A stretch of DNA of 64,000 nucleotides, taken from the sequence record OR896832.1; one strand, 5' to 3'. Source of the DNA: Escherichia phage GoldenSnicker. The notes under the pieces are model-generated. The model saw only the letters and a list, made by a program, of their open reading frames with translations. It was not told the origin of the DNA and did no database searches. Position 1 is the first letter of the stretch, and each line of letters begins with the position of its first letter. Below are positions 1 through 64,000 of the stretch, piece after piece. The translations under genes were made by a program, and so were the position numbers.

Positions 1-9
1 TTTTTAAAA

Positions 10-291
10 TTATTCGTGATTAGTTTCGATGTTGTACATTTTGCACCAGTTCAGCCAATCGCCCAGATCTTGATAGTTGATGCTTTTATCTGCTGCCATC
101 GTTTTTGTCTTGATACCCATATGTGCGTTATGAGTAAGCATTTTTACAGTGAACTCGATTTTATCGCCTTTAGCTTTAACATCAACCAGTTTTGTCCACT
201 GGCTACCAGCACCGCGAATGTTCATACCAACGATGTTTCCGATGTATGCTTCTTTGTTTTTCAGGATTTCGGTTGCTTTGATGAATTTCAT
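10..291 (-). CDS. hypothetical small early protein
   Basis: 93-aa ORF on minus strand in early-gene block; no recognisable motif. Confidence 0.4.
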   Translation of the reverse strand: MKFIKATEILKNKEAYIGNIVGMNIRGAGSQWTKLVDVKAKGDKIEFTVKMLTHNAHMGIKTKTMAADKSINYQDLGDWLNWCKMYNIETNHE

Positions 292-361
292 TTTTGATTC
301 TCCAGTTCGTTTCGGTATGGGTGTATTATGCTATGTTCTTACTTTGGTGTCAACAACTTTT

Positions 362-631
362 TTAGATATTTTCAGAAATAAATTTTAAAACTTGACGTAA
401 ATGTTTCTCATCTTTGATAGTCGCCGGAAGTTCTTCTTTTACTTCCTGTGCAAGATAGATATTTCCGTTCCAAGTGAAAGATCCGTCTTCGTTTACGCGA
501 TAGCTGAACATCCACTCGCAATCATTTTCGATTTCATATACACACAGAAGGGTGTAATCGTTAAAGCTATTGATTTCAAGGTCGAAGCCGTGACGTTTTG
601 CAAAGTTGGTAGTGGTTTTAGTCAGCACCAT
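362..631 (-). CDS. hypothetical small early protein
   Basis: 89-aa ORF; AGGAGA SD and early promoter cassette (672-700) immediately upstream. Confidence 0.5.
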   Translation of the reverse strand: MVLTKTTTNFAKRHGFDLEINSFNDYTLLCVYEIENDCEWMFSYRVNEDGSFTWNGNIYLAQEVKEELPATIKDEKHLRQVLKFISENI

Positions 632-671
632 TGTTTGATTCTCCTAAGTGGTATCTCGTTTCGATGGGTGT

Positions 672-700
672 ATTATGCTATAGGCGTGATCTGGTGTCAA
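672..700 (-). promoter_or_regulatory. sigma70-type early promoter (PeSL-like cassette)
   Basis: minus strand TTGACA (700..695), 17-bp spacer, CATAAT (677..672); near-identical copy at 1173-1201. Confidence 0.6.
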
Positions 701-720
701 CAACTTTTTTAAATTTTTGG

Positions 721-747
721 AAATAAAAAGCCGACACTAAGGTCGGC
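721..747 (-). terminator. rho-independent terminator
   Basis: hairpin gccgac/gtcggc followed by U-run on minus strand, directly downstream of ORF 752-1012. Confidence 0.6.
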
Positions 748-751
748 ACAT

Positions 752-1012
752 TTAAAAATTCTTGCTATATATGCAAGCCTCATAATCTAGAGGATGACCG
801 CCAATCCTACCAGGCTTAATATTCCAACCGCATCGATATTTGCTGACCATGCTAACCGTTTCGGTTCTTAGAGCATTTCTTTGCAAATCATACCCCCTAA
901 ATTCTTGTCTATAAGGACAGTCCGCTTTGCAAGTTGGTGGTTCTACGTCATTTAGCGGGTCAGAAGCAGTTGGCTTTATTATCAATTCTTTGTTTGCAAT
1001 AATCATAAGCAC
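752..1012 (-). CDS. hypothetical protein (start uncertain)
   Basis: 86-aa ORF, Cys-rich; overlaps 960-1154, so true start is probably internal. Confidence 0.3.
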   Translation of the reverse strand: MLMIIANKELIIKPTASDPLNDVEPPTCKADCPYRQEFRGYDLQRNALRTETVSMVSKYRCGWNIKPGRIGGHPLDYEACIYSKNF

Positions 1013-1154
1013 ATCTCATTGAAGGCAATTTAACATCTTCGCAATAAGTGTTGAATCCGTCAAATACAATCACTTCATATTTGACTCCATCGGCGATAGC
1101 TTTTACTTTATACCATCCATGCTTGTATAAAATCTTCATCTTCATTTCCCTCAA
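960..1154 (-). CDS. hypothetical small early protein
   Basis: 64-aa ORF downstream of promoter cassette 1173-1201; overlaps ORF 752-1012 in another frame. Confidence 0.4.
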   Translation of the reverse strand: MREMKMKILYKHGWYKVKAIADGVKYEVIVFDGFNTYCEDVKLPSMRCAYDYCKQRIDNKANCF

Positions 1155-1172
1155 TCTCGTTTCGATGTGTGT

Positions 1173-1201
1173 ATTATGCTATAGGCGTGATCTGGTGTCA
1201 A
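1173..1201 (-). promoter_or_regulatory. sigma70-type early promoter (PeSL-like cassette)
   Basis: TTGACA (1201..1196), 17 bp, CATAAT (1178..1173); part of a ~95-bp promoter+terminator repeat shared with 640-750. Confidence 0.6.
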
Positions 1202-1224
1202 TGCCTTTTTTAAAATTTTATGAA

Positions 1225-1250
1225 ATAAAAAAGCCGACACTAAGGTCGGC
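1225..1250 (-). terminator. rho-independent terminator
   Basis: same gccgac/gtcggc hairpin plus U-run as at 721-747, downstream of ORF 1259-1567. Confidence 0.6.
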
Positions 1251-1258
1251 TAATAAAA

Positions 1259-1567
1259 TCATTTAGACAAATAATCATTCTGTGCAATCCGGTCAGCATG
1301 TTCCGGCGTTACGTCAATTGCAATCACTTTAACGCGTGCTTTCTTGCGACCTGGGTTTTCTCGTAACCAGTGCTCATGACCGTGAACATTTTTATACTGC
1401 GATGCTTCTTCGAAGGTACGGATCGGACCTGGGTAATCAGCGTAAAGGATCTCTAGATCTTCAGTGATGTAAAAATATACATCGTAATTGCTGTTCTCTA
1501 GCTTAAGCAGAGACTTTCGGAACATTGGGAGATTTTCGCGGGTAAATTCAAAGATATTATCTTTCAT
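1259..1567 (-). CDS. hypothetical protein, member of HxHW/AxDV paralog family
   Basis: 102 aa; shares YxYI(T/D)EDL, HGHEHW and VIAIDV motifs with five neighbouring ORFs. Confidence 0.55.
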   Translation of the reverse strand: MKDNIFEFTRENLPMFRKSLLKLENSNYDVYFYITEDLEILYADYPGPIRTFEEASQYKNVHGHEHWLRENPGRKKARVKVIAIDVTPEHADRIAQNDYLSK

Positions 1568-1618
1568 AGTATTATCCTCAATAGTTGGATGAAAAGGGGG
1601 GGCTTAATGCCCCGTATA

Positions 1619-1906
1619 TTAAAACAGTCCTTCCTGTACACCGTAGTAGAGTTCATCGCTGATAATTTCATTAATGCGACGGTGTGCATATTCCTGATTT
1701 GCGAAGTTATCAGCAAGTTCTACTTTAGTTTCGCCGTCATGAGTCCATTTAGTGATAACTTTACCATCTGCAAATTTGAAGTTGAACTCTTTAGCTACTG
1801 CATCGCGTACCAGACGTGCGAACTTGTTGTTACGGATTGCATTATCGGTTTCGTGTGCAGCGTGAGCGAATTTGTTAACTTTCAGAGTGATAGTAATGTA
1901 TGCCAT
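1619..1906 (-). CDS. hypothetical small early protein
   Basis: 95-aa ORF; promoter cassette 1953-1981 upstream. Confidence 0.45.
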   Translation of the reverse strand: MAYITITLKVNKFAHAAHETDNAIRNNKFARLVRDAVAKEFNFKFADGKVITKWTHDGETKVELADNFANQEYAHRRINEIISDELYYGVQEGLF

Positions 1907-1952
1907 AATTTGATTCTCCTAGTTAGAAAGTGTATCTCGTTTCGATGGGTGT

Positions 1953-1981
1953 ATTATGCTATACACCCGATCTTATGTCAA
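1953..1981 (-). promoter_or_regulatory. sigma70-type early promoter (PeSL-like cassette)
   Basis: TTGACA (1981..1976), 17 bp, CATAAT (1958..1953). Confidence 0.55.
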
Positions 1982-1987
1982 CACTTT

Positions 1988-2281
1988 TTATAAAATAATT
2001 TTTTGATATTTTTCTATGATGTTCGTGTAAGTCACATCAACCGCTAGCACCGTTGCTTCGAATCCACCGTTTAGCCAATGGCTATGGTCATGGTCGTGAA
2101 AGAAACCAAGACCAGTACGAAGACCTTCTTTATATTCGGCGCGTACATTTAGATCATCATCGATAAACAGATAAAACCATGAATTTTTACTAGGATTGAT
2201 GATACAACCTTTCAGATTAGGGAGAATATCACGACTAAGAATAAACTTATCACCTACTTTGAACATAATATTAGTCCTCAC
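1988..2281 (-). CDS. hypothetical protein, HxHW/AxDV paralog family
   Basis: 97 aa; HDHDHSHW and VLAVDV motifs. Confidence 0.55.
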   Translation of the reverse strand: MRTNIMFKVGDKFILSRDILPNLKGCIINPSKNSWFYLFIDDDLNVRAEYKEGLRTGLGFFHDHDHSHWLNGGFEATVLAVDVTYTNIIEKYQKIIL

Positions 2282-2591
2282 TTATAAGGTCAAACCAATT
2301 GTTTTTCGCATAATGCTTAATGCGTGCTTGATCTGCTTCCGATGGTGATAGATTCCATGCAACCACTACAACTTCTGACGCATCGTCATCCGTTTCTGAT
2401 ACCCAATGATTGTGATTCATACAGTTATTTGCTATCGAGTGAGCAAATGATTTCATCACTGGAGACGTATAATCGTAGTAACGGATTTTCAGATTTTCAT
2501 CAACGTACAAATAGATCGTATAAGGTTTATATTCAGTAACCAGTAACAGACAGTTACGCAATTCTGGGAAAATCTTTTTAGTTAATTTCAT
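2271..2591 (-). CDS. hypothetical protein, HxHW/AxDV paralog family (start trimmed to internal Met)
   Basis: YLYVDENL and NHNHW motifs; listed ORF extends to 2672 but overlaps the next gene, so an internal start is preferred. Confidence 0.45.
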   Translation of the reverse strand: MKLTKKIFPELRNCLLLVTEYKPYTIYLYVDENLKIRYYDYTSPVMKSFAHSIANNCMNHNHWVSETDDDASEVVVVAWNLSPSEADQARIKHYAKNNWFDLISED

Positions 2592-2592
2592 T

Positions 2593-2832
2593 TTATAATC
2601 CTCGGTCTCGGCTATAGTACACGGTACGCCATACAATTTCATGTTTCGTGTCGCTCCAGCACACGATCTCATTTACTCTTAAATCTTTGTTATCAACAAA
2701 AGATGAACATTGTGACGCTTCTTTCATCATTTTATCTGCTGTTTTCTCATCAAATACAGCACAGATTTCTTTATACACTCGATAATCTTTGAATTGACTC
2801 TGGATACCCATAATTAACACCATTCCAACCAA
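2593..2832 (-). CDS. hypothetical protein, second small paralog pair
   Basis: 79 aa; SQFKDYRVYKEI...KMMKEASQC resembles neighbour 2771-3028 (SKFKDYKAYQQI...KMMEDASKC). Confidence 0.45.
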   Translation of the reverse strand: MVGMVLIMGIQSQFKDYRVYKEICAVFDEKTADKMMKEASQCSSFVDNKDLRVNEIVCWSDTKHEIVWRTVYYSRDRGL

Positions 2833-3028
2833 TTGTTTTTGAGAAAACGTTTATCCACTGTTGAGTGTAGCATGTTTCTTTCCATGATACAATACGAGTA
2901 GAATAATGGTTTTTGTTTCCAGAAAAGGACGGACATTTTGATGCATCTTCCATCATCTTTTCGGCGAACTCTGGTGCGTATACTCGCAGGATCTGTTGAT
3001 ATGCTTTATAATCTTTAAATTTGCTCAT
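2771..3028 (-). CDS. hypothetical protein, second small paralog pair
   Basis: 85 aa; paralog of 2593-2832. Confidence 0.45.
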   Translation of the reverse strand: MSKFKDYKAYQQILRVYAPEFAEKMMEDASKCPSFSGNKNHYSTRIVSWKETCYTQQWINVFSKTIGWNGVNYGYPESIQRLSSV

Positions 3029-3293
3029 AATTGTTAACTACCTTATCAGCTTCTTTTATTGTTTTTACATCAACTGCGATAATCCGTAAAGGTTCGTCGA
3101 AGGTCCACCAATGATCGTGATTATCAGCTTGTGATTTATCACCAAAGGAATCACGAATATCATTTTTACATTTATAGCTAATGTGACCGTCATAGTCAAT
3201 ATAAAGGTAATTATCGAAAATCGGCGTTTTTAAGATCATACCGAAAAATCTTTCTTTGTGTGTCTTATCCAGCGTTGCAGTAATTCGCATCAT
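3015..3293 (-). CDS. hypothetical protein, HxHW/AxDV paralog family
   Basis: 92 aa; YLYIDYDG, DNHDHWW, IIAVDV motifs. Confidence 0.55.
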   Translation of the reverse strand: MMRITATLDKTHKERFFGMILKTPIFDNYLYIDYDGHISYKCKNDIRDSFGDKSQADNHDHWWTFDEPLRIIAVDVKTIKEADKVVNNYEQI

Positions 3294-3517
3294 AATATAT
3301 TCCTCTTAGAAAGGGATGGTCATTTCTTGAGCTTGTACATTTTCGTTAGGATTAAACTTCATCCAACCGATATTGTCTACCAGTATATGCACATTTTTAT
3401 CATATCCTACGTGGGTAGTCAATACTGTATGTGCTTTACCTTCAATGATGAGTTCCATGTACTTCTGAACTTCGATAGCTTTCATTTTGATTCTCCGTTT
3501 GTTGTCTTGATGGGAGT

Positions 3518-3546
3518 ATCTTACTACTCCCTTTAATCATTGTCAA
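3518..3546 (-). promoter_or_regulatory. sigma70-type early promoter with inverted repeat
   Basis: TTGACA (3546..3541), 17 bp, TAAGAT; inverted repeat gggagta/tactccc spans the -10. Confidence 0.45.
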
Positions 3547-3549
3547 CTA

Positions 3550-3753
3550 TTATTTGTTAATTTCCGGTGCGTTGCTTGGATAGTAACCTTCTTTAACACC
3601 CAGATATTTTGCAACCATTCCGGTGATCTTCTGTGCTACTACGATATCGAATTTCAGGTAGTCTTCACCGTGGTTTGCTACAATGTATGCTTCGCATTCT
3701 GCTTTAGTCTGGAACATTTTTGATTCTCCTATATCTCGTTGGTATGTGTGCAT
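3550..3753 (-). CDS. hypothetical small early protein
   Basis: 67-aa ORF with promoter 3752-3781 upstream. Confidence 0.45.
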   Translation of the reverse strand: MHTYQRDIGESKMFQTKAECEAYIVANHGEDYLKFDIVVAQKITGMVAKYLGVKEGYYPSNAPEINK

Positions 3754-3781
3754 TATAGGGGATCACCGATCCCCTGTCAAC
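3752..3781 (-). promoter_or_regulatory. sigma70-type early promoter with palindromic spacer
   Basis: TTGACA (3781..3776), spacer containing ggggatcaccgatcccc inverted repeat, TATAAT (3757..3752). Confidence 0.55.
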
Positions 3782-3785
3782 AACT

Positions 3786-4136
3786 TTATAATGCTTTATA
3801 TGCGTATTTCATAAATTTGTCTGCCACTTCATTGGCATGTTCAGATTCTACGCCTGATTCGAGAACAATAGCTAGGTCGGTTTCGTCATTCCCGCCGTAC
3901 CAATGATTTGATGTTCGATTTTTTTCAATTGGAAATTGGTCACTTTTATCTGTGCGACAAAATACATCTAAATGCTCGTCGATGTAAAAGATCCAATCTT
4001 CATAAAGAATAACGGTATTAGCCAGATTTTTATTGCCTTCAACGAAAGGTTCGGCTACAAACAAATTAGTATGTTCCATAGTATTTTCCTCAAAATTATA
4101 CAGCTTCGTAAACTTCCCAATGTCCAACACCAGCAC
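3786..4136 (-). CDS. hypothetical protein, HxHW/AxDV paralog family (divergent)
   Basis: 116 aa; IFYIDEHL, SNHW, AIVLESGV motifs. Confidence 0.45.
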   Translation of the reverse strand: MLVLDIGKFTKLYNFEENTMEHTNLFVAEPFVEGNKNLANTVILYEDWIFYIDEHLDVFCRTDKSDQFPIEKNRTSNHWYGGNDETDLAIVLESGVESEHANEVADKFMKYAYKAL

Positions 4137-4287
4137 GCTTAACGAAAAGGTTTTCTTTTATGTTATTCATAAACGTCTGGATGGATTTAATGCGGTTTGA
4201 AGGTTTCCATTCTTCGTTGGCATTGCGTCGATACATCATAACATTACCAGTTCGCTTATATTCAGCAACCATTTTAAGACCACACAT
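4096..4287 (-). CDS. hypothetical small protein
   Basis: 63-aa ORF; overlaps 3786-4136 by about 40 nt. Confidence 0.35.
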   Translation of the reverse strand: MCGLKMVAEYKRTGNVMMYRRNANEEWKPSNRIKSIQTFMNNIKENLFVKRAGVGHWEVYEAV

Positions 4288-4343
4288 AATATTATCCTCA
4301 ATTTGTGGGAGAGTATTACCCTCCCGATTATTGTTATACTACA

Positions 4344-4646
4344 TTACGCAAAATTGCGTGTCAATGCTTCTTTTGCTGTTCCGCTAAGATTCTCGATCTC
4401 TCCTGGCATAACATCAACCGCAAGAACTTCTACAACATCCTCTGATCCTAACCAGTGAGTATGACCTTTGTAGAACTTGATATCCCATTTAACGCTATCG
4501 CTAGCCCACCACACATCACCGTCGATAAAGTTGATGTAAAGCACACTACGCCACATTGAATTAATTACTTTCAATACTGCGCCTTTCATCTCTTCCACGG
4601 TGTGGTCTTCCATTTTGAAGACCTCGCCTACCTTAACTTTTGCCAT
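4344..4646 (-). CDS. hypothetical protein, HxHW/AxDV paralog family
   Basis: 100 aa; YINFIDGD, KGHTHW, VLAVDV motifs. Confidence 0.55.
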   Translation of the reverse strand: MAKVKVGEVFKMEDHTVEEMKGAVLKVINSMWRSVLYINFIDGDVWWASDSVKWDIKFYKGHTHWLGSEDVVEVLAVDVMPGEIENLSGTAKEALTRNFA

Positions 4647-4663
4647 TTAGTCACCTCTCTTTA

Positions 4664-4843
4664 TTACATAACAATCACGCCAGCCGTTGAAAGTTGATGT
4701 TTCAACTGAGCATTTTCTGCTACCGTCAAATCAATGATTTCTTGTGACGCTGCAATCATATAGCCATTGGTGATATTGTTTTGCATCAGTTCAATGGTCT
4801 CTTCGTTGTAGCGGATTTTAGCGATGATTTCGTTGAAGTTCAT
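4664..4843 (-). CDS. hypothetical small protein (start at internal ATG)
   Basis: listed ORF 4664-4909 begins by reading through the promoter cassette; ATG at 4843..4841 follows a GGAGA SD. Confidence 0.45.
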   Translation of the reverse strand: MNFNEIIAKIRYNEETIELMQNNITNGYMIAASQEIIDLTVAENAQLKHQLSTAGVIVM

Positions 4844-4877
4844 AATTGATTCTCCTAGTTCGTTTCGGTATGTGTGT

Positions 4878-4906
4878 AGTATAGGGGATCGGTGATCCCC
4901 TGTCAA
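4878..4906 (-). promoter_or_regulatory. sigma70-type early promoter with palindromic spacer
   Basis: TTGACA (4906..4901), 17-bp spacer ggggatcggtgatcccc, TATACT (4883..4878). Confidence 0.55.
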
Positions 4907-4919
4907 CAACTTTTTTGAA

Positions 4920-5264
4920 TTATTTTTTCATGAGCTTAATGGCTTCTTCCATAGCCAACACATTTCGATAGTTAGGGTATCTTGTTAGATCGTCATACAT
5001 TCGCTTAAGGGTGGAAACTTCCTCAAACTCTGGGTTTTCAAGATACAATTGAACGAATTGTTTCTCTACCATCTCTGCTTTTAGCTTGTCTGCTTGTTCC
5101 TGTTCATATGATTTAGTTGGACCCAACACCAACAAAATGATAAAGGTGATCAACGGGCTAATGATCAACGATAGGAGAACATAACCGATAACGCTACGGT
5201 TTAAACGGCTTGCGTACATGCCTACCAGGAAAACAAAAAGGATATAGATAAACAGAAAGAACAT
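4920..5264 (-). CDS. small membrane protein
   Basis: 114 aa with two N-terminal hydrophobic segments and a charged C-terminal tail. Confidence 0.5.
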   Translation of the reverse strand: MFFLFIYILFVFLVGMYASRLNRSVIGYVLLSLIISPLITFIILLVLGPTKSYEQEQADKLKAEMVEKQFVQLYLENPEFEEVSTLKRMYDDLTRYPNYRNVLAMEEAIKLMKK

Positions 5265-5271
5265 ATAATGG

Positions 5272-5745
5272 TTACTCCTTATTTTCGCGCTCGTACTTTT
5301 CGAAATAAAATTCTACTGGCTGGTCGTGGATTGACAGCAAGCCAAAGCGTTTAGCCGCTCGCAACCCCATATTGCGCTGAATGTACTTCTGGAAGTTCTC
5401 TCGTATACACTTACGCCAGTATTCTAAGCCCATACAGCTTTTATAAAGATTGCATTGCACACACGACGGATTCATGTTATCAAGTATATCATGTTCCGGT
5501 TTATGCATTCCTACAACCTTATACTTCCACGATCCATCATCATTACGGGCAATTCGTCCCTTTTCATCATAGACTACTTTTGAGCGTCGCAATACTGGTT
5601 TGATGTGGTCTGCGTGCCAGCGATCCCCTAGTTCCTCGCCACAATAGGCACAACGTCCACCGTATTTCATTTTCAGGATCTGGCGTTGCTCTTTCTTTGA
5701 CAATTTTTTAGGTTTAGGGGCTTTCGCCCCTTCATTATCACACAT
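5272..5745 (-). CDS. HNH endonuclease (free-standing, homing-type)
   Basis: CAYCGEEL...HADHIKP...CVQCN HNH motif; overlaps 3' end of the ligase gene by 8 nt. Confidence 0.65.
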   Translation of the reverse strand: MCDNEGAKAPKPKKLSKKEQRQILKMKYGGRCAYCGEELGDRWHADHIKPVLRRSKVVYDEKGRIARNDDGSWKYKVVGMHKPEHDILDNMNPSCVQCNLYKSCMGLEYWRKCIRENFQKYIQRNMGLRAAKRFGLLSIHDQPVEFYFEKYERENKE

Positions 5746-7234
5746 CGAATACCTCTTTTACTGTATTTGCAGTGGTCTTGTCGTAGCGAATACGTTTGAT
5801 GATCGGGAGAAATAAAGAGAACTCCGGTTCATCTTCTTTACGTGATTTGCTGCGGATATACCCGTTGCATGTCATCTCAATGACTTTTCCAATCAGGTTA
5901 TGACGGTCAGCCCATAACATTTCTCGGTCAAGTTCATTTCGACGATCGAACGGAATTACACGTTCGATACCATCATCACCTTTTTCGGTTGTAGTGTCGG
6001 TTAATCCCGATCCGGTGTTAGTCATCATTCGTCCACACGCACTACGGACAGTAAAACCGCCTACCTTATTGGGGTCTTTACTATGCGGATATACATCAAC
6101 AATTTCCGCGTCGAAGTCAATCACTTCTTTAAATTTAACCTGATCTTTACTACGGCGATCTTCAAATACACCATGCAGATTTTTAAGGATAATACCTTCT
6201 AAGCCCATGTTTACATAGCGATGATATACTTCGCGAGCTTCATCGATATTGTTAACTACAGTATTTTCGATTATCTGAACACGAGGATCGTTAAGTTCTT
6301 CAACAATCTGTTTTAGTTCTTCGAATCGATCTTTATATTGCTTCGTTGCTTTCTCGTTTCCGTAATACACATCACGGTCGATAACATCCCAGACAGTGTA
6401 AACAATACATTGGGCTTCTTCTTTTGGAATAGTTCCTTTCAGTGATTTGTTGAGGATACCATTTCCGGTCTGACGATCCGCAACAACGGATTCTTTTACT
6501 GCTTCCGCTACTGGCGTTAATGGTATTTCCTCTTCTTCAAATATCCATGACAGAGTACCATCATAAACGCTCTCAACGAAGTTCTGCGCTGGTGTTTGCG
6601 AAAGGGTAGGCATATATACCAATTCGCCATCTAGAACAATTCCACGGCCTCGTAGACGCTCTAAAACAGAAAACAAATCATCCAGCCACTGGTAGGTATT
6701 ACCTGAACGGGTATAGATTGCTAATGTTTCCCCGTCAATATCAGCCATACCACGAGCGCCATCACTTTTAAGCTGTGCATATGCCGGATATTTGATATTA
6801 GCAATAGCCTTATCAGAATATGACGATGCAAGGTGGCATGGTTGCTGGGGGATCAGTTTCTTCCATACCTTGTTTGCAGTGGTAGCGGAACAACCGCATT
6901 CCAGATCACGATTCAGGACCATCATTGCAACTTTAGCATCATCTTCTGACAAGCAAGTCAGAGTATCGGTAACTAGCTGTAATGCTGCATTACCAGTTAC
7001 TTGACGCGTGGCAAGTTTATTTTTAAAGACCTGCAATGCACCGGATAAAGACAATACAGACGAATAGCGCGATGGTTTATCGTATTTCTTTACGCCAAAC
7101 GTAACCTGTTTGCAATATGCCAGATAAAAGCATTCTTTCAGCGTTTCATTGCTTGCAGATTCTTTCAGAATCTTTTCTTTCAGCGATGTTTTGTCTGTTG
7201 CTGCAAGCTGATTAATGATATTAAGAATTGACAT
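5738..7234 (-). CDS. 30: ATP-dependent DNA ligase
   Basis: colinear with T4 ligase as recalled (KLTGNAA, RDLECG, AQLKADGAR lysine motif, DGELVY). Confidence 0.85.
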   Translation of the reverse strand: MSILNIINQLAATDKTSLKEKILKESASNETLKECFYLAYCKQVTFGVKKYDKPSRYSSVLSLSGALQVFKNKLATRQVTGNAALQLVTDTLTCLSEDDAKVAMMVLNRDLECGCSATTANKVWKKLIPQQPCHLASSYSDKAIANIKYPAYAQLKSDGARGMADIDGETLAIYTRSGNTYQWLDDLFSVLERLRGRGIVLDGELVYMPTLSQTPAQNFVESVYDGTLSWIFEEEEIPLTPVAEAVKESVVADRQTGNGILNKSLKGTIPKEEAQCIVYTVWDVIDRDVYYGNEKATKQYKDRFEELKQIVEELNDPRVQIIENTVVNNIDEAREVYHRYVNMGLEGIILKNLHGVFEDRRSKDQVKFKEVIDFDAEIVDVYPHSKDPNKVGGFTVRSACGRMMTNTGSGLTDTTTEKGDDGIERVIPFDRRNELDREMLWADRHNLIGKVIEMTCNGYIRSKSRKEDEPEFSLFLPIIKRIRYDKTTANTVKEVFDV

Positions 7235-7700
7235 TTTCACCTCGTTTTGTTAAACGTTCACGAATATCATTGAGGATACTACAAAATTCCGATTCAGTCA
7301 ATATAGTCTTTAACGGATCGGTTCCACCTATACTATGACGTAATTTCTTATTTCCGGTAGAGAGTAATGCTTTACAAAATGCTGGGTTATTCCGTGCCAT
7401 CGTAACAAATGCCAGATGTACCAGTCTGTAATAATGCTCACTCATTCGATGAATCGGGCGACCCTGAAAATATAACATGTGATTCTCAATCTTTTCAGTT
7501 CTTCCGGTTCTTTTTGCTTTGCCACCGTGCATCAAAAAGATTTCTCTTTGTCTCTGAGGGTTCTTAAATCTTAGCCCCTGTAAAAATCCTTCTGTGCTGT
7601 TAATATCGCAACCAAATAGACGGAATGGTCTTTTATTGAAATTACTCAATTCACCCGATGGATAAGGTCCACCCGCATAGATATCAATTTCAGAAGTCAT
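7221..7700 (-). CDS. NADAR (DUF1768/YbiA-like) domain protein
   Basis: YAGGPY...LSNF...PF...F.S.EGFLQGLRF pattern resembling YbiA/NADAR. Confidence 0.5.
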   Translation of the reverse strand: MTSEIDIYAGGPYPSGELSNFNKRPFRLFGCDINSTEGFLQGLRFKNPQRQREIFLMHGGKAKRTGRTEKIENHMLYFQGRPIHRMSEHYYRLVHLAFVTMARNNPAFCKALLSTGNKKLRHSIGGTDPLKTILTESEFCSILNDIRERLTKRGENVNS

Positions 7701-7872
7701 TGAAACTAATCTCGCTAATCAGAGAGAACGGATCATAATCGTCATTAGGAATATCGATAGTAATCGAATGAGGATTTACCCATACACCAAACTGGTCTTC
7801 TTCGGTGAATACTTCGGTATGGATTTCGTGGATGTTTACATTCATAGTTTTCATAATAAAATTCCTTAACAA
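7690..7872 (-). CDS. hypothetical small protein
   Basis: 60-aa acidic ORF upstream of the NADAR gene. Confidence 0.35.
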   Translation of the reverse strand: MLRNFIMKTMNVNIHEIHTEVFTEEDQFGVWVNPHSITIDIPNDDYDPFSLISEISFNDF

Positions 7873-7899
7873 TCAATAACTTACAAAATCATATAGCCA

Positions 7900-7930
7900 A
7901 AATATAGGCGGGATTATTTCCCGCCGTTTA
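7900..7930 (-). terminator. rho-independent terminator
   Basis: hairpin ggcggga-ttatt-tcccgcc with U-rich flank on minus strand, downstream of gene 31. Confidence 0.55.
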
Positions 7931-7936
7931 AAATCA

Positions 7937-8260
7937 TTAACCGTAAACTACCACAATATTCTGTTTGTGCGTTACAGTCCATTTCAGGTCGATCTCTTCT
8001 TCCTTCTTAACGCCGTTAATAACGTCTGGATGAGGAACTTTATTCATCTTGCCATGTGGCAGTAAAACAGTTTTACCCAGCAATTCTTTATCTACCGTTT
8101 CACCGATATCAATAATCTTACCTACCAGCGGAATCTCGCCCATAGTGCGCTTTTGCTCAATAATGATCCCCATAGAGCTTTTTACTTCTGTCCCTGCGCT
8201 TTCTGCTTTAGCTTCAATGATCACATAGTCACCAAGTGCTTTAGGAGTTTTAACGGTCAT
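7937..8260 (-). CDS. 31: co-chaperonin GroES-like
   Basis: 107 aa; GDYVII, VPHPDV and size/position match T4 gp31. Confidence 0.7.
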   Translation of the reverse strand: MTVKTPKALGDYVIIEAKAESAGTEVKSSMGIIIEQKRTMGEIPLVGKIIDIGETVDKELLGKTVLLPHGKMNKVPHPDVINGVKKEEEIDLKWTVTHKQNIVVVYG

Positions 8261-8301
8261 AATTTTATTACCTCTTCAAATCAATACAGTTTAATGATGA
8301 A

Positions 8302-8622
8302 TTATTTATAAATTTCGACGATCTGCGCTGGAGTCAGCCCGTCTACATTAATCAGACTATCAAGCCCAAAACTACGGAAACCTTCAACTGCAATTTCATA
8401 TACTGGCAAAGATGTTTCTGATTCTTTACGCGGTTTTTCAACATTAGGAACTAACCACTTTTCGTATGTTTCGAAAGGCATCAGTGCCGGATCTCGCGTG
8501 GCGATCATCTCACGGACAGCACCATCTTTCTTAGTAAACTGCAAAGAGTGAGTACCGACCGAAAACATTTTCTTTAGTGCTTCACGAAGTGCGATATTAT
8601 CAACTTGTTCAGTCATTATCAA
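8302..8622 (-). CDS. hypothetical protein
   Basis: 106-aa ORF between gp31 and cd. Confidence 0.4.
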   Translation of the reverse strand: MIMTEQVDNIALREALKKMFSVGTHSLQFTKKDGAVREMIATRDPALMPFETYEKWLVPNVEKPRKESETSLPVYEIAVEGFRSFGLDSLINVDGLTPAQIVEIYK

Positions 8623-9115
8623 TACCCTTCAAATCAGTCAATAATGCTTTTGGAATACGCGTGATTGTAATATCTGCATTATTCAGAATATCAGCCCAAT
8701 CACGCCCACCATTTCGATCATATGTGTCGCAATAGTATAGATGTTTAATACCACTGTTTGCAATTGCTTTAGCGCAATCTGGACACGGTGAAGCAGTACA
8801 CCACATACTAGCGCCTTCAATCGATACACCGCTACGGGCAGCAAACAAAATAGCATTTAATTCAGCATGGATCTCGTTTTTCTGTGACCATGCACTATGC
8901 TCTGGTCGTTTTTCTGGGATCATTTTGCCGTCATCATCCAGCCAACCGTTTTTATGTGCATGACAGCTACAATTTACTTGCCCTGCTGGAGTTCCGTTAA
9001 ATCCAGTAGAAATGATTCGCCCGTCTTTTTCGATCAGTGCGCCTACCTTCCACGAAACACATTTAGAGTTCTTTGCGATCAGATAGGCGATCTGCATGTA
9101 AGTTTGTGACAACAT
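8609..9115 (-). CDS. cd: dCMP deaminase
   Basis: HAELNAI and PCPDCA zinc-binding deaminase motifs; 168 aa. Confidence 0.85.
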   Translation of the reverse strand: MLSQTYMQIAYLIAKNSKCVSWKVGALIEKDGRIISTGFNGTPAGQVNCSCHAHKNGWLDDDGKMIPEKRPEHSAWSQKNEIHAELNAILFAARSGVSIEGASMWCTASPCPDCAKAIANSGIKHLYYCDTYDRNGGRDWADILNNADITITRIPKALLTDLKGIDND

Positions 9116-9136
9116 AATATAATCCTCACATAGTAA

Positions 9137-9340
9137 TTAACCGTATACGCGAAAGTATTCTACTGATCCGTCGCTATACTGTTTTACATTGAATGTATTC
9201 ACACCATGATTATTTCTCATGATGACATATACACTGCGACGTTCATCGCTAAACGGCATAACTGGCGCTGGTTCAATATCAACACTAAAACCACGTTTAG
9301 CAAGTGCTTCGCCTAATTGCTTGAGTTTATCGGTAAACAT
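9137..9340 (-). CDS. hypothetical small protein
   Basis: 67-aa ORF. Confidence 0.4.
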   Translation of the reverse strand: MFTDKLKQLGEALAKRGFSVDIEPAPVMPFSDERRSVYVIMRNNHGVNTFNVKQYSDGSVEYFRVYG

Positions 9341-10218
9341 TAAAAGTCTCCGTAGTTAACCTGAAAACATTCTACACCAATTGAGCGGTACATGTCAACC
9401 ACTTGATCACGGTCATCTACTGCCAAAACAACATGATAACGCGGTGCAATTTCAGAGAAGAAAATCTCTTTCTTTACTTCATGATCGGGACGACGATCAT
9501 TAGTTTCACGTTGAAAGTGATCACTAGGTTCAATACCCTGTTCACGCAGCCATTGCAGAGTATCTTCTTCGCAAACATCCTCACGCCCTGAGCATGTAAT
9601 GATACGATAGCCATTATCACGATACAGTTTAAGCATTTCGATCACTTGCGGACGAGGTTTATCTTCTTTGACCTTTGTCCAGTCAAACGGATGACGACCG
9701 CCCTTATCCGCTAATGTCCCATCAATATCAAAGATCACTGCCTTTGGCAGCATGGTATTCGGTTTGTATACTTCTTGACCCATATATTCCTGCATCAGAT
9801 AAAATTGGTTGCGCAAATGAGAAAGTGGAATTGCTTTCTCGCCGCGATAGAAATTACGTTTCTTTAGTGTCTCAAATGATTCATTGAACACTTGTTCAGT
9901 ATACACCGCGTTAAATTCTTTTGCAAGTTCTTTGTAGAATACACGATGTTTTTCTTTCAGGTTGGTATCAGAGATAATGATACTCAATCCGCGTGATAGA
10001 GTCTCACGAGCAATCATTCTCTGAATAGACTCTACCAGCTTTTCTTTTTCCTTAGTATACTTGTATTTCAAATGCGAGTCAACACCAAACAACATAAGAC
10101 GAAGATCATCACGATTCACATTACGATAATTGCTAAACCGTTTACATGTTTCCATCGCCCATGTAGTTTTACCAGACCCAGAACAACCAACGGTTAAAAT
10201 CACTTCACATTTCGGCAT
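9340..10218 (-). CDS. pseT: polynucleotide 5'-kinase/3'-phosphatase
   Basis: P-loop GCSGSGKTTWA, HAD motif FDIDGTLA, C-terminal VECFQV...GDF as in T4 PseT; start at ATG overlapping the o-spanin stop (TAATG). Confidence 0.85.
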   Translation of the reverse strand: MPKCEVILTVGCSGSGKTTWAMETCKRFSNYRNVNRDDLRLMLFGVDSHLKYKYTKEKEKLVESIQRMIARETLSRGLSIIISDTNLKEKHRVFYKELAKEFNAVYTEQVFNESFETLKKRNFYRGEKAIPLSHLRNQFYLMQEYMGQEVYKPNTMLPKAVIFDIDGTLADKGGRHPFDWTKVKEDKPRPQVIEMLKLYRDNGYRIITCSGREDVCEEDTLQWLREQGIEPSDHFQRETNDRRPDHEVKKEIFFSEIAPRYHVVLAVDDRDQVVDMYRSIGVECFQVNYGDF

Positions 10219-10550
10219 TATTTCTCCTTCGGTTTGCACCGTTCCTCATTAAGTTCTTTTCGATAATAACACATGATCAACTTACTTTCAAGTGTATATC
10301 TCTTAATATCCGCAAGCCAGACTCTGAATTTTTGGGAGTCCTCCCACGACATAGAAACTCTAGGTTTACCGTCTATTGTATCCACTTTCAGGTCAATGTC
10401 AACTTTTTCTATTGGTGCTGGTAGTGGAGGATGTAATTTCGGTTCCTGTGAATAATGGTCCATTGTACACGAAGAAAGCGCAAATACAATAGGCAAAGCG
10501 AAGACATGGATTATGGAGGTGTGAAAATTCTTATGTGCTTTCTTAAACAT
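10218..10550 (-). CDS. o-spanin (outer-membrane lipoprotein lysis protein)
   Basis: signal peptide with lipobox LSSC, Pro-rich mature region; adjacent to the i-spanin and pseT as for T4 pseT.2. Confidence 0.55.
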   Translation of the reverse strand: MFKKAHKNFHTSIIHVFALPIVFALSSCTMDHYSQEPKLHPPLPAPIEKVDIDLKVDTIDGKPRVSMSWEDSQKFRVWLADIKRYTLESKLIMCYYRKELNEERCKPKEK

Positions 10551-10666
10551 CCAGTGTATCACGAAAATTGAAAACACCATCAGGATAATAATGCTTGCAC
10601 CTATCCACAGATAATCAACCAGATTAAAATTGCTTATCTGCTCTTGTGTAGGCAATATTTCTATGC

Positions 10667-10990
10667 TCATTTAGTAGCCTCCTTTAATTCTTCGGTAAAC
10701 TCCTTAAATGAGTCATTAAGCTGTTTCTCTACCAACTTGGGTTTTTGTGCTACTACATAGCCTCGTGTAGCGTCTTTCATTGCTTTGTTTTGTTCTTCTG
10801 CAAACTTAGTTCTTATTCCGTACATCTCCTTTTGTAGTGAGTCTACGACCTTCATCTTTTCATCGGTCTTTTTCTTATACTCTGTAAATTCCCGATTCAG
10901 TCGATCTACCTCCTTTTTATTTTCCCACCACATATTGCCACCTACCCCTAGCAACACAGAGATGATAACAATGTATATCAGCTTTGACAT
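10667..10990 (-). CDS. i-spanin (Rz-like)
   Basis: N-terminal TM helix, coiled-coil-like charged remainder; GGGGGG SD before ATG; listed ORF start at 11008 is a TTG. Confidence 0.55.
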   Translation of the reverse strand: MSKLIYIVIISVLLGVGGNMWWENKKEVDRLNREFTEYKKKTDEKMKVVDSLQKEMYGIRTKFAEEQNKAMKDATRGYVVAQKPKLVEKQLNDSFKEFTEELKEATK

Positions 10991-11011
10991 ATTACCCCCC
11001 AACGACAAAAG

Positions 11012-11035
11012 GCGGGGAACTAGCCCCGCTTATTA
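11012..11035 (-). terminator. rho-independent terminator
   Basis: hairpin gcgggg-aactag-ccccgc plus U-run on minus strand, downstream of rnlA. Confidence 0.55.
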
Positions 11036-12205
11036 TTACCAATCAATCTTATCAGCCGGAATCAGTTTCTTATAATTCCGTAGATAGTAAGTTTTCATTG
11101 AATCCAGAATACGGTCATAATCAAGACCATCAAATGCAATCATCAGACACATGAAAATATATGCTTGTGCATCACCATGTTTACGTGATTCGATAGTCGC
11201 ATTTGATGCATATGTCTTTCTGTCTTCTCCCGCGTGTGCGTTATAAAATTCTGTTGCTGTCGTGAAGGCATTGCGAAGAATAGACCTGAATGCTTCCTCG
11301 AATAGCTCGATTCGTTCCAGTGCTTCCGGTTCGCCTTCATATGCAGCACGCAAATCATCGGTTTCGCTTTCTACGACATAGTAGATCAGGTTATTAGGAA
11401 ACATCGATGTGTTTTTAATGTTATGCACACCAATATACCATTCACTCTTCACCTTGAACATTTGACCGTCTTTAGTGCGTGCAACAATTCCTTCGATACC
11501 TTCTGCGATCCGAACTTCATCAAGAATATTGCTAAAACGCGCTGAATCAACCTGTAACGCATTTACCAGATGAGGACGTAGGATTGCGTCAGAAAATAGC
11601 ATTTGATGCGGTACGTACTCTCCTGTGACGTTATGGCGTACATTCAGAAGTGTTAGCGACGGTTCAGAATATTCTACAACAATTCGGTTGCTGGGCGCTG
11701 TATATTCAAAGTTGAAAGTATAATCAGACCCAATATCAGCAATCTTAGCGCGTAGATCCGCATACTTCTCTGAATACAGAAGACCGTTTGCTCTCTCTGC
11801 CTGGCTTGAGTACAAGGCCGCTTTAGACTTCAACTGAACATAGCCATTATCAATGTATGTGCTTACTAGACTACCGTCCATTTTGTCCATGACCATTTCC
11901 ACATCTTCCGGCTTAAAGCGAGCGCGATCATTCTCGCCTAAATTAAAAAACTTCTCCATAGGACGAGATGCAATGCGGACCGGACGACCTTTATCGTCAA
12001 TTTCAAACATGATCCCGCGACACTCTAACGCATCTGGTTTATTCCACATTTCCGGTTTGCTCAAGTACAGATAACTAAAAATGCGCATACGGGTTTGCAT
12101 CGCCGTAATTTCATCTTTGTAATAGAACGTATCAGATCCGTCACATAGTGCCATCAGATTTTTGAACAATGCTAAAACTTTTTTGTTGTTTTCTTTTGTT
12201 GACAT
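11036..12205 (-). CDS. rnlA: RNA ligase 1
   Basis: PDALECRGIMFE, ASRPMEKFFNLGEN, KMDGSLVSTY (active-site Lys), KDRKTYA as in T4 Rnl1 (gene 63). Confidence 0.85.
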   Translation of the reverse strand: MSTKENNKKVLALFKNLMALCDGSDTFYYKDEITAMQTRMRIFSYLYLSKPEMWNKPDALECRGIMFEIDDKGRPVRIASRPMEKFFNLGENDRARFKPEDVEMVMDKMDGSLVSTYIDNGYVQLKSKAALYSSQAERANGLLYSEKYADLRAKIADIGSDYTFNFEYTAPSNRIVVEYSEPSLTLLNVRHNVTGEYVPHQMLFSDAILRPHLVNALQVDSARFSNILDEVRIAEGIEGIVARTKDGQMFKVKSEWYIGVHNIKNTSMFPNNLIYYVVESETDDLRAAYEGEPEALERIELFEEAFRSILRNAFTTATEFYNAHAGEDRKTYASNATIESRKHGDAQAYIFMCLMIAFDGLDYDRILDSMKTYYLRNYKKLIPADKIDW

Positions 12206-12602
12206 AATTTGTGTTCCATTCTGGTTTAAATTTGGTGATCAAAACAGGTTCTTCGATATCGGCAGTGCTTATAATATCTTTACCCGTTGGATTCTCGATG
12301 TACAACTCAAAACACTGGCGGTAATAGAATGTTACTGTCTTACCTTCCTCTAGCGCCTTATGAATATTCTTACTCTTGCGAGTATCCGCTGTTGGTGTTT
12401 GTCTGTTAATGCTAGTCCGGTAATAATTGATCCGCTTTCTGAGATTAACAGTCTGACCAATGTATACCAGTTCATCATCAACCACAATAGCGTAAAGAAC
12501 ATTTAAACGGTTTTTCTGAGGCGGTAGAATCACATCACCATCTTTACACTCTAAACATGAATATTTAACGAATCCATAGTTTTCTATTAGCTCATTAATC
12601 AT
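12141..12602 (-). CDS. denA: GIY-YIG nuclease, endonuclease II-like
   Basis: VLYAI...VYIGQT...RKRINYYR GIY-YIG core; sits between rnlA and nrdB like T4 denA; could instead be a Seg-type homing enzyme. Confidence 0.55.
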   Translation of the reverse strand: MINELIENYGFVKYSCLECKDGDVILPPQKNRLNVLYAIVVDDELVYIGQTVNLRKRINYYRTSINRQTPTADTRKSKNIHKALEEGKTVTFYYRQCFELYIENPTGKDIISTADIEEPVLITKFKPEWNTNYVNKRKQQKSFSIVQKSDGTM

Positions 12603-12626
12603 TATCCTTTCCTCACGTCACAACAA

Positions 12627-12650
12627 AGGCGGGATTTCTCCCGCCCACCT
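12627..12650 (-). terminator. rho-independent terminator
   Basis: hairpin ggcggga-tttc-tcccgcc plus U-run on minus strand. Confidence 0.5.
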
Positions 12651-12652
12651 TA

Positions 12653-13051
12653 TTAACTTTCCAGAATATCGCGAGCTTCGTTACGCTCCTTGATGATTTT
12701 CAGGACAAATTCCAGTTTTTCTTTGTTCAGCGTTCCATTTTCCATTGCTTCTTTGACGGTAAACACTCCGCCACCTTGCCCGTATACAGTGACAGTGATT
12801 TCACCTAACATCGTGGTATGAAAACCGCCAATTTTCGGTGATTCGAAAGAAACAATTACCTCGCGAACAGTATTACCGTCGTTGATTTCTGAGAGGGTAA
12901 TGTCGTTTTTGTAGGCGGTTGCTTTAACCATACGGATCAGCATAGTCTGATCTGGGGAGATGGTCATTTTGTCCATTGCATGTTGCAATGCAGCGTAACC
13001 GAAAACTTTAACGAAGTCCAGAACATCTTTGCGAGTTTGAAATTTAATCAT
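12653..13051 (-). CDS. hypothetical protein
   Basis: 132-aa ORF. Confidence 0.45.
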   Translation of the reverse strand: MIKFQTRKDVLDFVKVFGYAALQHAMDKMTISPDQTMLIRMVKATAYKNDITLSEINDGNTVREVIVSFESPKIGGFHTTMLGEITVTVYGQGGGVFTVKEAMENGTLNKEKLEFVLKIIKERNEARDILES

Positions 13052-13084
13052 CTTGATACTCCTTAGTTGTTTTGGTATGGGAGT

Positions 13085-13114
13085 ATCTTACTACTCCCGT
13101 GATATGCTGTCAAC
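13085..13114 (-). promoter_or_regulatory. early promoter cassette
   Basis: TTGACA (13114..13109) and TAAGAT with gggagta/tactccc inverted repeat. Confidence 0.45.
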
Positions 13115-13310
13115 TGCTTTTTTATGCAACCGCAAACATCAACATTTGAACATTCTTGGCTGTCTGGCTTTCAAAGTTCTGACATTCTTTGATAATGTCC
13201 TCTACTTTCTCGCCGGAGATCTCCGCGTAAGTTTCGATTGCCATTTTCAGTACCGCGTCAAAGTTGTTCATTTGATTCTCCTTAAAGTGTATTTCGTTTC
13301 GATGGGGGTA

Positions 13311-13339
13311 TATTACTACCCCCGTTTCATGCTGTCAAC
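13311..13339 (-). promoter_or_regulatory. early promoter cassette
   Basis: TTGACA (13339..13334), 17 bp, TAATAT; inverted repeat gggggta/tacccc(c). Confidence 0.5.
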
Positions 13340-13557
13340 TACTTTTTAATGACAAGTTCGAATTTTGCTACCTTGCGTCCTCGTTTATTGAAAGCAACCC
13401 ACGGACGGTTTTCAATGTAGAACAATTCTTCACCAATAATGAATACTGGCTGATTGTAAAGGCAACCCATCAGGTCACGCTGGCGAATGGTAGTAGATTC
13501 GTATACTTCGCCTACTACAAAGTGTTTGCTGATAGAGTCGGTGCAAGTAAATTTCAT
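13339..13557 (-). CDS. hypothetical small protein (internal start)
   Basis: listed ORF reads through a promoter; Met at MKFTCTD is the likely start. Confidence 0.4.
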   Translation of the reverse strand: MKFTCTDSISKHFVVGEVYESTTIRQRDLMGCLYNQPVFIIGEELFYIENRPWVAFNKRGRKVAKFELVIKK

Positions 13558-13624
13558 TTTGATTCTCCTTTGTTTTCTTGATGGGAGTATCTTACTACCC
13601 CCGTTATTCAGTGTCAACTACTTT

Positions 13625-13843
13625 TTACTTGTTGTATTCATTCCACCACTGGGTGAGCTTATCAATTATTTTTGTGTTTCTATCCAACTTCTCCCACCGT
13701 TTTCTAGGGTTTATCAACCGGAATAGGTAAGGTGTACTTGTTAAGTGAACTCGGTCAATGTAGTGATTGATGTACTGCTTTTCGATTCTAAGTTTCATCT
13801 TTTTACGATGAAAATATGCAATGACTTGTTCTTCTGTTTCCAT
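13625..13843 (-). CDS. hypothetical small protein
   Basis: 72-aa basic ORF with promoter 13868-13896 upstream. Confidence 0.4.
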   Translation of the reverse strand: METEEQVIAYFHRKKMKLRIEKQYINHYIDRVHLTSTPYLFRLINPRKRWEKLDRNTKIIDKLTQWWNEYNK

Positions 13844-13867
13844 ATGTTCCTCCGTTTCGATGGGTGC

Positions 13868-13896
13868 ATTATGCTATACCCCGATCCGATTGTCAA
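13868..13896 (-). promoter_or_regulatory. sigma70-type early promoter
   Basis: TTGACA (13896..13891), 17 bp, CATAAT (13873..13868). Confidence 0.55.
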
Positions 13897-13902
13897 CACC
13901 CA

Positions 13903-13928
13903 ATAACAAAAAAGTCGCCACTATGGGC
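13903..13928 (-). terminator. rho-independent terminator
   Basis: hairpin gtcgcc-catagt-ggcgac plus U-run on minus strand. Confidence 0.55.
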
Positions 13929-13943
13929 GACTTTGAACAAACA

Positions 13944-14420
13944 TTAATCATGACCGTGATTTGCAATATCCGCTCGCGTCTTATCTTTGTGATTTCCTAC
14001 GTCAAAGACACGATAACCATTTTCACGCAAAACTTTAATCACTTCTGGGTTATCCTCAAAGACTCCGACAACTTCATCTTTATCAAAGGATTTAATTACC
14101 TCTAATTTTATGTGATAGTCTTTACGGGAATCGGTACGGCCTCTCATAAAGATTTTATCAAAACACACCCCGTTAGAAATTAACCAATCAATTGTTTCCA
14201 TGTAAGCATGTGAACTTCGTCCGGTGAGGATGTAAATCAAATGCCCGTTGTCGGAAAGAGCATTAATAACACGAATTACATCGTAAATGGGGGAATCACC
14301 CCCACATGCCTTGTTATATTCGATCCATGACTCGACTTTATCAAGATTTTCAGTTGGCATCTTTGCTAGTCGATGCGTTGGATCTGTGATCGTAAAATCT
14401 AAATCGACAAAATATATCAT
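13944..14420 (-). CDS. HAD-family phosphatase (PseT phosphatase-domain-like)
   Basis: N-terminal DLDFTIT (DxDxT), TGR, K and DN motifs of HAD fold; 158 aa. Confidence 0.6.
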   Translation of the reverse strand: MIYFVDLDFTITDPTHRLAKMPTENLDKVESWIEYNKACGGDSPIYDVIRVINALSDNGHLIYILTGRSSHAYMETIDWLISNGVCFDKIFMRGRTDSRKDYHIKLEVIKSFDKDEVVGVFEDNPEVIKVLRENGYRVFDVGNHKDKTRADIANHGHD

Positions 14421-15577
14421 AGATATTTCCCGAATCGGTTGTAGTCATCGTCTGTTAAATCGGTATTAACCTGAGATACCAGATACATAATCTCTACTTC
14501 TTGCGCCGCGTTTTGAACTTCGTCAGAGTTCAACCATTTACGCATCCACGGTAACGGATGACGACGAACACTAAACGGGCTTTTCAGTCCGGCAGCGCGC
14601 ATACGGGAATCTGCCAGGTATTCTACATAGGTTTTCAGAATTTCCGGTGACAGGTTAGGAATTGCCCCCATTGCGAATAGGTGGTCTACCCATTCTTTTT
14701 CTTGCTCGACAACATCCAGAAAGATTTTCGTTGCTTCGCCTTCAAGTTCTTCCGCAATCTGTTTCCACTCATCACCATCAACCCCCGTTTGCCATTGACG
14801 AATAATGTATTGTGTTCCTTTTAAGTGAAGTTGTTCATCACGCGCAATAAATTTCATGATCTTCGCGTTACCTTCCAGTAAACCACGTTCGGCAAAGCTG
14901 AAAGTACATGCAAAGGACACATAAAAACGGATTGCTTCCAGTGCATTTACGCAGTGTGCACACAGATAAATCGAAGCCATCAGATCTCGTTTTGTATCTT
15001 CAAAAAATCTTCTTGCATCATCTAATGCTGTCTGGTCGTCTCGTTCTTCCCAATAGCGGAGATCTTCTTTTGCATTCTCATACTTACGAATCCAATAAAG
15101 AACATCATCATAATATTTCCCGATAGATTCCGCTCGCTTCATGATAGCAGGGTTATCGATGATCTGGTCGAACTCACTAGCCGGATCAATGAAACAGTTA
15201 CGCATAATGTGTGTATAGCTTCGGCTATGAATTGTTTCGCTGAATGTCCATGTTTGCAACCATGTATCGAGAGTTGGATCAGATACAATTGGACCAAATG
15301 CTGCGGACGGTGCGCGACCTTGAATAGAATCAAGTAATGTCTGATACTTCAAGTTTTCAGTAAAGAAACGCTTTTCAACGTCACCCATATTAAGATATTG
15401 AATACGGTCGGTTGCAAGTGAAATTTCTTCGGGTCGCCAAAAAAATGACAATTGCTTTTCGATCAGTTCTTCAAATACTTGATGACGCTGAATATCATAG
15501 CGAGCGATACCCAACCCACTACCCAGAAACATTGGTTCGTTCATAATATCAACATGTTCGCGGTTAAATACGCTCAT
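14417..15577 (-). CDS. nrdB: ribonucleotide reductase small subunit
   Basis: 386-aa uninterrupted ORF with class Ia R2 features, position and size as T4 NrdB. Confidence 0.85.
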   Translation of the reverse strand: MSVFNREHVDIMNEPMFLGSGLGIARYDIQRHQVFEELIEKQLSFFWRPEEISLATDRIQYLNMGDVEKRFFTENLKYQTLLDSIQGRAPSAAFGPIVSDPTLDTWLQTWTFSETIHSRSYTHIMRNCFIDPASEFDQIIDNPAIMKRAESIGKYYDDVLYWIRKYENAKEDLRYWEERDDQTALDDARRFFEDTKRDLMASIYLCAHCVNALEAIRFYVSFACTFSFAERGLLEGNAKIMKFIARDEQLHLKGTQYIIRQWQTGVDGDEWKQIAEELEGEATKIFLDVVEQEKEWVDHLFAMGAIPNLSPEILKTYVEYLADSRMRAAGLKSPFSVRRHPLPWMRKWLNSDEVQNAAQEVEIMYLVSQVNTDLTDDDYNRFGKYL

Positions 15578-15592
15578 TAATTCACCTCACTA

Positions 15593-15760
15593 TCACTTTT
15601 TAACACAAAAGAACTTAGTATTTCTGTTTATTTCGCTATCCTGCTGCAATTCCTGCACAGCTTCAAAACAATTTTGATATGATGAAAACTCTACGCTGGT
15701 AACAGTTCCTTTATTATATACGCCTACGCTAACGGAAAGCAATAACCATAATGTAGCCAT
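15593..15760 (-). CDS. small hypothetical protein, nrdA-nrdB intergenic paralog 1
   Basis: 55 aa, translated codon by codon: MATLWLLLSVSVGVYNKG...FFCVKK; start overlaps upstream stop (TAATG). Confidence 0.45.
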   Translation of the reverse strand: MATLWLLLSVSVGVYNKGTVTSVEFSSYQNCFEAVQELQQDSEINRNTKFFCVKK

Positions 15761-15933
15761 TAGTTCACCTTTTGTTTTTCAACGCAATATAGATTCATAA
15801 AGCGTTTATTGTCTTCGCGGATAATCTCGCGAACTTTAACGCAATCCTGCTTTGTTGCAAACTCAATGCTTGACATATTTCCGTAATTATACATTGAATT
15901 GCTGATTGCAATCAATAACCATACAGTAGCCAT
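15760..15933 (-). CDS. small hypothetical protein, nrdA-nrdB intergenic paralog 2
   Basis: 57 aa: MATVWLLIAISNSMYNYG...LYCVEKQKVN; TAATG coupling at both ends. Confidence 0.45.
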   Translation of the reverse strand: MATVWLLIAISNSMYNYGNMSSIEFATKQDCVKVREIIREDNKRFMNLYCVEKQKVN

Positions 15934-16100
15934 TATCCTACAACCTCAAAACATTTATCATCAGGAAGAATCGCCCATTCTACACCGTATTCATCCTCGA
16001 CGTAGTAGCAAGTCCCATCATGTCGAGCATCATATTCATCACCAACAACAAAGCTATCAGCTAGCTCAAAATCTACAGCAACACATTTTAATTTGGTCAT
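15933..16100 (-). CDS. small hypothetical acidic protein
   Basis: 55 aa from internal ATG after GAGGA SD; listed ORF start reads through the promoter. Confidence 0.4.
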   Translation of the reverse strand: MTKLKCVAVDFELADSFVVGDEYDARHDGTCYYVEDEYGVEWAILPDDKCFEVVG

Positions 16101-16131
16101 AATAAAATCCTCACTTGTTTTTGATGGTTGT

Positions 16132-16160
16132 ATTATAGCGGGGATTTCTCCCCGCGTCAA
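16132..16160 (-). promoter_or_regulatory. sigma70-type early promoter
   Basis: TTGACG (16160..16155), 17 bp, TATAAT (16137..16132); inverted repeat ggggagaaatcccc nearby. Confidence 0.5.
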
Positions 16161-16168
16161 CACTTATT

Positions 16169-18412
16169 TTACAGCTTGCAAGATGAGCACTCGCTAGCGT
16201 CTTCCGTACCATCAGCACCGTCGCGAACGTTCGCATAATACAGGGTTTTCAGACCGTAATATTGAGCAAACAACATATCATCTAACACATCAGCAATATC
16301 GACTTTACCAGTCTTATAAGTGCTTGGATCGTAGGATGTGTTGGAACTAATCGCCTGATCCACAAACTTCTGCATGATCGCTGCCAGTGTCAGATAAGGC
16401 TTGTTACCTTTCTTGATCAGTGTCCAAAGCAGGTCAATAACATCAGCATTATTCTCTACGTTCGGAATAACCTGATTAAATTGCCCTTCTTTCGATCCTT
16501 TAACCGATACAATCCCGCGAGGCGGTTCAATACCATTTGTGCTGTTAGACACCTGAGAGGACGACTCACAAGGCATCAGCGCCGACAGTGTACTGTTACG
16601 AATGCCATATTTTTTCAGGTCTTCGCGCAGTTCTTCCCAATCCATCTCATACACCGGATCAACCAGTTCATCTACTGTCTTTTTGTACCAGTCGATAGGA
16701 AGTTCACCGCGACCATAGCGTGTTTCGTGCATCAGTTCGCAAGCACCCTTCTCTTTAGCCAGTTGCACACTAGCCTTAATCAGAGCATATTGCAAGCGTT
16801 CAAACGTTTTATGCGTAAACTCGTTAGCGTCTTCATATGTGAAGAAATTATCTGCTAGATATGATGCAAAGTTAGTCACACCAACACCCAGAGAGCGACG
16901 TTTTTTGGCTGTCAGAGCTTGTTCTACAGGATAATCCTGATAATCTAACAGGTTGTCAAGTGCACGCACCATAACCATAGCAATGCGTTCTACTTCTTCC
17001 ATATTTTCGATATCGAAATTACCTAAAACATATGCTGCCAAAGTACATAGGCTAATTTCTGAATCATCACGACCCATCGGTTTTGTAGGCAGAGCAATTT
17101 CACAACACAGGTTAGATTGTTTAATCGGTGCTACATTACGAATAAACGCCCCGTGATTGTTCATGTTGTCTGTGAACGCTGGGTAGATTCGACCAGTGTT
17201 AAAACGTTCAATTGCCACCGCTAAAAACAGGTCTTCGGCTTTAACACGAGTTTTACGAACACTCGGATCTTTTTCCAGTTTTTCGTAAAGCTGGCGGAAA
17301 CCTTCCTCATCTCGGAAGTATAGATCCCACAACAAGCCACCCGCAACATCTGGACTAAACAGAGTAATGTAATCCCGTTTAAGGAATCGCTCTACCATCA
17401 GGTTATTAATCTGTACGCCGTAATCAAGATGACGAATGCGGTTATCTTCCACCCCCTTATTGTTCTTTAACACAATCAGACTTTCAAACTCTAAATGCCA
17501 CATTGGGTAATAGAGAGTCGCTGCCCCGCCACGAATACCGCCTTGTGAGCATGACTTAACGGCAGTCTGAAAATGTTTCCAGAATGGGATAACGCCAGTA
17601 TGACGAACTTCACCATGCCCGATCTTAGACCCTTCCGCGCGAATCATGCCAGCGTTGATACCGATACCAGCACGCTTGCTAATATACTTAATGATTGCAT
17701 TTGCGGTTTCATTAATACCCTGCAATGAGTCATCACTTTCAATCACCACACACGAACTAAATTGGCGTGTTGGGGTACGCACACCTGCCATAATCGGAGT
17801 AGGCAGAGAGATTTGCTTATTCGCAACAGCATTATAAAAATCAATCACATGTTCAAGTCGATTTTCTGTCTCTTCTTGATGCAAGCACATACCGATCAGC
17901 ATATACGCAAATTGCGGTGTTTCGATGATTTTCTTAGTGCTGCGATCCTGAACAAGATATTTCTCTTTTAACTGCATCGCACCAGCATAGGTCATTTTAA
18001 AATCAAGTTTATGGTCGATGAATTTCTCCAGATATTCCACTTCTTCACGGGAATACTTTTGTAGAATTTCGCGATCATATTTTCCGGTTGCAATATTACG
18101 CTCAATATGGCTATAAAAATCAATAGGTTGGAATTGACCGTATACTGATTTACGAAGCGCGAACATTGCAAGGTTACTTGCTACATATTGATAATCAGGC
18201 GTTTCTACAGTGATGTTATCTGCGGCGACCTTAATCAATACTTTCTGGATATCATTGGTAGACATACCTTCTGTCAGAAGTGGTTCAACCATATCAAACA
18301 ATTCATATGGATCAACGTTATGACCTTCGGCTGCCGCTTCCAGAATTTTCATTACTTTTTCTTTTTCAAACGGAACAGTCAGACCGGAAGACTTAACAAC
18401 ATTTTTAATCAT
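16169..18412 (-). CDS. nrdA: ribonucleotide reductase large subunit
   Basis: 747 aa; near-colinear with T4/E. coli NrdA (PTRQFSSCVVIE, NLCCEIA, SALMPCESSSQVSNSTNG, C-terminal CSSCKL). Confidence 0.9.
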   Translation of the reverse strand: MIKNVVKSSGLTVPFEKEKVMKILEAAAEGHNVDPYELFDMVEPLLTEGMSTNDIQKVLIKVAADNITVETPDYQYVASNLAMFALRKSVYGQFQPIDFYSHIERNIATGKYDREILQKYSREEVEYLEKFIDHKLDFKMTYAGAMQLKEKYLVQDRSTKKIIETPQFAYMLIGMCLHQEETENRLEHVIDFYNAVANKQISLPTPIMAGVRTPTRQFSSCVVIESDDSLQGINETANAIIKYISKRAGIGINAGMIRAEGSKIGHGEVRHTGVIPFWKHFQTAVKSCSQGGIRGGAATLYYPMWHLEFESLIVLKNNKGVEDNRIRHLDYGVQINNLMVERFLKRDYITLFSPDVAGGLLWDLYFRDEEGFRQLYEKLEKDPSVRKTRVKAEDLFLAVAIERFNTGRIYPAFTDNMNNHGAFIRNVAPIKQSNLCCEIALPTKPMGRDDSEISLCTLAAYVLGNFDIENMEEVERIAMVMVRALDNLLDYQDYPVEQALTAKKRRSLGVGVTNFASYLADNFFTYEDANEFTHKTFERLQYALIKASVQLAKEKGACELMHETRYGRGELPIDWYKKTVDELVDPVYEMDWEELREDLKKYGIRNSTLSALMPCESSSQVSNSTNGIEPPRGIVSVKGSKEGQFNQVIPNVENNADVIDLLWTLIKKGNKPYLTLAAIMQKFVDQAISSNTSYDPSTYKTGKVDIADVLDDMLFAQYYGLKTLYYANVRDGADGTEDASECSSCKL

Positions 18413-18479
18413 ATTACCTCACTTCATATTTTAGCAGGAACAAGTTTATCCTCCATATTGGGGGCTTTCGCCCCCTTTG

Positions 18480-19700
18480 TTATACTGCCATTTGAGCGGT
18501 GATCGCTGGATGGCTTTGATAGTTGTGAATTTTAAAATCTTTCGGAGTCTTTGTCAATACCTCATCTAAAGATTTAAATTCCGGCAACTCAATTGTTGGT
18601 TTATCAAACGGAACACGGCTTAACTGTTCCATAACTTGATCAAAATGGTTTTTATAAATGTGAGTATCTCCACCAGAGAAAATCAGTTCTCCTACCTCAA
18701 GATCACACATTTTCGCTATGATGTGAGTTAACAGCGCATAGCTGGCGACGTTAAAGGGCAAGCCTAAAAAGCTGTCTACGCTTCGCTGAAACCACATACA
18801 AGACAGTTTACCTTCATTGACGTAGAATTGCACGAAAGGATGACATACACCTAACACAGCATTATGCGTTTCCTGTACGTTCCATGAATCAATGATAATA
18901 CGACGACTATATGGATCATTCTTGATCATGTCAATAACTTTTTGTAACTGGTCTTCCCAAATCTTCGGGCGATAGACATATTCTTCATCGTCTTTAGTGC
19001 TTGATGTGTCTACGTCCATACTAACAAACATCGTGGTATCCGGTGCTATAATATCCCCACCCAGATAATCACTATCAAGCAGATAACCGAAATAACCATC
19101 ATCTACCCATTCCTGGAATCCCCACAAGCAATATGCATCATTAACAAAATTAGATTGAGTCTTCCAGTGGTCTGCTACCAGAATATAATCAAACTCTTCA
19201 TAACGCATACCACGCCAGATAGCACATAAACGGTCTTCTGTTTCATTGGTTGGCGTAAAGTCTTCTACCCACGGGTGTTTAAATGTATGTGTATATTTGC
19301 TCTTAACGCGCTTAATTTTGATTTCACCGTGTGGATGAATCGGTTTGCGTCGCCACGCCATACCATACATATTGCCGACATTATAACCATTGAATCGCAA
19401 AGGATTCTTTTCTTTCATATCAAGGCAGTTTCCGCGCCAAATATCAAAGGCTTCCTCGTCAAACTTGCCGCGTGTAATTTCCTGTAAGCGACGGCGGTCA
19501 AGTGACCCCTCCATAAACCATAGCAACTCGCCAATTATAGAGGCTGTAGCCATCTTTTTAGTGGTCAGTAATGGAAAACCCTTACTTAAATCAATTCGCA
19601 TCTCTGCGCCGAATTTAGAGAGCGTACCTACCCCAGTTCGGTCTTCACGAGGCCAGCCATTATCAAGAACATCACGCAACAGTTTCAAATATTCTTTCAT
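18480..19700 (-). CDS. td: thymidylate synthase with ~110-aa internal insertion
   Basis: ThyA motifs (DRTGTG-like, DSWNV, CHPFVQFY, FLGLPFNVASYALL, GDTHIY); extra segment between the GxxWR and DPxSRR motifs; no intron. Confidence 0.85.
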   Translation of the reverse strand: MKEYLKLLRDVLDNGWPREDRTGVGTLSKFGAEMRIDLSKGFPLLTTKKMATASIIGELLWFMEGSLDRRRLQEITRGKFDEEAFDIWRGNCLDMKEKNPLRFNGYNVGNMYGMAWRRKPIHPHGEIKIKRVKSKYTHTFKHPWVEDFTPTNETEDRLCAIWRGMRYEEFDYILVADHWKTQSNFVNDAYCLWGFQEWVDDGYFGYLLDSDYLGGDIIAPDTTMFVSMDVDTSSTKDDEEYVYRPKIWEDQLQKVIDMIKNDPYSRRIIIDSWNVQETHNAVLGVCHPFVQFYVNEGKLSCMWFQRSVDSFLGLPFNVASYALLTHIIAKMCDLEVGELIFSGGDTHIYKNHFDQVMEQLSRVPFDKPTIELPEFKSLDEVLTKTPKDFKIHNYQSHPAITAQMAV

Positions 19701-19935
19701 CCCACTTCCCCTTTTTCTTTGCTTTCTTACGCAGTTTTGCTACTGTCTCGCTAATGTTAATAAAAATATCGTCTGGACCGAATACAGTAACAGGTCTTGA
19801 TATATCGCTATTTTCTTGTACAGGAAACCATGACGCTTTCGATTCATCATAGAGATATTGCAACCCGTAAAGATCTTCTGCTACTGCGTAGTTTTCATTG
19901 GTTGCCGACCATAATCGAATAATACTGATTTTCAT
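19672..19935 (-). CDS. hypothetical protein
   Basis: 87 aa from ATG overlapping the upstream stop; Lys-rich C-terminus. Confidence 0.4.
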   Translation of the reverse strand: MKISIIRLWSATNENYAVAEDLYGLQYLYDESKASWFPVQENSDISRPVTVFGPDDIFINISETVAKLRKKAKKKGKWDERIFETVA

Positions 19936-20027
19936 TATTGTTCCCGTCCGCAGTGTAAACACCGACTACCAACAAACATCAAAGATTCACCGCAATGTTT
20001 GCACTCATAATCTGTCAGAATTTTCAT
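19935..20027 (-). CDS. 30-aa zinc-ribbon peptide
   Basis: MKILTDYECKHCGESLMFVGSRCLHCGREQ, two CxxC pairs, translated by hand; below the ORF-track size cutoff. Confidence 0.4.
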   Translation of the reverse strand: MKILTDYECKHCGESLMFVGSRCLHCGREQ

Positions 20028-20028
20028 G

Positions 20029-20610
20029 TTACGCCTTCTTACGTTCTAAAATTTGCTCACTGATCAGGTAATTATCAAGGAAGTAATTATGTTCTTCTTT
20101 TGCTGCAAAGTCAAAATATAATTCCTGAATCATTTCCTTAGATATACCAACATCATATTCGAACGGATCATTAATTCCTGCTCGTTGAACATACGTTAAC
20201 ACAATACGGTCCGCAAAGTCAACCGCTTTTTCAATCAGGGAAGGTCCGCCAATAACGCTTACCAAACCTTGCAATTTCTCTATGACTTCTAATAATTCCT
20301 TCAATCCACCATCATTAGTAATCGCGGTATACACATCTGGTTGGTCGCCGTTTTTTGCTTTCGGTGCTGGCTTACTGGTATCGGTGCTAACAACCACATT
20401 CACACGACCTTCCAGTGCTTTAGGGAGACTTTCAAAGGTATTACGTCCCATTACAACCGCCGCAAGTTCAACATCTCCCATAGTGCGCATTTTAAAGTTT
20501 TCCATGTCCTTTTTAATTGGACGCCCCCAGGGTAAACCGCCTTTAAAACCAAAAGCCCAATTTTCATCTGACATTTTAGTGTCACCAATAGCAAATACAC
20601 ATTGAATCAT
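20029..20610 (-). CDS. frd: dihydrofolate reductase
   Basis: AFGxxGGLPWGRPIKKDMENFK and VIGGP motifs; size and position as T4 frd. Confidence 0.8.
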   Translation of the reverse strand: MIQCVFAIGDTKMSDENWAFGFKGGLPWGRPIKKDMENFKMRTMGDVELAAVVMGRNTFESLPKALEGRVNVVVSTDTSKPAPKAKNGDQPDVYTAITNDGGLKELLEVIEKLQGLVSVIGGPSLIEKAVDFADRIVLTYVQRAGINDPFEYDVGISKEMIQELYFDFAAKEEHNYFLDNYLISEQILERKKA

Positions 20611-20625
20611 AATATAAATCTCCCA

Positions 20626-20955
20626 TCAAATCAGTTTGAAATAGTTTTCGTTTACATTTTCTTCTGTGATTGCTGTCTTAAATTCTTGACCGTTATCCGG
20701 TGTGATGAAATAACGGTCAGAATAATCACGAAAACGTTTTAAGTGAGATACCCCAACATTAACACCATTTTCCCAAAAACGAAAGGTAATCATTTTTGGT
20801 TCATATCGATAGTCGCTGGTTAACACAGTACCATCCCCGCGACGGGCTTCATAAACCGTAATACATTCACGATTAGCGGCTTTAAGGCATTCTTCAATAG
20901 TGCCGCACGAGATAATACTTACTTTTTCATCTACGATTTGTTCTACAGTCCACAT
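20626..20955 (-). CDS. hypothetical protein
   Basis: about 110 aa from the internal Met. Confidence 0.4.
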   Translation of the reverse strand: MWTVEQIVDEKVSIISCGTIEECLKAANRECITVYEARRGDGTVLTSDYRYEPKMITFRFWENGVNVGVSHLKRFRDYSDRYFITPDNGQEFKTAITEENVNENYFKLI

Positions 20956-21002
20956 AATATAATCCTCTCTTTGTTTCGATATGTGCATTATACACTATTG
21001 CG

Positions 21003-22181
21003 TTACGCTGTCAACTCTTTTTCAAAAGATTTTACGATATACATGATGGTGCTCAATTCGGACGGCGCTACTGTCTCTGTGTAGCCATCCGGCATATCTT
21101 CTTTCGAGATATAGGAAGTTTTACCTTTCATTACTTCCTTGATTTTGTTCTCTAATTCTAAGATCTTTTGACCGTCTTGTAAAGTCAATTCATAAAAGAT
21201 CTCATGATCGAACTTTGAAACACGAGATTGGTTTCTCATGCGCTCATGTGTTTCTTTGTTTGTTATTCCAAATTTCACGCCAACAAAGGAATCATTGTTG
21301 GTTAATTTCTGTATATAAAGAGTTCCTGTCTTTAATGCCTGATAACCATGCTTAGAACACAACGGGCAGCGTGTTCCGCGATTAACAAAATTATCAATAG
21401 TTACATCCCATTCATGGTTACGTTCGCATGTCAGAAGTATTCTTGTTAATGCACCTTTCCACTTTCCTGAAATCCCAATAAATTTTAGTCTGTTGGTTTC
21501 GCATATTTTTTCAATTTGTTTTAATCGGTCACTTTTTGTTATTGGTGCTGTTCCGCTACATTTGCGACACCGACGACCTAGTTTGAACTTATCATAACTT
21601 TGTTCGTAAATGTGATTATTAGGACACTCAAATTTAAGTTTAGTTTTTGTTCCTCTCCATTCCCCAATTATACCCAAAAATTTATAATCTCCTTTATTTT
21701 CATTTATATAAGATAAGGAATCTTCTTTATCATGCATCTTGCCCCCGTTACATAAAGGACATCTTGTTTTTTGATGAATGAAATCTGTATATGTTGGTTG
21801 GTATGTGTGTCCGTTTGTACAGTTCATAATGAGTCTTGTTCTGCTATTTTTATACTCCCCACCAACAAAACCAACAAATACATCGTTTGTTTCTTGTTTT
21901 ATTCTTTCTATCACATTGTTTGGGTTTAATCTTTGAGAATCAACCACACATTTCTTACACGAAACGTTTTTCCTGATATTTGCTAGAGTTGATGTGTATT
22001 CATGCTTGTTATTACATAATATAAGAGCTTTTGTTTTGAGACCAGACCATTCTCCAACAAACCCCATGAAAGAATAACCAACTTCCAAACATGAATTTTT
22101 TACAACATTTTCCCAATAGAAGGGAGTTTTCGTGTTTCCTTTTATTTCTATACTAATCTCATGTGCTTGACGTACTAACAT
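21003..22181 (-). CDS. protein with four tandem C-H-C-C zinc-ribbon repeats and a GIY-YIG-like C-terminal domain
   Basis: four ~66-aa repeats (F[VI]GxxGxWxGxxT...C..NxH...F...RCxxC); C-terminus LYIQKL...GVKFGIT...R resembles the T5orf172/GIY-YIG family. Confidence 0.6.
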   Translation of the reverse strand: MLVRQAHEISIEIKGNTKTPFYWENVVKNSCLEVGYSFMGFVGEWSGLKTKALILCNNKHEYTSTLANIRKNVSCKKCVVDSQRLNPNNVIERIKQETNDVFVGFVGGEYKNSRTRLIMNCTNGHTYQPTYTDFIHQKTRCPLCNGGKMHDKEDSLSYINENKGDYKFLGIIGEWRGTKTKLKFECPNNHIYEQSYDKFKLGRRCRKCSGTAPITKSDRLKQIEKICETNRLKFIGISGKWKGALTRILLTCERNHEWDVTIDNFVNRGTRCPLCSKHGYQALKTGTLYIQKLTNNDSFVGVKFGITNKETHERMRNQSRVSKFDHEIFYELTLQDGQKILELENKIKEVMKGKTSYISKEDMPDGYTETVAPSELSTIMYIVKSFEKELTA

Positions 22182-22213
22182 ATTTTTATCCTCCGTTGTT
22201 TCGATGATTGTGT

Positions 22214-22241
22214 ATTATACATTACCACATCAGCATGTCAA
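22214..22241 (-). promoter_or_regulatory. sigma70-type early promoter
   Basis: TTGACA (22241..22236), 16 bp, TATAAT (22219..22214). Confidence 0.5.
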
Positions 22242-22271
22242 TACATTTTCATAAAATTTTAGGCAATAAAA

Positions 22272-22295
22272 AAAGCCTTCCCGAAGGAAGGCTTT
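22272..22295 (-). terminator. rho-independent terminator
   Basis: hairpin gccttcc-cgaa-ggaaggc flanked by A-run and T-run, downstream of gene 32. Confidence 0.65.
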
Positions 22296-22303
22296 AAAAT
22301 TCA

Positions 22304-23272
22304 TTACATCCCTAACAGAGCGTCAAGATCATCCAGATCAGAAGCGGAGGAAGTACCGCCACCCAGGTCCAGAGATGCCATCAGGTCATCAGCGGAAGAA
22401 TCTAACGCCGTGCTAGCTGCGTTAATACCAACTACAGTGCTAGCTGCGGTAGTACCAGCGTCGAATGCATTCATCTGTGCGTCAAAATCATCAAGCTGGC
22501 TGTTAATCGCTGCCGCAGCACTGGAAGCCGCAGCACCAGCTACCATAGAAACGCCCATAGTTTTCTTAAATTTGGTTTCCAGTTCATCGAACGGTTTAAA
22601 CTGGCTAGGAGCTACAATCTCACTCAGATCAACCATGTTTTCCATCAGATATTTCTGATATTCTTCGTCTTCAATTTTCGGAAGCTGTGATTGCTGCATG
22701 AAACGAGAATCATCATAGTTCTGGTGTTTATCAACCTTCTTAGCTTTCAGGAGGAAGTTAGCACCGGAGAACACACAAGTTACATCTACCGGAACTTCGC
22801 CCATGTCGGTATTCACGTTCACCATTGCAACGATCTTATCATAAATTTTCTGACCGAATCGGAATTTGAATACCTTACCTTCATTTTCTGGTGCTTGAGG
22901 ATCTTTCAGTACCAGAATATTTGCGTAGTAAGAGGCTTTACGCTTAATCAGTTGCCATTCTGTTTTATCGGTATTGTACAGATCTTTTTCGTTAATATAT
23001 TTGCACACAGGACAAGAATCAAAATCACCGTGGGTGCTGGAGCAGTTTTCCCAATACCATTTGCCATTAACTTTGAAGGAATGGTTTACCAGTTTCACAA
23101 TCGGCAGACCGTCTTCTGTCTTAGACGGCAGGAAGCGAATCAGGGCTTCACCGTTACCTGCTGCATCAGTCTTAATCTTCCACTCTTTCGGATCTTCTTT
23201 GGAGAAACCGTTGCCACCTTTCAGTGCGGCCAGTTGAGCTTGAAGTTTGGAAGAATCTTGGCGTTTAAACAT
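22304..23272 (-). CDS. 32: single-stranded DNA-binding protein
   Basis: strong colinearity with T4 gp32 (MFKR, FLPSK, NHxFKxNGKWY, [30 protein letters not shown]). Confidence 0.9.
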
Positions 23273-23332
23273 ATTCACTATTCCTTCTTTTGATTGATTT
23301 ACTAGACTATTATACAGATTTAAGTTTACTTG

Positions 23333-24013
23333 TCAACTATTTGTTTCTGCTTTTAATTGAGATATTTCTTTACACTCTTTAACTACTTTAACAAATAATG
23401 CTCTTGCTTTTGCGGCGTCAATAACAAGTAGTTTCTTGTACGCCTTCATTTTAACACTATAAGTTTGCCAAATCAAGTCTTTGGCTACCTTGTCGTGTTC
23501 GTCGATTATATTTAGAAAGCTATCTAACAACATAAACGACTCAAACGATATAATCCGATTTTGCAGTAGTTTAAAAATACCGCTTGTTTCGGTTGCGGGA
23601 TTATATGTAATTAGCTCTTTAAGAGTAACCCCGCGTTTCTCTGAGAAGTATACAAGACTTTTAATGTCATCGTCAAATCTTGTTGCTGCATCGGTTATCT
23701 TTCCTATGTATTCCATATAAAAGCCGTATGCGTCAACATCAGTGATTTCACCTACCCATGCATCGGTATTAGCTACCAGATTGCTTAGGAATAGGAAGTA
23801 TAATTCTCTTAGATTGTACTTTTCCGCTAATTTTGCGAAATAATACTTATCTCTGCGTTTATTGAATGCGGCATCAGACAACCGCATCCTCCAATTGTAT
23901 TTTACGCAATCATAACGCCCGTTCATGTGAGCTTTCATCATGCAATATAACATATACACAGATTTAGCATTAATTCGCATATCTGGATCTGGAGGAAGAC
24001 GGTTTCTGATCAT
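23333..24013 (-). CDS. 59: helicase loader gp59
   Basis: GKSVYMLY...HMNGRYD...KYNW...RRDKYYF...LVANTDAW match T4 gp59. Confidence 0.85.
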   Translation of the reverse strand: MIRNRLPPDPDMRINAKSVYMLYCMMKAHMNGRYDCVKYNWRMRLSDAAFNKRRDKYYFAKLAEKYNLRELYFLFLSNLVANTDAWVGEITDVDAYGFYMEYIGKITDAATRFDDDIKSLVYFSEKRGVTLKELITYNPATETSGIFKLLQNRIISFESFMLLDSFLNIIDEHDKVAKDLIWQTYSVKMKAYKKLLVIDAAKARALFVKVVKECKEISQLKAETNS

Positions 24014-24022
24014 ACATACCCC

Positions 24023-24292
24023 TTAAATATCGAGAGTGTTGGTCGGTTCGTCGATCACTCCCTTCCTGAGCGTTCTATTTACTATACATTCTTGTGTGAT
24101 CTTGTCAATAATGGACACCGGAATATACTTCTGATAGTGACCATATTCGATAGAGTTTTCCTCTACAAACTGCGTTGTCGCTTCAAGATAAGTCAATCCC
24201 TCTTCAACAACCAGTTTTTCGATTGCAAGACCGTTTGCTGTTTTATTCGCGGCTTTTACCGCATGTTCATTAAGCATTGAACACCCGATCAT
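24023..24292 (-). CDS. 33: late transcription co-activator gp33-like
   Basis: 89-aa acidic protein in the T4 gene 33 position; assigned by synteny only. Confidence 0.45.
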   Translation of the reverse strand: MIGCSMLNEHAVKAANKTANGLAIEKLVVEEGLTYLEATTQFVEENSIEYGHYQKYIPVSIIDKITQECIVNRTLRKGVIDEPTNTLDI

Positions 24293-24545
24293 AGAGTTCT
24301 ACCGCTTCGTCGCGTTCTGCTTCGAAGGTTTCGCGCTGTTGCTGGTGATACAGTTTAAACAGAATGCCCCACATTTTACCATCTACGCCTAATTCTTCTT
24401 TAGCACGCTGTTTGATCTCTTTGATCTTATCGCCATATGCTTCTTGAATGGTTTTCTGATCGCTGGCTTCTTTAATCAGTTGTGCCAGGGTATTTCCGTG
24501 TACATTTTCATCGAATACTACTTTTTCTTTTTTCTGTTCAGTCAT
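24270..24545 (-). CDS. dsbA: dsDNA-binding protein DsbA-like
   Basis: 91-aa charged protein in the T4 dsbA position; synteny only. Confidence 0.45.
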   Translation of the reverse strand: MTEQKKEKVVFDENVHGNTLAQLIKEASDQKTIQEAYGDKIKEIKQRAKEELGVDGKMWGILFKLYHQQQRETFEAERDEAVELYDRVFNA

Positions 24546-24550
24546 AATAT

Positions 24551-25150
24551 TTAACCCTCTTTCGTCATTAATTGAAAACCACGTTCAGCTTTTGAAATTT
24601 CGCTAGGACTTAAATCGTCACCAACATATTCTAGCATCATTTCTCGGATAATGTCAAGTGCTTTTTCATCACCTGATTTTAACTCGAACTCAAGTTCATA
24701 ATGAGCAGTGTTTCCCAATCCTTCGCCTACTTTGCCATAATAGAAAGTGTCTTTGCACATTTCCACTATACCACAACCCATATCTAGAGTCAATGACTTG
24801 CGATATGTCATTACTTGCATTATTGCAGTGATATAGTCGGAGTTTACCCCTAGACTATCAATAAAATGGACGAACTCATCCCAATTTGAAAATGTCATTT
24901 CCTCGCGGTTGAATAGTCCAGATTCATTATCACCCATTTTGACCATGATCTCTGATTTTCTACAGTCAAGTCGTGCATAAATTCCTTTTTGACGTAGCGC
25001 ATGATCTTCGGTATCATAATAAAATTCGTGTTTTAATATGTTATCTCGGTCTAAGAGATTGTACCCGTCATACATTGCCACCCACAAATCACAGATGGTT
25101 TCGACGCCAATTTGTGAGTGTGCATAGTATTTTAATTCAAGTTCTTTCAT
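24551..25150 (-). CDS. CYTH-domain (triphosphate tunnel metalloenzyme / class IV adenylate cyclase-like) protein
   Basis: N-terminal ELELKYY (ExExK) and C-terminal YELEFELK acidic strands typical of the CYTH fold; 199 aa. Confidence 0.5.
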   Translation of the reverse strand: MKELELKYYAHSQIGVETICDLWVAMYDGYNLLDRDNILKHEFYYDTEDHALRQKGIYARLDCRKSEIMVKMGDNESGLFNREEMTFSNWDEFVHFIDSLGVNSDYITAIMQVMTYRKSLTLDMGCGIVEMCKDTFYYGKVGEGLGNTAHYELEFELKSGDEKALDIIREMMLEYVGDDLSPSEISKAERGFQLMTKEG

Positions 25151-25160
25151 GTGTCAACCC

Positions 25161-26108
25161 TTAGAACTCACCAATTTTCTGTAACATTTTAACTAACGCA
25201 TTTGTTACAAAATAGTTATAAATTTTACCGCGTGGTGCTGGTTTAGATTTTTCCCATGCTAACAAAATTTCATATTCGATGTTATCAGGAATAAATTCAA
25301 AATCAATAAGTTCGCGGTTTTCGTCAAAGCGTCGTGCTTCTTCCTCTGTCATCAAAGACTTTGGATCTTCGGCATCGAAAATTTGCTCTAACCATTTGGT
25401 TGCAATTGGTTTAGCTCGTTCTCCTTCCAGTCGTGAGATAATGAAATCACTACGGCACTTGATAGAAGCTACACCGTCTTTTGCGTCACCCTTAACACAT
25501 TTTACCATAAGGTCTTTGTAAGGGCTACCATATTTGCATTTCTTCCACGCTTTCTGTACTGGCGACCACTGTTTCACGTTTTTGTATTTGTGCAACTGTG
25601 TGTAGTCACCATCGCCTGAGTTGATCAGCACCTGGCGACCTTCGACAGAAAACTTTTTAGTTAACACAGCGATTATATCATCCGCTTCAACTTTGTCAAC
25701 CTTAATAACGTGATAAGGCATGTTCTCTTTAAACTCTTCGGTGATCTTATTGATCGCAGCAAAGATCATCTCCCAATCACGCGGATCTGCGTCTCGTTTT
25801 TCCTTACGGTTGCGTTTATAGTAAGGGGCGATATCACGTCGCCAGTAACCTTTACTTGAATCAAAGGCAAGTACCGTAATTGGGTATTGCTCTTTGAATT
25901 TTGTCATATTATAACGCATGGTGTCAAGAATAAGATGACGAATCATGCCTTCATTAATAGGATCTTCCGGTTTAAAGGTATGCGAGATAGTAGCAATCAT
26001 AAGCTGCGACATATCAATCAAATGCACACCTTCCGGCAGTTTATCTTCTGGATCATCGAAGAAATCATTAAGTGTAGCGGTAGTTTTTGTAAACGGGTTA
26101 TACGTCAT
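25161..26108 (-). CDS. rnh: RNase H / 5'-3' flap exonuclease
   Basis: close match to T4 RNase H (KGYWRRD, YYKRNR, DKVEADDIIAVL, NSGDGDYTQLHKY, NVKQWSP, PRGKIY). Confidence 0.9.
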   Translation of the reverse strand: MTYNPFTKTTATLNDFFDDPEDKLPEGVHLIDMSQLMIATISHTFKPEDPINEGMIRHLILDTMRYNMTKFKEQYPITVLAFDSSKGYWRRDIAPYYKRNRKEKRDADPRDWEMIFAAINKITEEFKENMPYHVIKVDKVEADDIIAVLTKKFSVEGRQVLINSGDGDYTQLHKYKNVKQWSPVQKAWKKCKYGSPYKDLMVKCVKGDAKDGVASIKCRSDFIISRLEGERAKPIATKWLEQIFDAEDPKSLMTEEEARRFDENRELIDFEFIPDNIEYEILLAWEKSKPAPRGKIYNYFVTNALVKMLQKIGEF

Positions 26109-26110
26109 AA

Positions 26111-26296
26111 TTAAGTTCTCTCCACTCTCACAACAACATATTCGCCAAACGAGTTAGATACTTCACGATCATACCCGTATTTCTCCATAACTCGCAGAAT
26201 TGCATTGTTTAATTCGGCACGGAAATAATTGTAATCCTTATCAGGGATTCTGTCAACTACCCATTTTGCACCTTCTGACAAATCAACTTTAACCAT
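26111..26296 (-). CDS. hypothetical small protein
   Basis: 61-aa ORF abutting the rnh start. Confidence 0.35.
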   Translation of the reverse strand: MVKVDLSEGAKWVVDRIPDKDYNYFRAELNNAILRVMEKYGYDREVSNSFGEYVVVRVERT

Positions 26297-26324
26297 AATA
26301 TATCATCCTCTTTTGTTTCTATCA

Positions 26325-26332
26325 AGCCTTAT
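26325..26332 (+). promoter_or_regulatory. T4-type late promoter
   Basis: exact TATAAATA followed by AAGGAGA SD and ATG of gene 34. Confidence 0.65.
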
Positions 26333-26370
26333 TTTATAAATATGAACATACTATAAAAGGAGACCCAATA

Positions 26371-29300
26371 ATGGCAGATTTTTCTCAACATTTCAAGGCC
26401 ACATTTGGCTTTGACGCTGGTAATGAAAAGGTCGTCAATGTAGCATTGGCTGATAAGAATGTCAACACCGATGCGGTCAACGTTGAATTTTTCAATTACC
26501 ATAATGGTATTACTCAGTATGACACAACTCGCGGTTATGATCAATACGGAACTACAATCTATCAAAACCGTCCGTATTATGCAAAAGAAGATATCACAAA
26601 GCCAGCAGGTGATTTTGACCCGACTAAATGGCAAGCACTGCGCACGGACCCACGTTGGGATTATATTGCAGCAACTTCCGGTGATACTCCTTTAAAGTCT
26701 GGTGATTATATCGCAGCAGATGGTCAATTTGCAAACTTGACTTTCTCTATGCCAACTAAACCAGCAGAGGGAGACACTATAACAGTAAAAGATATCGGTG
26801 GCAAGTGTGGTGTTAACGAATTATCGTTCTTGAGTACAGGACATGAGTTTTACCATAATGGTAATGTATATAACAGAAAATGGTATTGCACTACCCCGTA
26901 TGCAATGAACTATTTCATCTTTGTTCGGAATCGTTGGCATGTTTATCAGACAGGAACAGAGCCACGCGGTGTGTACGCACAGCCAGCGATTGATGCTATT
27001 CAAATGCAGAATGGTGATCAGGTATTTCGTCGTAGTTCGTTGGGTAATATTACCTTAGTGCTTCCTAAGTTTGCCAACAATGGCGACATGATCCAGACTA
27101 CAGACCTTGACGGATTAACCGCAACCAACCACGTTACGGTTAAAGTTCATGAGCACGCAGAAGAACAATCAATTGGCACGTCCGGTCTAAAAGAGATTAT
27201 CGGTAAGCGTAGCGGTCATGGTGTATTCATCTTTGACAAGACGGAAAACTTATGGCGTTTGTGGGATGGTGATCAGTCTGTTCGTCTTAAACCGATCATC
27301 AATGACACTCGCTTGCAACCTAATAGCTATGTTGCTGTATTTGGTGGTCGTGATGTTACTCTGACGCTGCCGACCAATGTCGAGCTGGGTGATCGTATTC
27401 AAGTTTCTATGCAGTATATGCACGGAAACCAGACTTGCCGAATCATTACCTCAGAAGAGGATACAAAAATCCTTATGCAGAAAAACATGGTTCAGTTTCC
27501 TAAGCGTAGCGAGTACCCATTCAATGGGACCGATACATGGACTGGAGTGTCTGAATTGTCTTTCAACGCTGCAAATGATTATGTACCTTATCTGGAGTTC
27601 TCTTATTCAGAAGGTGATGATGGTAAGAAATACTGGTTGGTGGCACATGCTCACCCGATTGTAGAACGAGTAGATCCGACTCGTAAAGATCGTGTTGGTG
27701 TAATTGCACTGGCTACCCAGACTGAAACGAATAAAAACCATGAAGAGAATCCTAGCGACGAAGTTGCTGTAACACCAAAAATGCTGGCTAATAAAACAGC
27801 CAACGAAACTCGACGCGGTATTGCTCGCATTGCGACTCAAGCGGAAACGCATCAAGATACTGGTTCCAACTTCCTGGATGATGTTATCGTTACACCCAAA
27901 AAGTTAAATGACTGTGTTGCTACCGAAGCCCGTCGTGGTGTGATGGAAATTGCAACCCAGCACGAAACCAATGAAGGTTTAGACGATACCCGCGCTATTA
28001 CTCCTAAGAAATTAGAAGAACGTCGCGCTTCCGAAGATCTAGCTGGTATTGCTGAAATTGTTCAGGCTGGCGGTAGTGCTGCCGCTCGACGTGGCGAAGC
28101 TGGTACAGGGATCTATAACATCAACGACCATGCTAAAATTGTTACGCCACAAAACATCAACGAAGTCAAGGCGACCGAAACTTCCCGTGGTGTTGGCTAT
28201 CTGGCAACTGACGCGGAAGTGCAAGGGGCTACAGAATCAACCCCGCAAGATGCTTTACTAATCACGACTCGCACGCTAACGAAACGTACTGCTACCGAAT
28301 CTCGCACTGGTATCGCTGAAATTGCAACTCAGGAAGAAACAAACTTAGGTCAAAGTGATAACCATATCATCACGCCTAAAAAGCTGCATACTCGCCGCGC
28401 AACGGAAACTTTACACGGTTTAGCAGAAATTGCAACTCAGTCGGAATTTGACGCAGGTCTTGACGATGCTCGCATTTCTACCCCATTGAAGATTAAAACC
28501 TTCTTTGAGAATGCACAGCGTTTGAAAGTAGATCCGACTCAGGGGCTTAACCTTACTGGTGATTTGTGGCAAGGTATCATGATCAGCGGTCTGGATGCAA
28601 CCGAAGACACAAAAGGTGTCTCTAAAGTTGCTACTACTCAGCTTACGGATGCTGGTCAAGATGATACTACAATCATCACGCCTAAAAAGCTGCAAGGCAA
28701 AAAAGCCACCGAAGGTAAAGAAGGTATTATCCGCGTTGGTACTCAAGCCGAAACCGTGGCTGGTACACTGGCTAATGTAGCAATTTCTCCGAAGAACTTC
28801 AAATATGTTGTTCAGACAGAGGATACATGGAAAGCAACCGAAGCGCGTCGTGGATTCTTGAAAGTTGCTACTCAGGAAAACTGTTTTGTTGGTGATAATC
28901 TGCAAGGTTCTACTCAAGAACTAGGAAACTACCAGCATGACGGAATTGCTGTTACCCCTAAAGGATTAAACTACGCACTTGCTAATTTCTTACCTAAGAT
29001 GGCAACCGCTCAGAATAGTTTGAAATTGGGTAACGTAGAGGCCGCTAAATGGGCGCGTAGAGACATTGACCAGACCATAGAGAGCAATTACACGTTTAAT
29101 AAAAACGTTAACGTGAAGGGCGATTTAGAGTGCTTAAAATCAGGTTCCTTTGAAACTCTGTCTGTGACTAAGAACTCGACCGATGTTCCGAGTAATGGTC
29201 ATCTGGTGTTGGGTGAGCGTGGAGTTGACGGTCACACCGGAATTACTCTGCATGGCACAACCGCATCGGAAGGCATGAAAAACTCGTGGTCTATTATCGT

Positions 29301-30111
29301 TGGTGGTACTGGAACAGCGCAAGTTGTTGATAGTGATGCTATCGCTTTCGGTAAAATCAATGATGGTGGAGTCGTTGAGCATTACGCCTTTGCTATGAAA
29401 CACAATGGCGACGCGACAGCATATAGAGACTTTATTGCAGGTCGTAACCTGTATGCGAAACAAGGCGGTTTATACATTGTTGACCAGTCTAATCCGGCAA
29501 TGACTCGTTCCCCAGATGGTATGCTGAATATCGGTCACGGTGGAAGTGTTAACATCAAGGCAGGTCATCAAACGTTAACTACAGAGATCGCCGGACAGAA
29601 ATATCAGATCGTACACGCAGGAAACGCTGACGAAGTTCTTAACCGTCAGTTTGTTAAGAATGCTGGCGATACAATGGTCGGTAAGCTGACTATGGATAAT
29701 GCGCCTATTGTTTCTGTTAAGCATGAAGCTAGCGCGGCAACCGCTCCGGCAATCGGTAACATCGGTTTCTGGAATATGCGAGTTACTACCCAGAACATCA
29801 AAGAAACTTATCCAGAGAAGAAAAACGGTACTCTGATGCAATGGGGTACTGACGCGGACGGGCTTACCCAGCTTTGGTCCCCTGATGGTACTCATAAACA
29901 TTATATCCGTTCCGGTACTGGTGGTCAATGGACCGCATGGGGTGAAATTTACACCAAACAGAATAAGCCTACCGCTCAGGAAATCGGGGCAGTAGTTGCA
30001 GAAGGTGGTTTAATGAACTCTATGACGGTTCGTGATTGGATCAAAGTTGGTAATGTTAAAATCATCGCCAATAATCTGACTCGTACCGTAGACTTTATCT
30101 GGGAAGACTAA
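26371..30111 (+). CDS. 34: long tail fibre proximal subunit
   Basis: 1246 aa; MAD N-terminus shared with 36/37; about ten internal TE.RRG.A.IATQ.E...ITPKKL repeats; position after rnh. Confidence 0.85.
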   Translation: MADFSQHFKATFGFDAGNEKVVNVALADKNVNTDAVNVEFFNYHNGITQYDTTRGYDQYGTTIYQNRPYYAKEDITKPAGDFDPTKWQALRTDPRWDYIAATSGDTPLKSGDYIAADGQFANLTFSMPTKPAEGDTITVKDIGGKCGVNELSFLSTGHEFYHNGNVYNRKWYCTTPYAMNYFIFVRNRWHVYQTGTEPRGVYAQPAIDAIQMQNGDQVFRRSSLGNITLVLPKFANNGDMIQTTDLDGLTATNHVTVKVHEHAEEQSIGTSGLKEIIGKRSGHGVFIFDKTENLWRLWDGDQSVRLKPIINDTRLQPNSYVAVFGGRDVTLTLPTNVELGDRIQVSMQYMHGNQTCRIITSEEDTKILMQKNMVQFPKRSEYPFNGTDTWTGVSELSFNAANDYVPYLEFSYSEGDDGKKYWLVAHAHPIVERVDPTRKDRVGVIALATQTETNKNHEENPSDEVAVTPKMLANKTANETRRGIARIATQAETHQDTGSNFLDDVIVTPKKLNDCVATEARRGVMEIATQHETNEGLDDTRAITPKKLEERRASEDLAGIAEIVQAGGSAAARRGEAGTGIYNINDHAKIVTPQNINEVKATETSRGVGYLATDAEVQGATESTPQDALLITTRTLTKRTATESRTGIAEIATQEETNLGQSDNHIITPKKLHTRRATETLHGLAEIATQSEFDAGLDDARISTPLKIKTFFENAQRLKVDPTQGLNLTGDLWQGIMISGLDATEDTKGVSKVATTQLTDAGQDDTTIITPKKLQGKKATEGKEGIIRVGTQAETVAGTLANVAISPKNFKYVVQTEDTWKATEARRGFLKVATQENCFVGDNLQGSTQELGNYQHDGIAVTPKGLNYALANFLPKMATAQNSLKLGNVEAAKWARRDIDQTIESNYTFNKNVNVKGDLECLKSGSFETLSVTKNSTDVPSNGHLVLGERGVDGHTGITLHGTTASEGMKNSWSIIVGGTGTAQVVDSDAIAFGKINDGGVVEHYAFAMKHNGDATAYRDFIAGRNLYAKQGGLYIVDQSNPAMTRSPDGMLNIGHGGSVNIKAGHQTLTTEIAGQKYQIVHAGNADEVLNRQFVKNAGDTMVGKLTMDNAPIVSVKHEASAATAPAIGNIGFWNMRVTTQNIKETYPEKKNGTLMQWGTDADGLTQLWSPDGTHKHYIRSGTGGQWTAWGEIYTKQNKPTAQEIGAVVAEGGLMNSMTVRDWIKVGNVKIIANNLTRTVDFIWED
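27690..28975 (+). repeat. tandem ~40-codon coding repeats inside gene 34
   Basis: repeated peptide module ATExRRGxAEIATQxE...DDxxIITPKKL seen about ten times. Confidence 0.6.
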
Positions 30112-30116
30112 TTAAA

Positions 30117-30132
30117 GGGGGCGAAAGCCCCC
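30117..30132 (+). other. GNRA-tetraloop RNA hairpin GGGGGC-GAAA-GCCCCC
   Basis: perfect 6-bp GC stem with GAAA loop between genes 34 and 35; identical sense-strand hairpin at 18460-18475. Confidence 0.5.
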
Positions 30133-30144
30133 TATGGGGTTATT

Positions 30145-31284
30145 ATGACACAAGATATAGAATTACGCAACACTGGAATTAGGTTTGCGCATTTCGACGA
30201 AGACTCTGCGACATTTACCAGCATTTCAGAAAATAACTCTGTGATGTATAAGCTGGAAGTGCGCGGATCTAATGCGGATTCTACCAAACCAGCAAGGATT
30301 AGATTTAATGGAGTGGAGATCGTTGGCACTGGCTATGAAAATGGCCTAAATTTTAAAGTTCTTACTCCAACTGGACAACTACACGAAGAAAAGGTATTCT
30401 ATGGTCGCGGTGCTGTTTTGGCAATGCGTGATTATCTTTCTTTGCTGAAAGGTGACTATATCATTGCGATGGCAACGCATGGAGAGTTGTTTGCAGACCC
30501 GATAAGTGATGTTGTATTTTCTAAGATGGGATCTGTATCATTCCCGAATCACATTTTGCTACAGCAAATGCCTCGTGTATCCTATGCAGCAATTTATTCT
30601 ACTAAAATGGGTAAAATTGTGTGCGAAGGGATGCAAGCGTCCAACGGGGAAGGACAAGATTCATCTATACAAATTGAGAAGGTTTATGATACTATAGATG
30701 ATCTTGCTATAACAGGAACACCACAACGATTTTTAGATTATCCGGTTGAGTATGTTAGCGAAGATGCCGAACATTTCGAGCTAATACAATGGCCTCATGA
30801 TGAGACCAGCGCCCCACTTGAGGATTTTAACATAAAGGCAGGTGACAAACTATCAATATCCTTTGAATTGTTCCGTGATAGTGCCGCAGCCGCAGCCAAC
30901 GTAACAGCGCGTTTCTATCACAACTACTTCACCGATGGACAATATCAAACTGGTGTTCGATACAATGCCAGCAAAAAAGACCAATGGGAAAAGTTTGAAG
31001 CCGTCTATACCGTACCGGAAGGAGTTGATAGTGTAGTAACTGGTTGTATCAGATATCCAACCAACTCCAATGAAGGTATTGTTAAAATTAGAAACATACT
31101 AATAACGCCGATCAGTGGAGTCGTCAAAACTACTGGTCCTACTTCATTTGGTGTTAATGGTGTTAGAACAACTCATATTCAGGATAACGGTGATTTTACT
31201 AACCCTGTAATGAGTCTTCTTAAACTACCCAGAGATAATAAACACATCACATCCAACAACTTTAAAGAGTTCGATGTTGATTAA
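30145..31284 (+). CDS. 35: long tail fibre hinge protein
   Basis: ENNSVMYKLEVRGS, VSYAAIYST, RFYHNY, FGVNGVR resemble T4 gp35. Confidence 0.8.
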   Translation: MTQDIELRNTGIRFAHFDEDSATFTSISENNSVMYKLEVRGSNADSTKPARIRFNGVEIVGTGYENGLNFKVLTPTGQLHEEKVFYGRGAVLAMRDYLSLLKGDYIIAMATHGELFADPISDVVFSKMGSVSFPNHILLQQMPRVSYAAIYSTKMGKIVCEGMQASNGEGQDSSIQIEKVYDTIDDLAITGTPQRFLDYPVEYVSEDAEHFELIQWPHDETSAPLEDFNIKAGDKLSISFELFRDSAAAAANVTARFYHNYFTDGQYQTGVRYNASKKDQWEKFEAVYTVPEGVDSVVTGCIRYPTNSNEGIVKIRNILITPISGVVKTTGPTSFGVNGVRTTHIQDNGDFTNPVMSLLKLPRDNKHITSNNFKEFDVD

Positions 31285-31290
31285 CATTTT

Positions 31291-31315
31291 TAACAAGCCG
31301 ATCCATGTGGTCGGC
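31291..31315 (+). terminator. rho-independent terminator
   Basis: hairpin gccga-tccatgtgg-tcggc followed by TTTATTTTT after gene 35. Confidence 0.6.
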
Positions 31316-31445
31316 TTTATTTTTATACAGTTGGTTAAATTGTAACCAAAACGAAGAAAGATCTTTAGAATAATAGAAAATTTGTTTCGGTTAAAAATTA
31401 GTCAGTGCCTACGGCACGTCGCGAAGCGATATTTTGTTAACATTC

Positions 31446-31453
31446 TATAAATA
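31446..31453 (+). promoter_or_regulatory. T4-type late promoter
   Basis: exact TATAAATA about 33 nt upstream of the gene 36 ATG. Confidence 0.65.
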
Positions 31454-31486
31454 CTCGGAACTATAACTAATTTTTGAGGTTACTTT

Positions 31487-32977
31487 ATGGCAGATTTGAA
31501 ATATGGATCTACTGTAGGCGGATCTCCCATTTGGACGCAAGGAAACTTGACGATCCAGCCAGCGGGGGATCAGCTTTTCTACAAAGGTCATAAAATCTAT
31601 ACCGCTTTTGATAGACCTTCGGCTACCGATTTTGATGCTGTTAGCGCATCCGAAGGTGGCACATTTCAAAAGCAAGTTCATTTCGAGGAAGGTTTAAGCG
31701 TAGGTAGCGCATCGGCTGGAGAAACCAAAAAGAATGGTATCTTTAAAGGTCAGAGCGACGCTGCTAATTTTGACGGCGTAAGCTGGGGTTTGCATTCATG
31801 GAAGTCAATAGGCTTTGTTAATGCCCGTGATGGCGTTATTATGGCGTATATTGACACCACAACGGGCGAATTTAAGTCTAAAGGGACTATCGAAGGGACA
31901 ACCATTAAAGACACAGGTCAACGCGTCTATAGCCCTGTTAATAAACCAACGAATAATGATTTAGATTTGGTGTCTCGTCGCGGTGATACTCTCACAGGAA
32001 CATATAATTTAAACACTGTCACTGTTAAACTATCGGTTGATTCGAAATTAATTGCAAGGGAACGTGATTTAATTAATTTTGATGCGACTAAGATCTATTA
32101 TGGTAACGTTCTTGATACGTTGGTCTTCCGAAGTAAAGATGAGCCTACCATTTTTGTTAATGGCAGAGAAGGTCGTTTTTATCACACCAACAATAAACCA
32201 ACTAAAGCCGATGTTGGACTAGGTAATGTCACCAATGATGCGCAGGTTAAACGTGCTGGTGATATTATGGAAGGTAACTTGCAAGCGCCTAGAATGTTGG
32301 CGACAAACGATCCTGCTGGTCCTAATGAATTGGTTCGTTTGAGCTACTTTGAGAGAAAATCAATGGTAGCAAATCCAACCATCATTGGAAACGTTGATTG
32401 GAACACTCTTATTAATCGCGGTATCTATCGTGTGGAAAATGCTGGGTCGGGTACTAATAAACCGTCTGATAGCTATTATAACGGCGTTTTGATGGTATAT
32501 CGCCCAGAAGATGCGGTCGGTACTCGTCGAATTGTTCAGGTGTATTATCCTGAATCTATTGACCATCCGATGTGCTGGCGTTCGTGTTCTAATGAATCAT
32601 GGACTGCATGGAACTATGTAGATCACCGTAAATTGGCTGATATTCGCTATGTTAACGTAACTGGCGATACCATGACAGGACCGTTAACTGTTCCGGCTGC
32701 AAATGGCGTTAGAACAGCTAAAACTAACTATAACGGGGATAACTGTTATGCGGCGTTAAGCGGTGCTGATGGTACTGCTATGATTCACCGCATTAGTGAT
32801 ATTAAAGGGACCGAAAAGCTGGGGATCACCCACGACTCAAAGGTCGTGTTTTTCCGTTCTAGAAACAATACTCAAACCGTGGACCGCTATCAGCTTTATC
32901 ATGAAGGTAATAAACCTACTCCGGCTGATGTTGGCGCGGTTCCACTTAATGCGGTGATTGATTTTGGTACTTTCTAA
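31487..32977 (+). CDS. 36: long tail fibre distal connector
   Basis: N-terminus MADLKYGSTVGGSPIWTQGN matches T4 gp36; 496 aa versus 221 in T4, with repeated NKPTxADVG and GDTMTGxL modules. Confidence 0.8.
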   Translation: MADLKYGSTVGGSPIWTQGNLTIQPAGDQLFYKGHKIYTAFDRPSATDFDAVSASEGGTFQKQVHFEEGLSVGSASAGETKKNGIFKGQSDAANFDGVSWGLHSWKSIGFVNARDGVIMAYIDTTTGEFKSKGTIEGTTIKDTGQRVYSPVNKPTNNDLDLVSRRGDTLTGTYNLNTVTVKLSVDSKLIARERDLINFDATKIYYGNVLDTLVFRSKDEPTIFVNGREGRFYHTNNKPTKADVGLGNVTNDAQVKRAGDIMEGNLQAPRMLATNDPAGPNELVRLSYFERKSMVANPTIIGNVDWNTLINRGIYRVENAGSGTNKPSDSYYNGVLMVYRPEDAVGTRRIVQVYYPESIDHPMCWRSCSNESWTAWNYVDHRKLADIRYVNVTGDTMTGPLTVPAANGVRTAKTNYNGDNCYAALSGADGTAMIHRISDIKGTEKLGITHDSKVVFFRSRNNTQTVDRYQLYHEGNKPTPADVGAVPLNAVIDFGTF

Positions 32978-32982
32978 TTTTA

Positions 32983-33004
32983 GCGGGGATTATCTCCCCG
33001 CTTT
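32983..33004 (+). terminator. rho-independent terminator (weak)
   Basis: hairpin gcgggga-ttat-ctccccgc followed by TTTTC after gene 36. Confidence 0.45.
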
Positions 33005-33047
33005 TCTAAATAATATTATTCTAATAACCGTTTAAGGATTTTATAAA

Positions 33048-35951
33048 ATGGCAGATTTAAGCAGAATCCAATTTAAACGTACTAGCACTAAAGGCCGTCG
33101 ACCTGATGCTGGTACGATGAATCCGGGGGAATTGGCAATCAACCTTGCGGATCAATATCTTCTTACTAAAAATGATTCCGGTGCTATTATCAATTTAAGT
33201 TGTCCTCCGGTTTATGACAGCGATGTTACAATGGCGGGTAAGGTTAAAGGAAATAATTATATTTTAAGTAAAACCGCTAATTATTTTGAAGACCAAACCG
33301 CGCGAGATCTTAATTATTTTGGTGCGTTTCGACCGAATAATGCTGATGGTTGGTCTAACTTGATTCTGAACATTCCTCATCCCAGCGGTAAAGCACACGG
33401 TCGCGGGTTTGAATTTGAATATGGTTCTAGTTCCTCTCAGGTTAAAACCTATGGCTTTGATAAGGATGGTAACAAGAGATTCAGCTTTCGCATGTATCAC
33501 GAAGGTGATAAACCTACTCCCTCAGAATTGAACGTCTATAGCAAACAAGAAATTGACCGTATGTTTGTTAAGAACGTTAAAATGTCCACTCCTTCCGGTG
33601 AAGCAACCCGTGGTTATTTTAAAATTGCATCCGCAATGATCCCGCAGAGTGGTCGGATGGCGTTTCTGCGAATCTATGGTGGGAACGGATTTAATGTTAA
33701 CTCCTACGATCAGGTGGATTTCCTTGAAATTGTGATTCGTAGTGGTAATAATAACCCTAAAGGCGTTAGTATTGCTGCATATCGTCGAAATTCTTTGAAC
33801 GTCCATGAAGTATTTGCAATTAATACTTCCGGTGATAACTATGACATTTATGTTAACTATGGTCGCTTCACCGATAACGTTATTGTAGAGTTTGGAAAAA
33901 CTGTTGATGTTGCATTGACTGTTCACGATGTTCCTGAATTTTCGGCGACTAAACCAGAAACCGGAACTAAATTTGATGCTCGTGTTATTACCATGTTCAA
34001 CACCGAAAACAAAGCAGGAACGTTGATGTTTGATAATAACTCACAAGCAACCTATGATATTGTGAGCCTTAGCAATGCACCTGATAATAGCCGAAATTAT
34101 CTGCGTAAATTCCGTAGCAAAGCGAATGAAACAATATGGCATGAAACTGTTCAAGGTGATGTGTATCGTTTGGCTACTGGTTCCACCGACCAAAAAGAAG
34201 TATTAAAAATTGTTGGTAGTGATGGTTTATTTGTCAATAGACTTCATCTGCAAGGCAATAACGCGATTCGTATGTGGCGTCCTACTGGTTGTAGTAACTA
34301 TTTTGAATATATGGATCAGCGAGACGGGGCTAATAAACGTCAAGGGTGGTTTGGTTTTGGTTCTACAGAAACCAACGATTTTCAATGGTATAGTGACGAA
34401 GGTAAAAACTTTGTTAAGCTAGAAGCAAGTGGTCAAGTATCTTTAAGCGCAGGTGCAACCAAAATTGTATACACTAATGGTCAATATGTAGCTGCCAATT
34501 CTGATGCATACCGTATGATCTTTGGTAATTATGGTGCATTCTGGCGTAATGACGGCACTAAAGTTTATCTTATGTCTACTGCCGAAAATGATAGATTTGG
34601 TGGCTGGAATGCCTATCGTCCATTCATTTATGATTTAACTTCCGGTAACGTTCAATTAGGCGGTGATGGTAACGAAGATGCATTAACGTTAGAAAGTGCT
34701 TCTCGTGCCGCTCGCTTTAGTAATGACGTTTACATTAAGAAAGGGCTTTTGACTTTCGACGCTGGACGATTAGGATCTCGTGATTTCTTTAAAATCAACC
34801 ATTGGGGTGATAGCAATAACGCCCGTGATAACATTTTGCAGTTTGAAGACAGTCAGGGCGCACATTTTACCACTGAACGTGCTATGGGTACTGGTAACAT
34901 AACAGCACGTTTTAAAGGCTTTGTTCGTGTAGAATCTGGCGAAATTGCATTTGATGCTAATCGGGGGTCGCAGTCTCAATTTACCTTACACACATGGGGT
35001 AACGAGCAACGCAAACAGGTTTTTGAATGTAAGGATGCTACAAGTTATCACTGGTATACTGAACGTACTCAGGGTGGCACTGGACCTATTCTGTTCTGTA
35101 TGGCTGGTAGTCTAAACGTTGGTAGCAATATCACAACAACTGGTGCTGATATTACGTTTAAACGCGCTGGCAATAAGCACATCTGGTTTAGAGATCCAGA
35201 CGGTTTAGAGTTGGGCTTGATGTATTGCGATGACGCTGGTGTTATTCGCTTCCGTGGTCAGAAACAAGCCCAGGCGTGGAAATTTGCAGATAAAATGATC
35301 CAGTTGGAATCTGGTACTGTATCTGGTGGCGGTAATGGCCTGATTCGTGGTGAAGTTGCTGGCGGTAGTTGGGCTAGCTGGCGTGACCGTGCTGCTGGCC
35401 TTATGGTTGGGTGTCCTCAATCAACCGATTCCGCTCATAACATCTGGAAAGCTACTCATTGGGGTAAATATCACATCGCAGCAATGGGTGTACACGTTCC
35501 TAGCGGTACTATCGGTAATGCTATAGCTCGCCTAAACGTTCATGACGCCAACTTTGAATTTAGCGCCTCCGGTGACATGTCGGCAGGGCGTAACGGTTCG
35601 TTTAACGATGTTTATATTCGTTCTGATACTCGCCTTAAAATCAATAAGGAAGAGTATAAGGAGAATGCCACCGATAAAGTTAATCGCTTGACGGTATACA
35701 CCTATGACAAGGTTAAATCTTTAACCGACCGTACTGTCATTGCTCATGAAGTTGGTATTATTGCTCAGGATCTTGAAAAAGAATTGCCGGAAGCCGTAAC
35801 AACTTCTAAGATCGGCGATCCTGATAAGCCAGAAGAGATCTTAACAATTTCTAACTCTGCTGTCAACGCTCTTTTAATTAAGGCGTTTCAGGAAATGAGC
35901 GAAGAACTTAAAGCCGTTAAAGCTGAACTAGCGGAACTTAAAAAGAATTAA
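33048..35951 (+). CDS. 37: long tail fibre distal subunit with C-terminal intramolecular chaperone domain
   Basis: N-terminus MADLSRIQFKRTSTKGRRPDAG...GELAINL matches T4 gp37; C-terminal ~110 aa begin with SDTRLK and end in a coiled-coil-like tail. Confidence 0.85.
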   Translation: MADLSRIQFKRTSTKGRRPDAGTMNPGELAINLADQYLLTKNDSGAIINLSCPPVYDSDVTMAGKVKGNNYILSKTANYFEDQTARDLNYFGAFRPNNADGWSNLILNIPHPSGKAHGRGFEFEYGSSSSQVKTYGFDKDGNKRFSFRMYHEGDKPTPSELNVYSKQEIDRMFVKNVKMSTPSGEATRGYFKIASAMIPQSGRMAFLRIYGGNGFNVNSYDQVDFLEIVIRSGNNNPKGVSIAAYRRNSLNVHEVFAINTSGDNYDIYVNYGRFTDNVIVEFGKTVDVALTVHDVPEFSATKPETGTKFDARVITMFNTENKAGTLMFDNNSQATYDIVSLSNAPDNSRNYLRKFRSKANETIWHETVQGDVYRLATGSTDQKEVLKIVGSDGLFVNRLHLQGNNAIRMWRPTGCSNYFEYMDQRDGANKRQGWFGFGSTETNDFQWYSDEGKNFVKLEASGQVSLSAGATKIVYTNGQYVAANSDAYRMIFGNYGAFWRNDGTKVYLMSTAENDRFGGWNAYRPFIYDLTSGNVQLGGDGNEDALTLESASRAARFSNDVYIKKGLLTFDAGRLGSRDFFKINHWGDSNNARDNILQFEDSQGAHFTTERAMGTGNITARFKGFVRVESGEIAFDANRGSQSQFTLHTWGNEQRKQVFECKDATSYHWYTERTQGGTGPILFCMAGSLNVGSNITTTGADITFKRAGNKHIWFRDPDGLELGLMYCDDAGVIRFRGQKQAQAWKFADKMIQLESGTVSGGGNGLIRGEVAGGSWASWRDRAAGLMVGCPQSTDSAHNIWKATHWGKYHIAAMGVHVPSGTIGNAIARLNVHDANFEFSASGDMSAGRNGSFNDVYIRSDTRLKINKEEYKENATDKVNRLTVYTYDKVKSLTDRTVIAHEVGIIAQDLEKELPEAVTTSKIGDPDKPEEILTISNSAVNALLIKAFQEMSEELKAVKAELAELKKN

Positions 35952-35992
35952 GGAAACTCCCAGGGAAGGGGAACTACTAAGGAGAAACGGCT

Positions 35993-36232
35993 ATGGTCTA
36001 TAATATCGTCATTGGTGCTTTGTCTAATTTCGGAATGAAATTATTGTCAAAGTTAATTAGTGAAAAGATGCTCACTAAAATTTTCTTCTATTGCGCTCGT
36101 CGTCTTGCGGCTTATACCAATACGCCAATTGATGATCGTTTTGTGGAAGAACTTTATAAGGAGTTTAATAAAGATCAGTCAGAAGATAGTAACGAGCAAG
36201 ATAAACCTAGTGATAGTCAACTACCTAAATAA
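35993..36232 (+). CDS. hypothetical small protein
   Basis: 79 aa, amphipathic N-terminus and acidic tail; occupies the slot where T4 has gene 38. Confidence 0.4.
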   Translation: MVYNIVIGALSNFGMKLLSKLISEKMLTKIFFYCARRLAAYTNTPIDDRFVEELYKEFNKDQSEDSNEQDKPSDSQLPK

Positions 36233-36265
36233 GAGTACACTGTCATAGTTATCTTAGGGCATTAT

Positions 36266-36922
36266 ATGCAAGTTTCTGAAAAAGGGAAAGACTTTGCTAT
36301 CTCAAATGTCCTGCGCGCTATTTTCACAACTAAAAGCACGGAGTTGCTCGTACTTCGTGTTTTTGCTGCCGTCGTGTTGTCCATATTGGCATTTGTCGTT
36401 TATAGTAAAAACGAGTTATTTGCGCTTTATAAAGAGACTCGTTATGAGACTTATGCTCACATTCTCCAGGTAGAGAAAGACCGCAATTTTGATAATGCAG
36501 CACAGGAGCAGTTACAGATAGTTCATGTGTCGGCTGATGCCGATTTTTCTGCTGTTTTTAGTTTTCGTCCGAAAAACCTAAACTATTTTGTTGATTTGGT
36601 GGCATATGAAGGAAAGCTACCACACACAATCGATGAAAAAAATTTAGGCGGATTCCCTATCAATAAAACGAGTGAAGAATATCGTAGGCATCTTTTAGGT
36701 AAATCATATTTTACCGATAAAGATTTCCAGTATATTCCATCAAGAGAAAAGAAATTAGAGAATATCGATATAGGTTTCATGTATTCTTGTCCTATATTCA
36801 ATCTCGATAATGTCTATTCTGGTAGTATCGCCATTTCATGGAAGAATAAACCGGATATTGACATTGAGAATTTAGATACTCTTTGCAATCAATCTGCCAG
36901 AATCCTCGGAAGGATTAGATAA
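36266..36922 (+). CDS. t: holin
   Basis: 218 aa, same length as T4 T; LQIVHVSADADFSAVFSFRPKNLNYFVDLVAYEGKLP and MYSCPIFNLDNVYSG match. Confidence 0.85.
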   Translation: MQVSEKGKDFAISNVLRAIFTTKSTELLVLRVFAAVVLSILAFVVYSKNELFALYKETRYETYAHILQVEKDRNFDNAAQEQLQIVHVSADADFSAVFSFRPKNLNYFVDLVAYEGKLPHTIDEKNLGGFPINKTSEEYRRHLLGKSYFTDKDFQYIPSREKKLENIDIGFMYSCPIFNLDNVYSGSIAISWKNKPDIDIENLDTLCNQSARILGRIR

Positions 36923-36925
36923 CTT

Positions 36926-36956
36926 AAAGGGGAAGCCTTTCGGCCTCCCCTTCTTT
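36926..36956 (+). terminator. terminator hairpin
   Basis: ggggaagcc-tttc-ggcctcccc followed by TTCTTTTT at the convergent t / minus-strand gene junction. Confidence 0.5.
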
Positions 36957-37205
36957 TTATTGGCGCATAGACGCGCCTGAATCGCATTTTGACGCTGTAT
37001 GATGAAAACAGGTAGCGTACCAGTCATTGGCTTGTTTGTCTTCGTCAGAAAACGCGTAATTGCGTTGTATGCCGTTTTCTACTTTGACCAGTGCAATAGC
37101 TGTTTCTGGAAGATCAATCAATCGGACAAAATCACCATCTTCCCACTCTACACGAGCAATATCATAGCCCATCTCAAAGTATACAATCGCTTGTTCTAAT
37201 TTCAT
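36957..37205 (-). CDS. hypothetical protein
   Basis: 82-aa ORF. Confidence 0.4.
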   Translation of the reverse strand: MKLEQAIVYFEMGYDIARVEWEDGDFVRLIDLPETAIALVKVENGIQRNYAFSDEDKQANDWYATCFHHTASKCDSGASMRQ

Positions 37206-37531
37206 TCTGGAAACTTCCCGTAAACATTCTCTGCCAGCTTACGTGCATCTTTTACAATATCTTTCATGTAATGACTATAATTTTTAGCTAGATCAATGAT
37301 GCAGTCAACAAAGAAGTAATAGCGTCGCAGTGCTACCAGCTCAACATCTTCAAGATGACCATTTTCTCCAATCGCTGAAATATGTTTAAATTCCTTTTGG
37401 ATCGCGTCCATCGCTACATTAACTTCTTTTATAATATCTTTCGTATTATATGCACCTCGACTAATCAAAATTTTGGTTAGGTCTTCTGCTTTTTCGTGAA
37501 AGTTGTCAATTTCAAACTCGATCATAATCAC
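37202..37531 (-). CDS. hypothetical protein, paralog pair A
   Basis: 109 aa; C-terminus ...ARKLAENVYGKFPE resembles the neighbour's ...ARIMTENIFGKF. Confidence 0.45.
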   Translation of the reverse strand: MIMIEFEIDNFHEKAEDLTKILISRGAYNTKDIIKEVNVAMDAIQKEFKHISAIGENGHLEDVELVALRRYYFFVDCIIDLAKNYSHYMKDIVKDARKLAENVYGKFPE

Positions 37532-37639
37532 CTCTCATAATTTCACGCTGTTGTTTCAACATTTTTTCGTGGTTTGCTAATTCTATACCTTGTAATAGCA
37601 TAACCAGTGCAATTTTCAATGATTCATCATCTTTCATAA

Positions 37640-37972
37640 TCAAAATTTACCGAAAATATTCTCTGTCATAATTCTTGCTTCGTCGATTATTTTCGTCATG
37701 TTCATGGTGTAGTTATGATCATTTAGTGCCTTAATGACAACGAGCAAGGAATCTAAAAACACTCGATACCGGGTATATTCTACGCTATTTGTGAATACCG
37801 ATGTTTTCTCTACTTTATCGATCAGATAGCCTAAAACCGATAGCGCCTCGTTTACTTCCCTTGTTACTTTATCTGCGCTAAACAACACCGGATAAAGACG
37901 CGGTGTGATTAACCGCGCTGCCTCTTTCAATTCTGTCGCTTTCCATGATTCATATTTGTCATAGTTAAACAT
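37640..37972 (-). CDS. hypothetical protein, paralog pair A
   Basis: 110 aa; paralog of 37202-37531. Confidence 0.45.
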   Translation of the reverse strand: MFNYDKYESWKATELKEAARLITPRLYPVLFSADKVTREVNEALSVLGYLIDKVEKTSVFTNSVEYTRYRVFLDSLLVVIKALNDHNYTMNMTKIIDEARIMTENIFGKF

Positions 37973-37984
37973 TGTATAATCTCC

Positions 37985-38317
37985 TTACAGATGAAAACCT
38001 GTTACGATCACCGCATCGATCATACCGCTAGGAATAAACGGTTCACCCTCTTTTATTTCAACTTTGAATTGATGCCATTTCGCTAATACTTCTTCCGGTA
38101 CACCCAGCGATTCGGCGTCTGCTTTAGTTTCATCCATAATCCAACTAGGCTGCATGAGAGCATAGTTTACATAGTCCATTTCTGGGGTCATGTCATCAAT
38201 GTTAATATATTTGCAGTTGACGCGTTTCAGAATTTCAAATTCTTTATTGTCAACCTGTACCATGTATAATTCAGTAGTTTCTGGAATCAGTTCCCACACA
38301 ATCAGTACATTTTTCAT
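37985..38317 (-). CDS. hypothetical protein
   Basis: 110-aa ORF. Confidence 0.4.
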   Translation of the reverse strand: MKNVLIVWELIPETTELYMVQVDNKEFEILKRVNCKYINIDDMTPEMDYVNYALMQPSWIMDETKADAESLGVPEEVLAKWHQFKVEIKEGEPFIPSGMIDAVIVTGFHL

Positions 38318-38325
38318 AGTTCACC

Positions 38326-38694
38326 TCACTTAACAAAGATTTTCTTTAATGCTTTCAGGATCGTTGCTTCCGGCGCTTCTTCCGGTGGAGGAAGCAATTC
38401 TACCACTTCCTCTTCCAACTCGATATAGTCTACCAGATATTCTACATAGAATGCAAGTGCTTCCATGAAATTAAATGCTACATCCGATTCACCACAAGCG
38501 CCTACATGCATTGTATAAACATCACTGCGATCAAGTTTGTGGATGCTTCCCAGATAGTTCCGGTTATACCAGACTTCCCACACTTTCAGCTTTCCGGTTT
38601 TGGTTGCTGTTTTATAATCGGTTTCGTAATGATGCAATTGACGTTGCAGATCATTGATAATAACACATTTTTCGTAATTATTTTGAATTTCCAT
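38326..38694 (-). CDS. hypothetical protein
   Basis: 122-aa ORF with acidic C-terminus. Confidence 0.4.
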   Translation of the reverse strand: MEIQNNYEKCVIINDLQRQLHHYETDYKTATKTGKLKVWEVWYNRNYLGSIHKLDRSDVYTMHVGACGESDVAFNFMEALAFYVEYLVDYIELEEEVVELLPPPEEAPEATILKALKKIFVK

Positions 38695-38704
38695 GATGTA
38701 ATCC

Positions 38705-38896
38705 TCACTTATCGTTAAGAAGTTCTAAAACTTTCTGTCGTACTTTGTCAATATTAGTTGATTCAAAAACTGTACGGTATCCCCAGCTTTGACCGTATGA
38801 GCGGTTGCAATCTCCATATCCCCATTGTTCAACCTGATAGTATTCAAGGAATGGGTGCTGCCGAACTATGATACCATCGCGATTAAAAATTACCAT
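38705..38896 (-). CDS. hypothetical small protein
   Basis: 63-aa ORF. Confidence 0.35.
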   Translation of the reverse strand: MVIFNRDGIIVRQHPFLEYYQVEQWGYGDCNRSYGQSWGYRTVFESTNIDKVRQKVLELLNDK

Positions 38897-38919
38897 AATA
38901 TAATCCTCACGTCAACAAC

Positions 38920-39207
38920 TTATTTTCGGTTGTGGTCGCGATATGTTTTAAAATATCCCTCGTACCACGGTAAAATATCTGGATTTTTACCACTATACAG
39001 ACCTTTAACCATCATGTCAATAAGGCCATCTGGTGTTTGATAGTTTCCAGCTTTTATAAGCTCTCTGATTAAAATCTCTCTGTATATGTCTTTCGGATCT
39101 TCGTAATCAACTTGTATTGTGGTTGTGGTCTCATTCAATTTGGTTTCTGGAGTATCTCGCATTGCATCCCACCAATCTTTTGTGACCTTCATGTTATTGA
39201 ATTGCAT
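38920..39207 (-). CDS. hypothetical protein
   Basis: 95-aa ORF. Confidence 0.4.
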   Translation of the reverse strand: MQFNNMKVTKDWWDAMRDTPETKLNETTTTIQVDYEDPKDIYREILIRELIKAGNYQTPDGLIDMMVKGLYSGKNPDILPWYEGYFKTYRDHNRK

Positions 39208-39218
39208 AATTTAACCTC

Positions 39219-39977
39219 TTACTTGCAAACGTATTGATCTACATCAATTGCGCCACCGAATGTAGGGTGACGTTTTTCAAATCGAATAGTTCCGTCGTTT
39301 GGTTCGAAAACGGAGTATTCATATAGATCTTTCTTGCCAACATTCTTATAAAACCCGCCTTTAGTCATAACGGTTTCTTGTACGTTTGCTTTGTGTACGT
39401 TGTATTCATCAATGTATACAAAATCAACCATCTTCCCATTTTTAATGGTTACTTTAAGATCCCCTGGCTTGTTTCCATATTTTGCATACAGTGGAGCTTC
39501 TTTAATTTTGGTGGAAATTCCATCTTTCATACTCCACTCATAACGAACGGTGCATTGATAGGTAAAAGTTTCGACCTTCTGTTCTTCCACCATTTTTTCT
39601 TCCTGTTTCGGTTGTTCTTCGTCAACCTTCACAGAAGTCTCTGAATCGCTTTCTGACGCGGTTTCTTCTTTAGGTAATACATTCATCAAGTTTTGGATTT
39701 GAGCGTTGTATACAGCCTCCAGTGGCTGAATCTGCCCGATATTGATCATTGTATCACGAACAGTTTTATTCCAGTTGCGTTGCTCTTGTTTCAGAGACGG
39801 ATCAATCTTAACAGCCTTAACATATACTTCATGAAGTTTAGAATCCAGTGCGGAGATTGACTCATTAGCACAAATAAACTTCTCTGATTTTGTAGTGGCT
39901 TTAGCGCAATCAAAGGACGCAGCATTAGCACCGAAAGCAGTAGCGGAAAGAACGATAGCAGCGATAATGTTTTTCAT
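39219..39977 (-). CDS. secreted protein with DUF1311/LprI-like N-domain and Cys-bracketed C-domain (possible lysozyme inhibitor)
   Basis: signal peptide MKNIIAAIVLSATAFGANA; DCAKATTKSEKFIC...LD..LHEVY...QRNWNKTVRD pattern; acidic linker; C-domain with TKG motif and terminal Cys. Confidence 0.5.
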   Translation of the reverse strand: MKNIIAAIVLSATAFGANAASFDCAKATTKSEKFICANESISALDSKLHEVYVKAVKIDPSLKQEQRNWNKTVRDTMINIGQIQPLEAVYNAQIQNLMNVLPKEETASESDSETSVKVDEEQPKQEEKMVEEQKVETFTYQCTVRYEWSMKDGISTKIKEAPLYAKYGNKPGDLKVTIKNGKMVDFVYIDEYNVHKANVQETVMTKGGFYKNVGKKDLYEYSVFEPNDGTIRFEKRHPTFGGAIDVDQYVCK

Positions 39978-40049
39978 AATATATTCCTCAGTGTTTTTTG
40001 TCTTGATGGGAGTATCTTACTACTCCCTTAATCCGGTGTCAACTACTTT

Positions 40050-40205
40050 TTAAATTTCTTCTACAGTAAAGTCTTCAATGTTGTTGTGCTCGGAGAACGT
40101 TGCCAGACCAGCATTCCATGCATCATCCTCAGAGAAGAATACACCGTAACGTTCATATCCTTTAGCGCCTTCAAATTTAATCATTAATTTGTGAGTATGT
40201 TTCAT
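40050..40205 (-). CDS. hypothetical small protein (internal start)
   Basis: 51 aa from ATG after the promoter cassette. Confidence 0.35.
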   Translation of the reverse strand: MKHTHKLMIKFEGAKGYERYGVFFSEDDAWNAGLATFSEHNNIEDFTVEEI

Positions 40206-40236
40206 TTTGATTCTCCTTCGTTGTCTTGATGGGTTT

Positions 40237-40265
40237 AGTATAGGGGATCGCCGATCCCCTGTCAA
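40237..40265 (-). promoter_or_regulatory. sigma70-type early promoter with palindromic spacer
   Basis: TTGACA (40265..40260), spacer ggggatcggcgatcccc, TATACT (40242..40237). Confidence 0.55.
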
Positions 40266-40275
40266 CAACTATTTT

Positions 40276-40488
40276 TTAATTTTTACCCGCTCGTGCATTA
40301 ATACGCATTTTCTGCATAGCCATGATCTGGCTTACTGCTTCTTCTTTACGTTCTTGCGTGATAACGTGACCAGATTCCGCAAACTCTCCCGCAACTTCTT
40401 CTACGATCTCGCGAACTTGAGAACGTCCAAAGATGCGGTTTCCTTCGTAGCTCATAAATTCAGTCACTACTTGCTCAATAGATTTCAT
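40276..40488 (-). CDS. hypothetical small protein
   Basis: 70-aa ORF. Confidence 0.4.
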   Translation of the reverse strand: MKSIEQVVTEFMSYEGNRIFGRSQVREIVEEVAGEFAESGHVITQERKEEAVSQIMAMQKMRINARAGKN

Positions 40489-40549
40489 GTGATTCTCCTT
40501 TCGTTTGGTATGGGAGTATGTTACTACTCCCTTATCTTTACGTCAACAA

Positions 40550-40711
40550 CTATTTTAAATTATTTTCGACCTTCACCCATTCCGCGTATTCTTGCGCGGC
40601 TACTTTCGGATTTAGTCCGTCTTCGTACATTGCATCAAGTAATTCTTTGTCGGTGGGCTTATACCCTAGATAAGCCTCCACCTGATTTTTCCAAATTTTA
40701 TACCAGTTCAT
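40550..40711 (-). CDS. hypothetical small protein (internal start)
   Basis: about 53 aa from MNWYKIW. Confidence 0.35.
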   Translation of the reverse strand: MNWYKIWKNQVEAYLGYKPTDKELLDAMYEDGLNPKVAAQEYAEWVKVENNLK

Positions 40712-40715
40712 ATTA

Positions 40716-40988
40716 TCACCAGTCAAGAGCGCGTGTCTCTGCGTCTTCCCATGCTTGATCCATAACAGCCTTGAAAACATATTCTAGAGTATCATCTTTA
40801 GAGAATCCGAAGACTTTAGACGGAATATCTTCGATTGCTACTCCCGCAACTTCTGCATTACGCGCTTGGCAATAATGCAACTCTAAGTTATCGAGATAGC
40901 GACCGCCTAATTTCTCCATATCATCCCAACATTTCCAGTAACCTACTTTATCTGCAATTGCCAACACTTTGCTGTTTTCGTTGTTCAT
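40716..40988 (-). CDS. hypothetical protein (internal start)
   Basis: about 90 aa from MNNENSK; promoter 41020-41049 upstream. Confidence 0.4.
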   Translation of the reverse strand: MNNENSKVLAIADKVGYWKCWDDMEKLGGRYLDNLELHYCQARNAEVAGVAIEDIPSKVFGFSKDDTLEYVFKAVMDQAWEDAETRALDW

Positions 40989-41019
40989 CTTTGATTCTCC
41001 TTTTGTTTGGTATGGGTGT

Positions 41020-41049
41020 ATTATGCAATGCTGGATTATGGAAGTCAAA
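41020..41049 (-). promoter_or_regulatory. sigma70-type early promoter
   Basis: TTGACT (41049..41044), 18 bp, CATAAT (41025..41020). Confidence 0.5.
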
Positions 41050-41065
41050 CAACTTTTCAAATAAA

Positions 41066-41090
41066 AAAAGCCGACCACAAGGATCGGCTT
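41066..41090 (-). terminator. rho-independent terminator
   Basis: hairpin agccga-...-tcggct plus U-run on minus strand. Confidence 0.5.
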
Positions 41091-41099
41091 AATAGTCAG

Positions 41100-41495
41100 T
41101 TACTTACTAAATTTCTTTTTGGCTTCGTCTACTGCATGAGATGCCAGCACCGCTGCCGCATGTGCACTTTTATCTGTGTTGCATAGAACACCCAGATAAA
41201 CATCACGCCAAAGTTTAATCATCTCGTAGATCATATCAATATCATTTTCTTGTTTGTTGGCGATGCTATTCGTCGTTATCTGGTAAGGCAACGGCTTGAT
41301 CTGTACTGGTTCCGCCATCGGGCTAATCGGTTTCGGATCAGTCATAATAGGTGCTGTTGTTGGTGGTGTTTTCCATACATCATTATTCCACGGTTTAATC
41401 GTTGTATCGTAAAGTTTATAAGGATTTTTGTCTGGATTAACCATCCAGGCATGATGAGTACCCAAACCATTTGAAGTAATGCGTCGTTCAGTCAT
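41100..41495 (-). CDS. hypothetical Pro-rich protein
   Basis: 131-aa ORF. Confidence 0.4.
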   Translation of the reverse strand: MTERRITSNGLGTHHAWMVNPDKNPYKLYDTTIKPWNNDVWKTPPTTAPIMTDPKPISPMAEPVQIKPLPYQITTNSIANKQENDIDMIYEMIKLWRDVYLGVLCNTDKSAHAAAVLASHAVDEAKKKFSK

Positions 41496-41697
41496 ACTTT
41501 CCCTCCAAAAATTCTTTCATCAAATAGTCTATCGTTGCTCTGTGTTCTGGTGTGTTTGTTATCTCTGCTAACTTGTTCAGAGATTCAATAGTGATCCGGT
41601 TGGCTTCTTCCATAGTCTCAAAGACCATCGGTACAATCTTTTTATTGTTGTACACGAAAGCCACATAACCGCCTTCTGGATATTCTTTCATAATCAA
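41488..41697 (-). CDS. hypothetical small protein
   Basis: 69-aa ORF between gene 52 and downstream genes. Confidence 0.4.
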   Translation of the reverse strand: MIMKEYPEGGYVAFVYNNKKIVPMVFETMEEANRITIESLNKLAEITNTPEHRATIDYLMKEFLEGKYD

Positions 41698-43055
41698 CCC
41701 TTCTTAAGTTCTTTAAGATCTTTCTTATATTCCTTCATTGCGGTCGTCTTTGTCCAATACTCATATTCACTATGATGTTTATCGGCATCTTTGACCAGTC
41801 GATCATACTCTTCTTGAGTAACGCTATACAATGGCATAGAAACTAGCTTATCGGCGTATGGACGCAGTTTTTCATGTCCATTGATGGATTGCATTACCTC
41901 GGCCTTTTTCTTTCCCTGTAGCTCGATTTCTCCCTTAATTACGCGATCGATAAATTCGGCTTTAGCCATTGCATAATTGTATGCTTCCAGCGTTTCCGCT
42001 TGCATCAATTCAATGCGTTTATCGACATACCCTAAGCGAATTTCGACGAATCGACGGATCAGATCGCTCGCTTTCTCGAATACTTCAACTAAACCACGTT
42101 CATTAACCACTACGATATTCTGGGCTACTAACTGCGTTAGTTTAAAATCCTTCATGATTTGCTCATGTCGAGCGGATTCATCTTCACTTTTGAAATAATC
42201 GCGTTTCAGTGTTACTTCAAATCTGAATCCATCCTTAGAGCAACGGTCATTATATGAGACAATCAGATCTTTTTCTTCCAGTGCATCCAGTACCGCTACA
42301 TATTCTTCACGGTCGAACTTATAAGGAACTTCTGATATTGTCAGTTTAGTCTTGCCGTTTAGTTCATATGTACCCTCAAGAATCACACCATCGCGATCAT
42401 CTCGCGGGATAACTTTACCCGTGAATTTCGGGAATTGAACACTAGGTTCTTTATCCAGTTTTCCGGCAAGTGCTAGCTCTGTGCATTCAATAAGGCTTTC
42501 CAGTGAATGCGGTAAAATGTCAGTTTTATACCCTGTAGCAATACCACTAATACCATTAGCCAATACCATTGGCACAACTGGCAAGTAGAACGCTGGCGGG
42601 ATGTGTTCCAGATCTTCGTGCTTGGGTGCGCAATTCATATCTTTATAGATTTTAAAGAAGTTTTCATGCACGCGAGCAAAGATATAACGTGCCGCACCTG
42701 CTTTCTGGACTAAACGCGATCCGAAGTTACCTTGACCGTCAAGCAGTGGAGTATTATTGCTCCATGTATTCGCCATGAGTGATCCGGCTTCTACGGCATT
42801 AGTTTCCCCGTGGTGATAACCCAACTCAGCAACACCAGATCCAATATCTGCCATCTTACGGAATTTCTTACGGTCGCCTTTACTCTTTTGTAAAGCACAT
42901 TCCATAACAAAGCGTTGCACTGGTTTAAGCCCATCCACTAATTGAGGAATCCCGCGTTCCTCGGCAGAATAGATCGCATATTCCTTAGCTTCATTATGTA
43001 CAATGCTTTCAAGGCTGCGGTAAGTAACTGATTTATTCATCTTCACCTCATACAC
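41694..43055 (-). CDS. 52: DNA topoisomerase II medium subunit (GyrA-like)
   Basis: 453 aa; GLKPVQRFVM, active-site region ARYIFAR; size and position as T4 gp52. Confidence 0.85.
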   Translation of the reverse strand: MYEVKMNKSVTYRSLESIVHNEAKEYAIYSAEERGIPQLVDGLKPVQRFVMECALQKSKGDRKKFRKMADIGSGVAELGYHHGETNAVEAGSLMANTWSNNTPLLDGQGNFGSRLVQKAGAARYIFARVHENFFKIYKDMNCAPKHEDLEHIPPAFYLPVVPMVLANGISGIATGYKTDILPHSLESLIECTELALAGKLDKEPSVQFPKFTGKVIPRDDRDGVILEGTYELNGKTKLTISEVPYKFDREEYVAVLDALEEKDLIVSYNDRCSKDGFRFEVTLKRDYFKSEDESARHEQIMKDFKLTQLVAQNIVVVNERGLVEVFEKASDLIRRFVEIRLGYVDKRIELMQAETLEAYNYAMAKAEFIDRVIKGEIELQGKKKAEVMQSINGHEKLRPYADKLVSMPLYSVTQEEYDRLVKDADKHHSEYEYWTKTTAMKEYKKDLKELKKG

Positions 43056-43410
43056 GCTTACAAATCACATTCTTTACTTTATCAGATTTATCAGCCCAAT
43101 CCAATAGCCATTTTAACGGAAGGATTGACACAATAAACGGGGCAGCAATCAAAGCAAACATGATACACCTGATAATCAGGAAAACGCAAGTGACAAAACT
43201 AGCGATAGTGATCCCGACAAAACAAAATACCATAGAAAACAGAGTAATGATATAGAAAGGCCAGAATACCCACTCCCGCATCTTAACGCCTTTGTATTCT
43301 CTGAATTGCTTAAAATCTACAAACAACTCTCGGATAGACGCGTACAGGACCGAAAAATCATCTTTCATTGCTCTGAATGAGCAATCTTCTATTTTAGAAT
43401 GACCTAGCAT
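43048..43410 (-). CDS. membrane protein
   Basis: 120 aa with two or three hydrophobic helices. Confidence 0.45.
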   Translation of the reverse strand: MLGHSKIEDCSFRAMKDDFSVLYASIRELFVDFKQFREYKGVKMREWVFWPFYIITLFSMVFCFVGITIASFVTCVFLIIRCIMFALIAAPFIVSILPLKWLLDWADKSDKVKNVICKRV

Positions 43411-43412
43411 TA

Positions 43413-43706
43413 TTAACCGCCTTTCATCATTGATACTGGAATTGTTTTCTGATTTGTGTATAACTGGCCTACTTCAATTTTTTCTTGAATCAACACGACG
43501 TTACAATATCCACTGTCTTTAAGTTTTCTGATAATGACTCGCTTTTGTTCGTCGGTGATAGGATTGACTGTTCTCACCAATTCACCGCAAATAATAGCAC
43601 CATCTTTACAATTGCCAGTAACTTTCATGCTACGACCGTGAACAACAACCACATCACCGTAAATCACATTTTCGTCGTCGTATTTGGTAATAACCGTGAC
43701 CGTCAT
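43413..43706 (-). CDS. hypothetical protein
   Basis: 97-aa ORF. Confidence 0.4.
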   Translation of the reverse strand: MTVTVITKYDDENVIYGDVVVVHGRSMKVTGNCKDGAIICGELVRTVNPITDEQKRVIIRKLKDSGYCNVVLIQEKIEVGQLYTNQKTIPVSMMKGG

Positions 43707-43726
43707 AATGTATTCCCTCTAAGAAA

Positions 43727-43748
43727 GGCCGCGCAAAGCGGCCTATGT
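43727..43748 (-). terminator. hairpin terminator
   Basis: ggccgc-tttgc-gcggcc followed by a U-rich stretch on minus strand. Confidence 0.45.
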
Positions 43749-43751
43749 TTA

Positions 43752-44078
43752 TTATTGTTCTACAGTATAACTGTTGTTTTCAAGCCATGCAATAACAATC
43801 TTTTCGCCAATTTCATCGAGCATTTCATCAGAGCCATATTCTTTGATGAAAATCGATGGATCGTTATTGCTTACTACGTGCTGGATCACAACATGTTCAG
43901 GAATTGCGTCTAGCAGTTCGCTATGATCATACTCATTAACGATATCTTCAACACTAACATTATTAACCAAATCAACATCATCCATAGTCACAGTAACGCG
44001 ACCGGACGGACGCAATGAATATTGGCTACTTTCAACTTCAACATGTGCACTTTCGCAAGTAACTTTCATATCAACCAT
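43752..44078 (-). CDS. hypothetical acidic protein
   Basis: 108-aa ORF. Confidence 0.4.
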   Translation of the reverse strand: MVDMKVTCESAHVEVESSQYSLRPSGRVTVTMDDVDLVNNVSVEDIVNEYDHSELLDAIPEHVVIQHVVSNNDPSIFIKEYGSDEMLDEIGEKIVIAWLENNSYTVEQ

Positions 44079-44092
44079 AATTAATTCCTCTG

Positions 44093-45094
44093 TTAGTAAT
44101 GGCTAAAACCTTCGGTTACATCTTCAACCACATAGTAACGATGACAGCGCATTTTGGCATTCGCATAATCTTTCGGGATACTTACAACGTGACGCGGATC
44201 AACTTTACATTTAATGATTCGGCCTCGTCCACCGCCATAGTGCGGAATATAGTGTTTCGCTGCAACGTGGAGGCCATTAGAGCAAGTGCGATCATCATCT
44301 GGGTCCACGTCTTTACGCTTCATTTTAACCGTGCGCCCTGGGCTATTATCAAACGTATGCGTAAAGAAATCTTTATAATCAACATCAACACGTTTCCATG
44401 CATAGAAGCAACCATCTTCCCCGATCTCAATGTCGTTGTGCTCTAAGAAGTCAAATAGACGATCTACGGCCTTACGGCTAGGGTTTTTCTTGCACTTCTC
44501 AAAGAAGTTCAGATAGTGCGTATATGGCTTATTCTCTTTAATCGACTCCACAACTCGACGAGTCAGATTATTATCAAGAACAATATTATGATAATACACA
44601 ATACCATTTTCGATACGGAAAGCGCCGTGATAATATACTTCAACCGCTTTCTTAATGTCAATCAGCGTAATTGCTTTAATAAAATCATTCTGCTTAACTG
44701 CTTCCAGTGCTTCATTAAAGTTAACATGTGATGGATCAGCAGTATAAACAATGTCACCACATGTAATAGTAATAAACTTAGTTGAGGCTATGGCTACGAT
44801 TTTTGAGGAAGTAGTCACGGGCTTTTTTGCGCGTTCACCGCCTTTTCCTTTACTGGTTTTACGGCGTGCTTTACGTTTTTCTAGTGCCTTGCGGCCTTCC
44901 GCTACTGCGTCTTTCTGAATCAGTAATACACGGGAAGCAGTGCGACGAGATACACCAAATGCTGCCGCAAGTGCTTCGCGGGTAGTAAACTTACCTTCAC
45001 CCCACTGTTTAGCCAGTTTGATTTGTTTCGCAGAATCCAGGCATTGAACGTTACGGTCAGAGACGGTGATTTTTGCTTTAGTCATAGTATTCAT
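44093..45094 (-). CDS. rIIB: rIIB protein
   Basis: 333 aa adjacent to rIIA; N-terminal HTH-like segment; assigned by size and synteny. Confidence 0.6.
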   Translation of the reverse strand: MNTMTKAKITVSDRNVQCLDSAKQIKLAKQWGEGKFTTREALAAAFGVSRRTASRVLLIQKDAVAEGRKALEKRKARRKTSKGKGGERAKKPVTTSSKIVAIASTKFITITCGDIVYTADPSHVNFNEALEAVKQNDFIKAITLIDIKKAVEVYYHGAFRIENGIVYYHNIVLDNNLTRRVVESIKENKPYTHYLNFFEKCKKNPSRKAVDRLFDFLEHNDIEIGEDGCFYAWKRVDVDYKDFFTHTFDNSPGRTVKMKRKDVDPDDDRTCSNGLHVAAKHYIPHYGGGRGRIIKCKVDPRHVVSIPKDYANAKMRCHRYYVVEDVTEGFSHY

Positions 45095-45147
45095 TCCTCT
45101 ATTAGTTGGGCGACTCTCGCCGCCCGATTCACATCATTATACCAGAA

Positions 45148-45279
45148 TTATTTTGCTTCTACAACCTTGCGGATTGTGCGGTCTGATACATTATAGATTC
45201 GTGCCAGTTCGCCTTTAGTCAAGCCGCGAGCGTATTGTTTACGGATGGTTTCTTTCTGGATATCGGTCAGTTTAGTCAT
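45148..45279 (-). CDS. 43-aa helix-turn-helix peptide
   Basis: hand translation MTKLTDIQKETIRKQYARGLTKGELARIYNVSDRTIRKVVEAK with AGGTGA SD; HTH-like LTKGELARIYNVSDRTIRK. Confidence 0.45.
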   Translation of the reverse strand: MTKLTDIQKETIRKQYARGLTKGELARIYNVSDRTIRKVVEAK

Positions 45280-45290
45280 AATATCACCTC

Positions 45291-47399
45291 TTAAAATTTA
45301 ACATTCTTAACCAGTTTCATAAAGTCTTGTGCGCGTTTGTCATTATGCAGAATACGATACCAGTTATCTACAATATCATACAGTAACGGGCTATTCTCTT
45401 TAAACTTCGCACAAACTGCTTTAATTCGTTCGTTTGCTGCCGTGAATTTTTCATCACAGATCTTTTTAGTTTCTTCGTCCATAATCCAACGAGTACGAAG
45501 GAGTAACTTGGAAACCTCTTTATTATAATGACGACCGTACAGTCTGTCAATAAATTCTGGAACACAGCGTTCTAGTTCATCGTCATGAAACAACATAGTG
45601 ATCACACCAAGATATTCGCCATACCCCAGATGATTGGTCTTAACCTTCTTAGCCAGACCAGCCAGCTTACCGCGAACAAATTCTAGCGCACATTCCAATT
45701 GTTCGTCAACGAGATATTTTTGTGTCTCGTTACGAGTAATAATATACTTTGTTACCCCGAAGTAGTCAAGCGCCGTGTGTAATGTATTTTCACTATGGAT
45801 CGATTTACGACTACGGCTTTCGAATGCATCACCTACGCGGAACATGTGCAAGCCTGATAACTCGCGAATCTCTGCCGCTTTCATGTGATGGCTGGTTTTA
45901 TGCCAACTGTCACCAATCTTTTCCATGATATACACGTTAGGCAGCTTAGGAGTCGCTTCACGTTGTGTACGCTCGGTCTTCTCCGGTTTAACTGCTTTAG
46001 CACGCAGATCATCGGCCTCAGACACTTTAATCACGGTCATTTCAGAATCATCATAATACTGTTTGATGTACTCGAAAGTCTCCATATGTTTTTCGTTGCG
46101 CTGACGGAACACAAGTACCTTTTTATTGATGCCGTATTCCTGGACCATGCCGTTAAGAGTCAGTGCACGCAGTTTCGGTTTATCGGTATCATCAATAAGA
46201 CACGTAATATCTTCTTTATGCATCCATACAAAATGCGTAATGTTGTATTGACTGCTAACGAAAGCAGGGCGCAATTTACTTATTGTGTGACGAGTACGAT
46301 ACAGAGTATACACCTGACCTTCTACGTCATTAGGCGAATCTTTACCCGCATTCACAAACTTATTATAGATTGCTACCGGATCATCCCACTTCCCGATCTT
46401 ACCCATCTTGCTAATAATATTGCGTTGAGTCGATGAATACTCGCTCATAAATTGCGCAAGTTTACGCTCTGTTTTAATGTTGGCGATCTTCTCTTTAACC
46501 TTTTCCAACATCATTTCATTGATTTCTGCAATGCGTTTTTCGATGTTCGCTTTAGTCTCAATTGACAAGTGAACTTCTTCACGCGATGGCATCAGGTCCA
46601 GATCACCCAACTCAAAATTAATGTAAATGGTCTGGTGCTGGCGGTTTACAGCTTCTAACCATGTTCCGCGAACATATTCATACGGGATCGGATACTGGAT
46701 CTTACCCATGATTGCATATACTACATAGGAATCGTTATCACGCCCATTACAAACATAATAATTATCAAAGCTAGGGAAATAATTAATTTCGATTGCATTG
46801 ATATTAGGTTTGTGTTCCCCAAAATGACGCAGTACAAATTGCGCTTCTCGATGCCATGTCTGAATATCTTTTTCTTTCACTGGAATAGTGATTTTCAGAC
46901 CATTGTCTTCATCAGTCGGTTCGTCGAAAATCTGCACCATTTTCGGCATCGAGTTTTGCACAAATGCCGTAAAGCCATAAGCGCGACCATTGTAATAGTT
47001 TACGATTGTAAAGGTGTCGGTATAGCTATAAGCAGACTTCGCACCCAAACCAAAAGACCCGATATAGTCATTAGTCTGGTCTTTTGTTGATTCAAAGTAA
47101 ACCGTAAACAGTTGTTCTAATTCTTTCTTAGACGGAATACCAGTACCATAATCACGCACAGAAAAATACGGTTCGATTGCAGTCGGTAAATGAATATCAA
47201 ACGGACGATCTAAGGTTCCGGCTTCTTTGTGAGTGTCGGTAGCATTGCACGAATACTCACGGACGCAAGCACGCTCACAATATTGATAAGTGTTCTTAGA
47301 AAGCACCATAAAAGCCTTGCTACTTGCTTTCAGTGAAAAATCAACCGCACCGCTCAAGTCACTGCCAAATACTTCTTCATTATCAATATGCATTTTCAT
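45291..47399 (-). CDS. rIIA: rIIA protein
   Basis: 702 aa; N-terminal GHKL-ATPase-like region (DYGTGIP, GSFGLGAKSAY); size and position as T4 rIIA. Confidence 0.7.
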   Translation of the reverse strand: MKMHIDNEEVFGSDLSGAVDFSLKASSKAFMVLSKNTYQYCERACVREYSCNATDTHKEAGTLDRPFDIHLPTAIEPYFSVRDYGTGIPSKKELEQLFTVYFESTKDQTNDYIGSFGLGAKSAYSYTDTFTIVNYYNGRAYGFTAFVQNSMPKMVQIFDEPTDEDNGLKITIPVKEKDIQTWHREAQFVLRHFGEHKPNINAIEINYFPSFDNYYVCNGRDNDSYVVYAIMGKIQYPIPYEYVRGTWLEAVNRQHQTIYINFELGDLDLMPSREEVHLSIETKANIEKRIAEINEMMLEKVKEKIANIKTERKLAQFMSEYSSTQRNIISKMGKIGKWDDPVAIYNKFVNAGKDSPNDVEGQVYTLYRTRHTISKLRPAFVSSQYNITHFVWMHKEDITCLIDDTDKPKLRALTLNGMVQEYGINKKVLVFRQRNEKHMETFEYIKQYYDDSEMTVIKVSEADDLRAKAVKPEKTERTQREATPKLPNVYIMEKIGDSWHKTSHHMKAAEIRELSGLHMFRVGDAFESRSRKSIHSENTLHTALDYFGVTKYIITRNETQKYLVDEQLECALEFVRGKLAGLAKKVKTNHLGYGEYLGVITMLFHDDELERCVPEFIDRLYGRHYNKEVSKLLLRTRWIMDEETKKICDEKFTAANERIKAVCAKFKENSPLLYDIVDNWYRILHNDKRAQDFMKLVKNVKF

Positions 47400-47413
47400 A
47401 ATATAATCCTCAC

Positions 47414-47671
47414 TTAATTAAAATCTTCTTTGTCCATCTCTGCGTAGATTACATCCCACGCCCATAAATCAATAAACGCATTATATGTCACGGTGCAATC
47501 GTTGTCAATCACTTCTTTCGCATATTTCTTGATGTTTTCGTAGGAAACTTGCGGGTCAATTTTGTGTTTACGAAGGTGCGCATATTCATATCTCAGACAT
47601 TTCATAAATAGGTCCATCGATTTCTTTTCTCGATGACACTTGGCGATCATAAAATCAAAACTTCGACTCAT
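47414..47671 (-). CDS. hypothetical protein
   Basis: 85-aa ORF downstream of rIIA. Confidence 0.4.
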   Translation of the reverse strand: MSRSFDFMIAKCHREKKSMDLFMKCLRYEYAHLRKHKIDPQVSYENIKKYAKEVIDNDCTVTYNAFIDLWAWDVIYAEMDKEDFN

Positions 47672-47682
47672 TTTTCTACTCC

Positions 47683-47877
47683 TTATACATTTTCAATTAC
47701 CCATTGCAGATGGGCTTCTGCGTCAACCAGTTCAGCGCGGCTTTTCTCTAAGCACTTGCTGTATTCTTTACGTTCCCACTCGGCAATTTCGTTTTTCAGG
47801 ACTTCTTCATAGTAAGCAATTACGCCTTTCAGGTCTGAAACTTTACGGCTTGCCAATTCGATGTAATGGTTACGCAT
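47683..47877 (-). CDS. hypothetical small protein
   Basis: 64-aa ORF. Confidence 0.35.
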   Translation of the reverse strand: MRNHYIELASRKVSDLKGVIAYYEEVLKNEIAEWERKEYSKCLEKSRAELVDAEAHLQWVIENV

Positions 47878-48073
47878 TTTGATTCTCCTTTGTTACTAGA
47901 TAACGAATTTGGTCTTGCATTGCGATCAGTTCCCAGCGTGCTACTTTCATCATGGAAACTGACTCTTTGAACATAATATTAGCTTTTTCCTTATCCCCTG
48001 TCAAGTAGATTTCTGCAATTTTTTCACAAAATTTTTGAGTTTCTTCATTCTTAAACGGTTTCATATAAGTCAA
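47870..48073 (-). CDS. hypothetical small protein
   Basis: 67-aa ORF with promoter 48095-48123 upstream. Confidence 0.4.
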   Translation of the reverse strand: MTYMKPFKNEETQKFCEKIAEIYLTGDKEKANIMFKESVSMMKVARWELIAMQDQIRYLVTKENQNA

Positions 48074-48094
48074 CCTTTTGTTTTCTATGGGGAT

Positions 48095-48123
48095 ATTATG
48101 ATATATCCCCGATCCAGTGTCAA
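48095..48123 (-). promoter_or_regulatory. sigma70-type early promoter with stem-loop
   Basis: TTGACA (48123..48118), 17 bp, CATAAT (48100..48095); inverted repeat ggggatat/atatcccc spans the -10. Confidence 0.55.
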
Positions 48124-48131
48124 CGGATTTT

Positions 48132-48431
48132 TTAATCTTTTTTCAGTGCATCCATTACTCGCTCTGCGATCAGTTCTCTTAAGCACTGATAACCATGATA
48201 TTTGATGGCAATGTCACGCAGATCATTAACCAGTTCCCGTACTTCATGGTCTTTCAGATCGTCTCTGTATTTCGATTTAATCGTATCTTTAGGTGGATTG
48301 CGGATAACCTGAAAACCTTGTTCTGCAATCACTGCGGCTTCGCGCTGGCGTTCATGTTGTACTGTATTTTTGATCAGGTCTGCTTCCATGAACTTTGCCA
48401 TACTCATCATCATGTTATTCTTTTTGCTCAT
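48132..48431 (-). CDS. hypothetical protein (internal start)
   Basis: about 99 aa from MSKKNN; promoter 48466-48494 upstream. Confidence 0.4.
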   Translation of the reverse strand: MSKKNNMMMSMAKFMEADLIKNTVQHERQREAAVIAEQGFQVIRNPPKDTIKSKYRDDLKDHEVRELVNDLRDIAIKYHGYQCLRELIAERVMDALKKD

Positions 48432-48465
48432 TATTAAATCCTCATAAAAGAAAAGGGAGACTCCC

Positions 48466-48494
48466 ATTATAGAGAATCTCCCTTGTATGTCAAG
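48466..48494 (-). promoter_or_regulatory. sigma70-type early promoter
   Basis: TTGACA (48494..48489), 17 bp, TATAAT (48471..48466). Confidence 0.5.
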
Positions 48495-48496
48495 TG

Positions 48497-50320
48497 TTAT
48501 GATTGCATCCAAATTTTGCGCTGATCTGCATCTTCACTATAGAGCAAATCGAATAGCTCTTTATAGTTTTCCGGTAACGTGATGATCTCCATGACAGGAT
48601 CGTTGATCACGCGATGATAGTCTGATTCTGTGAGCGATGCTAAACCTTTTATATATCGAATGTTGTAACCTTTGATATTATCTCGGTCGTTCTCGAAATC
48701 TTCTAGGTCATAATACCATCGAACATCATCACCTTTCTTTGGTTCAGCAATGATAATAGGTGTTTTGATAAACCGGATTCGTCCATCTTCGAACAATTCA
48801 GGCCAACGTGCAAAGAAAGAGATCAGACTAGGCTTAATAGACCCGATCCCGTCGGTATCAGCGTCTGTCATAATCGCAATATTTTTGTATTGCATAACTT
48901 CCAATGCATCAACACCAAATTGCAAACCAGTGATCGCCATGATGTTAAAAATTTCGGCGTTCTTAACGATCTTTGCCTCTGGTTGCTCCCACGTTGTAAG
49001 AGTTTTACCTCGCAACGGGAAACCTCCATGTAAATCTTGATCACGTACAGAGATCAGATAGTTGATCGCGGAATCACCTTCCGTCAAAAACAGGGTAGTT
49101 TCTGCGTCAGTTCCAATAAGGTTAGCTTTAACGTGTTTTGCTACCTTAGCCCGTTTTGCTGCCTTTGCTGCCTTAGTCGCTGCCGCTTTATCTGCTGCCT
49201 CTTTGCGTGCCAGGACTACAGCAATAATAGGCATGATAATGTTTTCTTTCTTCGCAATGACTTTAGCCAGTTTTTTAAAGTCCAGATCAATGTGTCGCTT
49301 GATATCACCAGTTGGATTAGTCAAGCGTTCTTTTGTCTGTGAATCAAAGCGCAAGTTAGGCAATTCACGAACAATAAGAATACAGGTCAATCCAGACTTA
49401 ACCGCAGCTTTAGTAACATCAACCTTATATTCTTTCTTGATTCGTTTTACAATCTCTTCACAAAGATCATCTGTCACGTAGTCTACGTGTGTTCCCCCGT
49501 TTTTGGTAAACAGACCATTAGCAAAGGATACTGATTTAAAACCTTCTCCCTCGACCGCCGGAACTAGAGCAAGTGAAAAGTTTTTATCTTCAATGACAAA
49601 CGGATCATCATTGTATAGTTTAGCATAATCCTTGAACTTACTAACAATACGTTTACCATTAAACTTAAACGTGATCTTAGGAAAGATTACGCTCAATGAT
49701 TGCAGACGATCATGAACAATATCTAAAACAGAGTTGTCCATCATATAACCTTCGAAGTGGTCGAAGTCTGGGCAAAATGTAACCTTTGTTCCCTTCAATT
49801 TTGATGGTTTTGACGACCATGTGATATTTTCAGCGCCGTTTGTGCACTGTACGGTCATTTCTGTTTCGCCGTCACATGTTACACCAGTAAACCAATCGCT
49901 AAAGAAATTTGACAACGACGACCCCACACCGTTCATCCCTTGCGTTAATCGATTGGTATCATCAAAGTTAGACCCTGCTTTTGTTCGTGTCCATGCGGCT
50001 ACAGGTTGCGGAATCTGCGTACCCTCTGGGGTAGTAACCATATGTTGAGGAATACCGCGACCATTGTCTGTTACCGTAACAATATTGTTTTGGATATCGA
50101 CGCTAATCACATTGGCAAATTCAAAGTTAGTGCGGATCGCCTCGTCTACAGAGTTGTCGATGATCTCATCAATGATTTTAACCAGTCCAGGAACATATGA
50201 AATTTTTGTCCACTTACCGAACAGGAAACGTTGATGTTCTTCGTAAGTTGTTGATCCTATATACATTCCTGCACGCTTAAGGACATGTTCACGATCAGAT
50301 AAAATGCGAAACTCACTCAT
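48497..50320 (-). CDS. 39: DNA topoisomerase II large subunit (GyrB-like), fused 39+60 type
   Basis: 607 aa single ORF; N-terminal ATPase region LKRAGMYIGS; length equals gp39 plus gp60 of T4. Confidence 0.85.
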   Translation of the reverse strand: MSEFRILSDREHVLKRAGMYIGSTTYEEHQRFLFGKWTKISYVPGLVKIIDEIIDNSVDEAIRTNFEFANVISVDIQNNIVTVTDNGRGIPQHMVTTPEGTQIPQPVAAWTRTKAGSNFDDTNRLTQGMNGVGSSLSNFFSDWFTGVTCDGETEMTVQCTNGAENITWSSKPSKLKGTKVTFCPDFDHFEGYMMDNSVLDIVHDRLQSLSVIFPKITFKFNGKRIVSKFKDYAKLYNDDPFVIEDKNFSLALVPAVEGEGFKSVSFANGLFTKNGGTHVDYVTDDLCEEIVKRIKKEYKVDVTKAAVKSGLTCILIVRELPNLRFDSQTKERLTNPTGDIKRHIDLDFKKLAKVIAKKENIIMPIIAVVLARKEAADKAAATKAAKAAKRAKVAKHVKANLIGTDAETTLFLTEGDSAINYLISVRDQDLHGGFPLRGKTLTTWEQPEAKIVKNAEIFNIMAITGLQFGVDALEVMQYKNIAIMTDADTDGIGSIKPSLISFFARWPELFEDGRIRFIKTPIIIAEPKKGDDVRWYYDLEDFENDRDNIKGYNIRYIKGLASLTESDYHRVINDPVMEIITLPENYKELFDLLYSEDADQRKIWMQS

Positions 50321-50419
50321 TATTAAACCTCTTCATAACATAACCATAACTTACTGCAACCGCCACAAAGACGGCTGCAACAATCATATTAAAAATTGAG
50401 TGATTGTCAAGTATATGAC

Positions 50420-50593
50420 TCATGACACGCGCACATTTTTATCGTAATACCCGCCATTAATCCCGCGCGGGGCAGTCAATCCCTGTTTGCATTCTTTACC
50501 GCATTCAGGGCATTCTGCCTTTTCACGCTCGGAAATTTTGCGGATTTTCTGAAATTGACCGTGTTCTTCACAAGAATAATCGTATAATGGCAT
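50420..50593 (-). CDS. FmdB-like zinc-ribbon protein
   Basis: MPLYDYSCEEHG...CPECG; about 57 aa from the internal ATG. Confidence 0.5.
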   Translation of the reverse strand: MPLYDYSCEEHGQFQKIRKISEREKAECPECGKECKQGLTAPRGINGGYYDKNVRVS

Positions 50594-50594
50594 A

Positions 50595-51263
50595 TTATCC
50601 CCTTTGTTTCTTAACTGAATTTGGATCTGGATTTTCTGGTAGGTCTTCCAGACCCATAGCATAACGTTGTGCATAGATTAGCATAAGAATATCGCGAGCG
50701 CAATCATGAATTGCATCATGTGCGATAAAACCATCTAGCGTACCCATTGGTAACGGACACTCACACATCCCGCGATGCATCAATGTACGCTCAATGGCGG
50801 TGCGAACATCTCGGATATTCCAGAATCGCACAGGTTCAAGGCTGAACGTCTCTCGTGTATTGTGTGCACGGCGGATCATATCAACTAGTAACGGAATATC
50901 AAACGCATTACCGCGTGACCACAATACGGATTTAACCGGATCTACTCCTACGGCTTCACAGAATGCGTTAAAACGCGCTAAACCTTCTTTAGTTGATACT
51001 TCCGTACCATTTGTGATTAATTGCTTTCTCATGCCTTCTGAGGCGGTATTCTTCCACCATTCAACCACACCATGATCAAACACCCTTACACCTTTCTGGG
51101 AAGGAATATCAAATTTTACCAGAAAGGAATTGTCAACCAGTTCTTTAAATGTAGGTGGATTGTGCGGATCTTCTTTAAATCCGATTGCCGCCATATTGAT
51201 AACCGCCCCATCAGGCGGATAACCTAAACTTTCAAAGTCAATCATTAAATCCACTGGAAGCAT
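50595..51263 (-). CDS. dexA: 3'-5' exonuclease, DexA-like (DnaQ fold)
   Basis: Exo I motif MIDFESLG and Exo III motif HDAIHD; 222 aa; sits before dda as in T4. Confidence 0.7.
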   Translation of the reverse strand: MLPVDLMIDFESLGYPPDGAVINMAAIGFKEDPHNPPTFKELVDNSFLVKFDIPSQKGVRVFDHGVVEWWKNTASEGMRKQLITNGTEVSTKEGLARFNAFCEAVGVDPVKSVLWSRGNAFDIPLLVDMIRRAHNTRETFSLEPVRFWNIRDVRTAIERTLMHRGMCECPLPMGTLDGFIAHDAIHDCARDILMLIYAQRYAMGLEDLPENPDPNSVKKQRG

Positions 51264-51264
51264 T

Positions 51265-51504
51265 TTAAATATCCTCCGCGATATGCCGGAACAACTCCAG
51301 ATCGTTTTTATCTAACACTAGATTGCATTTGGTTGACCGATAATTGCAAACATTAATCAGTAAACTTTCCATCGCCTGTACCGACTGTACTTTATGTCGA
51401 AAAGACATTACATGTTGTGCATAATCAGCGTGAATTTTATCACGATGGAATGTTACGATGGCATCTAAACATAACAGTTTATCAAGTTCATCAATAATCA
51501 TCAT
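51265..51504 (-). CDS. hypothetical protein
   Basis: 79-aa ORF. Confidence 0.4.
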   Translation of the reverse strand: MMIIDELDKLLCLDAIVTFHRDKIHADYAQHVMSFRHKVQSVQAMESLLINVCNYRSTKCNLVLDKNDLELFRHIAEDI

Positions 51505-51505
51505 A

Positions 51506-51688
51506 TCAGTAACCCCGCTTAGTGAAGTGATCTATCATGGAATTAATACAATCGGCCTCGCTGATTCCAGATATACCCCATCCGTAGTTACCCCACCTGA
51601 AATGCATGTATACACATTCGCCATGATACGATACTTTCACTTCGTCAAATTCTGGGATACTTCGCATAATCATAATAATATTCCTCAA
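51506..51688 (-). CDS. hypothetical small protein
   Basis: 60-aa ORF. Confidence 0.35.
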   Translation of the reverse strand: MRNIIMIMRSIPEFDEVKVSYHGECVYMHFRWGNYGWGISGISEADCINSMIDHFTKRGY

Positions 51689-53076
51689 ATATAGTCTACA
51701 CGATACCGTGCACGGGTAACACCCACATATAATAACTGCATTGCCAATTCAAAGTCAACATTATCTGTACACATGCAAGGGGTATACAGGAACACGCGGT
51801 CTACGCTGATTCCTTGTGACTTATGAATAGTGCAAGCTGGTAATGCTTTTACATTCAAGAACATACGCTTCATCGTCCAGAAAGAATCCCAATCCGGTTT
51901 AAATTTTGGATTCTCTTTCTTCATTTCGCGATATTGTCCGGCGACCGTATTCAGATAGATAGAGAAAATGTTCTTCTGACGTTGTTCTGTCAGAATGTTG
52001 ATTTCTACTAAATCTGGTTTATCTGTAGTGATTCCGACTGCATCTAACCCTACTTTCTGATTTAGGATTTCTTTGTCTTCGTCATCATCGACGCTTTCCA
52101 CTTTCAGAGTATATCCTAAAACTGGTTGCGGATCTACCCCCGTGCAACGTAATGTAAATTCACGCGGGATGACCTCTTTAACTCGGATCATCTCACCATT
52201 GTTAAAAATAACATTGGGAATCTTCTTCCCGCGTTCATCTCGCAGATATTCGATCAATGGTTCCTGAGTAACCAGAATTTCATCTACAATCACTGGTTCA
52301 TCGGTGTTATAAACGCGCTTACGTACAATTTCATTGAGTTTTTCGACGCTCTTGTTAGTGTAAGCCAGAATACGGTTTTCTAGAAGGTCTTCCGGCGTTT
52401 TAACGGTTTCGAAATAATGCTTCATAAACTCCGGCAGAGTTGAGCTATGGAATACACCCTCGTTACCGCACTGCTTTTCGAATACCCATTTACCATTACG
52501 GACAGCGGTTGCAACGTCAATTATTGGTGCATTGGACCGTTTAATCTCTGTGAGTTCTACATTCTGGAAATTTTCATCCGTGAAGAAAGGAGAGATCGAC
52601 GTTGCACCGCTCGGATCAACTGGTCGTAACTGGTGAGGATCGCCAACTGCAATAACAACAATTCGACCGTTGATACTCTTCATGAGAATATCAAATAGTT
52701 TCTTATCGACCATACTCGCTTCATCAACAATGATGATCTGAACATCATCTAGCTTAGGAGTATCTTTTTGCTCAAATACTTGAGTATCTTCATAGTTGGT
52801 CGGGTTAAGACGCAATAAAGCATGTAAAGTAAATGCTTGACGACCTACCGCTTTACTCAAAACTTTTTTAGCCTGGTGGGTAGGCGTTGCCAAAACCACA
52901 CCAGTTACACCACGGCGGACCATTTCCTGAACAATGAATTTCATCATTGCGGTTTTACCAGTACCCGCCGCACCACGGACAGTTGTATGCTTCTTTTGTT
53001 CAATGCGTTTCATTAGAACATCAAAAGCATGTTTTTGCCCGTCTGTTAACATATCGAAAGTTAATACTCTGCTCAT
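51685..53076 (-). CDS. dda: SF1 DNA helicase Dda
   Basis: Walker A GAAGTGKT, FDxLTDGQKHAF N-terminus, C-terminal YVGVTRAR; colinear with T4 Dda. Confidence 0.85.
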   Translation of the reverse strand: MSRVLTFDMLTDGQKHAFDVLMKRIEQKKHTTVRGAAGTGKTAMMKFIVQEMVRRGVTGVVLATPTHQAKKVLSKAVGRQAFTLHALLRLNPTNYEDTQVFEQKDTPKLDDVQIIIVDEASMVDKKLFDILMKSINGRIVVIAVGDPHQLRPVDPSGATSISPFFTDENFQNVELTEIKRSNAPIIDVATAVRNGKWVFEKQCGNEGVFHSSTLPEFMKHYFETVKTPEDLLENRILAYTNKSVEKLNEIVRKRVYNTDEPVIVDEILVTQEPLIEYLRDERGKKIPNVIFNNGEMIRVKEVIPREFTLRCTGVDPQPVLGYTLKVESVDDDEDKEILNQKVGLDAVGITTDKPDLVEINILTEQRQKNIFSIYLNTVAGQYREMKKENPKFKPDWDSFWTMKRMFLNVKALPACTIHKSQGISVDRVFLYTPCMCTDNVDFELAMQLLYVGVTRARYRVDYI

Positions 53077-53390
53077 TATCCTAAAATCCTCACCTTGCGA
53101 ACACAGATAGTATTGAGTTCTCGCCGTACCCGTTCTTTCTCATATTCAGGAATTTTGTATTCTATACCATCCCGAACAATTTCAGAAGACCGGATTATAC
53201 CAAATTTTCGTTTAGGCACAACCTTGTATTTCGGTTCACCTGCCAATAGACTCTCACAATAATCTATCTGATCACACATTGACGCTAACGCAGCATCATG
53301 TGTTTCGCAAGTTAGGACGCGACCCTTCGCGTCCACTGAGTATTGAAAGAATCCGTCTTTATCACGATAACATACAGCAAATACATGCAT
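53076..53390 (-). CDS. hypothetical protein
   Basis: 104-aa ORF. Confidence 0.4.
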   Translation of the reverse strand: MHVFAVCYRDKDGFFQYSVDAKGRVLTCETHDAALASMCDQIDYCESLLAGEPKYKVVPKRKFGIIRSSEIVRDGIEYKIPEYEKERVRRELNTICVRKVRILG

Positions 53391-54145
53391 TATAAACCTA
53401 CCTTCGCTTTCATCAATTCAATCCACGACGCATCAATCGGAAGCCCGTATTTCACGCGTTCTTTTTGTGCTGGCGTTAAGTTCTCATACTTAGAAAGAGA
53501 TTCAATCAAAACGCTGGTATATTTTAGCACGATTTCGGTATTGTTTGCAATAGCCTTAAGTTTTTCTTCTTTCTTGTTGATTTCGCTAAGGGCTTGCTTG
53601 AGATCTGCAATTTTCTGATAACGTTCTTCCATACGGAAGAGAGTATTTTTAATCGCTCGCTCGGCTGCCTCTGCTTTCTCCGGTTCGTTGTGCTTTTTGT
53701 GGCGCTCGATTGCTAATTTCTTTTCTTCGATTGCCATTTCCTGATTTTTGATGCGATTCTCGTTAAGTTCGATCCACTCGATGTACTTCGCACGTAGGGC
53801 AATTTCATCATCAGAAAGTTTACCGTTAGTTCCTAGTTCCTGGATCTCTTTAAGAGATTCGATAGTGTGATTGCCACGGAAAGAATTGTATTTCAGTTTA
53901 ACCGGAATTACATTGCCATCAACATATCCCAGATTGCAATCAATGCGCTCTAAGGAGAGTCCGTCATCACCTTCACCGAAAGCCTCACCTGAATAGGCAC
54001 AATGAGTCTGGCGGTAAATGTTACGAACAGTGACTAAGCTCATAGAGAAGTCTTTGTTGCGACGTGAAGCACCAGCCATGATAGAGTTCAGCCGGAAAAC
54101 AACCAGCGCCAATTCTTCGTTAGATTTAAAAGCAAACAGTTTCAT
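53390..54145 (-). CDS. hypothetical protein with coiled-coil C-terminal half
   Basis: 251 aa; N-terminal Cys/His-containing region then a long charged helical region; no confident family assignment. Confidence 0.4.
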   Translation of the reverse strand: MKLFAFKSNEELALVVFRLNSIMAGASRRNKDFSMSLVTVRNIYRQTHCAYSGEAFGEGDDGLSLERIDCNLGYVDGNVIPVKLKYNSFRGNHTIESLKEIQELGTNGKLSDDEIALRAKYIEWIELNENRIKNQEMAIEEKKLAIERHKKHNEPEKAEAAERAIKNTLFRMEERYQKIADLKQALSEINKKEEKLKAIANNTEIVLKYTSVLIESLSKYENLTPAQKERVKYGLPIDASWIELMKAKVGL

Positions 54146-54206
54146 AATTGATTCTCCTTAGTTGGCATGTGTGTATTATTGTCTATCTGGTTTGTGCTGT
54201 CAACAC

Positions 54207-54710
54207 TTAAATTAAAGAAAATTTGTAAATCTCTATCAGATCGCCGTTACACGCGTAAACTTCCTCGATCTCATCAAGGATCATGGTCGTCCCTGTCTTG
54301 TATATGCACTCGCGCTCATCTGCCAACATAGCATACAAAGACAGTCGAGTAGTCGGATTGTCATACTCTTTAGACACCACTCGGTCAATAGCATGTTCGT
54401 AATAATTCATGCAAGGCTTGGTAGGTTTTATTGCAATAATCTTTCCTGTTGCATAAACATCGGTTGCAAAGTCCTCTGCTGTTGATTGTAGTGGCGTAAA
54501 GCTCATAGGACGCTCTACAACGAAAGAATCACCCACAATTAAGGTATCCAGCTTACGGCCTTCTCTTTTGCTCACACCGCGATACAAGGCTTCATGATGC
54601 ACTAACCGTTCAGTCTTTTCGATCAATCCATTAAGGATCGACATATCGATATTTTCTTTAGAGTTCATCACTTCATCAATGATGTTAAGTTCTTCTGGTG
54701 TAAATTGCAT
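54207..54710 (-). CDS. ADP-ribosyltransferase, ModA/ModB-like
   Basis: candidate R-S-E triad: YRG, STAED, ERE; start at ATG after GGAGG SD (listed ORF start lies inside the promoter). Confidence 0.5.
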   Translation of the reverse strand: MQFTPEELNIIDEVMNSKENIDMSILNGLIEKTERLVHHEALYRGVSKREGRKLDTLIVGDSFVVERPMSFTPLQSTAEDFATDVYATGKIIAIKPTKPCMNYYEHAIDRVVSKEYDNPTTRLSLYAMLADERECIYKTGTTMILDEIEEVYACNGDLIEIYKFSLI

Positions 54711-54742
54711 AATAAAAAGCCTCCAATCTTTCGACGGGAGGC

Positions 54743-54771
54743 ATAATAAAACCATTATAGAGTAGTGTCAA
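54743..54771 (-). promoter_or_regulatory. sigma70-type early promoter
   Basis: TTGACA (54771..54766), 17 bp, TATTAT (54748..54743). Confidence 0.5.
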
Positions 54772-54778
54772 CTAATTT

Positions 54779-55303
54779 TTAGTAGCCGCGTTCTTGACGG
54801 GCGAAGTTTTCAGCATTTTTCAGATAGTACAGAATAAAGAGTTCTTGAGCGTCAATACCCAGCGGGATCATCTTTGACAGAATGAAGTGGATCGCGTCCA
54901 CAAATTCAAATTTCACTTCAAGCTGATCTTCTGGTGACAGTTCAGAGAATTTACGCGCTCGCGCTTCCCCGTGGTTCTTTTTCCACATTTTCCAGATTGC
55001 ACTTGCATCTTTACCATTGGACATTCCACCCAGCGATGTGTAAAGCTCTCGTGTTTCGTCTGCGATAGCGTCATCCATCCGTTGCATCCAATCCAGCATT
55101 TCACCGCAAGTCTCTAGCTTAGTTGGATTTGGGACCCAATCAAATTTTTCGGATAATGCAACCTGCAAACCAGTTTGCATTTCGAGCATCACCTGAAACG
55201 GATCTTTACCTTCTGCAATAGCGTGATGATATGCGGCGATAGCCGCGTTAATATCTTTTTCGTTAACCAGACCAGCACAAGAATTAAATTCTGACATATT
55301 CAC
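54779..55303 (-). CDS. 56: dCTP pyrophosphatase (dCTPase/dUTPase)
   Basis: 174 aa; position before gene 61 and size as T4 gp56. Confidence 0.7.
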   Translation of the reverse strand: MNMSEFNSCAGLVNEKDINAAIAAYHHAIAEGKDPFQVMLEMQTGLQVALSEKFDWVPNPTKLETCGEMLDWMQRMDDAIADETRELYTSLGGMSNGKDASAIWKMWKKNHGEARARKFSELSPEDQLEVKFEFVDAIHFILSKMIPLGIDAQELFILYYLKNAENFARQERGY

Positions 55304-55311
55304 CTCATTAA

Positions 55312-56340
55312 TTAAAATTTACAATATTTCATAAACCGCATTTTAGCCATCAGACCTTGTACGGTGTTCTCTTTGATGTATTCCATGATCTGGTCGCGTG
55401 TAGCGCCCTCGTCCTGAATCATGGCGTTAACGTCTTTAGAATGCCACGGGCAGCGATCCCACAAAACAATCTTTTCCCCTGCATTGATAAACTTTTCCAG
55501 TCGGTGCATTGTATCGGCAGACCGTGGTTCCGCATCAAGTACAAACACTCGCTGATCAGGGAAAGGAATTTCATCTAATCCCAAAGTACCGCCAGTAATT
55601 GCACACCCGTTATCAATAAACAATGAATCGATCGGACCTTCTAAGAAATACACTGGCCTACTCGGATCGGCGCGTTCAAGACCATAGACCTTACTCGCTA
55701 ACTCATGAGTTTTAATCGTCATATATTTGGTCTTTCCGTAATCCTTTCTCAATGCTCGCCCCTGAATGGATTCTATCTTGTTCTCGCGGTTAAAGATAGG
55801 AATCACTAAACGCGGTTCAGGTTGTGGATTCTTGAAAGTATCAGCCTTAATGTGATTTGCTACCTTTTGCCATTCTCTCGTGAAATACAGAAGATCCCAT
55901 TTATCGTGGGGAATGCAACGATCACTGACATACTTTATTATAGGATGATTAGCCGGAAGAGTATCTAATCTCTCGCAGAAAGGCAATGTTTGCACTTTCT
56001 TAATCTCCGGCTTTTCTACCTTTTTCAGTGGCTTGAACGTGGTGTTCTTGTGGTCGCCTTGTTCCTTCCGTCGTTCCATAAGCCATTCCCTGAATAGGTC
56101 CGGCTTATATTGTTTAAGAAATTCACCTAACGGCTGATTGTAGTTACAGTTGAAACAACCACAACGCAAACTATCCTTATAGGTATAGATACGGAATCGC
56201 GCTTGAGTATGATTTTTCTTTGAGTCACCGCAGATCGGACAACTACAGACCAGCGTAAATGAGCTAGTATGCAACCGTTTAAAATTTCGTTCGCCGTATA
56301 TGGCTTTTTCCGCTATTTCATAATCTGCGTAGTAAATCAT
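55312..56340 (-). CDS. 61: DNA primase
   Basis: 342 aa, same as T4 gp61; zinc-binding CPICGDS...CFNCN and TOPRIM-like region. Confidence 0.85.
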   Translation of the reverse strand: MIYYADYEIAEKAIYGERNFKRLHTSSFTLVCSCPICGDSKKNHTQARFRIYTYKDSLRCGCFNCNYNQPLGEFLKQYKPDLFREWLMERRKEQGDHKNTTFKPLKKVEKPEIKKVQTLPFCERLDTLPANHPIIKYVSDRCIPHDKWDLLYFTREWQKVANHIKADTFKNPQPEPRLVIPIFNRENKIESIQGRALRKDYGKTKYMTIKTHELASKVYGLERADPSRPVYFLEGPIDSLFIDNGCAITGGTLGLDEIPFPDQRVFVLDAEPRSADTMHRLEKFINAGEKIVLWDRCPWHSKDVNAMIQDEGATRDQIMEYIKENTVQGLMAKMRFMKYCKF

Positions 56341-56349
56341 AATAACCTC

Positions 56350-56553
56350 TTATAGCTCAAATTTCATGAAAGTTCCTACACTTTCATTTTCATTCTCTCC
56401 GTTTTCATCTAAGCCAAATTTATAGACACTACCATCTGGCGATGTGTAAGAGAATACACGAAAACGGCCTACCGGGTCAAGTTCTGTAAATTCATATTCT
56501 TTTCCGGCTTCAAAAAGTGCATATGTGCTTTTAAGACATTTCATCGTAATCAT
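56350..56553 (-). CDS. hypothetical small protein
   Basis: 67-aa ORF; start overlaps upstream stop (ATGA). Confidence 0.4.
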   Translation of the reverse strand: MITMKCLKSTYALFEAGKEYEFTELDPVGRFRVFSYTSPDGSVYKFGLDENGENENESVGTFMKFEL

Positions 56554-56693
56554 TTAAGTGCCACCGACAACAGAATGAGAACTACACCAACATACATTGT
56601 GATCTCGGATAACTTTTCTGTTTTTGTTTTGTGTCCAGATAATCCGAAAACAACAACACCGACAATAGCGGACAGCAAGCCAACGATAAACAT
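56550..56693 (-). CDS. small two-helix membrane protein
   Basis: hand translation MFIVGLLSAIVGVVVFGLSGHKTKTEKLSEITMYVGVVLILLSVALK (47 aa); possible GTG start at 56708. Confidence 0.45.
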   Translation of the reverse strand: MFIVGLLSAIVGVVVFGLSGHKTKTEKLSEITMYVGVVLILLSVALK

Positions 56694-56700
56694 GATGATA

Positions 56701-56877
56701 CTAAGCACCGTCTTTCTCCTTTTTGCGTTTTTCTTTACCCGCTACACTAGGTCCACGATTGGTAATAGATCCGCTCGTTTCACCTGCTGCGATCTTCTCA
56801 GGATTGCCGCCAGCATCGCCAGCGGTCATATCTTCTTTGAGTTTATTTTCTTCAACAAACTGTTTAAATCCAATCAT
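56701..56877 (-). CDS. hypothetical small protein
   Basis: 58 aa, hand translated, Gly/Lys-rich; start overlaps upstream stop (ATGA). Confidence 0.4.
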   Translation of the reverse strand: MIGFKQFVEENKLKEDMTAGDAGGNPEKIAAGETSGSITNRGPSVAGKEKRKKEKDGA

Positions 56878-57251
56878 AGAATAATCTCTTTCAGTAAGTC
56901 AACAATCTGGTCTTTCGTCAGTTTATCCTGATTCTCTACAATCTTGATAACACAAGCGTTAACATCTTTGCGAGTCACTCGGGAGATCGTTTTAATACGA
57001 TGAAACGGTTCGTAGAAATATACTGCTTCATTATAGAGCGCAGCAATTTTTCGACGCATTTGATCTTTATCTGACAAGAAAACAAGTGCTGTTTTATGAC
57101 CTTCTACACCCGCCACGTTATATAGTTCAGCAACACCCCAGCGACCTTCCGGTTCAATCATTCCGGCGTGTTTACCGTCGATAAAAATAAGAATATCTCC
57201 GTTGAATGCGGTTTTGAATGCTACATCTTCCGGCGTAATCATATTTTTCAT
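56874..57251 (-). CDS. hypothetical protein
   Basis: 125-aa ORF. Confidence 0.45.
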   Translation of the reverse strand: MKNMITPEDVAFKTAFNGDILIFIDGKHAGMIEPEGRWGVAELYNVAGVEGHKTALVFLSDKDQMRRKIAALYNEAVYFYEPFHRIKTISRVTRKDVNACVIKIVENQDKLTKDQIVDLLKEIIL

Positions 57252-57281
57252 AATATCGTCTCCTTAGAGTTTCATTATAGA

Positions 57282-57917
57282 TCAAGCGAATGTAGAAAGC
57301 AAACGTTTTGTTTCTTTCAGTTGTCGTTCAAGATCTTTGCGTTTCTCTTTAAGTTGCATTTTAGCATTATTTCGCTGTTTTTCAACATCTTTATCAATGC
57401 TCTTATTCCAGTTATCAATATCAGAATAAGTTGGTATACCCAATTCTAGACCTAATGCGGTTGGATACAGGGTAACAGTCCATAAACCGCTAATCTTCTT
57501 AAATAGGTCGGGGTGTAGTGTACTATCTACATCTTCCGGTGTCAACTCTTTTTCTTCTTTCAGTGGTGGGATCTCGTCATATGGTTCCAGTGCATTTACT
57601 TTAATATCAGATACCTCATCAAAGAATCCGCGTACATCCGCAGGAAATACACAAGCAATTTCCCAACCGTGATCACGCAGAGAAGTAATATTTTTCACTC
57701 CCCCACCATGTGTGATGATTGATGTGACATTGCCATCAAGGTCCACCGAATTTACGAGAAATGGCTTATCGTCTGTCAGATCATTATAAAACTGTGCTTC
57801 GGCTGTAGTCATCTCCAGAAACAGATCTCGGATCGGACGACCATCAGGTGCGTTACCTTCCTTGAGAGTATAAAAGCGACTTACGATCCATTTTGGCGGT
57901 AAAGCATTAGCGATCAT
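57282..57917 (-). CDS. hypothetical protein
   Basis: 211-aa ORF between genes 61 and 41; similar in size to T4 61.2. Confidence 0.45.
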   Translation of the reverse strand: MIANALPPKWIVSRFYTLKEGNAPDGRPIRDLFLEMTTAEAQFYNDLTDDKPFLVNSVDLDGNVTSIITHGGGVKNITSLRDHGWEIACVFPADVRGFFDEVSDIKVNALEPYDEIPPLKEEKELTPEDVDSTLHPDLFKKISGLWTVTLYPTALGLELGIPTYSDIDNWNKSIDKDVEKQRNNAKMQLKEKRKDLERQLKETKRLLSTFA

Positions 57918-57967
57918 GTTATATCTCCTATCAAATCATTCACCAGCGCCCCGCAGGGCGCATTTTA

Positions 57968-59380
57968 TTAGAAAGTCATGTTATTTGCTAGCTCGTCGAG
58001 TTTTTCTCGTTTCTCGGCTTGCTGTGCGCTTTGTGGTTTAACTTGTGCATTCTCCTGATCTGCGATCTGGTTTGGTACTTCATACCAACGCTGATTGCCT
58101 TTTTTCACACCAACGTTAAACCGTGAATAATAGTTCTTATCACCGTAACGAGACTTGATCTGCTTCATGAGTTGGACGCCCATTTTAGCCAGGTCTTCGG
58201 TTTCGATAACACCCAACATAAAGTCGGCAGTAGCCGGAAGACCTGCTGATTCAGCGGTATCACTCATGTTAAGGTCGGAAGCATCCCAACCCGCGCGGGT
58301 AGTCTGTGCCGCAGTCCAACCAACAACATCCCACTTAACAAAAAATCCTCGCAGTTCTTCCGCAATCGCCTTAACTAGTGTGTAACTATTTTCAGAGTAT
58401 ACACGCAAGCGAGACGATGCGCAAATCCCCAGATAGTCAACAATCACAACATCAGGTTTAAACTGTTTCTTGAGTCGCAATTCATTCATTAACGCCTCAA
58501 AGTGATTGGAGTTCGCGCCACCAGTCGGATACTGCTTGATCATCAATTTTCCAACCGGACGATCTCCGATCTTCTTATTCTTAACACGCTTCATACGTGC
58601 GGAATATTCCGCAAAAGAAACATTACCATTATCCAATTCATCTAATGTAATGTCAAGCAAGTTTGCGTCGATACGTTTGGCTACGACATGCTCTGCCATC
58701 TCCATTGAGATATACAATACATCATAACCACATTCCATATAATCCGCAGCAAGAGAACATAATCCAAGCGATTTACCAACATTTACACCAGCAAGCAACA
58801 CATTTAGCGTTTTTCTTTCCGCACCTCCTTTCGTGATTTTATTCAACATCGGCAGCTTAAACGGGATCTTATTCGCCTTAGTCTGATATAGCAAGAATCG
58901 TTTTTCAAAGTCATTAAACCAGTCATGACCTACATCAGAATCAAACGTAATGGATAGTGCTTCCTGCATGATCTCAGGAATAGCACCCTCACTCGGCAAT
59001 TTCTTATTCTGTTTCTCTTTTGGTAGTTGTGCGTTCGCCTGAATCTCTAGCGCCCGTGACATTGCATTATACATGGCACGGTCACGAATAAATTTTTCGG
59101 TTTCCTTCATTAACCAATCAAGGTCTTCCGGTGTATTCTCAAGCGAATCAAGAAGAGTTTTAGCCCCTTCATATGTTGTCTGATTGCCTCTCTCCTTGTC
59201 TAAAGCAATCTGTAATGCAGTTGGCGTAGGAATGTTGGAATATTCGTCTACGTGCTTTTTAATCAGCTTATAAATCAGTTTTTCTTCGTCTTCGGTGAAG
59301 TAGTCCGCTTTAAGGTGAGGCCATACATTCGTAAAGAATGCGCCATTGTAAATCAACTGTGAAAAGATAGTTTTAATCAT
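57968..59380 (-). CDS. 41: replicative DNA helicase (DnaB-like)
   Basis: 470 aa; Walker A GVNVGKS; position and size as T4 gp41. Confidence 0.85.
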   Translation of the reverse strand: MIKTIFSQLIYNGAFFTNVWPHLKADYFTEDEEKLIYKLIKKHVDEYSNIPTPTALQIALDKERGNQTTYEGAKTLLDSLENTPEDLDWLMKETEKFIRDRAMYNAMSRALEIQANAQLPKEKQNKKLPSEGAIPEIMQEALSITFDSDVGHDWFNDFEKRFLLYQTKANKIPFKLPMLNKITKGGAERKTLNVLLAGVNVGKSLGLCSLAADYMECGYDVLYISMEMAEHVVAKRIDANLLDITLDELDNGNVSFAEYSARMKRVKNKKIGDRPVGKLMIKQYPTGGANSNHFEALMNELRLKKQFKPDVVIVDYLGICASSRLRVYSENSYTLVKAIAEELRGFFVKWDVVGWTAAQTTRAGWDASDLNMSDTAESAGLPATADFMLGVIETEDLAKMGVQLMKQIKSRYGDKNYYSRFNVGVKKGNQRWYEVPNQIADQENAQVKPQSAQQAEKREKLDELANNMTF

Positions 59381-59694
59381 ACATAGCCCCCAACTACACG
59401 CATAACAAAGGTCTTGAGTTTATACCAGAAAGTTTCTTTTTTCAACTTTTCTTCTGCTTCTTTGATCTGCGCGGTTAACGCCTTAATGACGTGTGGATAT
59501 ACCACATCACGATCTGACGGCGTGGAGTAGTCGACCACAATACCTTTAGTGTCTGGATCGTATTCAACATTATGAATATAGACAATATGATGCTCTCCCT
59601 CTTCATCAACAATTATCAATTCCTGAATAACTGTCTTCATTGCTTCTTGAATCAAGCCGTGTGCTTCTTCTAAACTTGTTGGTTTCTTATCCAT
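59377..59694 (-). CDS. gp40-like protein (head vertex assembly chaperone)
   Basis: 105 aa between 41 and uvsX; hydrophobic C-terminus; assigned by synteny. Confidence 0.4.
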   Translation of the reverse strand: MDKKPTSLEEAHGLIQEAMKTVIQELIIVDEEGEHHIVYIHNVEYDPDTKGIVVDYSTPSDRDVVYPHVIKALTAQIKEAEEKLKKETFWYKLKTFVMRVVGGYV

Positions 59695-59718
59695 AATATA
59701 ATCCTCTCTAGATATGAA

Positions 59719-59745
59719 AAAGGGGCACGTAGCCCCTTTACTACC
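59719..59745 (-). terminator. rho-independent terminator
   Basis: hairpin ggggc-tacgt-gcccc followed by UUUUU on minus strand, after uvsX. Confidence 0.55.
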
Positions 59746-59749
59746 ATTG

Positions 59750-60820
59750 TTATGCTAACATATCTTCGATTTCTTTGTCAACTGCTTCGTCGCTGATCAC
59801 TTGCCCCAGCTTATAATGATCGTTGATTGCTTCGTTAAACTTATCGTTTGTCAGAAGCGGTTTCCAGAACTCAATGCTATTGGTTTCTTTAGCACGGAAC
59901 TTGCGTTCTTCGGTTTCCATCTCTCCGGTCTCAGTATTCAGGATTGAACGAGAATACCAGCCGTTTGACGGTTTCACTACCCAACCTAACTCTACAGCCA
60001 ACTCCAGCAAACCGGAATAAGGATCGATGCCACCGCTAAATGTTACGCTAATCGGGAACTTAGATTTTTCTTTAACGGTTCGTGATTTTTCCGCATTCAG
60101 GATAAAATCATAACCAGTAATTTCGGTTCCTTCTTTCTGCTGACGACGACCAATAATGAAAACTTCATTGGCTGAATACATCGCGCCCGTACCGCCGGAC
60201 ATAACGGTCTTACTAAACATTTCTTGTGTTTCGTAAGTGTGGTTAATAGCGATGCACGGGATATCATTCATAGTCAGATATGGCGTCACCATACGGAACA
60301 AGCCTTTAAGTGCTTTAGCTCGCGTCATATCCTGTGCAGATTTCTCATTAATCGCGTCTTCAACTTCTTTTTTACTTGCTAAGTTACCGATTGAGTCAAT
60401 AAAGATGATCACTTTATCTTCACGGGTAATTTGCTCAAGCTGGTTCATGATTTCAAATTTAAGTTCTTCGATGTTCTTGATTGGAACATGCACCACGCGA
60501 TCAGGGTCTACACCCATAGACTCCAGATATGCGGAAGTAATACCAAACTCAGAATCAAAGAACAAGCACGCCGCATCAGGATTCTGTTTCATGTATGCAC
60601 TAACGCAAGTTAATCCCATGTTTGATTTAAAGTGCTTAGACGGACCAGCAAAGAAAATCAGACCAGATTGAAAGCCTTTTTTAAGATCACCTGAAAACGC
60701 AATATTCAGCATCGGGATCTTAGTGCGAGTATTTGTTTTTTCGTTAAAGAAGCTGGATTTAGACAGTACCGCAGTAGTTTTCAGGGTAGAGTTCTTTTTC
60801 AGTTTTTCCAGTACAGACAT
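59750..60820 (-). CDS. uvsX: RecA-like recombinase UvsX
   Basis: 356 aa; Walker A GPSKHFKS; colinear with T4 UvsX. Confidence 0.85.
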   Translation of the reverse strand: MSVLEKLKKNSTLKTTAVLSKSSFFNEKTNTRTKIPMLNIAFSGDLKKGFQSGLIFFAGPSKHFKSNMGLTCVSAYMKQNPDAACLFFDSEFGITSAYLESMGVDPDRVVHVPIKNIEELKFEIMNQLEQITREDKVIIFIDSIGNLASKKEVEDAINEKSAQDMTRAKALKGLFRMVTPYLTMNDIPCIAINHTYETQEMFSKTVMSGGTGAMYSANEVFIIGRRQQKEGTEITGYDFILNAEKSRTVKEKSKFPISVTFSGGIDPYSGLLELAVELGWVVKPSNGWYSRSILNTETGEMETEERKFRAKETNSIEFWKPLLTNDKFNEAINDHYKLGQVISDEAVDKEIEDMLA

Positions 60821-60831
60821 TATTAATACCT

Positions 60832-61020
60832 CTATTCAGTTAATCCGTAATACTTTAATTGCTTCATTGTTATTCGATCTTTGTAGTGCTCTTGAATTAA
60901 CTTTTTCATCGCATCAACATCGATCGTCACAAATACTTCGTTGCTGTGATTTCCGTGAACTTTCTTGAAATGCTCTATGCCTTCCTCACGTTCACGTTTA
61001 ATCTTTTCAATGTCTCTCAT
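60832..61020 (-). CDS. hypothetical small protein
   Basis: 62 aa from internal ATG; the only ORF between uvsX and gene 43. Confidence 0.4.
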   Translation of the reverse strand: MRDIEKIKREREEGIEHFKKVHGNHSNEVFVTIDVDAMKKLIQEHYKDRITMKQLKYYGLTE

Positions 61021-61081
61021 CGTATATTTCTCACGTTGGCGGGTATCGTCACCCAACACCCGCCATTATACACACTTTATC

Positions 61082-63760
61082 TTAAATGTCAAACAGGTCA
61101 GTCAGAGAAGCAACTTTCTCATATTGCAGCTTTGCAGCCGTGGTAATGTTCTCCAGTGGTTTGACGAAAGTCTTATTAAACAACAAAGGCCAGTCTAACC
61201 ACTTTAACACCTCTGATTCAATTTCTGGTGGAATACGAGTACCGGACAACCAACCAAAACAGATTTCTCCAAACGGATTTCGATCTTTCAGCGGTACAAT
61301 CATAACCTTCTCGCCCTCACGAATCGGATCTAGTCCAAATTTTCGAGCATTACGATTATAACACAATACACTCTTAACCGCATACGGACAACCCTTAATC
61401 GGATACCCGTTTGAATCGCTGTATTTCTGTAGGTTGTTTGCAGATGATACCGCAGCAACATCAAGATAGTCAAGTTTTCTAAATTCTTGCTCAAAAATAC
61501 CGTAGTATTCCTGCAATGACTCTTCCCCTTCCTGCAACATACGGCGAATACATTCTTTCAGTGATTTCTGACATGCTTTAGGGGTGGAGCTACGTTGCGT
61601 TTCCAAGCCCATGATTTTTAGCTTAGGTTCAGCAAAGCGCGTTCCTTCCATATCCCAAACATTAAGAGCATAACGTTTTTTGCCAGTCCAGAATCCACCG
61701 ATACCCGCAGATTTCAACGGAGGACCAGCAATTGCCTCGCGGTCCATAAACATCAAGTGCTCATAGTTGTTCATGTACTCGCATAACTCGCGATATCCCT
61801 TGTCGATAATAGGTTCCATTCGATGTTTACCGAAATTATCAAGGAAGTCAACAAGTTTTTCGGTATCGTCGAAACGGTCTTCCCCGCCAACCTTATCAAC
61901 AACATTGTTAACCAGCACATAAACGGAGTCAGTATCACAATAACGAACATATGCAAAATCGGTTGTTCCGCAAAGCTCGTTTAAGTATTCGTTAATCTTA
62001 CGCTCAATCCACTGAATTGCAAGCTGACCAAACAAGGTGATCGCACTAGCGTTACGGAGATCATAAAAACGGAATTTAGGATTCCCCAACGCACCATAAA
62101 GGGAGTTGATCAAAACTTTACGAGAAAGCTGGTTTGTATTGCACAAGATCGACTCGTCTTTACATTCTTCCAGCAATTTCTCTAAGGCATCTTTACTTAA
62201 TTCAGAAAGCATCGATTTAAACGCTTCATCAAAGTCGTGACGCACTTCAACGCTATAGCTAATGGTCCCCCCATAAACATGATTTTCATCGTGTAGAATC
62301 GCTTTACATAGTTCAGCATTGCGATCACATGCCAACATCATGTTTTTGTACTGCTTACGCTGATCGAATACCTTTTTAATCTCAATCGGTACGATACCAT
62401 GAATATCTTTTCGATACATCCATCCGTTAGGCGAGCAAGAATACTCATCACTCGGACGTGGTGCAGTTTTATTGATATACTCGTGCATCGGTGCAGCATC
62501 AAAAGATCCGGCGATTGTTTCCGGCGAAATATTAACCTGTCGAATAATAGATGGATACAGACTTGTTAAGTCAAAGCTCATCATCCAACGGTAAGCATTA
62601 GGTACTGGCTCTTTTACAAATGCGCCCGGATAAGTCTGCTTAGGCTGTATCTTGTTCTCCGGTACTACTTTACCCTCAGCTTTCAGAGATCCGAAAATAA
62701 TAGCATCCCATACTTTCATCGGGTTATAAACATGGTTAAATTTAATCTTTGCATAGAAACATAGACTATACACAAGATCGATAAATCCACGCTTTTTATC
62801 AATCGCCAGCACACGATCAACGTCGCCGATGTTATAATCGATGTAAAGTTGATGGTTATCATCACGCAATTTCTTTAACGGACCATCATAATCAACCTTA
62901 CCGATTCCTGTCTCATATTCAGCAACATAATCTAATGCATATGTTGGTTGAGTAGTAAAGCTAAATTTCTTGTACAGGTCAATATAATCAAGGCTTTCGA
63001 TCCCCATGATCGTAAATGCTTCACGCTCGTTGCCAAAATCATCCTGTGAGATTCGGGATTTAATCTTACCGCACGGGCTTAGACGGTTAGCGGTTCTACT
63101 TCCGAACTTATTGCTGATACGTTTAATGATATATGGAATATCGAATGTTTCTGTGTTCCAGCCAGTGAAACCAACTGGTCGGTTTTCCTCAAAGAATCGG
63201 ATGTATTCTAACAGCAATTCATCTTCTGTGTCATAGACGTTATAAACAACGCGCTCTACAATATCAGGTCGAAGAATAGACTTGCTTGCTTCCCAGATTT
63301 CACCGTTTTTTCCTTTCAAATCAAATACAAAGAAACGATCATGTACGGAATCATAATGCGTAATTGCATCGATAGGATATTTCGCTTCTTCTGGTTTAGG
63401 AAATTCCGGTGCAGTGACCTCGATATCAACCCATGCTACACGGATTTTATTTCGGTCATATCGAATCTCGCCTTTATATGTATCGGACAGATAGGAGATG
63501 ATAAAATCATCCATCCCTAGTGCCTCCTGCCCCATTTCTCCCATCTTTTTACGCCATTTGTTGGCCTCGTTCATAGATGGGAATTTTTTAGCAATGCAAG
63601 GCTTGCCGTAGATATCTTTATAATTCGTAACCATACCAGGCGCGGCATGATGAAATAAAGTTGGCGTATATTCAACGTAACGCTCTTGTTCTTGTCCAGC
63701 ATCATCAATATAACGCTCGTAGATCTTATCACCCACTCGCTCACATGACAGAAAATACAT
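61082..63760 (-). CDS. 43: DNA polymerase (family B)
   Basis: near-colinear with T4/RB69 gp43 (YGKPC, DAITHYDS exo motif, SLYPSII, YCDTDS); start set at MYFLSCE after GAAGGAG SD. Confidence 0.9.
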   Translation of the reverse strand: MYFLSCERVGDKIYERYIDDAGQEQERYVEYTPTLFHHAAPGMVTNYKDIYGKPCIAKKFPSMNEANKWRKKMGEMGQEALGMDDFIISYLSDTYKGEIRYDRNKIRVAWVDIEVTAPEFPKPEEAKYPIDAITHYDSVHDRFFVFDLKGKNGEIWEASKSILRPDIVERVVYNVYDTEDELLLEYIRFFEENRPVGFTGWNTETFDIPYIIKRISNKFGSRTANRLSPCGKIKSRISQDDFGNEREAFTIMGIESLDYIDLYKKFSFTTQPTYALDYVAEYETGIGKVDYDGPLKKLRDDNHQLYIDYNIGDVDRVLAIDKKRGFIDLVYSLCFYAKIKFNHVYNPMKVWDAIIFGSLKAEGKVVPENKIQPKQTYPGAFVKEPVPNAYRWMMSFDLTSLYPSIIRQVNISPETIAGSFDAAPMHEYINKTAPRPSDEYSCSPNGWMYRKDIHGIVPIEIKKVFDQRKQYKNMMLACDRNAELCKAILHDENHVYGGTISYSVEVRHDFDEAFKSMLSELSKDALEKLLEECKDESILCNTNQLSRKVLINSLYGALGNPKFRFYDLRNASAITLFGQLAIQWIERKINEYLNELCGTTDFAYVRYCDTDSVYVLVNNVVDKVGGEDRFDDTEKLVDFLDNFGKHRMEPIIDKGYRELCEYMNNYEHLMFMDREAIAGPPLKSAGIGGFWTGKKRYALNVWDMEGTRFAEPKLKIMGLETQRSSTPKACQKSLKECIRRMLQEGEESLQEYYGIFEQEFRKLDYLDVAAVSSANNLQKYSDSNGYPIKGCPYAVKSVLCYNRNARKFGLDPIREGEKVMIVPLKDRNPFGEICFGWLSGTRIPPEIESEVLKWLDWPLLFNKTFVKPLENITTAAKLQYEKVASLTDLFDI

Positions 63761-63842
63761 AATATAAACTCCTTCACTTACGAAAGACACTCATTATAGG
63801 GGAATCGACTTAGTTTGTCAATACCCCTATCCCATCAGTATC

Positions 63843-64000
63843 TTAGCGTCCGATCTGATATTTCTCGATCAGAGTCCACTCTTCTTTCTGTTTGAAAGAC
63901 AGTACACGGAAATTATTAACTTCGGTAGTTTCAAAATCACTATCAATCAGGGTACACAGATTCCACTGCGCCAGAAGTTTTGCAATGTTATTACGGCGTA
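63843..64000 (-). CDS. regA: translational repressor RegA, C-terminal part (5' end outside window)
   Basis: hand translation ends NNFRVLSFKQKEEWTLIEKYQIGR, matching the T4 RegA C-terminus NNFRVISFKQKHEWKLVPKYTIGN. Confidence 0.75.
   Translation of the reverse strand, partial: RRNNIAKLLAQWNLCTLIDSDFETTEVNNFRVLSFKQKEEWTLIEKYQIGR

Follow-up and report, generated by a model that had tools for sequence, protein, structure and literature searches.

A probable homing endonuclease gene with four CapR-type finger modules in the gene 32-frd interval of Krischvirus phage GoldenSnicker

Between gene 32 and frd, Escherichia phage GoldenSnicker carries what is probably a free-standing homing endonuclease gene, belonging to the T5orf172 branch of the GIY-YIG superfamily and lodged in a slot that varies among Krischvirus genomes. 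The 64-kb stretch of DNA analyzed here (the window) is that of a Krischvirus (RB49-like E. coli phage; Straboviridae). The coding sequence, annotated here as a CapR-finger/T5orf172-type endonuclease, runs on the minus strand at 21003..22181 (stop codon included), as do all other features positioned below unless noted. It starts with ATG, has a GGAGG 8 nt upstream, and encodes a 392-aa protein that matches PHROG 681 ("endonuclease") with an E value of 1.9e-100; tblastn found no paralogues in the window. Most deposited genomes name the product "hypothetical protein," while RefSeq uses "endonuclease" and one record "GIY-YIG." An earlier note on this DNA had proposed a homing-endonuclease-like element with a multi-finger array, a proposal supported by the finger-family match, the fold predicted for the tail, and the patchy distribution of the gene. 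Our reading draws on this architecture and fold together with residue conservation, regulatory signals, locus polymorphism, and an island of near-identity shared with relatives, from which we infer homing itself.

An array of CapR-type fingers

The protein is made up of an N-terminal segment, four repeats of ~65 aa, and a 107-aa C-terminal domain. The N-terminal 34 aa (22080..22181) include a helix at aa 20-34 (AlphaFold secondary structure) ahead of finger 1, and the first ~9 aa (MLVRxAHEI) are common to the GoldenSnicker protein and the allele of phage JEP8. Zinc-finger module 1 follows at aa 35-99 (21885..22079; putative ligands C56, H60, C75, and C78), module 2 at aa 100-164 (21690..21884; C121, H125, C141, and C144), module 3 at aa 165-230 (21492..21689; C186, H190, C205, and C208), and module 4 at aa 231-285 (21327..21491; C252, H256, C272, and C275). 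The metal-ligand pattern C-x3-H...C-x2-C is thus present in 4/4 repeats, with the two ligand pairs separated as in the CapR/DUF4379 family (about 15 to 26 residues), and across 52 homologues conservation of the Cys positions is 90% or higher. Local alignment scores between repeats were 11 to 18 SD above those of shuffled sequences, and for every pair the real score was reached by 0 of 1,000 shuffles, which confirms the four repeats described in the earlier note.

The Pfam CapR homology domain (PF21817; curated cutoff, 24.2 bits) matched the protein in four stretches at 100.1 bits (E = 7.7e-29), the best of them (aa 221-276) corresponding to the module 4 region. DUF4379 (PF14311, "Probable Treble clef"; cutoff, 24.5 bits) matched at 44.5 bits (E = 1.8e-11). 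In the AlphaFold secondary structure, repeats 1 and 3 have a knuckle in a beta-hairpin and a CxxC at a helix N terminus; the prediction puts no helix at that second ligand pair in repeats 2 and 4. The repeats had been called zinc ribbons; the Cys/His pattern and the CapR and DUF4379 matches uphold a zinc-finger assignment, but the topology, going by repeats 1 and 3, is probably treble-clef-like rather than that of a classical zinc ribbon, and treble-clef-like CapR-type finger is the better term. A Foldseek search of the whole 392-aa model against the PDB returned nothing at E ≤ 0.001, as expected because the model is one of beads on a string (pTM, 0.35).

A suggestion that the repeats arose by recent internal duplication does not hold for the GoldenSnicker allele. 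Its repeats share 28 to 43% of their amino acids (34 to 43% in the pairwise local alignments) and about 50% of their nucleotides, so that we consider the repeats old and reject recent duplication. At the same locus, the repeats of the JEP8 allele are 57 to 79% identical, and recent duplication is visible there.

CapR, a member of the same zinc-finger family (PF21817), is the capsid-operon repressor of the Vibrio cholerae satellite PLE. It represses a phage promoter through Cys-dependent DNA binding for which four conserved Cys are needed, and in the literature searched it is the one protein of this finger family with zinc-dependent, sequence-specific DNA binding to its credit (Netter et al. 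2021, PMC8096241). The first zinc knuckle differs, being C-x3-H in GoldenSnicker and CxxC in CapR. We expect that the GoldenSnicker array would bind both zinc and DNA.

A GIY-YIG-like nuclease domain at the C terminus

The remainder of the protein (aa 286-392; 21006..21326) is assigned to the GIY-YIG superfamily as a T5orf172/MUG113-type nuclease domain, with Y289, K303-F304-G305, R314, E344, and G366-x-T-E-T370 as its motif residues. The tail motifs that had first drawn attention ("LYIQKL," "VKFGIT," and R314) are all present. Pfam T5orf172 (PF10544), MUG113 (PF13455), and GIY-YIG gave no match to the 392-aa protein at E ≤ 1, an NCBIfam scan of the tail returned no match to T5orf172, MUG113, or GIY-YIG, and T5orf172 and MUG113 were also absent from the precomputed domains of the 60 closest relatives. 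Since the tail lacked a direct match, we turned to scans of its homologues and to structure, and the family assignment is therefore transitive and structural.

A full-library HMMER search recovered 428 homologues of the tail. Among the 126 that were scanned, MUG113 matched 48 and T5orf172 matched 18. One homologue (P0069) passes the Pfam cutoff for MUG113 (25.9 bits against 22.3) and another (P0073) that for T5orf172 (22.9 bits against 20), and both align to the GoldenSnicker tail over the same region (E = 2.9e-16 and 1.2e-14, respectively). Y289, K303, G305, R314, E344, G366, E369, and T370 are invariant in all 126 of these diverse homologues; F304 is at least 90% conserved in a 52-sequence alignment and invariant in a 37-sequence one. 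A model of the nuclease domain (pLDDT, 96.2; pTM, 0.87) contains the elements E8-17, E20-29, H33-43, E47-56, and H59-72, a beta-beta-alpha-beta-alpha core, and among its fold matches in BFVD are proteins annotated as GIY-YIG, T5 Orf172, and homing endonuclease. Searched as a profile against PDB sequences, the tail matched nothing beyond noise from designed repeat proteins (E ≥ 0.15). On the strength of the model, we confidently predict a GIY-YIG fold for the tail, and the T5orf172/GIY-YIG assignment proposed earlier is upheld by this fold together with the homologues that match both families over the same region.

In the literature searched, experimental cleavage by a T5orf172-type domain was found for a single protein, the origin-directed nuclease Odn (Gp88) of phage ICP1, which cuts DNA in vitro and is inactivated by mutation of the equivalent Glu (Barth et al. 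2021, PMC8263062). Odn and the GoldenSnicker tail have in common a T5orf172-type GIY-YIG domain with conserved Arg and Glu. They differ in the DNA-binding part, which in Odn is a RepA_N domain taken over from a satellite and in GoldenSnicker consists of zinc fingers, and the role of Odn is antisatellite defense. The GoldenSnicker protein would likewise be expected to cleave DNA at a target site of its own.

Given fingers homologous to CapR, one might instead see in the protein a noncatalytic, multi-finger DNA-binding regulator resembling the satellite repressor, an alternative that the earlier note had also raised. CapR has been shown to be a repressor whose DNA binding depends on Cys (PMC8096241), and I-TevI represses its own promoter, as cited in the Odn study (PMC8263062). 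In the CapR study, CapR-like sequence is located in the N-terminal domains of ICP1 proteins that have a T5orf172 domain at their C termini (PMC8096241), so that CapR itself appears to do without the nuclease domain. GoldenSnicker, in contrast to this transcriptional repressor, combines four fingers with an intact nuclease domain in which Y289, R314, and E344 are invariant and the GIY-YIG fold is confidently predicted. Since all 126 diverse homologues retain the catalytic-type residues without exception, we disfavor a purely regulatory role and hold it to be highly improbable.

A self-contained early-promoter cassette

The gene forms a self-contained early-promoter cassette with gene 32 on one side and frd on the other. 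Just past the gene 32 stop codon lies an intrinsic terminator (22272..22295) with a ten-pair stem (5 G-C), a 4-nt loop, and a T-run; it shields the cassette from upstream transcription and is also annotated as a terminator in phages GEC-3S and G37-3. The cassette's own sigma-70 early promoter (22214..22241; TTGACA-16-TATAAT) matches consensus at 12/12 positions and coincides with a promoter annotated in GEC-3S. It is followed by the leader ATCGAAACAA and then a GGAGG ribosome-binding site (22190..22205), both read from the sequence. A second perfect early promoter (20987..21014), annotated as a promoter in GEC-3S, is embedded in the last codons and stop of the gene and drives the downstream orf120. 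The combination TATAAT-N(4-10)-ATCGAAACAA occurs twice in the 64-kb window, once at each cassette end and nowhere else. Promoter and leader together make up a 60-nt direct repeat, not assigned to a strand, whose downstream copy (20982..21041) is 70% identical to its partner at 22209-22268, the two flanking the cassette on both sides. These elements are also the site of the breakpoints that distinguish GoldenSnicker from the gene-less alleles of phages E26 and kvi.

This layout recalls the promoter-early stem-loop (PeSL) cassettes of RB49 and phi1, for which recombination and mini-circles were demonstrated experimentally (Arbiol et al. 2010, PMC2839356). Like those cassettes, that of GoldenSnicker combines a strong sigma-70 promoter and a neighboring terminator stem-loop with a second, related promoter at the other end, is present or absent between close relatives, and has breakpoints in its promoter elements. 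Unlike them, its downstream element sits within coding sequence. In the part of the 2010 comparison available, the homing endonucleases named are an HNH gene and segC only, and RB49 ORF240, the counterpart of the GoldenSnicker gene, is not listed among mobile genes or endonucleases (PMC2839356).

Variation and signs of transfer at the frd-32 locus

The exact position of the locus in all alleles is between an orf120 homologue beside frd and gene 32. Alleles there encode one finger (MIZ4), four (GoldenSnicker), five (RB49), or six (JEP8), and they have in common a near-identical 3' end. E26 and kvi instead carry an unrelated 109-aa ORFan in the slot, while Makalu_001 carries both the ORFan and the finger-nuclease gene as tandem cassettes. 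The conserved tail was found in 23 phage records and the ORFan in 28. This patchiness among Krischvirus genomes bears out the earlier view that the gene is not a T4 core gene.

The segment at 21201-22181 is 98.5 to 100% identical in GEC-3S, G37-3, Makalu_001, and Skers, while in a base-by-base comparison the flanks of these four phages are 78 to 97% identical to those of GoldenSnicker (differing by 3 to 22%). Fisher P values for island versus flank, computed for three of the four relatives, were 9e-9 for GEC-3S, 1e-8 for Makalu_001, and 3e-20 for Skers. In comparisons with Makalu_001 or Skers, dS was 0 to 0.018 in the finger array versus 0.10 to 0.16 in the 3' nuclease part; among GoldenSnicker, GEC-3S, and G37-3, the 3' nuclease part is also without synonymous change. 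The island of near-identity is a sign of recent lateral spread, but ordinary recombination could give the same pattern. T4-type phages recombine freely, and identity islands are not peculiar to homing endonuclease genes.

The gene could, then, be passive cargo of PeSL-type promoter-cassette shuffling, moving only by homologous recombination between promoter/leader repeats, with a nuclease that is irrelevant or decaying. The 60-nt repeats on both sides, the confinement of the TATAAT and ATCGAAACAA leader to the cassette ends, the E26/kvi breakpoints, and the tandem cassettes of Makalu_001 would all fit such a history, as would the PeSL recombination and mini-circles of RB49/phi1 (PMC2839356). 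The bracketing repeats could by themselves account for presence/absence and allele swapping through ordinary recombination, with nuclease activity not needed. A decaying nuclease, however, sits poorly with five close copies that are all intact at 392 aa, with a dN/dS of 0.03 to 0.12 in the nuclease part where substitutions suffice, and with catalytic residues invariant in distant homologues. Furthermore, since the downstream PeSL-like element lies within coding sequence, swaps of the array use nuclease-domain DNA as homology rather than an intergenic border. We therefore judge purely passive movement to be distinctly improbable.

For the homing endonuclease gene that we favor, the following course may be envisaged. 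The gene has a consensus sigma-70 promoter of its own, from which it is transcribed early, and the product is a beads-on-a-string protein in which four CapR-type Cys/His modules with helical linkers precede the C-terminal beta-beta-alpha-beta-alpha nuclease domain. The fingers would read an extended DNA site, near which the nuclease domain would cut by means of Tyr289, Arg314, Glu344, and a divalent metal. During coinfection, a cut in a relative without the allele would be repaired from the allele-bearing genome, copying the gene across, with crossovers presumably falling in the shared upstream promoter/leader and, at the other end, either in the 3' part of the nuclease domain, which is conserved, or in the downstream promoter embedded in the gene. 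The bracketing promoter/leader repeats may offer a second, nuclease-independent route to gain, loss, and swapping by PeSL-type modular shuffling.

Comparison with phage nucleases of known type

Proteins in which tandem CapR/DUF723/DUF4379 fingers are joined to T5orf172 have been described from ICP1 as well as from other phages (Barth et al. 2023, PMC10448857). Because this type of protein is already known from other phages, we consider the GoldenSnicker gene a good example rather than a new kind of thing. The T5orf172 homing endonucleases Gp165 and Gp174 of ICP1 have the same order of N-terminal tandem fingers and C-terminal T5orf172-type GIY-YIG nuclease (PMC10448857). In our searches, the published homing endonuclease Gp165 matched CapR in four stretches and T5orf172 weakly, and it aligned to the GoldenSnicker protein by BLASTP at E = 6e-13. 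Finger number that varies from allele to allele and siting at genetic-exchange boundaries are further features in common. GoldenSnicker differs from the ICP1 genes in its Krischvirus lineage within Straboviridae, in a nuclease domain too diverged for a direct Pfam T5orf172/MUG113 match, and in a 3' end fused to the promoter of the next gene. Barth et al. caution that sequence alone cannot establish homing (PMC10448857). In the literature searched, we found no biochemical work on the GoldenSnicker protein and no demonstration of cleavage, a target site, or a homing event for any Krischvirus allele.

The homing endonucleases of T4 are organized differently. In T4 Seg enzymes and I-TevI the nuclease is N-terminal, while in GoldenSnicker the order is reversed (fingers, aa 35-285; nuclease, aa 286-392); the second motif is Y-I-G in the former and K-F-G in the latter; and NUMOD/helix-turn-helix modules stand where GoldenSnicker has a zinc-finger array. 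In T4, the gene for SegG adjoins gene 32.

An active nuclease need not serve its own propagation. Like ICP1 Odn, the protein might be a domesticated site-specific nuclease that benefits the phage by cutting coinfecting relatives, satellites, or host DNA. The conserved catalytic-type residues are compatible with such a role, as are the strong early promoter and ribosome-binding site, in contrast to many poorly expressed homing endonuclease genes, and ICP1 offers examples of repurposed T5orf172 nucleases (PMC8263062; PMC10448857). A constant nuclease domain with exchangeable arrays of one to six finger modules at one locus would also suit retargeting. Nevertheless, the gene is absent from about half of Krischvirus genomes, the 392-aa protein had no match among the anti-phage defense families of PADLOC, no satellite or target is known, and a near-identity island that coincides with the gene is what self-propagation predicts. 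In T4 Seg enzymes such as SegG, moreover, marker exclusion and homing can coexist, which we count against domestication as a separate explanation. Altogether, we regard domestication as unlikely.

A bolder and rather unlikely extension is that the frd-32 slot holds a natural "zinc-finger nuclease" series, in which a near-invariant cutting domain of GIY-YIG type, fixed in backbone DNA, is rearmed by swapping or amplifying arrays of one to six CapR-type modules, each array with a long target of its own. In that case the alleles would constitute a retargetable weapon between coinfecting relatives, and the finger modules might have a decipherable recognition code.

The GoldenSnicker gene leaves current concepts unchanged. 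The evidence nonetheless warrants a specific gene name in place of "hypothetical protein," and with it a T4-type coliphage lineage gains a well-documented, probable homing endonuclease gene of the T5orf172 type. The allelic series in an E. coli system, comprising the same tail with one, four, five, or six fingers as well as gene-less relatives, offers convenient material for work on T5orf172 homing and on how CapR-type arrays read DNA.

The gene between frd and gene 32

The ORF that an earlier note had placed at 21003-22181 is real; it lies on the minus strand and encodes 392 aa from an ATG start that is preceded, at a distance of 8 nt, by the ribosome-binding site GGAGG. By megablast the window belongs to Krischvirus, as an RB49-like coliphage, and phages AV108 and FL15 are 99% identical to it over 20000-23300. 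Surrounding genes form a T4-type replication and nucleotide-metabolism set, comprising nrdA (16169-18412), td (18480-19700, minus strand), a 96-aa ORF between td and frd, frd (20029-20610), a 120-aa ORF (orf120, 20626-20988) between frd and the target gene, gene 32 (22304-23278), and gene 59 (23333-24013).

Several neighbors have features of their own. The td product is 406 aa long, and Pfam matches it in two pieces, profile position 110 picking up again at residue 250. The intervening in-frame insert of ~130 to 140 aa has no Pfam match of its own; the same long td occurs in RB49 and GEC-3S, so the insert has the look of an inserted domain shared across the lineage, not obviously an intein or intron. 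Between dsbA and rnh, a 199-aa ORF (24551-25150, minus strand) kept in RB49 and GEC-3S encodes a protein with a CYTH domain (Pfam E=8e-07), the triphosphate tunnel metalloenzyme family; to our knowledge, T4 has no CYTH-domain gene at this position. The acidic C-terminal region of gp32 (22304-22450, minus strand) is a long low-complexity tail rich in Ala/Ser/Asp, while that of T4 gp32 is much less Ala/Ser-rich.

Domain architecture of the target protein

Direct Pfam/NCBIfam scans of the last 107 aa returned no T5orf172, MUG113, or GIY-YIG match, and precomputed annotations of the 60 closest relatives likewise included none of the three. The tail was therefore tested by homologue scanning, structure, and residue conservation. 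An exhaustive HMMER search with residues 279-392 recovered 428 homologues at E<=0.001. MUG113 matched 48 of the 126 tail homologues scanned and T5orf172 matched 18, and two homologues (P0069 and P0073) cleared curated Pfam thresholds precisely over the region aligned to the target tail (E=2.9e-16 and 1.2e-14). The tail alone was modeled by AlphaFold with a pLDDT of 96.2, a pTM of 0.87, and a beta-beta-alpha-beta-alpha core; this model matched 87 viral proteins in BFVD at E<=0.001, under names including "GIY-YIG domain-containing," "Bacteriophage T5 Orf172," and "Homing endonuclease." Across 126 diverse sequences, Y289, K303, G305, R314, E344, G366, E369, and T370 do not vary, and these residues correspond to the GIY tyrosine, a K-[IF]-G in place of YIG, and the catalytic arginine and glutamate. 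Mutating the equivalent glutamate kills activity in ICP1 Odn, the sole T5orf172 nuclease with biochemistry that we encountered (PMC8263062). Homologue Pfam matches, a confident fold, and invariant residues thus support the GIY-YIG/T5orf172-like tail proposed earlier, although, since the direct Pfam T5orf172 test failed, the most fitting name for it is a diverged GIY-YIG domain of T5orf172/MUG113 type. A T4 Seg-type enzyme was rejected because the domain order is reversed.

Upstream of the tail, anchoring on Cys positions defined four repeats (aa 35-99, 100-164, 165-230, and 231-285). All repeat pairs align 11 to 18 SD above shuffles, none of which (n=1000) reached the real score, and C-x3-H...C-x2-C is present in all four. 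The Pfam CapR homology domain (PF21817) matches four stretches (E=7.7e-29; score 100 bits, cut-off 24), and DUF4379 ("probable treble clef zinc finger") matches as well (E=1.8e-11). The whole-protein AlphaFold model has a mean pLDDT of 87.7 and a pTM of 0.35, the latter expected for independent modules on linkers; Foldseek with this 392-aa model found no significant match. Each modeled repeat runs helix, three strands, short helix, and then CxxC, with the Cys/His knuckle in the hairpin joining strands 2 and 3. For repeats 1 and 3 the model puts the CxxC at the N terminus of a helix; for repeats 2 and 4 it shows none at that position. As modeled, the layout appears closer to a treble clef than to a classical zinc ribbon; of the earlier note's "zinc-ribbon repeats," the four finger-type (CapR/DUF4379) repeats stand, and the zinc-ribbon label is less likely. 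Its suggestion of recent duplication fails, since the repeats, at 34 to 43% pairwise protein identity in these alignments and ~50% identity at codon-aligned nucleotides, are old in this allele. Both domains can be securely assigned to their families, and the fingers presumably bind zinc and DNA.

Known proteins of similar architecture

Proteins of this kind are already in the literature (2021 to 2023). One report describes CapR as a DNA-binding zinc-finger repressor from the Vibrio cholerae satellite PLE, derived from N-terminal domains in the T5orf172 homing endonucleases of ICP1 (PMC8096241). Among 229 phage T5orf172 homing endonuclease genes, 87% carry CapR, DUF723, or DUF4379 fingers, commonly repeated in tandem; the authors speak of "beads on a string" and describe domain swapping and changes in repeat number (Barth et al. 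2023, PMC10448857). One of these, ICP1 Gp165, resembles the target protein in having four CapR stretches and aligns to it at E=6e-13; its own T5orf172 match is weak. Relatives of the target protein occur in 684 phage records (tblastn), and PHROG 681 "endonuclease" matches it at E=1.9e-100. GenBank names for the exact gene are "endonuclease," "putative GIY-YIG nuclease family protein," and, most often, "hypothetical protein"; we found no experimental work on it in the literature searched. A noncatalytic regulator would share its fingers with the repressor CapR, but it would also carry the invariant putative catalytic residues of the tail, and we consider this reading highly improbable.

Allelic variation and promoter cassettes

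The frd-32 interval holds the four-finger, 392-aa allele of the window in GEC-3S, G37-3, Skers, AV108, and FL15; a five-finger protein of 485 aa in RB49; a six-finger protein of 541 aa in JEP8 (JEP8 DNA 2504-4129); and a one-finger protein of 182 aa with a diverged tail in MIZ4. E26 and kvi instead carry an unrelated 109-aa ORFan, found in 28 phage records at 96 to 100% identity and without a Pfam match, and in Makalu_001 the ORFan is paired in tandem with the four-finger gene (Makalu_001 DNA 1300-1629 and 1675-2853). The JEP8 modules are 57 to 79% identical to one another, so that array, unlike the window allele (28 to 36%), is a recent tandem amplification. Our phage collection includes 23 records with a conserved-tail gene (at least 94% identity) and seven with a diverged tail (45 to 57%; five Krischvirus-type and two Klebsiella phages). 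In a set of 39 proteins of metagenomic and genomic origin that share this tail, finger number ranges from 0 to 6.

Similarity between window and RB49 DNA ends at 21317 and returns at 22179, which is exactly the finger array; the nuclease-domain DNA is part of the conserved backbone. Breaks against JEP8 fall at 21287 and 22155, and those against E26 and kvi at 21022 and 22177, in promoter elements. In protein alignments the last ~70 aa of the alleles are near-identical, while the first ~45 nuclease-domain residues and the finger arrays differ, a pattern that fits crossovers at various points within the nuclease domain.

On the other side of gene 32, in the interval that separates it from gene 59 (window ~23279-23332), a ~197-aa HNH endonuclease gene is present in E26 (3981-4574), kvi (3996-4592), MIZ4 (4466-5062), and Skers (3625-3863); GEC-3S, RB49, JEP8, and the window lack it. 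In Krischvirus, gene 32 thus has a variable endonuclease slot on either side, each independent of the other.

A strong intrinsic terminator (22295-22272, minus strand) follows gene 32. Upstream of the target gene is a perfect TTGACA-16-TATAAT promoter (22241-22214, minus strand), separated from the GGAGG and ATG by the leader ATCGAAACAA. A second perfect promoter (21014-20987, minus strand), which overlaps the last codons and stop of the gene, drives orf120. The two promoter/leader regions form a 60-nt direct repeat (70% identity), and TATAAT-N(4-10)-ATCGAAACAA occurs at only two places in the window, the two ends of this cassette. Promoters with 16-nt spacing and at most one mismatch number nine in the 64-kb window, against a chance expectation of about one; six are perfect, all on the minus strand (starts 20987, 22214, 23309, 25672, 48466, and 61065). 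Their number reflects the dense early-promoter (PeSL-type) organization of RB49-like genomes. In RB49 and phi1, Arbiol et al. showed modules to be shuffled, and mini-circles to form, through PeSL (promoter-early stem-loop) cassettes (PMC2839356); the target-gene cassette matches them in its promoter/leader repeats at both ends. Judging from the E26 alignment, the ORFan and endonuclease gene of Makalu_001 would each be led by a similar promoter/leader. In its behavior the slot resembles a row of cassettes, each headed by a promoter. Such repeats would suit a gene that is passive promoter-cassette cargo; set beside the invariant residues of its nuclease domain, we find this quite unlikely.

Recent movement

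We compared the window base by base with four phages sharing the four-finger allele (GEC-3S, G37-3, Makalu_001, and Skers). Identity is 98.5 to 100% over 21201-22181, compared with 91 to 97% in frd, 78 to 99% in orf120, 89 to 100% in the promoter/terminator region, and 96 to 98% in gene 32. The mismatch deficit is significant in all three comparisons tested (Fisher; GEC-3S, p=9e-9; Makalu_001, 1e-8; Skers, 3e-20). The finger array shows a synonymous divergence of 0 to 0.018. For the 3' nuclease part there is no synonymous change among the window, GEC-3S, and G37-3, and comparisons that include Makalu_001 or Skers give 0.10 to 0.16 with a dN/dS of 0.03 to 0.12. All copies compared are intact. 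Taken alone, the identity island fits both nuclease-driven homing and ordinary recombination with exchange points in the shared promoter/leader and the conserved 3' end; together with the intact copies, it gives the picture expected of a recently spreading, still functional element. Conserved residues in the nuclease domain and a strong early promoter would also suit a domesticated exclusion nuclease; as an island of this kind is what self-propagation would produce, we regard that reading as unlikely.

The gene is probably an active homing endonuclease gene, free-standing and of T5orf172 type, with a CapR-type zinc-finger array of four modules, for which promoter-cassette recombination is an added exchange route; cleavage, a target, and homing are what we infer for its product. 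It adds a new, well-resolved case of a published kind of protein and brings no conceptual surprise, while an allelic series that joins one to six fingers to a constant nuclease domain, in a phage of E. coli, is a useful experimental handle.

Follow-up and report, generated by a model that had tools for sequence, protein, structure and literature searches.

What is a CYTH-type gene doing between rnh and dsbA, two core genes of T4-like phages, and on which triphosphate might its product act? The locus in question lies in the window analysed here, by which we mean the whole stretch of 64,000 nucleotides from Escherichia phage GoldenSnicker (OR896832.1), where the ORF listing contains a minus-strand reading frame with an ATG start and 199 codons. 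A preliminary description of the sequence had placed such an ORF between dsbA and rnh and had pointed to an N-terminal ELELKYY and an acidic strand near the C-terminus. The ORF is there, its product begins MKELELKYYA and the YELEFE of the acidic strand occupies residues 151–156. Only 10 nt separate the gene from rnh on its upstream side and 5 nt from dsbA on its downstream side (Table 1); genes 33, 59 and 32 follow dsbA in that order on the minus strand, with gene 34 divergent on the plus strand.

Table 1. The CYTH gene, its immediate neighbours and its principal features (positions are those of the window)
Feature	Position	Strand	Remarks
CYTH / triphosphate tunnel metalloenzyme gene	24551..25150	-	199 aa plus stop; orthologue of RB49p245; PHROG 14893
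rnh (RNase H / 5'-3' exonuclease)	25161..26108	-	Upstream neighbour, same direction; Pfam RNaseH_C 2.6e-37, 5_3_exonuc_N 4.8e-18
dsbA (late-transcription dsDNA-binding protein)	24270..24545	-	Downstream neighbour; Pfam Phage_DsbA 5.4e-22
Codons 1-10, MKELELKYYA, strand beta-1 with ExExK	25121..25150	-	Conserved 5' anchor; E3 and E5 (predicted metal site 2) and K7, aligned to YgiF E4/E6/K8
Codons 11-150, hypervariable cassette (helix alpha-1, strands beta-2 to beta-7)	24701..25120	-	Basic tunnel residues K40, R60, K71, R82, R117
Codons 58-62, YARLD on beta-3	24965..24979	-	Clade-specific YxRxD version of (small)xRxR / WxRxR
Codons 151-156, YELEFE, strand beta-8	24683..24700	-	E152; E154 (predicted metal site 1); E156 (predicted metal site 2); aligned to YgiF E158/E160/E162
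C-terminal plug-helix segment	24563..24595	-	Helix 187-196 in the model; S186, K187, R190 and G191 invariant, aligned to YgiF SKAARG
Candidate sigma-70-like site TTGACA-17-TAAAAT, straddling the CYTH start codon	25129..25157	-	11/12 matches; -35 in the rnh-CYTH spacer, -10 in the ELKYY codons
Candidate sigma-70-like site TTGACA-18-TAGAAT, with TG, in the conserved CYTH 3' end	24628..24657	-	About 80 nt upstream of dsbA; placed to drive dsbA-33-59

Over the 2.4 kb surrounding the CYTH gene, Escherichia phages Delraymugoa and Aragogtheria share 100% identity with the window and RB49 about 96%, which identifies the window as part of a Krischvirus (RB49-like, Straboviridae) genome. Gene 34 and rnh are separated here by a 61-aa ORF (26111–26296, minus strand) belonging to PHROG 3594, a family with no function assigned in that resource. 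Since rnh adjoins gene 34 directly in seven of eight other Straboviridae genera (the exception being Slopekvirus KP27, with gene 55 instead), this ORF appears to be a second lineage-specific small insertion beside the operon. At the other end, gene 33 read from its first ATG (MIGCSMLN...) overlaps dsbA by 23 nt (24270–24292, minus strand); it is annotated from a later MLNE start in phage Skers and in the related locus L004, so gene 33 may in fact begin at the downstream ATG.

Every one of the 58 Krischvirus records in the phage collection has the CYTH gene in this position, and in 57 it is full-length. In the remaining phage, vB_EcoM_G2494 (L023, MK327935), the copy at 401–996 is frameshifted after approximately residue 58 and has been annotated as two ORFs of 66 and 130 aa; unless this is a sequencing error, the gene is dispensable, at least in culture. 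Outside Krischvirus, rnh is followed directly by dsbA in eight other genera: Tequatrovirus (CM8), Dhakavirus, Bragavirus, Karamvirus, Biquartavirus, Lasallevirus, Slopekvirus and Gelderlandvirus. The preliminary description had stated that T4 has no gene between dsbA and rnh, had taken the ORF for an accessory insertion in a conserved junction and had proposed that the junction be compared across related phages. The comparison bears out the first two points, CM8 standing for the T4 arrangement, and with the insertion missing from all eight genera we regard the CYTH gene as having entered, long ago and in this lineage only, a junction that is otherwise fixed.

Metagenomic homologues tell the same story. 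On every readable contig the homologue comes just before dsbA, and after rnh wherever the upstream gene is visible; the dsbA-adjacent homologues include members that are 47%, 40% and 30% identical to the phage protein. A search of IMG/VR for distant phage relatives returned only three Krischvirus contigs, JGI metagenome contigs yielded neither distant relatives nor other contexts, and tblastn with the two most distant clade members recovered only the same 58 Krischvirus records. The picture that suggests itself is of an early-operon accessory gene that would be fixed at the rnh–dsbA junction of Krischvirus and of related uncultured T4-like phages.

The ORF product belongs to the CYTH/triphosphate tunnel metalloenzyme (TTM) superfamily, as had been proposed from the sequence motifs. 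The Pfam CYTH model (PF01928) matches residues 27–191 (29.5 bits, E 8e-7; gathering score 23.2), and a profile built from 18 homologues aligns end to end with the tunnel domain of Escherichia coli YgiF (5a60, E 3.7e-13); searched against PDB sequences on its own, the protein had no significant match. The ExExK signature on strand beta-1 (E3-L-E5-L-K7) is kept in all homologues. Structure prediction, also suggested beforehand, was performed using AlphaFold2 with the homologue alignment and gave a confident model (pLDDT 92.9, pTM 0.86) with eight long strands and a C-terminal helix: the phage protein is predicted to fold as an eight-stranded antiparallel beta-barrel tunnel with a C-terminal plug helix. 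Searching 1.84 billion representatives exhaustively with the profile identified 3301 relatives at E<=1e-3, mainly 200-aa stand-alone and 500-aa CYTH–CHAD proteins, but only three at E<=1e-30, making the phage clade a small isolated branch of the YgiF-like group.

The known protein most like it is YgiF, an inorganic triphosphatase whose TTM domain comprises residues 1–200 (PDB 5a60/5a61), although identity is only 22%. YgiF is encoded on the host chromosome and has a linker and CHAD domain, whereas the phage-encoded protein has neither, ending at residue 199 just past the plug helix; stand-alone forms are common among its relatives. Recent capture of the host ygiF gene was considered and rejected, given the low identity and absent CHAD domain. 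Bacterial stand-alone YgiF-like CYTH proteins of about 200 aa (such as P0044 and P0046) have the same length and single domain, about 30% identity and all the catalytic residues, but differ in keeping the xRxR motif with its preceding small residue and in their chromosomal phosphate-metabolism context, with PhoU and PHO4 as neighbours.

The structures of YgiF and AtTTM3, together with mutants, have assigned roles to the residues lining the tunnel (PMC4641920). In YgiF numbering, the metal that activates the attacking water (metal 2) is coordinated by E4, E6 and E162, and the one that holds the triphosphate (metal 1) by E160. Activation of the beta–gamma bridge falls to R56, while K69 binds substrate and positions E4 for metal 2. 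The phage counterparts of E4, E6, E162, E160, R56 and K69 are E3, E5, E156, E154, R60 and K71. All are invariant in the 12 phage-clade sequences, as are K7, Y44, D46, R82, E84, R117, S186 and K187, and among the 147 nearest bacterial representatives each residue of the set recurs in no fewer than 134, for most residues in 143 or more. E152 on beta-8 is invariant alongside E154 and E156, whilst E130 and D134 each differ in one distant clade member. The catalytic set is likewise invariant in the 18-sequence phage alignment, and catalytic and metal-binding residues are kept down to 30% identity.

This conservation leads us to predict that the phage protein is most likely an active two-metal triphosphate hydrolase. 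By analogy, the tunnel would bind a Mg- or Mn-triphosphate and hydrolyse off the terminal phosphate, without cyclisation of ATP: metal 2, bound at E3, E5 and E156, would activate the water nucleophile, E154 with metal 1 would hold the triphosphate and R60 would activate the beta–gamma bridge. It had been suggested earlier that a phage CYTH enzyme could either make or hydrolyse a nucleotide or polyphosphate signal; residue conservation favours hydrolysis of a triphosphate, and the adenylate cyclase signatures considered below are absent.

Which triphosphate might be hydrolysed is a question for the lining of the tunnel. The beta-3 motif reads small-x-R-x-R in TTM phosphatases and W/Y-x-R-x-R in thiamine triphosphatases (PMC8233210). 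The phage sequence here is Y58-A-R60-L-D62, against G54-L-R56-I-R58 in YgiF. It has neither the small residue nor the RxR that characterise TTM tripolyphosphatases, but both glutamates of the beta-8 ExE, also typical of that group, are present (E154-F-E156, after E152); of the thiamine triphosphatase motif it has Y58 and R60, with the second arginine replaced by aspartate. The second arginine is found in 145 of 147 bacterial relatives, compared with aspartate in 11 and asparagine in one of the 12 phage-clade sequences. Position 58, which is Ala, Gly or Ser in bacteria, is Tyr in ten of the 12 and Val or Ile in the two most distant members.

Further differences surround this motif. At predicted tunnel-facing positions the clade has Y9, K40 and Y138 without exception, and C132 and H150 almost without exception. 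K40 is clade-specific, the bacterial residue being Leu in 106 of 147 relatives, and aliphatic residues occupy the positions of Y9, Y138 (Ile or Val), C132 and H150 in bacteria; the YgiF equivalents of K40, Y9, Y138, C132 and H150 are L36, I10, V147, A141 and I156. K40 and D62 are on neighbouring antiparallel strands of the model and may pair, this pairing and the tunnel-facing assignments being derived from strand parity and register in the DSSP string of the predicted model. The tunnel lining would thus appear to have been rebuilt, with a thiamine triphosphatase-like Y58 for the small residue, D62 for the second arginine and K40 for leucine. Taken with the clade-specific Y9, Y138, C132 and H150, the YxRxD motif and K40 hint that the phage enzyme is not a textbook YgiF-type triphosphatase and that its substrate is other than the usual one.

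In thiamine triphosphatases, the substrate lies with its organic part towards the plug helix, and the aromatic residue at this position of the motif stacks on that part. Because Y58 occupies that position, we favour an organic triphosphate as substrate; one with its organic part directed towards the plug helix, in the manner of thiamine triphosphatase, would fit best, and the substrate is probably something other than plain tripolyphosphate. The resemblance goes no further than this, the mammalian enzyme (PDB 3bhd/5a64) having W/YxRxR where the phage has YxRxD and sharing about 15% identity with it, and nothing ties the phage protein to thiamine. On balance, we think it likely that the gene encodes a stand-alone, CHAD-less YgiF-like TTM that hydrolyses a triphosphate, probably not PPPi, and that it is an early accessory gene fixed between rnh and dsbA whose product has a cassette-swapped surface.

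A plainer interpretation is that the protein is a YgiF-type inorganic tripolyphosphatase or short-chain polyphosphatase of bacterial origin, converting PPPi to PPi and Pi and so freeing phosphate or removing PPPi during infection. The best match in both sequence and fold is YgiF, itself a specific PPPase (PMC3440374); the gene for the nearest stand-alone relative in bacteria adjoins PhoU and a PHO4 phosphate transporter; and three GenBank records and a JGI/IMG entry name the phage protein an inorganic triphosphatase. Moreover, changing the second arginine of AtTTM3 to alanine had little effect on its PPPase activity (PMC4641920), so the R-to-D change need not alter specificity and plain PPPi hydrolysis becomes a serious rival. 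It is difficult, however, to reconcile with the near-complete split between bacteria and phage at that arginine, with six further tunnel positions that differ clade-specifically, and with the oddity of an acidic residue replacing a cationic phosphate ligand in an enzyme that binds a penta-anion. Nor is the benefit to the phage obvious, given that E. coli pyrophosphatase already hydrolyses most cellular PPPi (PMC3440374). We consider this interpretation possible but distinctly less probable than hydrolysis of a different triphosphate.

A second peculiarity of the gene, and one that the preliminary description did not include, is the mosaic structure of its centre. We compared the window with L001, L002 (Skers), L004, L006 and L022. 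Between the window and the Skers, L004 and L006 alleles, pS across codons 11–150 is 0.75–0.78, that is, synonymous sites are saturated, whereas codons 1–10, codons 151–199 and the flanking rnh, dsbA, 33 and 59 genes have pS values of 0–0.18 in the same comparisons; for codons 1–10, pS is 0 against all Krischvirus alleles. Clustering resolves at least four classes of central cassette, with 39–57% amino acid identity, inside gene ends that are 88–100% identical. That such diverged cassettes sit between near-identical ends and flanks indicates that recombination through the conserved ends has swapped the middle of the gene. Homing endonuclease genes occur nearby in some relatives, an HNH enzyme being encoded between genes 59 and 32 in Skers (L002, 5802–6398) and another homing endonuclease within the rnh-to-33 stretch of PTE-Eco09; such genes could promote local recombination.

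The variation is not spread evenly over the protein. Within the variable part, predicted tunnel-facing residues are 65% identical across alleles, compared with 26% for outward-facing strand residues and 25% for loops and helices (Mann–Whitney p = 8e-7). This pattern says that the tunnel matters and that the surface is either unimportant or pressed to change; the outer surface would be free to diverge, with cassettes swapped through the conserved gene ends, whilst the tunnel is kept. Pairwise dN/dS values of 0.2–0.34 give no sign of pseudogenisation.

A changeable surface around a rebuilt tunnel also invites a more adventurous interpretation, namely an enzyme of counter-defence or host takeover that would act on an alarm or immune signal derived from a nucleotide, or on 5'-triphosphate RNA, by removing its triphosphate, with surface hypervariability reflecting an arms race with a host sensor or inhibitor. 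An RNA variant of this idea would have a Cet1-like RNA triphosphatase activity feeding RNA decay. There is little in the surroundings to encourage it: PADLOC gave no match at E up to 1, no defence or anti-defence gene is linked, the neighbours being the core replication and late-transcription genes rnh, dsbA, 33, 59 and 32, and the literature offers nothing in its favour. The dN/dS of the cassette, well below 1, means that neutral import from diverged relatives explains the divergence equally well, and the plug helix closes one end of the tunnel, which is unfavourable for threading a polymer. We judge the counter-defence role unlikely, and give equally little credence to the stronger proposition that YxRxD plus K40 defines a new specificity class of tunnel enzyme which destroys a triphosphate-bearing signal or alarm, or the 5'-triphosphate of RNA, in the infected cell; cassette-like hypervariability confined to the surface would then record an arms race with a host factor that senses or inhibits the enzyme. 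RB49-type phages are not known to carry modified cytosine. A further role considered was a dUTPase-like one, excluding an unmodified nucleotide from modified DNA, as has been suggested in jumbo phages (PMC7824862).

The preliminary description had also raised the possibility of a class IV adenylate cyclase, and four GenBank records of the phage protein carry the label 'adenylate cyclase'. The class IV cyclases, such as CyaB of Aeromonas and YpAC-IV (PDB 2fjt/3n0y), do share superfamily, fold and a similar size with the phage protein, but are defined by three features (Vogt et al. 2021, PMC8233210), none of which it has. The HFxxxxExExK sequence is absent, there being only M1-K2 before E3 and no space for HFxxxx; the first arginine of xRxR, which becomes a small residue (V/C/L) in the cyclases, is kept as the invariant R60, for which a clash with the ribose in the cyclase orientation has been proposed; and the second glutamate of the beta-8 ExE, alanine in all class IV cyclases, is kept as the invariant E156. 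NCBIfam returned no family-model match other than a spurious HAD hit (E 0.14). In YgiF itself, the closest relative, cyclase activity was undetectable, and ATP, GTP and ITP are not hydrolysed by it (PMC3440374). Production of cAMP or of some other cyclic nucleotide by the phage protein during infection is very improbable, and as all three signatures fail and YgiF is no cyclase, the GenBank label is probably wrong. A catalytically dead CYTH fold, serving as a binding protein or sponge or having no function, might be read into the one frameshifted isolate and the highly variable surface, but is just as implausible for a gene that is intact in 57 of 58 sequenced Krischviruses and in which no catalytic or metal-binding residue varies down to 30% identity.

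Tunnel enzymes recur in viruses. Aeromonas phage 65.2, Aeh1 (ORF004c), uncultured Caudovirales and the Mimiviridae and Pithoviridae (mRNA 5'-triphosphatases) encode CYTH proteins that share the fold (Foldseek probability 1.0), but at 9–16% identity and TM-scores of 0.3–0.6 these are unrelated lineages at different loci, and the giant-virus enzymes are domains of capping enzymes. The similarity of the Krischvirus protein to CYTH and ygiF is already on record, with annotation going back to 2003: the RB49 GenBank record describes RB49p245 as 'similar to ... HI1598, ygiF', Nolan et al. (2006) list RB49ORF244c with a CYTH domain (E 0.0026), the kvi and Sf20 proteins appear in UniProt as 'CYTH domain-containing protein', and PHROG 14893, which holds the phage family, is listed as unknown function. 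A literature search found no functional study of a phage CYTH/TTM protein and no paper on a Krischvirus adenylate cyclase. What is distinctive is the YxRxD plus K40 variant of the tunnel and the cassette polymorphism.

For annotation, the consequence is that 'adenylate cyclase' should probably give way to YgiF-like triphosphate tunnel hydrolase. More broadly, we know of no physiological role for the bacterial CYTH proteins, YgiF included. Long retention at one locus of a gene with an intact catalytic site and a rebuilt tunnel offers a tractable handle on what CYTH proteins do, and the substrate of the phage enzyme might show which triphosphate compound matters during infection. The conserved ends and swapped middle also illustrate, cleanly and on a small scale, how T4-like phages can exchange modules within a gene. 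The significance is modest unless the substrate turns out to be defence-related or RNA-related.

Clues to the timing of expression come from promoter-like sequences. No late promoter (TATAAATA) was found near the CYTH gene, the sole one in the area facing gene 34, whilst sigma-70-like sites are enriched on the minus strand, with 21 found against 8.4 +/- 3.3 expected, including sites upstream of the 61-aa ORF. The CYTH gene is likely to be co-transcribed early with rnh. The candidate site straddling the CYTH start codon has counterparts elsewhere: TTGACA is found 3–4 nt before the CYTH ATG in two distant relatives, L003, where rnh is saturated at synonymous sites, and L018, where the CYTH protein is 40% identical, and in L019 a full TTGACA-17-TATAAT ends at the ATG. 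A transcript from the straddling site would begin inside the CYTH ORF. The candidate site in the 3' end recurs in this position in every Krischvirus allele examined (RB49, L004, L006 and L022; Skers has 10/12 matches), and L018 and L019 have similar sites ahead of dsbA; it may serve dsbA-33-59 and add to the conservation of the 3' end of the CYTH gene. Finally, a perfect sigma-70 consensus with an upstream TG (TTGACA-16-TATAAT; 25672–25699, minus strand) lies inside rnh, some 520 nt upstream of the CYTH start, and is possibly an internal early promoter.

Follow-up and report, generated by a model that had tools for sequence, protein, structure and literature searches.

A peptidase S74-type intramolecular chaperone domain at the C-terminus of gp37 in Escherichia phage GoldenSnicker, with gene 38 most likely displaced

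In phage RB49, gp37 bears a chaperone domain that cleaves itself off, after which gp38 caps the fibre (Efimov 2022; PMC9569957). Gene 38 has been described as 'displaced elsewhere in the genome', with a small open reading frame (ORF) in its former place (Trojet 2011, citing Desplats 2002; PMC3157838). Both the self-cleaving gp37 chaperone and the displaced gene 38 are already published for the RB49 group, and the receptor choice of Krischvirus phages is set by their gp38 adhesins (PMC12032242). The S16 gp37–gp38 tip (PDB entry 6F45) and the T2 and T6 fibres have in common with GoldenSnicker an intramolecular chaperone (IMC) of ~110 residues with the motif S-D-x-R-h-K (h = Leu/Ile), which reads SDRRIK in S16 and SDTRLK in GoldenSnicker. 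The S16 IMC is autocleaved, which uncovers the gp38 docking surface (PMC7917993). The adhesins of the S16/T2 type and of Krischvirus are alike Gly-rich GP38-family proteins.

Two further systems are more distant. T4 gp37 resembles GoldenSnicker gp37 in its homologous shaft (Gp34_trimer-like domain) and in its tail-fibre operon position upstream of the holin gene t, but it has no S74 domain and ends in Collar and Phage_fiber repeats, with a receptor-binding needle of its own; T4 gp38 (phrog_105), a Tfa-like assembly factor, bears no relation to the gp38 adhesin. The Peptidase_S74 domains of K1F endoNF (3GW6), GA-1 gp12 (3GUD), T5 pb1 and the MyRF ICA (7DC3) have a Ser and a Lys five residues on, as in gp37. 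The mature C-terminus that release exposes serves directly as the functional end in T5 and the endosialidases, whereas a separate adhesin is expected to cap GoldenSnicker gp37.

Gene 37 and its surroundings

The window analysed here is a stretch of 64,000 nucleotides from GoldenSnicker (sequence record OR896832.1). Sequence comparison identifies the source phage as a Krischvirus, an RB49-like coliphage, and the flanking DNA is 97.6% identical to that of RB49 (window 45291–64000 against RB49 1–18711). The main features of the locus are as follows.

33048–35951, + strand: gene 37, long tail fibre distal subunit precursor (967 aa + stop; phrog_1699)
34299–34631, + strand: Gp34_trimer-like shaft domain, aa 418–528 (Pfam PF21446, E=1.4e-29)
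36266–36922, + strand: holin gene t (Pfam Phage_holin_T, E=4.5e-61; phrog_860 holin)

The gp37 ORF matches phrog_1699, 'long tail fiber protein distal subunit' (E=3e-182), and lies between homologues of gp34, gp35 and gp36 upstream and t downstream. RB49, Phi1 and JSE (Krischvirus) have the same order (g34-g35-g36-g37, small ORF, t) and the same C-terminal chaperone, and differ from GoldenSnicker in the mosaic of the gp37 shaft, at the allele level only. Krischvirus copies of gene 37 are 84–94% identical to that of the window at the nucleotide level; the closest match in the phage collection is 86% identical when the whole gene is covered, or 94% identical over 83% of it. The shaft allele is a new mosaic of PHB13-, Delraymugoa- and pEJ01-like blocks, which occur separately in those phages. 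Its variable parts (aa 81–160, 321–480 and 601–720) show 40–75% identity in at least some Krischvirus relatives, in a map made without TB34 and Brandy, in whose records gene 37 is frameshifted or split. The shaft matches the T4 gp34 structures 4UXE and 5NXH (phmmer). Full-length gp37 compared with the PDB returned gp34-like shaft domains only, and the link to chaperones emerged only when the C-terminal fragment or a profile was used.

The C-terminal chaperone and the predicted cleavage site

The C-terminal part of gp37 comprises the following elements.

35298–35621, + strand: distal end of mature gp37, aa 751–858, ending DVYIR858; predicted gp38 docking surface
35619–35624, + strand: predicted autoproteolysis site Arg858^Ser859, aligned to the S16 and T5 pb1 sites
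35622–35948, + strand: Peptidase_S74 IMC, aa 859–967, predicted catalytic Ser859 and Lys864 (PF13884)
35853–35945, + strand: C-terminal long helix of the chaperone, aa 936–966 (DSSP helix 186–216 of a 217-aa model)

The only IMC in the 64-kb window makes up the last 109 residues of gp37 and so stands at the extreme C-terminus of this fibre subunit. A sequence-only reading of this DNA had begun the last ~110 residues at SDTRLK with codons from 35622, and codon 859 indeed lies at 35622 (TCT GAT ACT CGC CTT AAA). The PF13884 match spans aa 859–918, profile positions 1–58 of 58 (E=9.8e-11; 42.2 bits, with a curated Peptidase_S74 cutoff of 22 bits). An alignment of 27 homologues shows no variation at S859, D860, R862, L863 and K864. 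The Ser at the domain start and the Lys five residues on align with SDRRIK of S16 gp37, and their counterparts in T5 are S1264 and K1269 (PMC4690869).

A profile search of the PDB with the gp37 C-terminus retrieved 6F45_A (S16 gp37, E=7e-10) and also the MyRF ICA (7DC3); no PDB sequence matches to endoNF or T5 pb1 were obtained, even with a profile. The AlphaFold (AF2) model, a monomer prediction, has a pLDDT near 90 over aa 870–967, and its ten best Foldseek matches are all IMC/ICA structures: 7DC3 (E=4e-5, probability 1.0), 3GUD (probability 1.0) and 3GW6. Kinship to 3GW6 and 3GUD comes from the fold search. The Pfam match, the invariant Ser and Lys, the profile matches to S16 gp37 and the MyRF ICA and the fold search identify the gp37 C-terminus, from sequence and predicted structure, as a genuine member of the S74 intramolecular-chaperone family, the kinship first proposed for it. 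The coiled-coil-like tail that went with this proposal is also borne out: aa 936–966 are predicted as one long helix (31 residues, pLDDT 88–94) that has its aligned counterpart in the last helix of S16 gp37 and is likely to be a trimeric coiled coil. Identity of the chaperone to the window is 95–100% over aa 881–967 in five Krischvirus relatives and 98–100% over aa 881–960 in RB49.

The position of the cut needs correction. It had been placed after the Ser, yet the bond cut in S16 (DLNVS^SDRRIKK; PMC7917993) and in T5 pb1 (Thr1263^Ser1264; PMC4690869) precedes the catalytic Ser. Aligned in this way, gp37 would be cut between Arg858 and Ser859 with release of the chaperone, and the residue before the cut would be Arg (DVYIR^S), in contrast to the Ser of S16 (DLNVS^S). 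DVYIR^SD.RLKI is a described cleavage and docking strand motif, and DVYIR^SDTRLKI of gp37 is the same as the fPS/T2-type DVYIR^SDGRLKI at 11 of 12 positions (PMC7917993). Autoproteolytic release has been tested in the homologues from S16, T5, K1F and T2/K3; the literature searched yielded no mass spectrometry or gel evidence for gp37 processing in any Krischvirus.

As in the T2/S16 type, a conserved strand, predicted to serve docking, precedes the IMC of gp37. The tip (aa 751–858) is 56% identical to gp37 of RB5 (T2/T6-type), 67–100% identical within Krischvirus and 30–43% identical to the lateral tail fibres of T5-like and Dhillonvirus siphoviruses. In the tip alignment (A1), V105 and R108 are invariant and N103, D104, Y106 and I107 nearly so. 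By analogy with the S16 structure 6F45, the exposed end (…DVYIR858) is probably the gp38 docking surface; sequence similarity between gp37 and S16 gp37 begins only ~20 residues before the cut, so that the docking geometry further upstream is less certain.

Gene 38 and the ORF that follows gene 37

In S16, T2 and T6, gene 38 comes directly after gene 37, whereas the Krischvirus gene sits about 55 kb off, on the other strand. In the window, the slot after gene 37 is filled by an unrelated ORF.

35993–36232, + strand: 79-aa ORF in the usual gene 38 slot (phrog_402, E=5e-20; function unknown)

Queries with gp38 of RB49, Delraymugoa or T4 gave nothing better than E=1.2 in tblastn of the 64-kb window, the T4 query producing a single 19-aa match at chance level (E=1.2). 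Gly-rich ORFs, used as a crude gp38 screen, were not found in the window either. A GP38-family adhesin is absent from these 64 kb, and the distant locus of the relatives falls past the window edge. The RB49 gene 38 occupies 45367–46143 on the minus strand and encodes a T2-type adhesin of about 260 aa (Pfam GP38 and Gp38_N, E=7e-72). Like RB49, at least 12 further Krischvirus genomes have a T2-type gene 38 about 55 kb downstream of gene 37 and on the strand opposite to it; tblastn located it in pEJ01, TB34, SAP, PHB13, Whisky, Phi1, ECD7, AV108, 011D4 and Makalu, and also in Delraymugoa. The window extends for 28 kb beyond gene 37 and stops about 27 kb short of the RB49 locus, so that a gene 38 in that place would go unseen. 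The statement that gene 38 is missing therefore holds only for the canonical slot and for the 64-kb window, but not as a loss from this phage group, since all relatives checked carry the gene. From these relatives and from synteny, gene 38 of GoldenSnicker has most likely been relocated about 55 kb from gene 37, not lost. An unrelated ORF in the slot is the known Krischvirus arrangement (PMC3157838) and affects gene order but not mechanism.

The proposal that fibre assembly dispenses with the T4 gp38/gp57A route is supported in part. No T4-type gp38 assembly factor stands beside gene 37 in the window, and none is annotated in the RB49 stretches inspected. An RB49 gp57A query gave nothing better than E=1.2 in tblastn of the window, and the RB49 gene (61192–61452) lies outside the region that the window covers. 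RB49 keeps gp57A, so abandonment of the gp57A route is not supported.

A ribosome-binding site, AAGGAG, stands 8 nt before the 79-aa ORF. The ORF is 100% identical in PHB13, pEJ01 and Delraymugoa, and its protein is 97.5% identical to that of RB49; its homologues have precomputed assignments to Pfam PF26925. The phrog_402/PF26925 family is common to Krischvirus, Ounavirinae and some Vibrio phages. The ORF gives no alignment with the RB49 T2-type gp38 at E≤100. A 19-aa match (EELYKEF) with E=0.001 in two-sequence BLASTP raised the possibility of a T4-type gene 38 remnant; this was rejected because phrog_402 and phrog_105 show no cross-hit and the same match has E=1.2 against the window. The judgement that the ORF is too small and too dissimilar to be T4 gp38 is upheld by this chance-level 19-residue match and by the different PHROG families, and on sequence grounds the ORF is neither type of gp38.

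The ORF might instead encode a novel chaperone or adaptor, dedicated to the fibre, that takes over the function of gp38 at the gene 37 locus. It occupies the gene 38 slot with its own ribosome-binding site, it is fully conserved in the three relatives named above, and a homologue directly follows the tail-fibre gene of the Suspvirus phage mistaenkt. The T4 late promoter consensus TATAAATA is present before g34 and g36 only and was not found before the 79-aa ORF or t, and sigma-70 and terminator scans in the region did no better than shuffles. Against such a role, the mistaenkt fibre lacks an S74 domain and ends in the T4-type gp37_C instead, so the ORF is not tied to fibres of the chaperone type, and no similarity to the gp38, Tfa or gp57A families was found. 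In both Krischvirus and Suspvirus, the ORF directly precedes the holin gene, and in two Vibrio phages homologues come after a GH108 or M15 endolysin; this neighbourhood points to a role in the lysis cassette. A fibre chaperone or adaptor encoded here is thus improbable.

The fibre tip and receptor binding

Taken together, sequence and predicted structure make it very probable that the distal fibre of GoldenSnicker has the standard T2/S16/RB49-type end, with gene 38 displaced. Gp37 would be synthesized as a 967-aa precursor, in which the trimeric chaperone (S859–N967) would nucleate folding of the triple beta-helical tip before it and set its register. When the trimer has reached its correct fold, Ser859, with Lys864 as its activator, would cut the Arg858–Ser859 bond and the chaperone would dissociate. 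The new C-terminal face, formed by three DVYIR strands, would dock one T2-type gp38 monomer, whose glycine-rich C-terminal domain would bind the receptor, OmpA or O-antigen in RB49-type phages. In Krischvirus, gene 38 would have moved about 55 kb from gene 37, leaving the unrelated 79-aa ORF in the old slot.

The sequence-only reading had put the mature receptor-binding tip just upstream of the cleavage site. This runs counter to RB49, in which the host-range mutations (E230K/Y231S) lie in gp38 (PMC9569957); in fibres of the RB49 type, gp38 forms the receptor-binding tip, and the part of gp37 before the cut does not. In the rival model, GoldenSnicker would truly lack any gp38, and the gp37 segment before the cut, once the chaperone is released, would itself bind the receptor, as in the T5 L-shaped fibre. 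Neither gp38 type occurs anywhere in the 64-kb window, and the resemblance of the tip to T5-like and Dhillonvirus lateral tail fibres fits such a role: fibres of these phages with the tip-plus-chaperone module appear to be without gp38, so that the tip can work uncapped there. Among Salmonella-phage records, 121 match the tip and 27 match gp38, which implies many carriers of the tip module without gp38. However, the window stops about 27 kb before the RB49 gene 38 position, and the distant gene is present in all relatives examined. Moreover, five Krischvirus relatives show 70–95% identity to the window over the segment before the cut (aa 801–858), which closes with the conserved DVYIR strand, whereas the shaft varies most, a pattern unlike that of a specificity determinant. 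We therefore regard a GoldenSnicker fibre that lacks gp38 and binds through gp37 as very improbable.

The processed gp37 end could also bind a receptor besides docking gp38, a possibility raised by the module common to the uncapped T5-like and Dhillonvirus lateral fibres, or the shaft blocks could do so; the 79-aa ORF could, in addition or instead, be a lysis-cassette component (holin partner or antiholin). Jointly, we give these additions a small chance. If true, binding by the gp37 end or the shaft might help to explain how RB49-like phages recognize several unrelated O-antigens, which for a small adhesin is 'counter-intuitive' (Efimov 2022; PMC9569957).

With the standard T2/S16/RB49-type end as the preferred reading, the current understanding of T-even fibre assembly is unchanged. 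The locus is mainly a caution: where a window covers part of a genome, a gene that is not in its usual place may still be present elsewhere. In annotation, residues 859–967 of gp37 are to be marked as a pro-domain predicted to be released, and engineering and host-range prediction in Krischvirus should look to the distant gp38 gene, not the gp37 end, for specificity.

The fibre operon and the chaperone domain of gp37

The window possesses a long-tail-fibre operon of the T4-like kind on the plus strand.

Genes of the tail-fibre operon
26371–30111, plus strand, gp34 (1246 residues)
30145–31284, plus strand, gp35 (379 residues)
31487–32977, plus strand, gp36 (496 residues)
33048–35951, plus strand, gp37 (967 residues)
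35993–36232, plus strand, small ORF (79 residues)
36266–36922, plus strand, holin t (218 residues)

The region 33048–36300 matches 84 phage records at 84–94% identity (megablast), nearly all from Escherichia or Shigella Krischvirus (RB49, Phi1, PHB13, pEJ01, TB34 and others), and RB49 1–18711 is collinear with window positions 45291–64000 at 97.6% identity. These matches place the source among the RB49-like ('pseudo-T-even') coliphages. Three matches to the T4 late-promoter consensus TATAAATA occur in the window, which is not above chance expectation; on the plus strand they lie just upstream of g34 (26335–26342) and g36 (31446–31453) only. The plus-strand scan found no consensus before g37, the 79-residue ORF or t, so transcription of all three may start at the g36 promoter.

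The C terminus of gp37 is an S74-type intramolecular chaperone (IMC) domain, as the sequence-only reading had proposed, and it starts exactly where that reading placed it, with SDTRLK at codon 859 (position 35622). Residues 859–918 cover the whole Pfam Peptidase_S74 profile (E = 9.8e-11, 42 bits; cutoff of 22 bits). A database search with residues 751–967 returned 28 homologues, 27 of them with a precomputed PF13884 assignment; in an alignment of the window gp37 with 26 of these homologues, V855, R858, S859, D860, R862, L863 and K864 are invariant across all 27 sequences. The alignment profile matches three solved structures: the distal subunit of the S16 long tail fibre (6F45_A, E = 7e-10, with SDRRIK opposite SDTRLK), another tail fibre (8JOV), and the ICA domain of MyRF (7DC3), which is a known eukaryotic S74 relative. 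The domain thus aligns to known intramolecular chaperones, a check that the same reading had suggested. The AlphaFold2 model of residues 751–967 has a pLDDT near 90 over the chaperone part (residues 870–967) and is closed by a 31-residue helix. The ten top Foldseek matches of this model in the PDB are all IMC or ICA domains (7DC3, 3GUD, 3GW6), and the next match has a probability of 0.11. The chaperone domain is genuine, its match lying far beyond what chance would give. When all six frames were scanned with a profile, no second IMC came up in the window, and Pfam detected no S74 domain in gp34 or gp36.

T5 pb1 is cut between Thr1263 and Ser1264, and the serine, activated by Lys1269, departs with the chaperone (PMC4690869). 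The S16 fibre is cut at DLNVS^SDRRIKK, and in T2-like Yersinia phages the cut is predicted between Arg and Ser of the homologous DVYIR^SDGRLKI (PMC7917993). The window gp37 reads DVYIR^SDTRLKI at this position, which puts the expected cut at Arg858^Ser859 and predicts, by homology, an 858-residue mature protein and a 109-residue released domain. Cleavage after the serine, as initially suggested, has the polarity slightly wrong, since T5 and S16 cut before it.

Gene 38 and the 79-residue ORF

The 79-residue ORF had been judged not to encode gp38, and this stands: nothing in it aligns to RB49 gp38, its match to T4 gp38 is a 19-residue segment at chance level, and the PHROG families differ. The companion claim, that gene 38 is missing, is wrong for this phage group. 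RB49 is annotated with g38 at 45367–46143 on the minus strand, encoding a Gly-rich protein of 258 residues (Pfam GP38, E = 7e-72; Gp38_N, E = 6e-18), approximately 55 kb downstream of g37 around the permuted map and approximately 27 kb past the right end of the window. Searches with RB49 gp38 (tblastn) place g38 on the strand opposite to g37, at a distance of approximately 55 kb, in each closest g37 relative matched (pEJ01, TB34, SAP, PHB13, Whisky, Phi1, ECD7, AV108, 011D4 and Makalu); Delraymugoa carries it at 124391–125176, also far from g37. This displacement has been stated outright in the literature (PMC3157838). A 303-residue database protein (P0019) combines Pfam GP38, Gp38_N and Peptidase_S74, with gp38-like sequence aligned upstream of an IMC; the record is explained either by gene calling that ran across adjacent genes or by a true fusion or rearrangement.

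The 79-residue ORF belongs to phrog_402, whose homologues carry PF26925 (2992–3189, 3004–3213 and 2504–2713 in the phage loci L012, L013 and L015, respectively).

Genomic contexts of phrog_402
Krischvirus: downstream of g37, ahead of holin t
Suspvirus mistaenkt (Ounavirinae): flanked by a tail fibre whose end is of the T4 gp37_C type and by an annotated holin, whose start the ORF overlaps
Vibrio phage 1.036.O: immediately 3' of a GH108 endolysin
Vibrio phage 1.177.O: preceded by an M15 endolysin and an HNH insertion
SU10-like phage PKM.Lu.22.1: flanked by capsid and adaptor genes

With the exception of the SU10-like phage, the recurrent neighbour in these unrelated phages is a lysis gene, not an IMC-type fibre. 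A putative role in the lysis cassette is more likely than one as a fibre chaperone, and the family may represent an uncharacterised lysis accessory protein.

Variation of gp37 and fibre assembly

Identity to the window gp37 in five relatives is 70–95% over residues 801–858 and 95–100% over residues 881–967; in a wider Krischvirus set, identity of the tip (residues 751–858) falls to 67%. Strongly variable mosaic blocks comprise shaft residues 81–160, 321–480 and 601–720. PHB13 is 98–100% identical over residues 1–320, Delraymugoa 95–100% over 321–520 and pEJ01 98–100% over 601–720, with the remaining relatives at 40–60% in blocks 361–480 and 601–720. Such a patchwork of sequence indicates recent recombination inside the fibre shaft. 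In the public records, the g37 frame of TB34 stops after 39 codons, its CDS being annotated from a later start, and g37 of Brandy is split into two annotated CDSs; the interruptions are either frameshift errors of sequencing or genuine breaks in the gene.

The tip (35298–35621) is 30–43% identical to lateral tail fibres of T5-like (approximately 110 kb, Salmonella) and Dhillonvirus (approximately 50 kb) siphoviruses, and the tip-plus-chaperone module is therefore exchanged between myovirus and siphovirus fibres. Many of the siphovirus carriers show no match to RB49 gp38 (tblastn), so the module can function uncapped elsewhere. This lends something to the proposal that the fibre lacks gp38 and ends in gp37 as its receptor-binding tip, which the distant g38 of RB49 and its relatives nevertheless renders very improbable. 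For the phage group, gp37 as receptor binder is wrong: RB49 host-range mutants are located in gp38 (E230K/Y231S; PMC9569957), and receptor choice in Krischvirus is set by gp38 variants (PMC12032242).

The best-supported model is an S16/T2-type pathway. The IMC would template trimer folding of the distal β-helix of gp37 and then cut itself off; the exposed DVYIR face would dock one gp38 monomer through the tryptophans conserved at the N terminus of gp38 (PMC6851490, PMC7917993), and the docked gp38 would bind the receptor. The suggestion that the T4 gp38/gp57A route is unused is reasonable for gp38, the T4 type being absent from the window and from the annotation of the RB49 stretches inspected. 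Abandonment of gp57A, by contrast, is unsupported: RB49 retains this gene at 61192–61452, beyond the window, and neither gp34 nor gp36 has an S74 domain.

For RB49, the self-cleaving type of the domain, the displaced gene 38 and the role of gp38 have all been described in the literature already. Nothing in the window sequence is new except its mosaic allele of g37, and the variability map of gp37 fits the S16/T2-type model.

Follow-up and report, generated by a model that had tools for sequence, protein, structure and literature searches.

A gene for a predicted secreted, LprI-like protein in Escherichia phage GoldenSnicker (OR896832.1) raises the question of whether its product inhibits a lysozyme, as its family label implies, or recognizes some other partner in the periplasm. 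Many of the early genes of T4-like phages are ORFans to which no role has been assigned and, to our knowledge, only a few phage proteins of the periplasm are understood, Spackle, Imm and RI among them. The gene is already known as 'hypothetical' in phages, and its N-terminal domain is annotated in E. coli as 'lysozyme inhibitor LprI family protein'. A search of the literature on phage DUF1311/LprI proteins returned nothing relevant, and we found no description of the orphan barrel, of its cassette polymorphism or of the sharing between Krischviruses and prophages that are reported here.

Within the 64,000-nucleotide stretch of DNA that was analyzed (the window), the gene is a 252-aa minus-strand ORF with an ATG start (39219..39977), as a sequence-only reading had described it. 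It is a real gene and not a chance ORF: it is intact in all matching Krischvirus genomes (56/56) and its N-terminal module is under purifying selection. The 7 kb around it are 97-98% identical to those of the RB49-like coliphages of the genus Krischvirus (for example vB_Eco_SAP, TB34 and RB49), and the gene lies amid small minus-strand ORFs between the holin gene t (36266..36922), which is 2.3 kb away, and the topoisomerase gene 52 (41694..43055). The earlier claim that T4 has no counterpart is consistent with the tblastn result, in which 114 phage records match and those from Escherichia, Shigella and 'Enterobacteria' phages are essentially Krischviruses. The protein is placed in phrog_14799 and also matches phrog_4675 and phrog_33858, while its neighbors on the phage side are small ORFans (phrog_15915 and phrog_19699). 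The flanks contain no hydrolase or effector gene, whether in the phage or in the prophage, and a PADLOC search for defense systems gave no meaningful match for the protein.

The gene is preceded by a TTGACA-17-TAAGAT promoter (40042..40014, minus strand) whose -10 hexamer, TAAGAT, lies within a hairpin. The composite motif, TTGACA-N9-GGGAGTAGTAAGATACTCCC, occurs six times in the window where no copy is expected by chance (Table 1). Such promoter-early stem-loop (PeSL) cassettes have been described in the hyperplastic regions of RB49 and phi1 (Arbiol et al., 2010; PMC2839356). The copy upstream of the LprI-like gene agrees with the RB49/phi1 elements, and the gene is thus a PeSL-preceded ORFan in a hyperplastic region, that is, an individually promoted early accessory gene.

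Other small ORFs near the holin gene were also noted. An 82-aa ORF next to t (36957..37205, minus strand) matches PF11195 (Tad2-like, Thoeris anti-defense 2) with 27.6 bits against a cut-off of 25, and its product is a candidate anti-Thoeris sponge encoded in the same hyperplastic region as the LprI-like gene. The ORFs at 37202..37531 (109 aa) and 37640..37972 (110 aa), both on the minus strand, end alike (..ENVYGKF and ..ENIFGKF) and have the appearance of tandem paralogues; neither has a Pfam match. Homologues of a 79-aa ORF between gp37 and t (35993..36232, plus strand) are labelled PF26925 (Phage_PM2_Gpl) on related contigs, whereas a Pfam scan of the ORF itself found nothing at E <= 0.01.

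Table 1. Sequence features of the LprI-like gene and of the PeSL-type elements in the window
Feature	Position	Strand	Basis
Early promoter/stem-loop (PeSL), TTGACA-N9-GGGAGTA-GTAAGA-TACTCCC	40008..40042	-	Sigma-70 scan, 10/12
PeSL-type motif copies	3512..3546, 13079..13113, 13304..13338, 13583..13617, 40008..40042, 40512..40546	all -	Motif count
Shine-Dalgarno sequence GAGGA, 7 nt 5' of ATG	39985..39989	-	Direct sequence reading
Signal peptide, residues 1-19; predicted signal peptidase I cleavage between ANA and AS	39921..39977	-	Sequence reading
DUF1311/LprI helical module, residues 20-100, constant in all copies	39678..39920	-	C24-x11-C36 pair
Acidic E/K/S-rich linker, residues 101-136; holds the upstream recombination junction	39570..39677	-	Predicted disordered
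Allelic C-terminal beta-barrel, RB49-type, residues 137-252, bracketed by C142 and C251	39222..39569	-	AlphaFold2 model
Replaced cassette	39212..39575	-	DNA comparison with Phi1 and UPWr_E1

The N-terminal part of the protein largely bears out the sequence-only reading. Its n-, h- and c-regions (MKNIIAAIVLSATAFGANA, with ASFDC after the predicted cleavage site) read by rule of thumb as a signal peptide, with a basic n-region, about 14 hydrophobic residues and an A-x-A motif at -3/-1, and the protein is predicted to be a Sec-exported soluble protein. A lipoprotein was also considered and discarded, as no lipobox precedes C24. Both the AASFDC junction and the N-terminal cysteine pair are invariant in distant phage homologues; the pair had been noticed before, but its spacing is C24-x11-C36 rather than C-x10-C. 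Likewise, the motifs first written as LD..L..Y and Q..W...RD are present with a small correction, to LDxxLxxxY (L44-D-x2-L-x3-Y52) and QRxWxxxxRD (Q66-R-x-W69-x4-R74-D75). The proposed DUF1311 identity of the domain passes a profile search: residues 24-76 match positions 1-71 of the 106 positions of Pfam PF07007 (LprI, formerly DUF1311) with 24.7 bits against a gathering cut-off of 22, and an E. coli prophage copy (23.6 bits) and a Klebsiella phage homologue (25.0 bits) also pass. AlphaFold2 predicts, with modest confidence, four helices across residues 30-100, a small helical-bundle fold like that of the solved DUF1311 structure 3GI7, and a profile of five diverse N-modules from phages matches 6AR7 by sequence (E 0.008). 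We accept that the N-terminal domain belongs to DUF1311. The module is followed by the acidic linker that had been claimed, in which 11 of the 36 residues are E and five are K, pLDDT is below 50 at residues 104-132, and the alleles differ by indels. The four cysteines of the protein, one pair in each domain, likely form two disulfides.

The two ends of the gene have very different histories. Across all copies, the DNA of the N-module and linker is 90-100% identical and the N-module is nearly invariant in protein; its dN/dS of 0.13 and dS of about 0.16 indicate that the copies share a recent ancestor and have evolved under purifying selection. The barrels of different alleles share 16-39% of their amino acids, the only invariant residues being the two Cys, one Gly and one Asp, and their DNA identity is about that of unrelated sequences, near saturation. 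The 56 Krischvirus alleles are of three types: 44 are RB49-type, as in the window, 11 are Phi1-type, whose barrel is 37% identical to the RB49-type, and one is UPWr_E1-type. Among the 44 phages with the RB49-type, 42 have barrels that are 98-99% identical. Compared with Phi1 and UPWr_E1, the flanks of the cassette are 94-97% identical, while no similarity is detectable between 39575 and 39212; in UPWr_E1, similarity is back 8 nt 3' of the stop codon. At the upstream end, codon-aligned sliding windows place the collapse of identity at nt 330-410 of the gene, within the linker, so that the junctions of the barrel swap lie within the gene and just 3' of it, not at the PeSLs. The polymorphism of the barrel is consequently a cassette replacement of ancient alleles and not the product of local hypermutation. 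As read from these junctions, the barrel is exchanged, among virulent Krischviruses and between them and the prophages of temperate E. coli phages, by recombination at two places: within the linker and shortly after the stop codon.

The temperate side of this exchange is seen in 26 of 5426 complete E. coli genomes, which carry a chromosomal copy of the gene; over their first 371-408 nt these copies match the phage gene with 94.6-96.5% DNA identity, and beyond that point they show no similarity to it. At the two loci that were inspected, the LprI-like gene lies at a prophage end, with hicAB and the gene for a terminase small subunit as its neighbors. A promoter-like site and a strong terminator of its own make the prophage copy a classic moron. 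In the prophage of E. coli H2 (L003), a 25-codon remnant (MKFNSMKITKDWWDAMKANHQNDIN*, 9773..9850) of the ORF that lies downstream of the gene in Krischviruses (38920..39207 in the window) is found directly 3' of the LprI-like gene, with a strong terminator after it (9951..9975). This remnant suggests that the gene passed from a T4-like phage to the prophage. The N-module in the window is also closer in dS to a prophage copy (0.057) than to some Krischvirus copies (0.18-0.24). Two allele families, D and E, are found both in virulent-type contigs with synteny from gene 52 to the holin gene and in prophages. Within family D, DNA identity falls from 80-85% in the first half of the barrel to 50-66% in the remainder, which indicates that mosaicism goes on inside the barrel.

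Proteins of 232-251 aa with a like design are also encoded by T4-like phages of Klebsiella and Aeromonas, the Aeromonas jumbo phage D3 and the lambdoid coliphage ev099. Each of these homologues has the AASFDC junction, DUF1311 and a hydrophilic linker, followed by a different C-domain that is again bracketed by two cysteines, and the combination of a constant carrier with a variable tail is therefore a recurrent design in phages. One of these phages, the T4-like Klebsiella phage Clarke_MM3 (L006), has a homologue of Spackle (144..425; phrog_1586, E 9.7e-26) about 2 kb from its LprI-type gene (2501..3256), whose C-domain is Cys-bracketed and not a barrel. As Spackle and an LprI-type protein coexist in this phage, the two are not simple substitutes for each other. 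In the Krischvirus RB49, none of the six ORFs around dmd matches phrog_1586; a tblastn search with the Klebsiella Spackle gave 742 matches.

What the barrel is can be approached from its fold. Modelled alone by AlphaFold2 with an alignment of 10 alleles, the Cys-bracketed C-domain that had been described forms an up-and-down beta-barrel with eight or nine strands (nine by DSSP), the first of which holds C142 and the last C251 (pLDDT 86, pTM 0.78). Its sequence relatives are confined to its own family. A profile of the 10 alleles, searched against 1.84 billion representatives, found only that family plus repeat-protein noise; Pfam has no family for any of the 10 alleles, NCBIfam gave only noise, and phmmer found no match among PDB sequences at E <= 10. 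Searched against the PDB with Foldseek, the barrel has no match at E <= 0.001, and the fold matches of the lipocalin, FABP, YceI and Cap15 kinds that were considered are weak (TM 0.4-0.59, Foldseek E > 0.005).

The sequence-only reading had linked this domain to the MliC/PliC lysozyme inhibitors through a TKG motif. If the protein were a true inhibitor of MliC/PliC type, a loop of the barrel would enter the active site of a lysozyme and block the gp5 of a superinfecting phage, as Spackle does, or another muramidase. In M. tuberculosis LprI, PF07007 is likewise combined with an MliC barrel, and it is reportedly the MliC domain, rather than DUF1311, that suffices for lysozyme resistance (PMC7933661); E. 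coli MliC is a small beta-barrel with comparable placement of its two bracketing cysteines (PMC2267010); and T4 Spackle, a periplasmic phage inhibitor of the gp5 tail lysozyme that excludes superinfection and has its own novel fold, is a precedent for a periplasmic inhibitor of gp5 (PMC7650644). Neither the full protein nor any barrel allele, the one in the window and nine others, matches PF09864 (MliC) at E <= 10, and the 50 best Foldseek matches include no MliC/PliC structure; the general two-domain architecture is shared with LprI. In MliC/PliC proteins, the loops that contact lysozyme carry the motifs SxSGAxY and YxxxTKG. A motif like SxSGAxY is absent from the barrel alleles, and the TKG at residues 204-206 is found in the RB49-type allele alone; at this place other alleles have HQNG, DENG, QYKN, ENQN or FHGA, and no conserved position could form a loop that inserts into an active site. 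In addition, LprI and MliC are lipoproteins, and the phage protein has no lipobox. The gp5 tail lysozyme, moreover, is 95.7-100% identical in all 59 of the matching Krischvirus-group records (59/59), whatever the barrel allele, and a Spackle-like arms race with the phages' own gp5 therefore fails to explain the polymorphism of the barrel. We thus regard a true MliC/PliC-type inhibitor as distinctly unlikely. The model of the barrel is compatible with the MliC/PliC/ACP fold class, a non-specific likeness without sequence support for homology, and what stands of the earlier reading is a secreted two-domain DUF1311 protein without the MliC/PliC identity of its barrel. The label 'lysozyme inhibitor LprI family protein' should accordingly be used with caution, as it rests on the domain of LprI other than the one with demonstrated inhibitory activity.

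The genome of the phage itself points to no target, as the barrel allele covaries among Krischviruses neither with gp5 nor with the receptor-binding gp37, which is mosaic independently of it. For instance, the gp37 proteins of the Phi1-type phages PHB13 and MIZ2/3/6 are as near to that of the window as are those of the RB49-type phages SAP and TB34, whereas in many phages of the RB49 type gp37 is unrelated. The distal tail fiber gene 37 of the window (33048..35951, plus strand) has a megablast coverage that ranges from 9% to 100% in Krischviruses that are otherwise 97-98% identical. A constant module joined to deeply diverged, mobile alleles is the pattern expected if balancing or diversifying pressure acts on a recognition module, and we infer that the barrel is a specificity module that binds a variable, periplasm-exposed partner outside the conserved genome of the phage. 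Based on this pattern, we tentatively propose, as a quite possible though not a firm reading, that the protein gives allele-specific protection of the cell envelope against superinfecting phages or cell-wall toxins. The DUF1311 module would serve a common function, such as oligomerization, anchoring or contact with peptidoglycan hydrolases, and the barrel would bind the variable partner, so that the envelope of the infected or lysogenic cell may be shielded from incoming cell-wall attackers. Candidate attackers are the tail-tip enzymes of superinfecting phages and the muramidases of T6SS or bacteriocins, and the outcome would be exclusion or immunity whose specificity is set by the allele. Several points speak against envelope protection: T6SS immunity would lead one to expect specificity in DUF1311, which is invariant here; the gene has no effector or hydrolase gene beside it; the allele follows neither gp5 nor gp37; Spackle and an LprI-type protein occur together in a Klebsiella phage; and the barrel fold is generic and may bind a small ligand.

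The same reading can be extended to a polymorphic periplasmic specificity system that is common to virulent and temperate enterobacterial phages, in which DUF1311 would be the carrier, the C-domains would be interchangeable and traded by recombination, and each allele would neutralize a different invader under frequency-dependent selection. The C-domains would comprise the barrels of Krischviruses and E. coli prophages and the other Cys-bracketed domains of Klebsiella, Aeromonas and lambdoid phages. As invaders, one could think of rival phages, through their tail-tip or ejection proteins, and of cell-wall toxins of bacteriocins or T6SS. In this full form, the proposal is rather unlikely.

A regulator of a host peptidoglycan hydrolase is a further alternative. 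Salmonella ScwA, a periplasmic, disulfide-bonded DUF1311 protein without a role in lysozyme resistance, controls the lytic transglycosylase MltD by raising its level, and its overproduction lyses cells (PMC7933661). A phage protein of this kind could stabilize or remodel the wall or set the timing of lysis, which would suit an early promoter and the short distance to t. The hydrolases of E. coli are conserved, however, which leaves discrete and deeply diverged alleles unexplained, and the holin and the genes that flank the LprI-like gene are 97% identical across the alleles. We give little credence to this explanation.

Equally little credence is given to exclusion by receptor masking, of which T5 Llp and phi80 Cor are known factors. 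Here the target of the barrel would be a receptor of the outer membrane or a transport component that serves other phages, bound at its periplasmic face. A periplasmic protein that is both a prophage moron and an early gene product of a virulent phage would fit such a role, and allelic diversity would suit different receptors; the protein is not a lipoprotein, however, and its allele has no link to the gp37 type of its own phage. Least probable of all is a binder of small molecules or lipids, of the lipocalin, FABP, YceI or Cap15 kind, that sequesters or senses a periplasmic compound, since conserved pocket residues would be expected whereas only Cys, Gly and Asp are invariant, and the fold matches to such proteins are weak.

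If envelope protection holds and the alleles set the specificity of exclusion or immunity, they would bear on how mixed infections end and on the composition of therapeutic cocktails with Krischviruses, among which Phi1, GEC-3S, UPWr_E1 and others are candidates for therapy. The barrel would then also offer a compact scaffold for studies of periplasmic protein recognition.

Comparison with known systems places the protein in a domain family that is tied to the inhibition of cell-wall hydrolases. Mycobacterial LprI (Rv1541c, PF07007 + PF09864) is the closest in layout: it is exported and has the same domain order, with DUF1311 helices followed by a small beta-barrel. LprI is lipid-anchored and encoded in a bacterial core genome, whereas the phage protein is soluble by its sequence, is encoded by phages, and has a long acidic linker and an allelic, cassette-swapped barrel without the MliC signature. 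The MliC/PliC proteins (COG3895, PF09864; Brucella PhiA) and Neisseria ACP resemble the predicted barrel of the phage protein in being small and in having cysteines able to staple it. They have eight strands, whereas the phage barrel has nine by DSSP. Profile searches detect no relationship, sequence identity amounts to 6-17%, the phage alleles do not share the motif that contacts lysozyme, and the likeness is no stronger than that to functionally unrelated barrels. T4 Spackle (gp61.3) is an early protein that reaches the periplasm and loses its signal peptide by cleavage, as is predicted for the LprI-like protein, but the two (phrog_1586 and phrog_14799) have no sequence relationship. ScwA is, like the phage protein, a soluble DUF1311 protein, and its disulfides matter for its function; it is an all-helical protein of 275 aa with DUF1311 at its C-terminus and has neither a barrel nor an allelic cassette, and four cysteines have been described in its group, whereas the phage DUF1311 module holds one cysteine pair only. 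DUF1311/LprI proteins with signal peptides have also been proposed or reported to give immunity to cell-wall-degrading T6SS effectors (PMC12981562, PMC8867033, PMC9796082, PMC12135965). These immunity proteins, which include EHEC Etsi4, Salmonella Dublin SED_RS06230 and the products of Pantoea orphan immunity genes, are single-domain proteins of about 150 aa that are encoded beside their own effector, whereas the phage gene has no adjacent effector and its product joins an invariant DUF1311 part to an extra, variable barrel. Like the phage protein, they are periplasmic and encoded in mobile or variable DNA. The theme that appears to run through the family is antagonism or regulation of peptidoglycan-cleaving enzymes and, by analogy with the T6SS immunity proteins, it is plausible that the phage LprI-like protein is also an antagonist of peptidoglycan-degrading enzymes.
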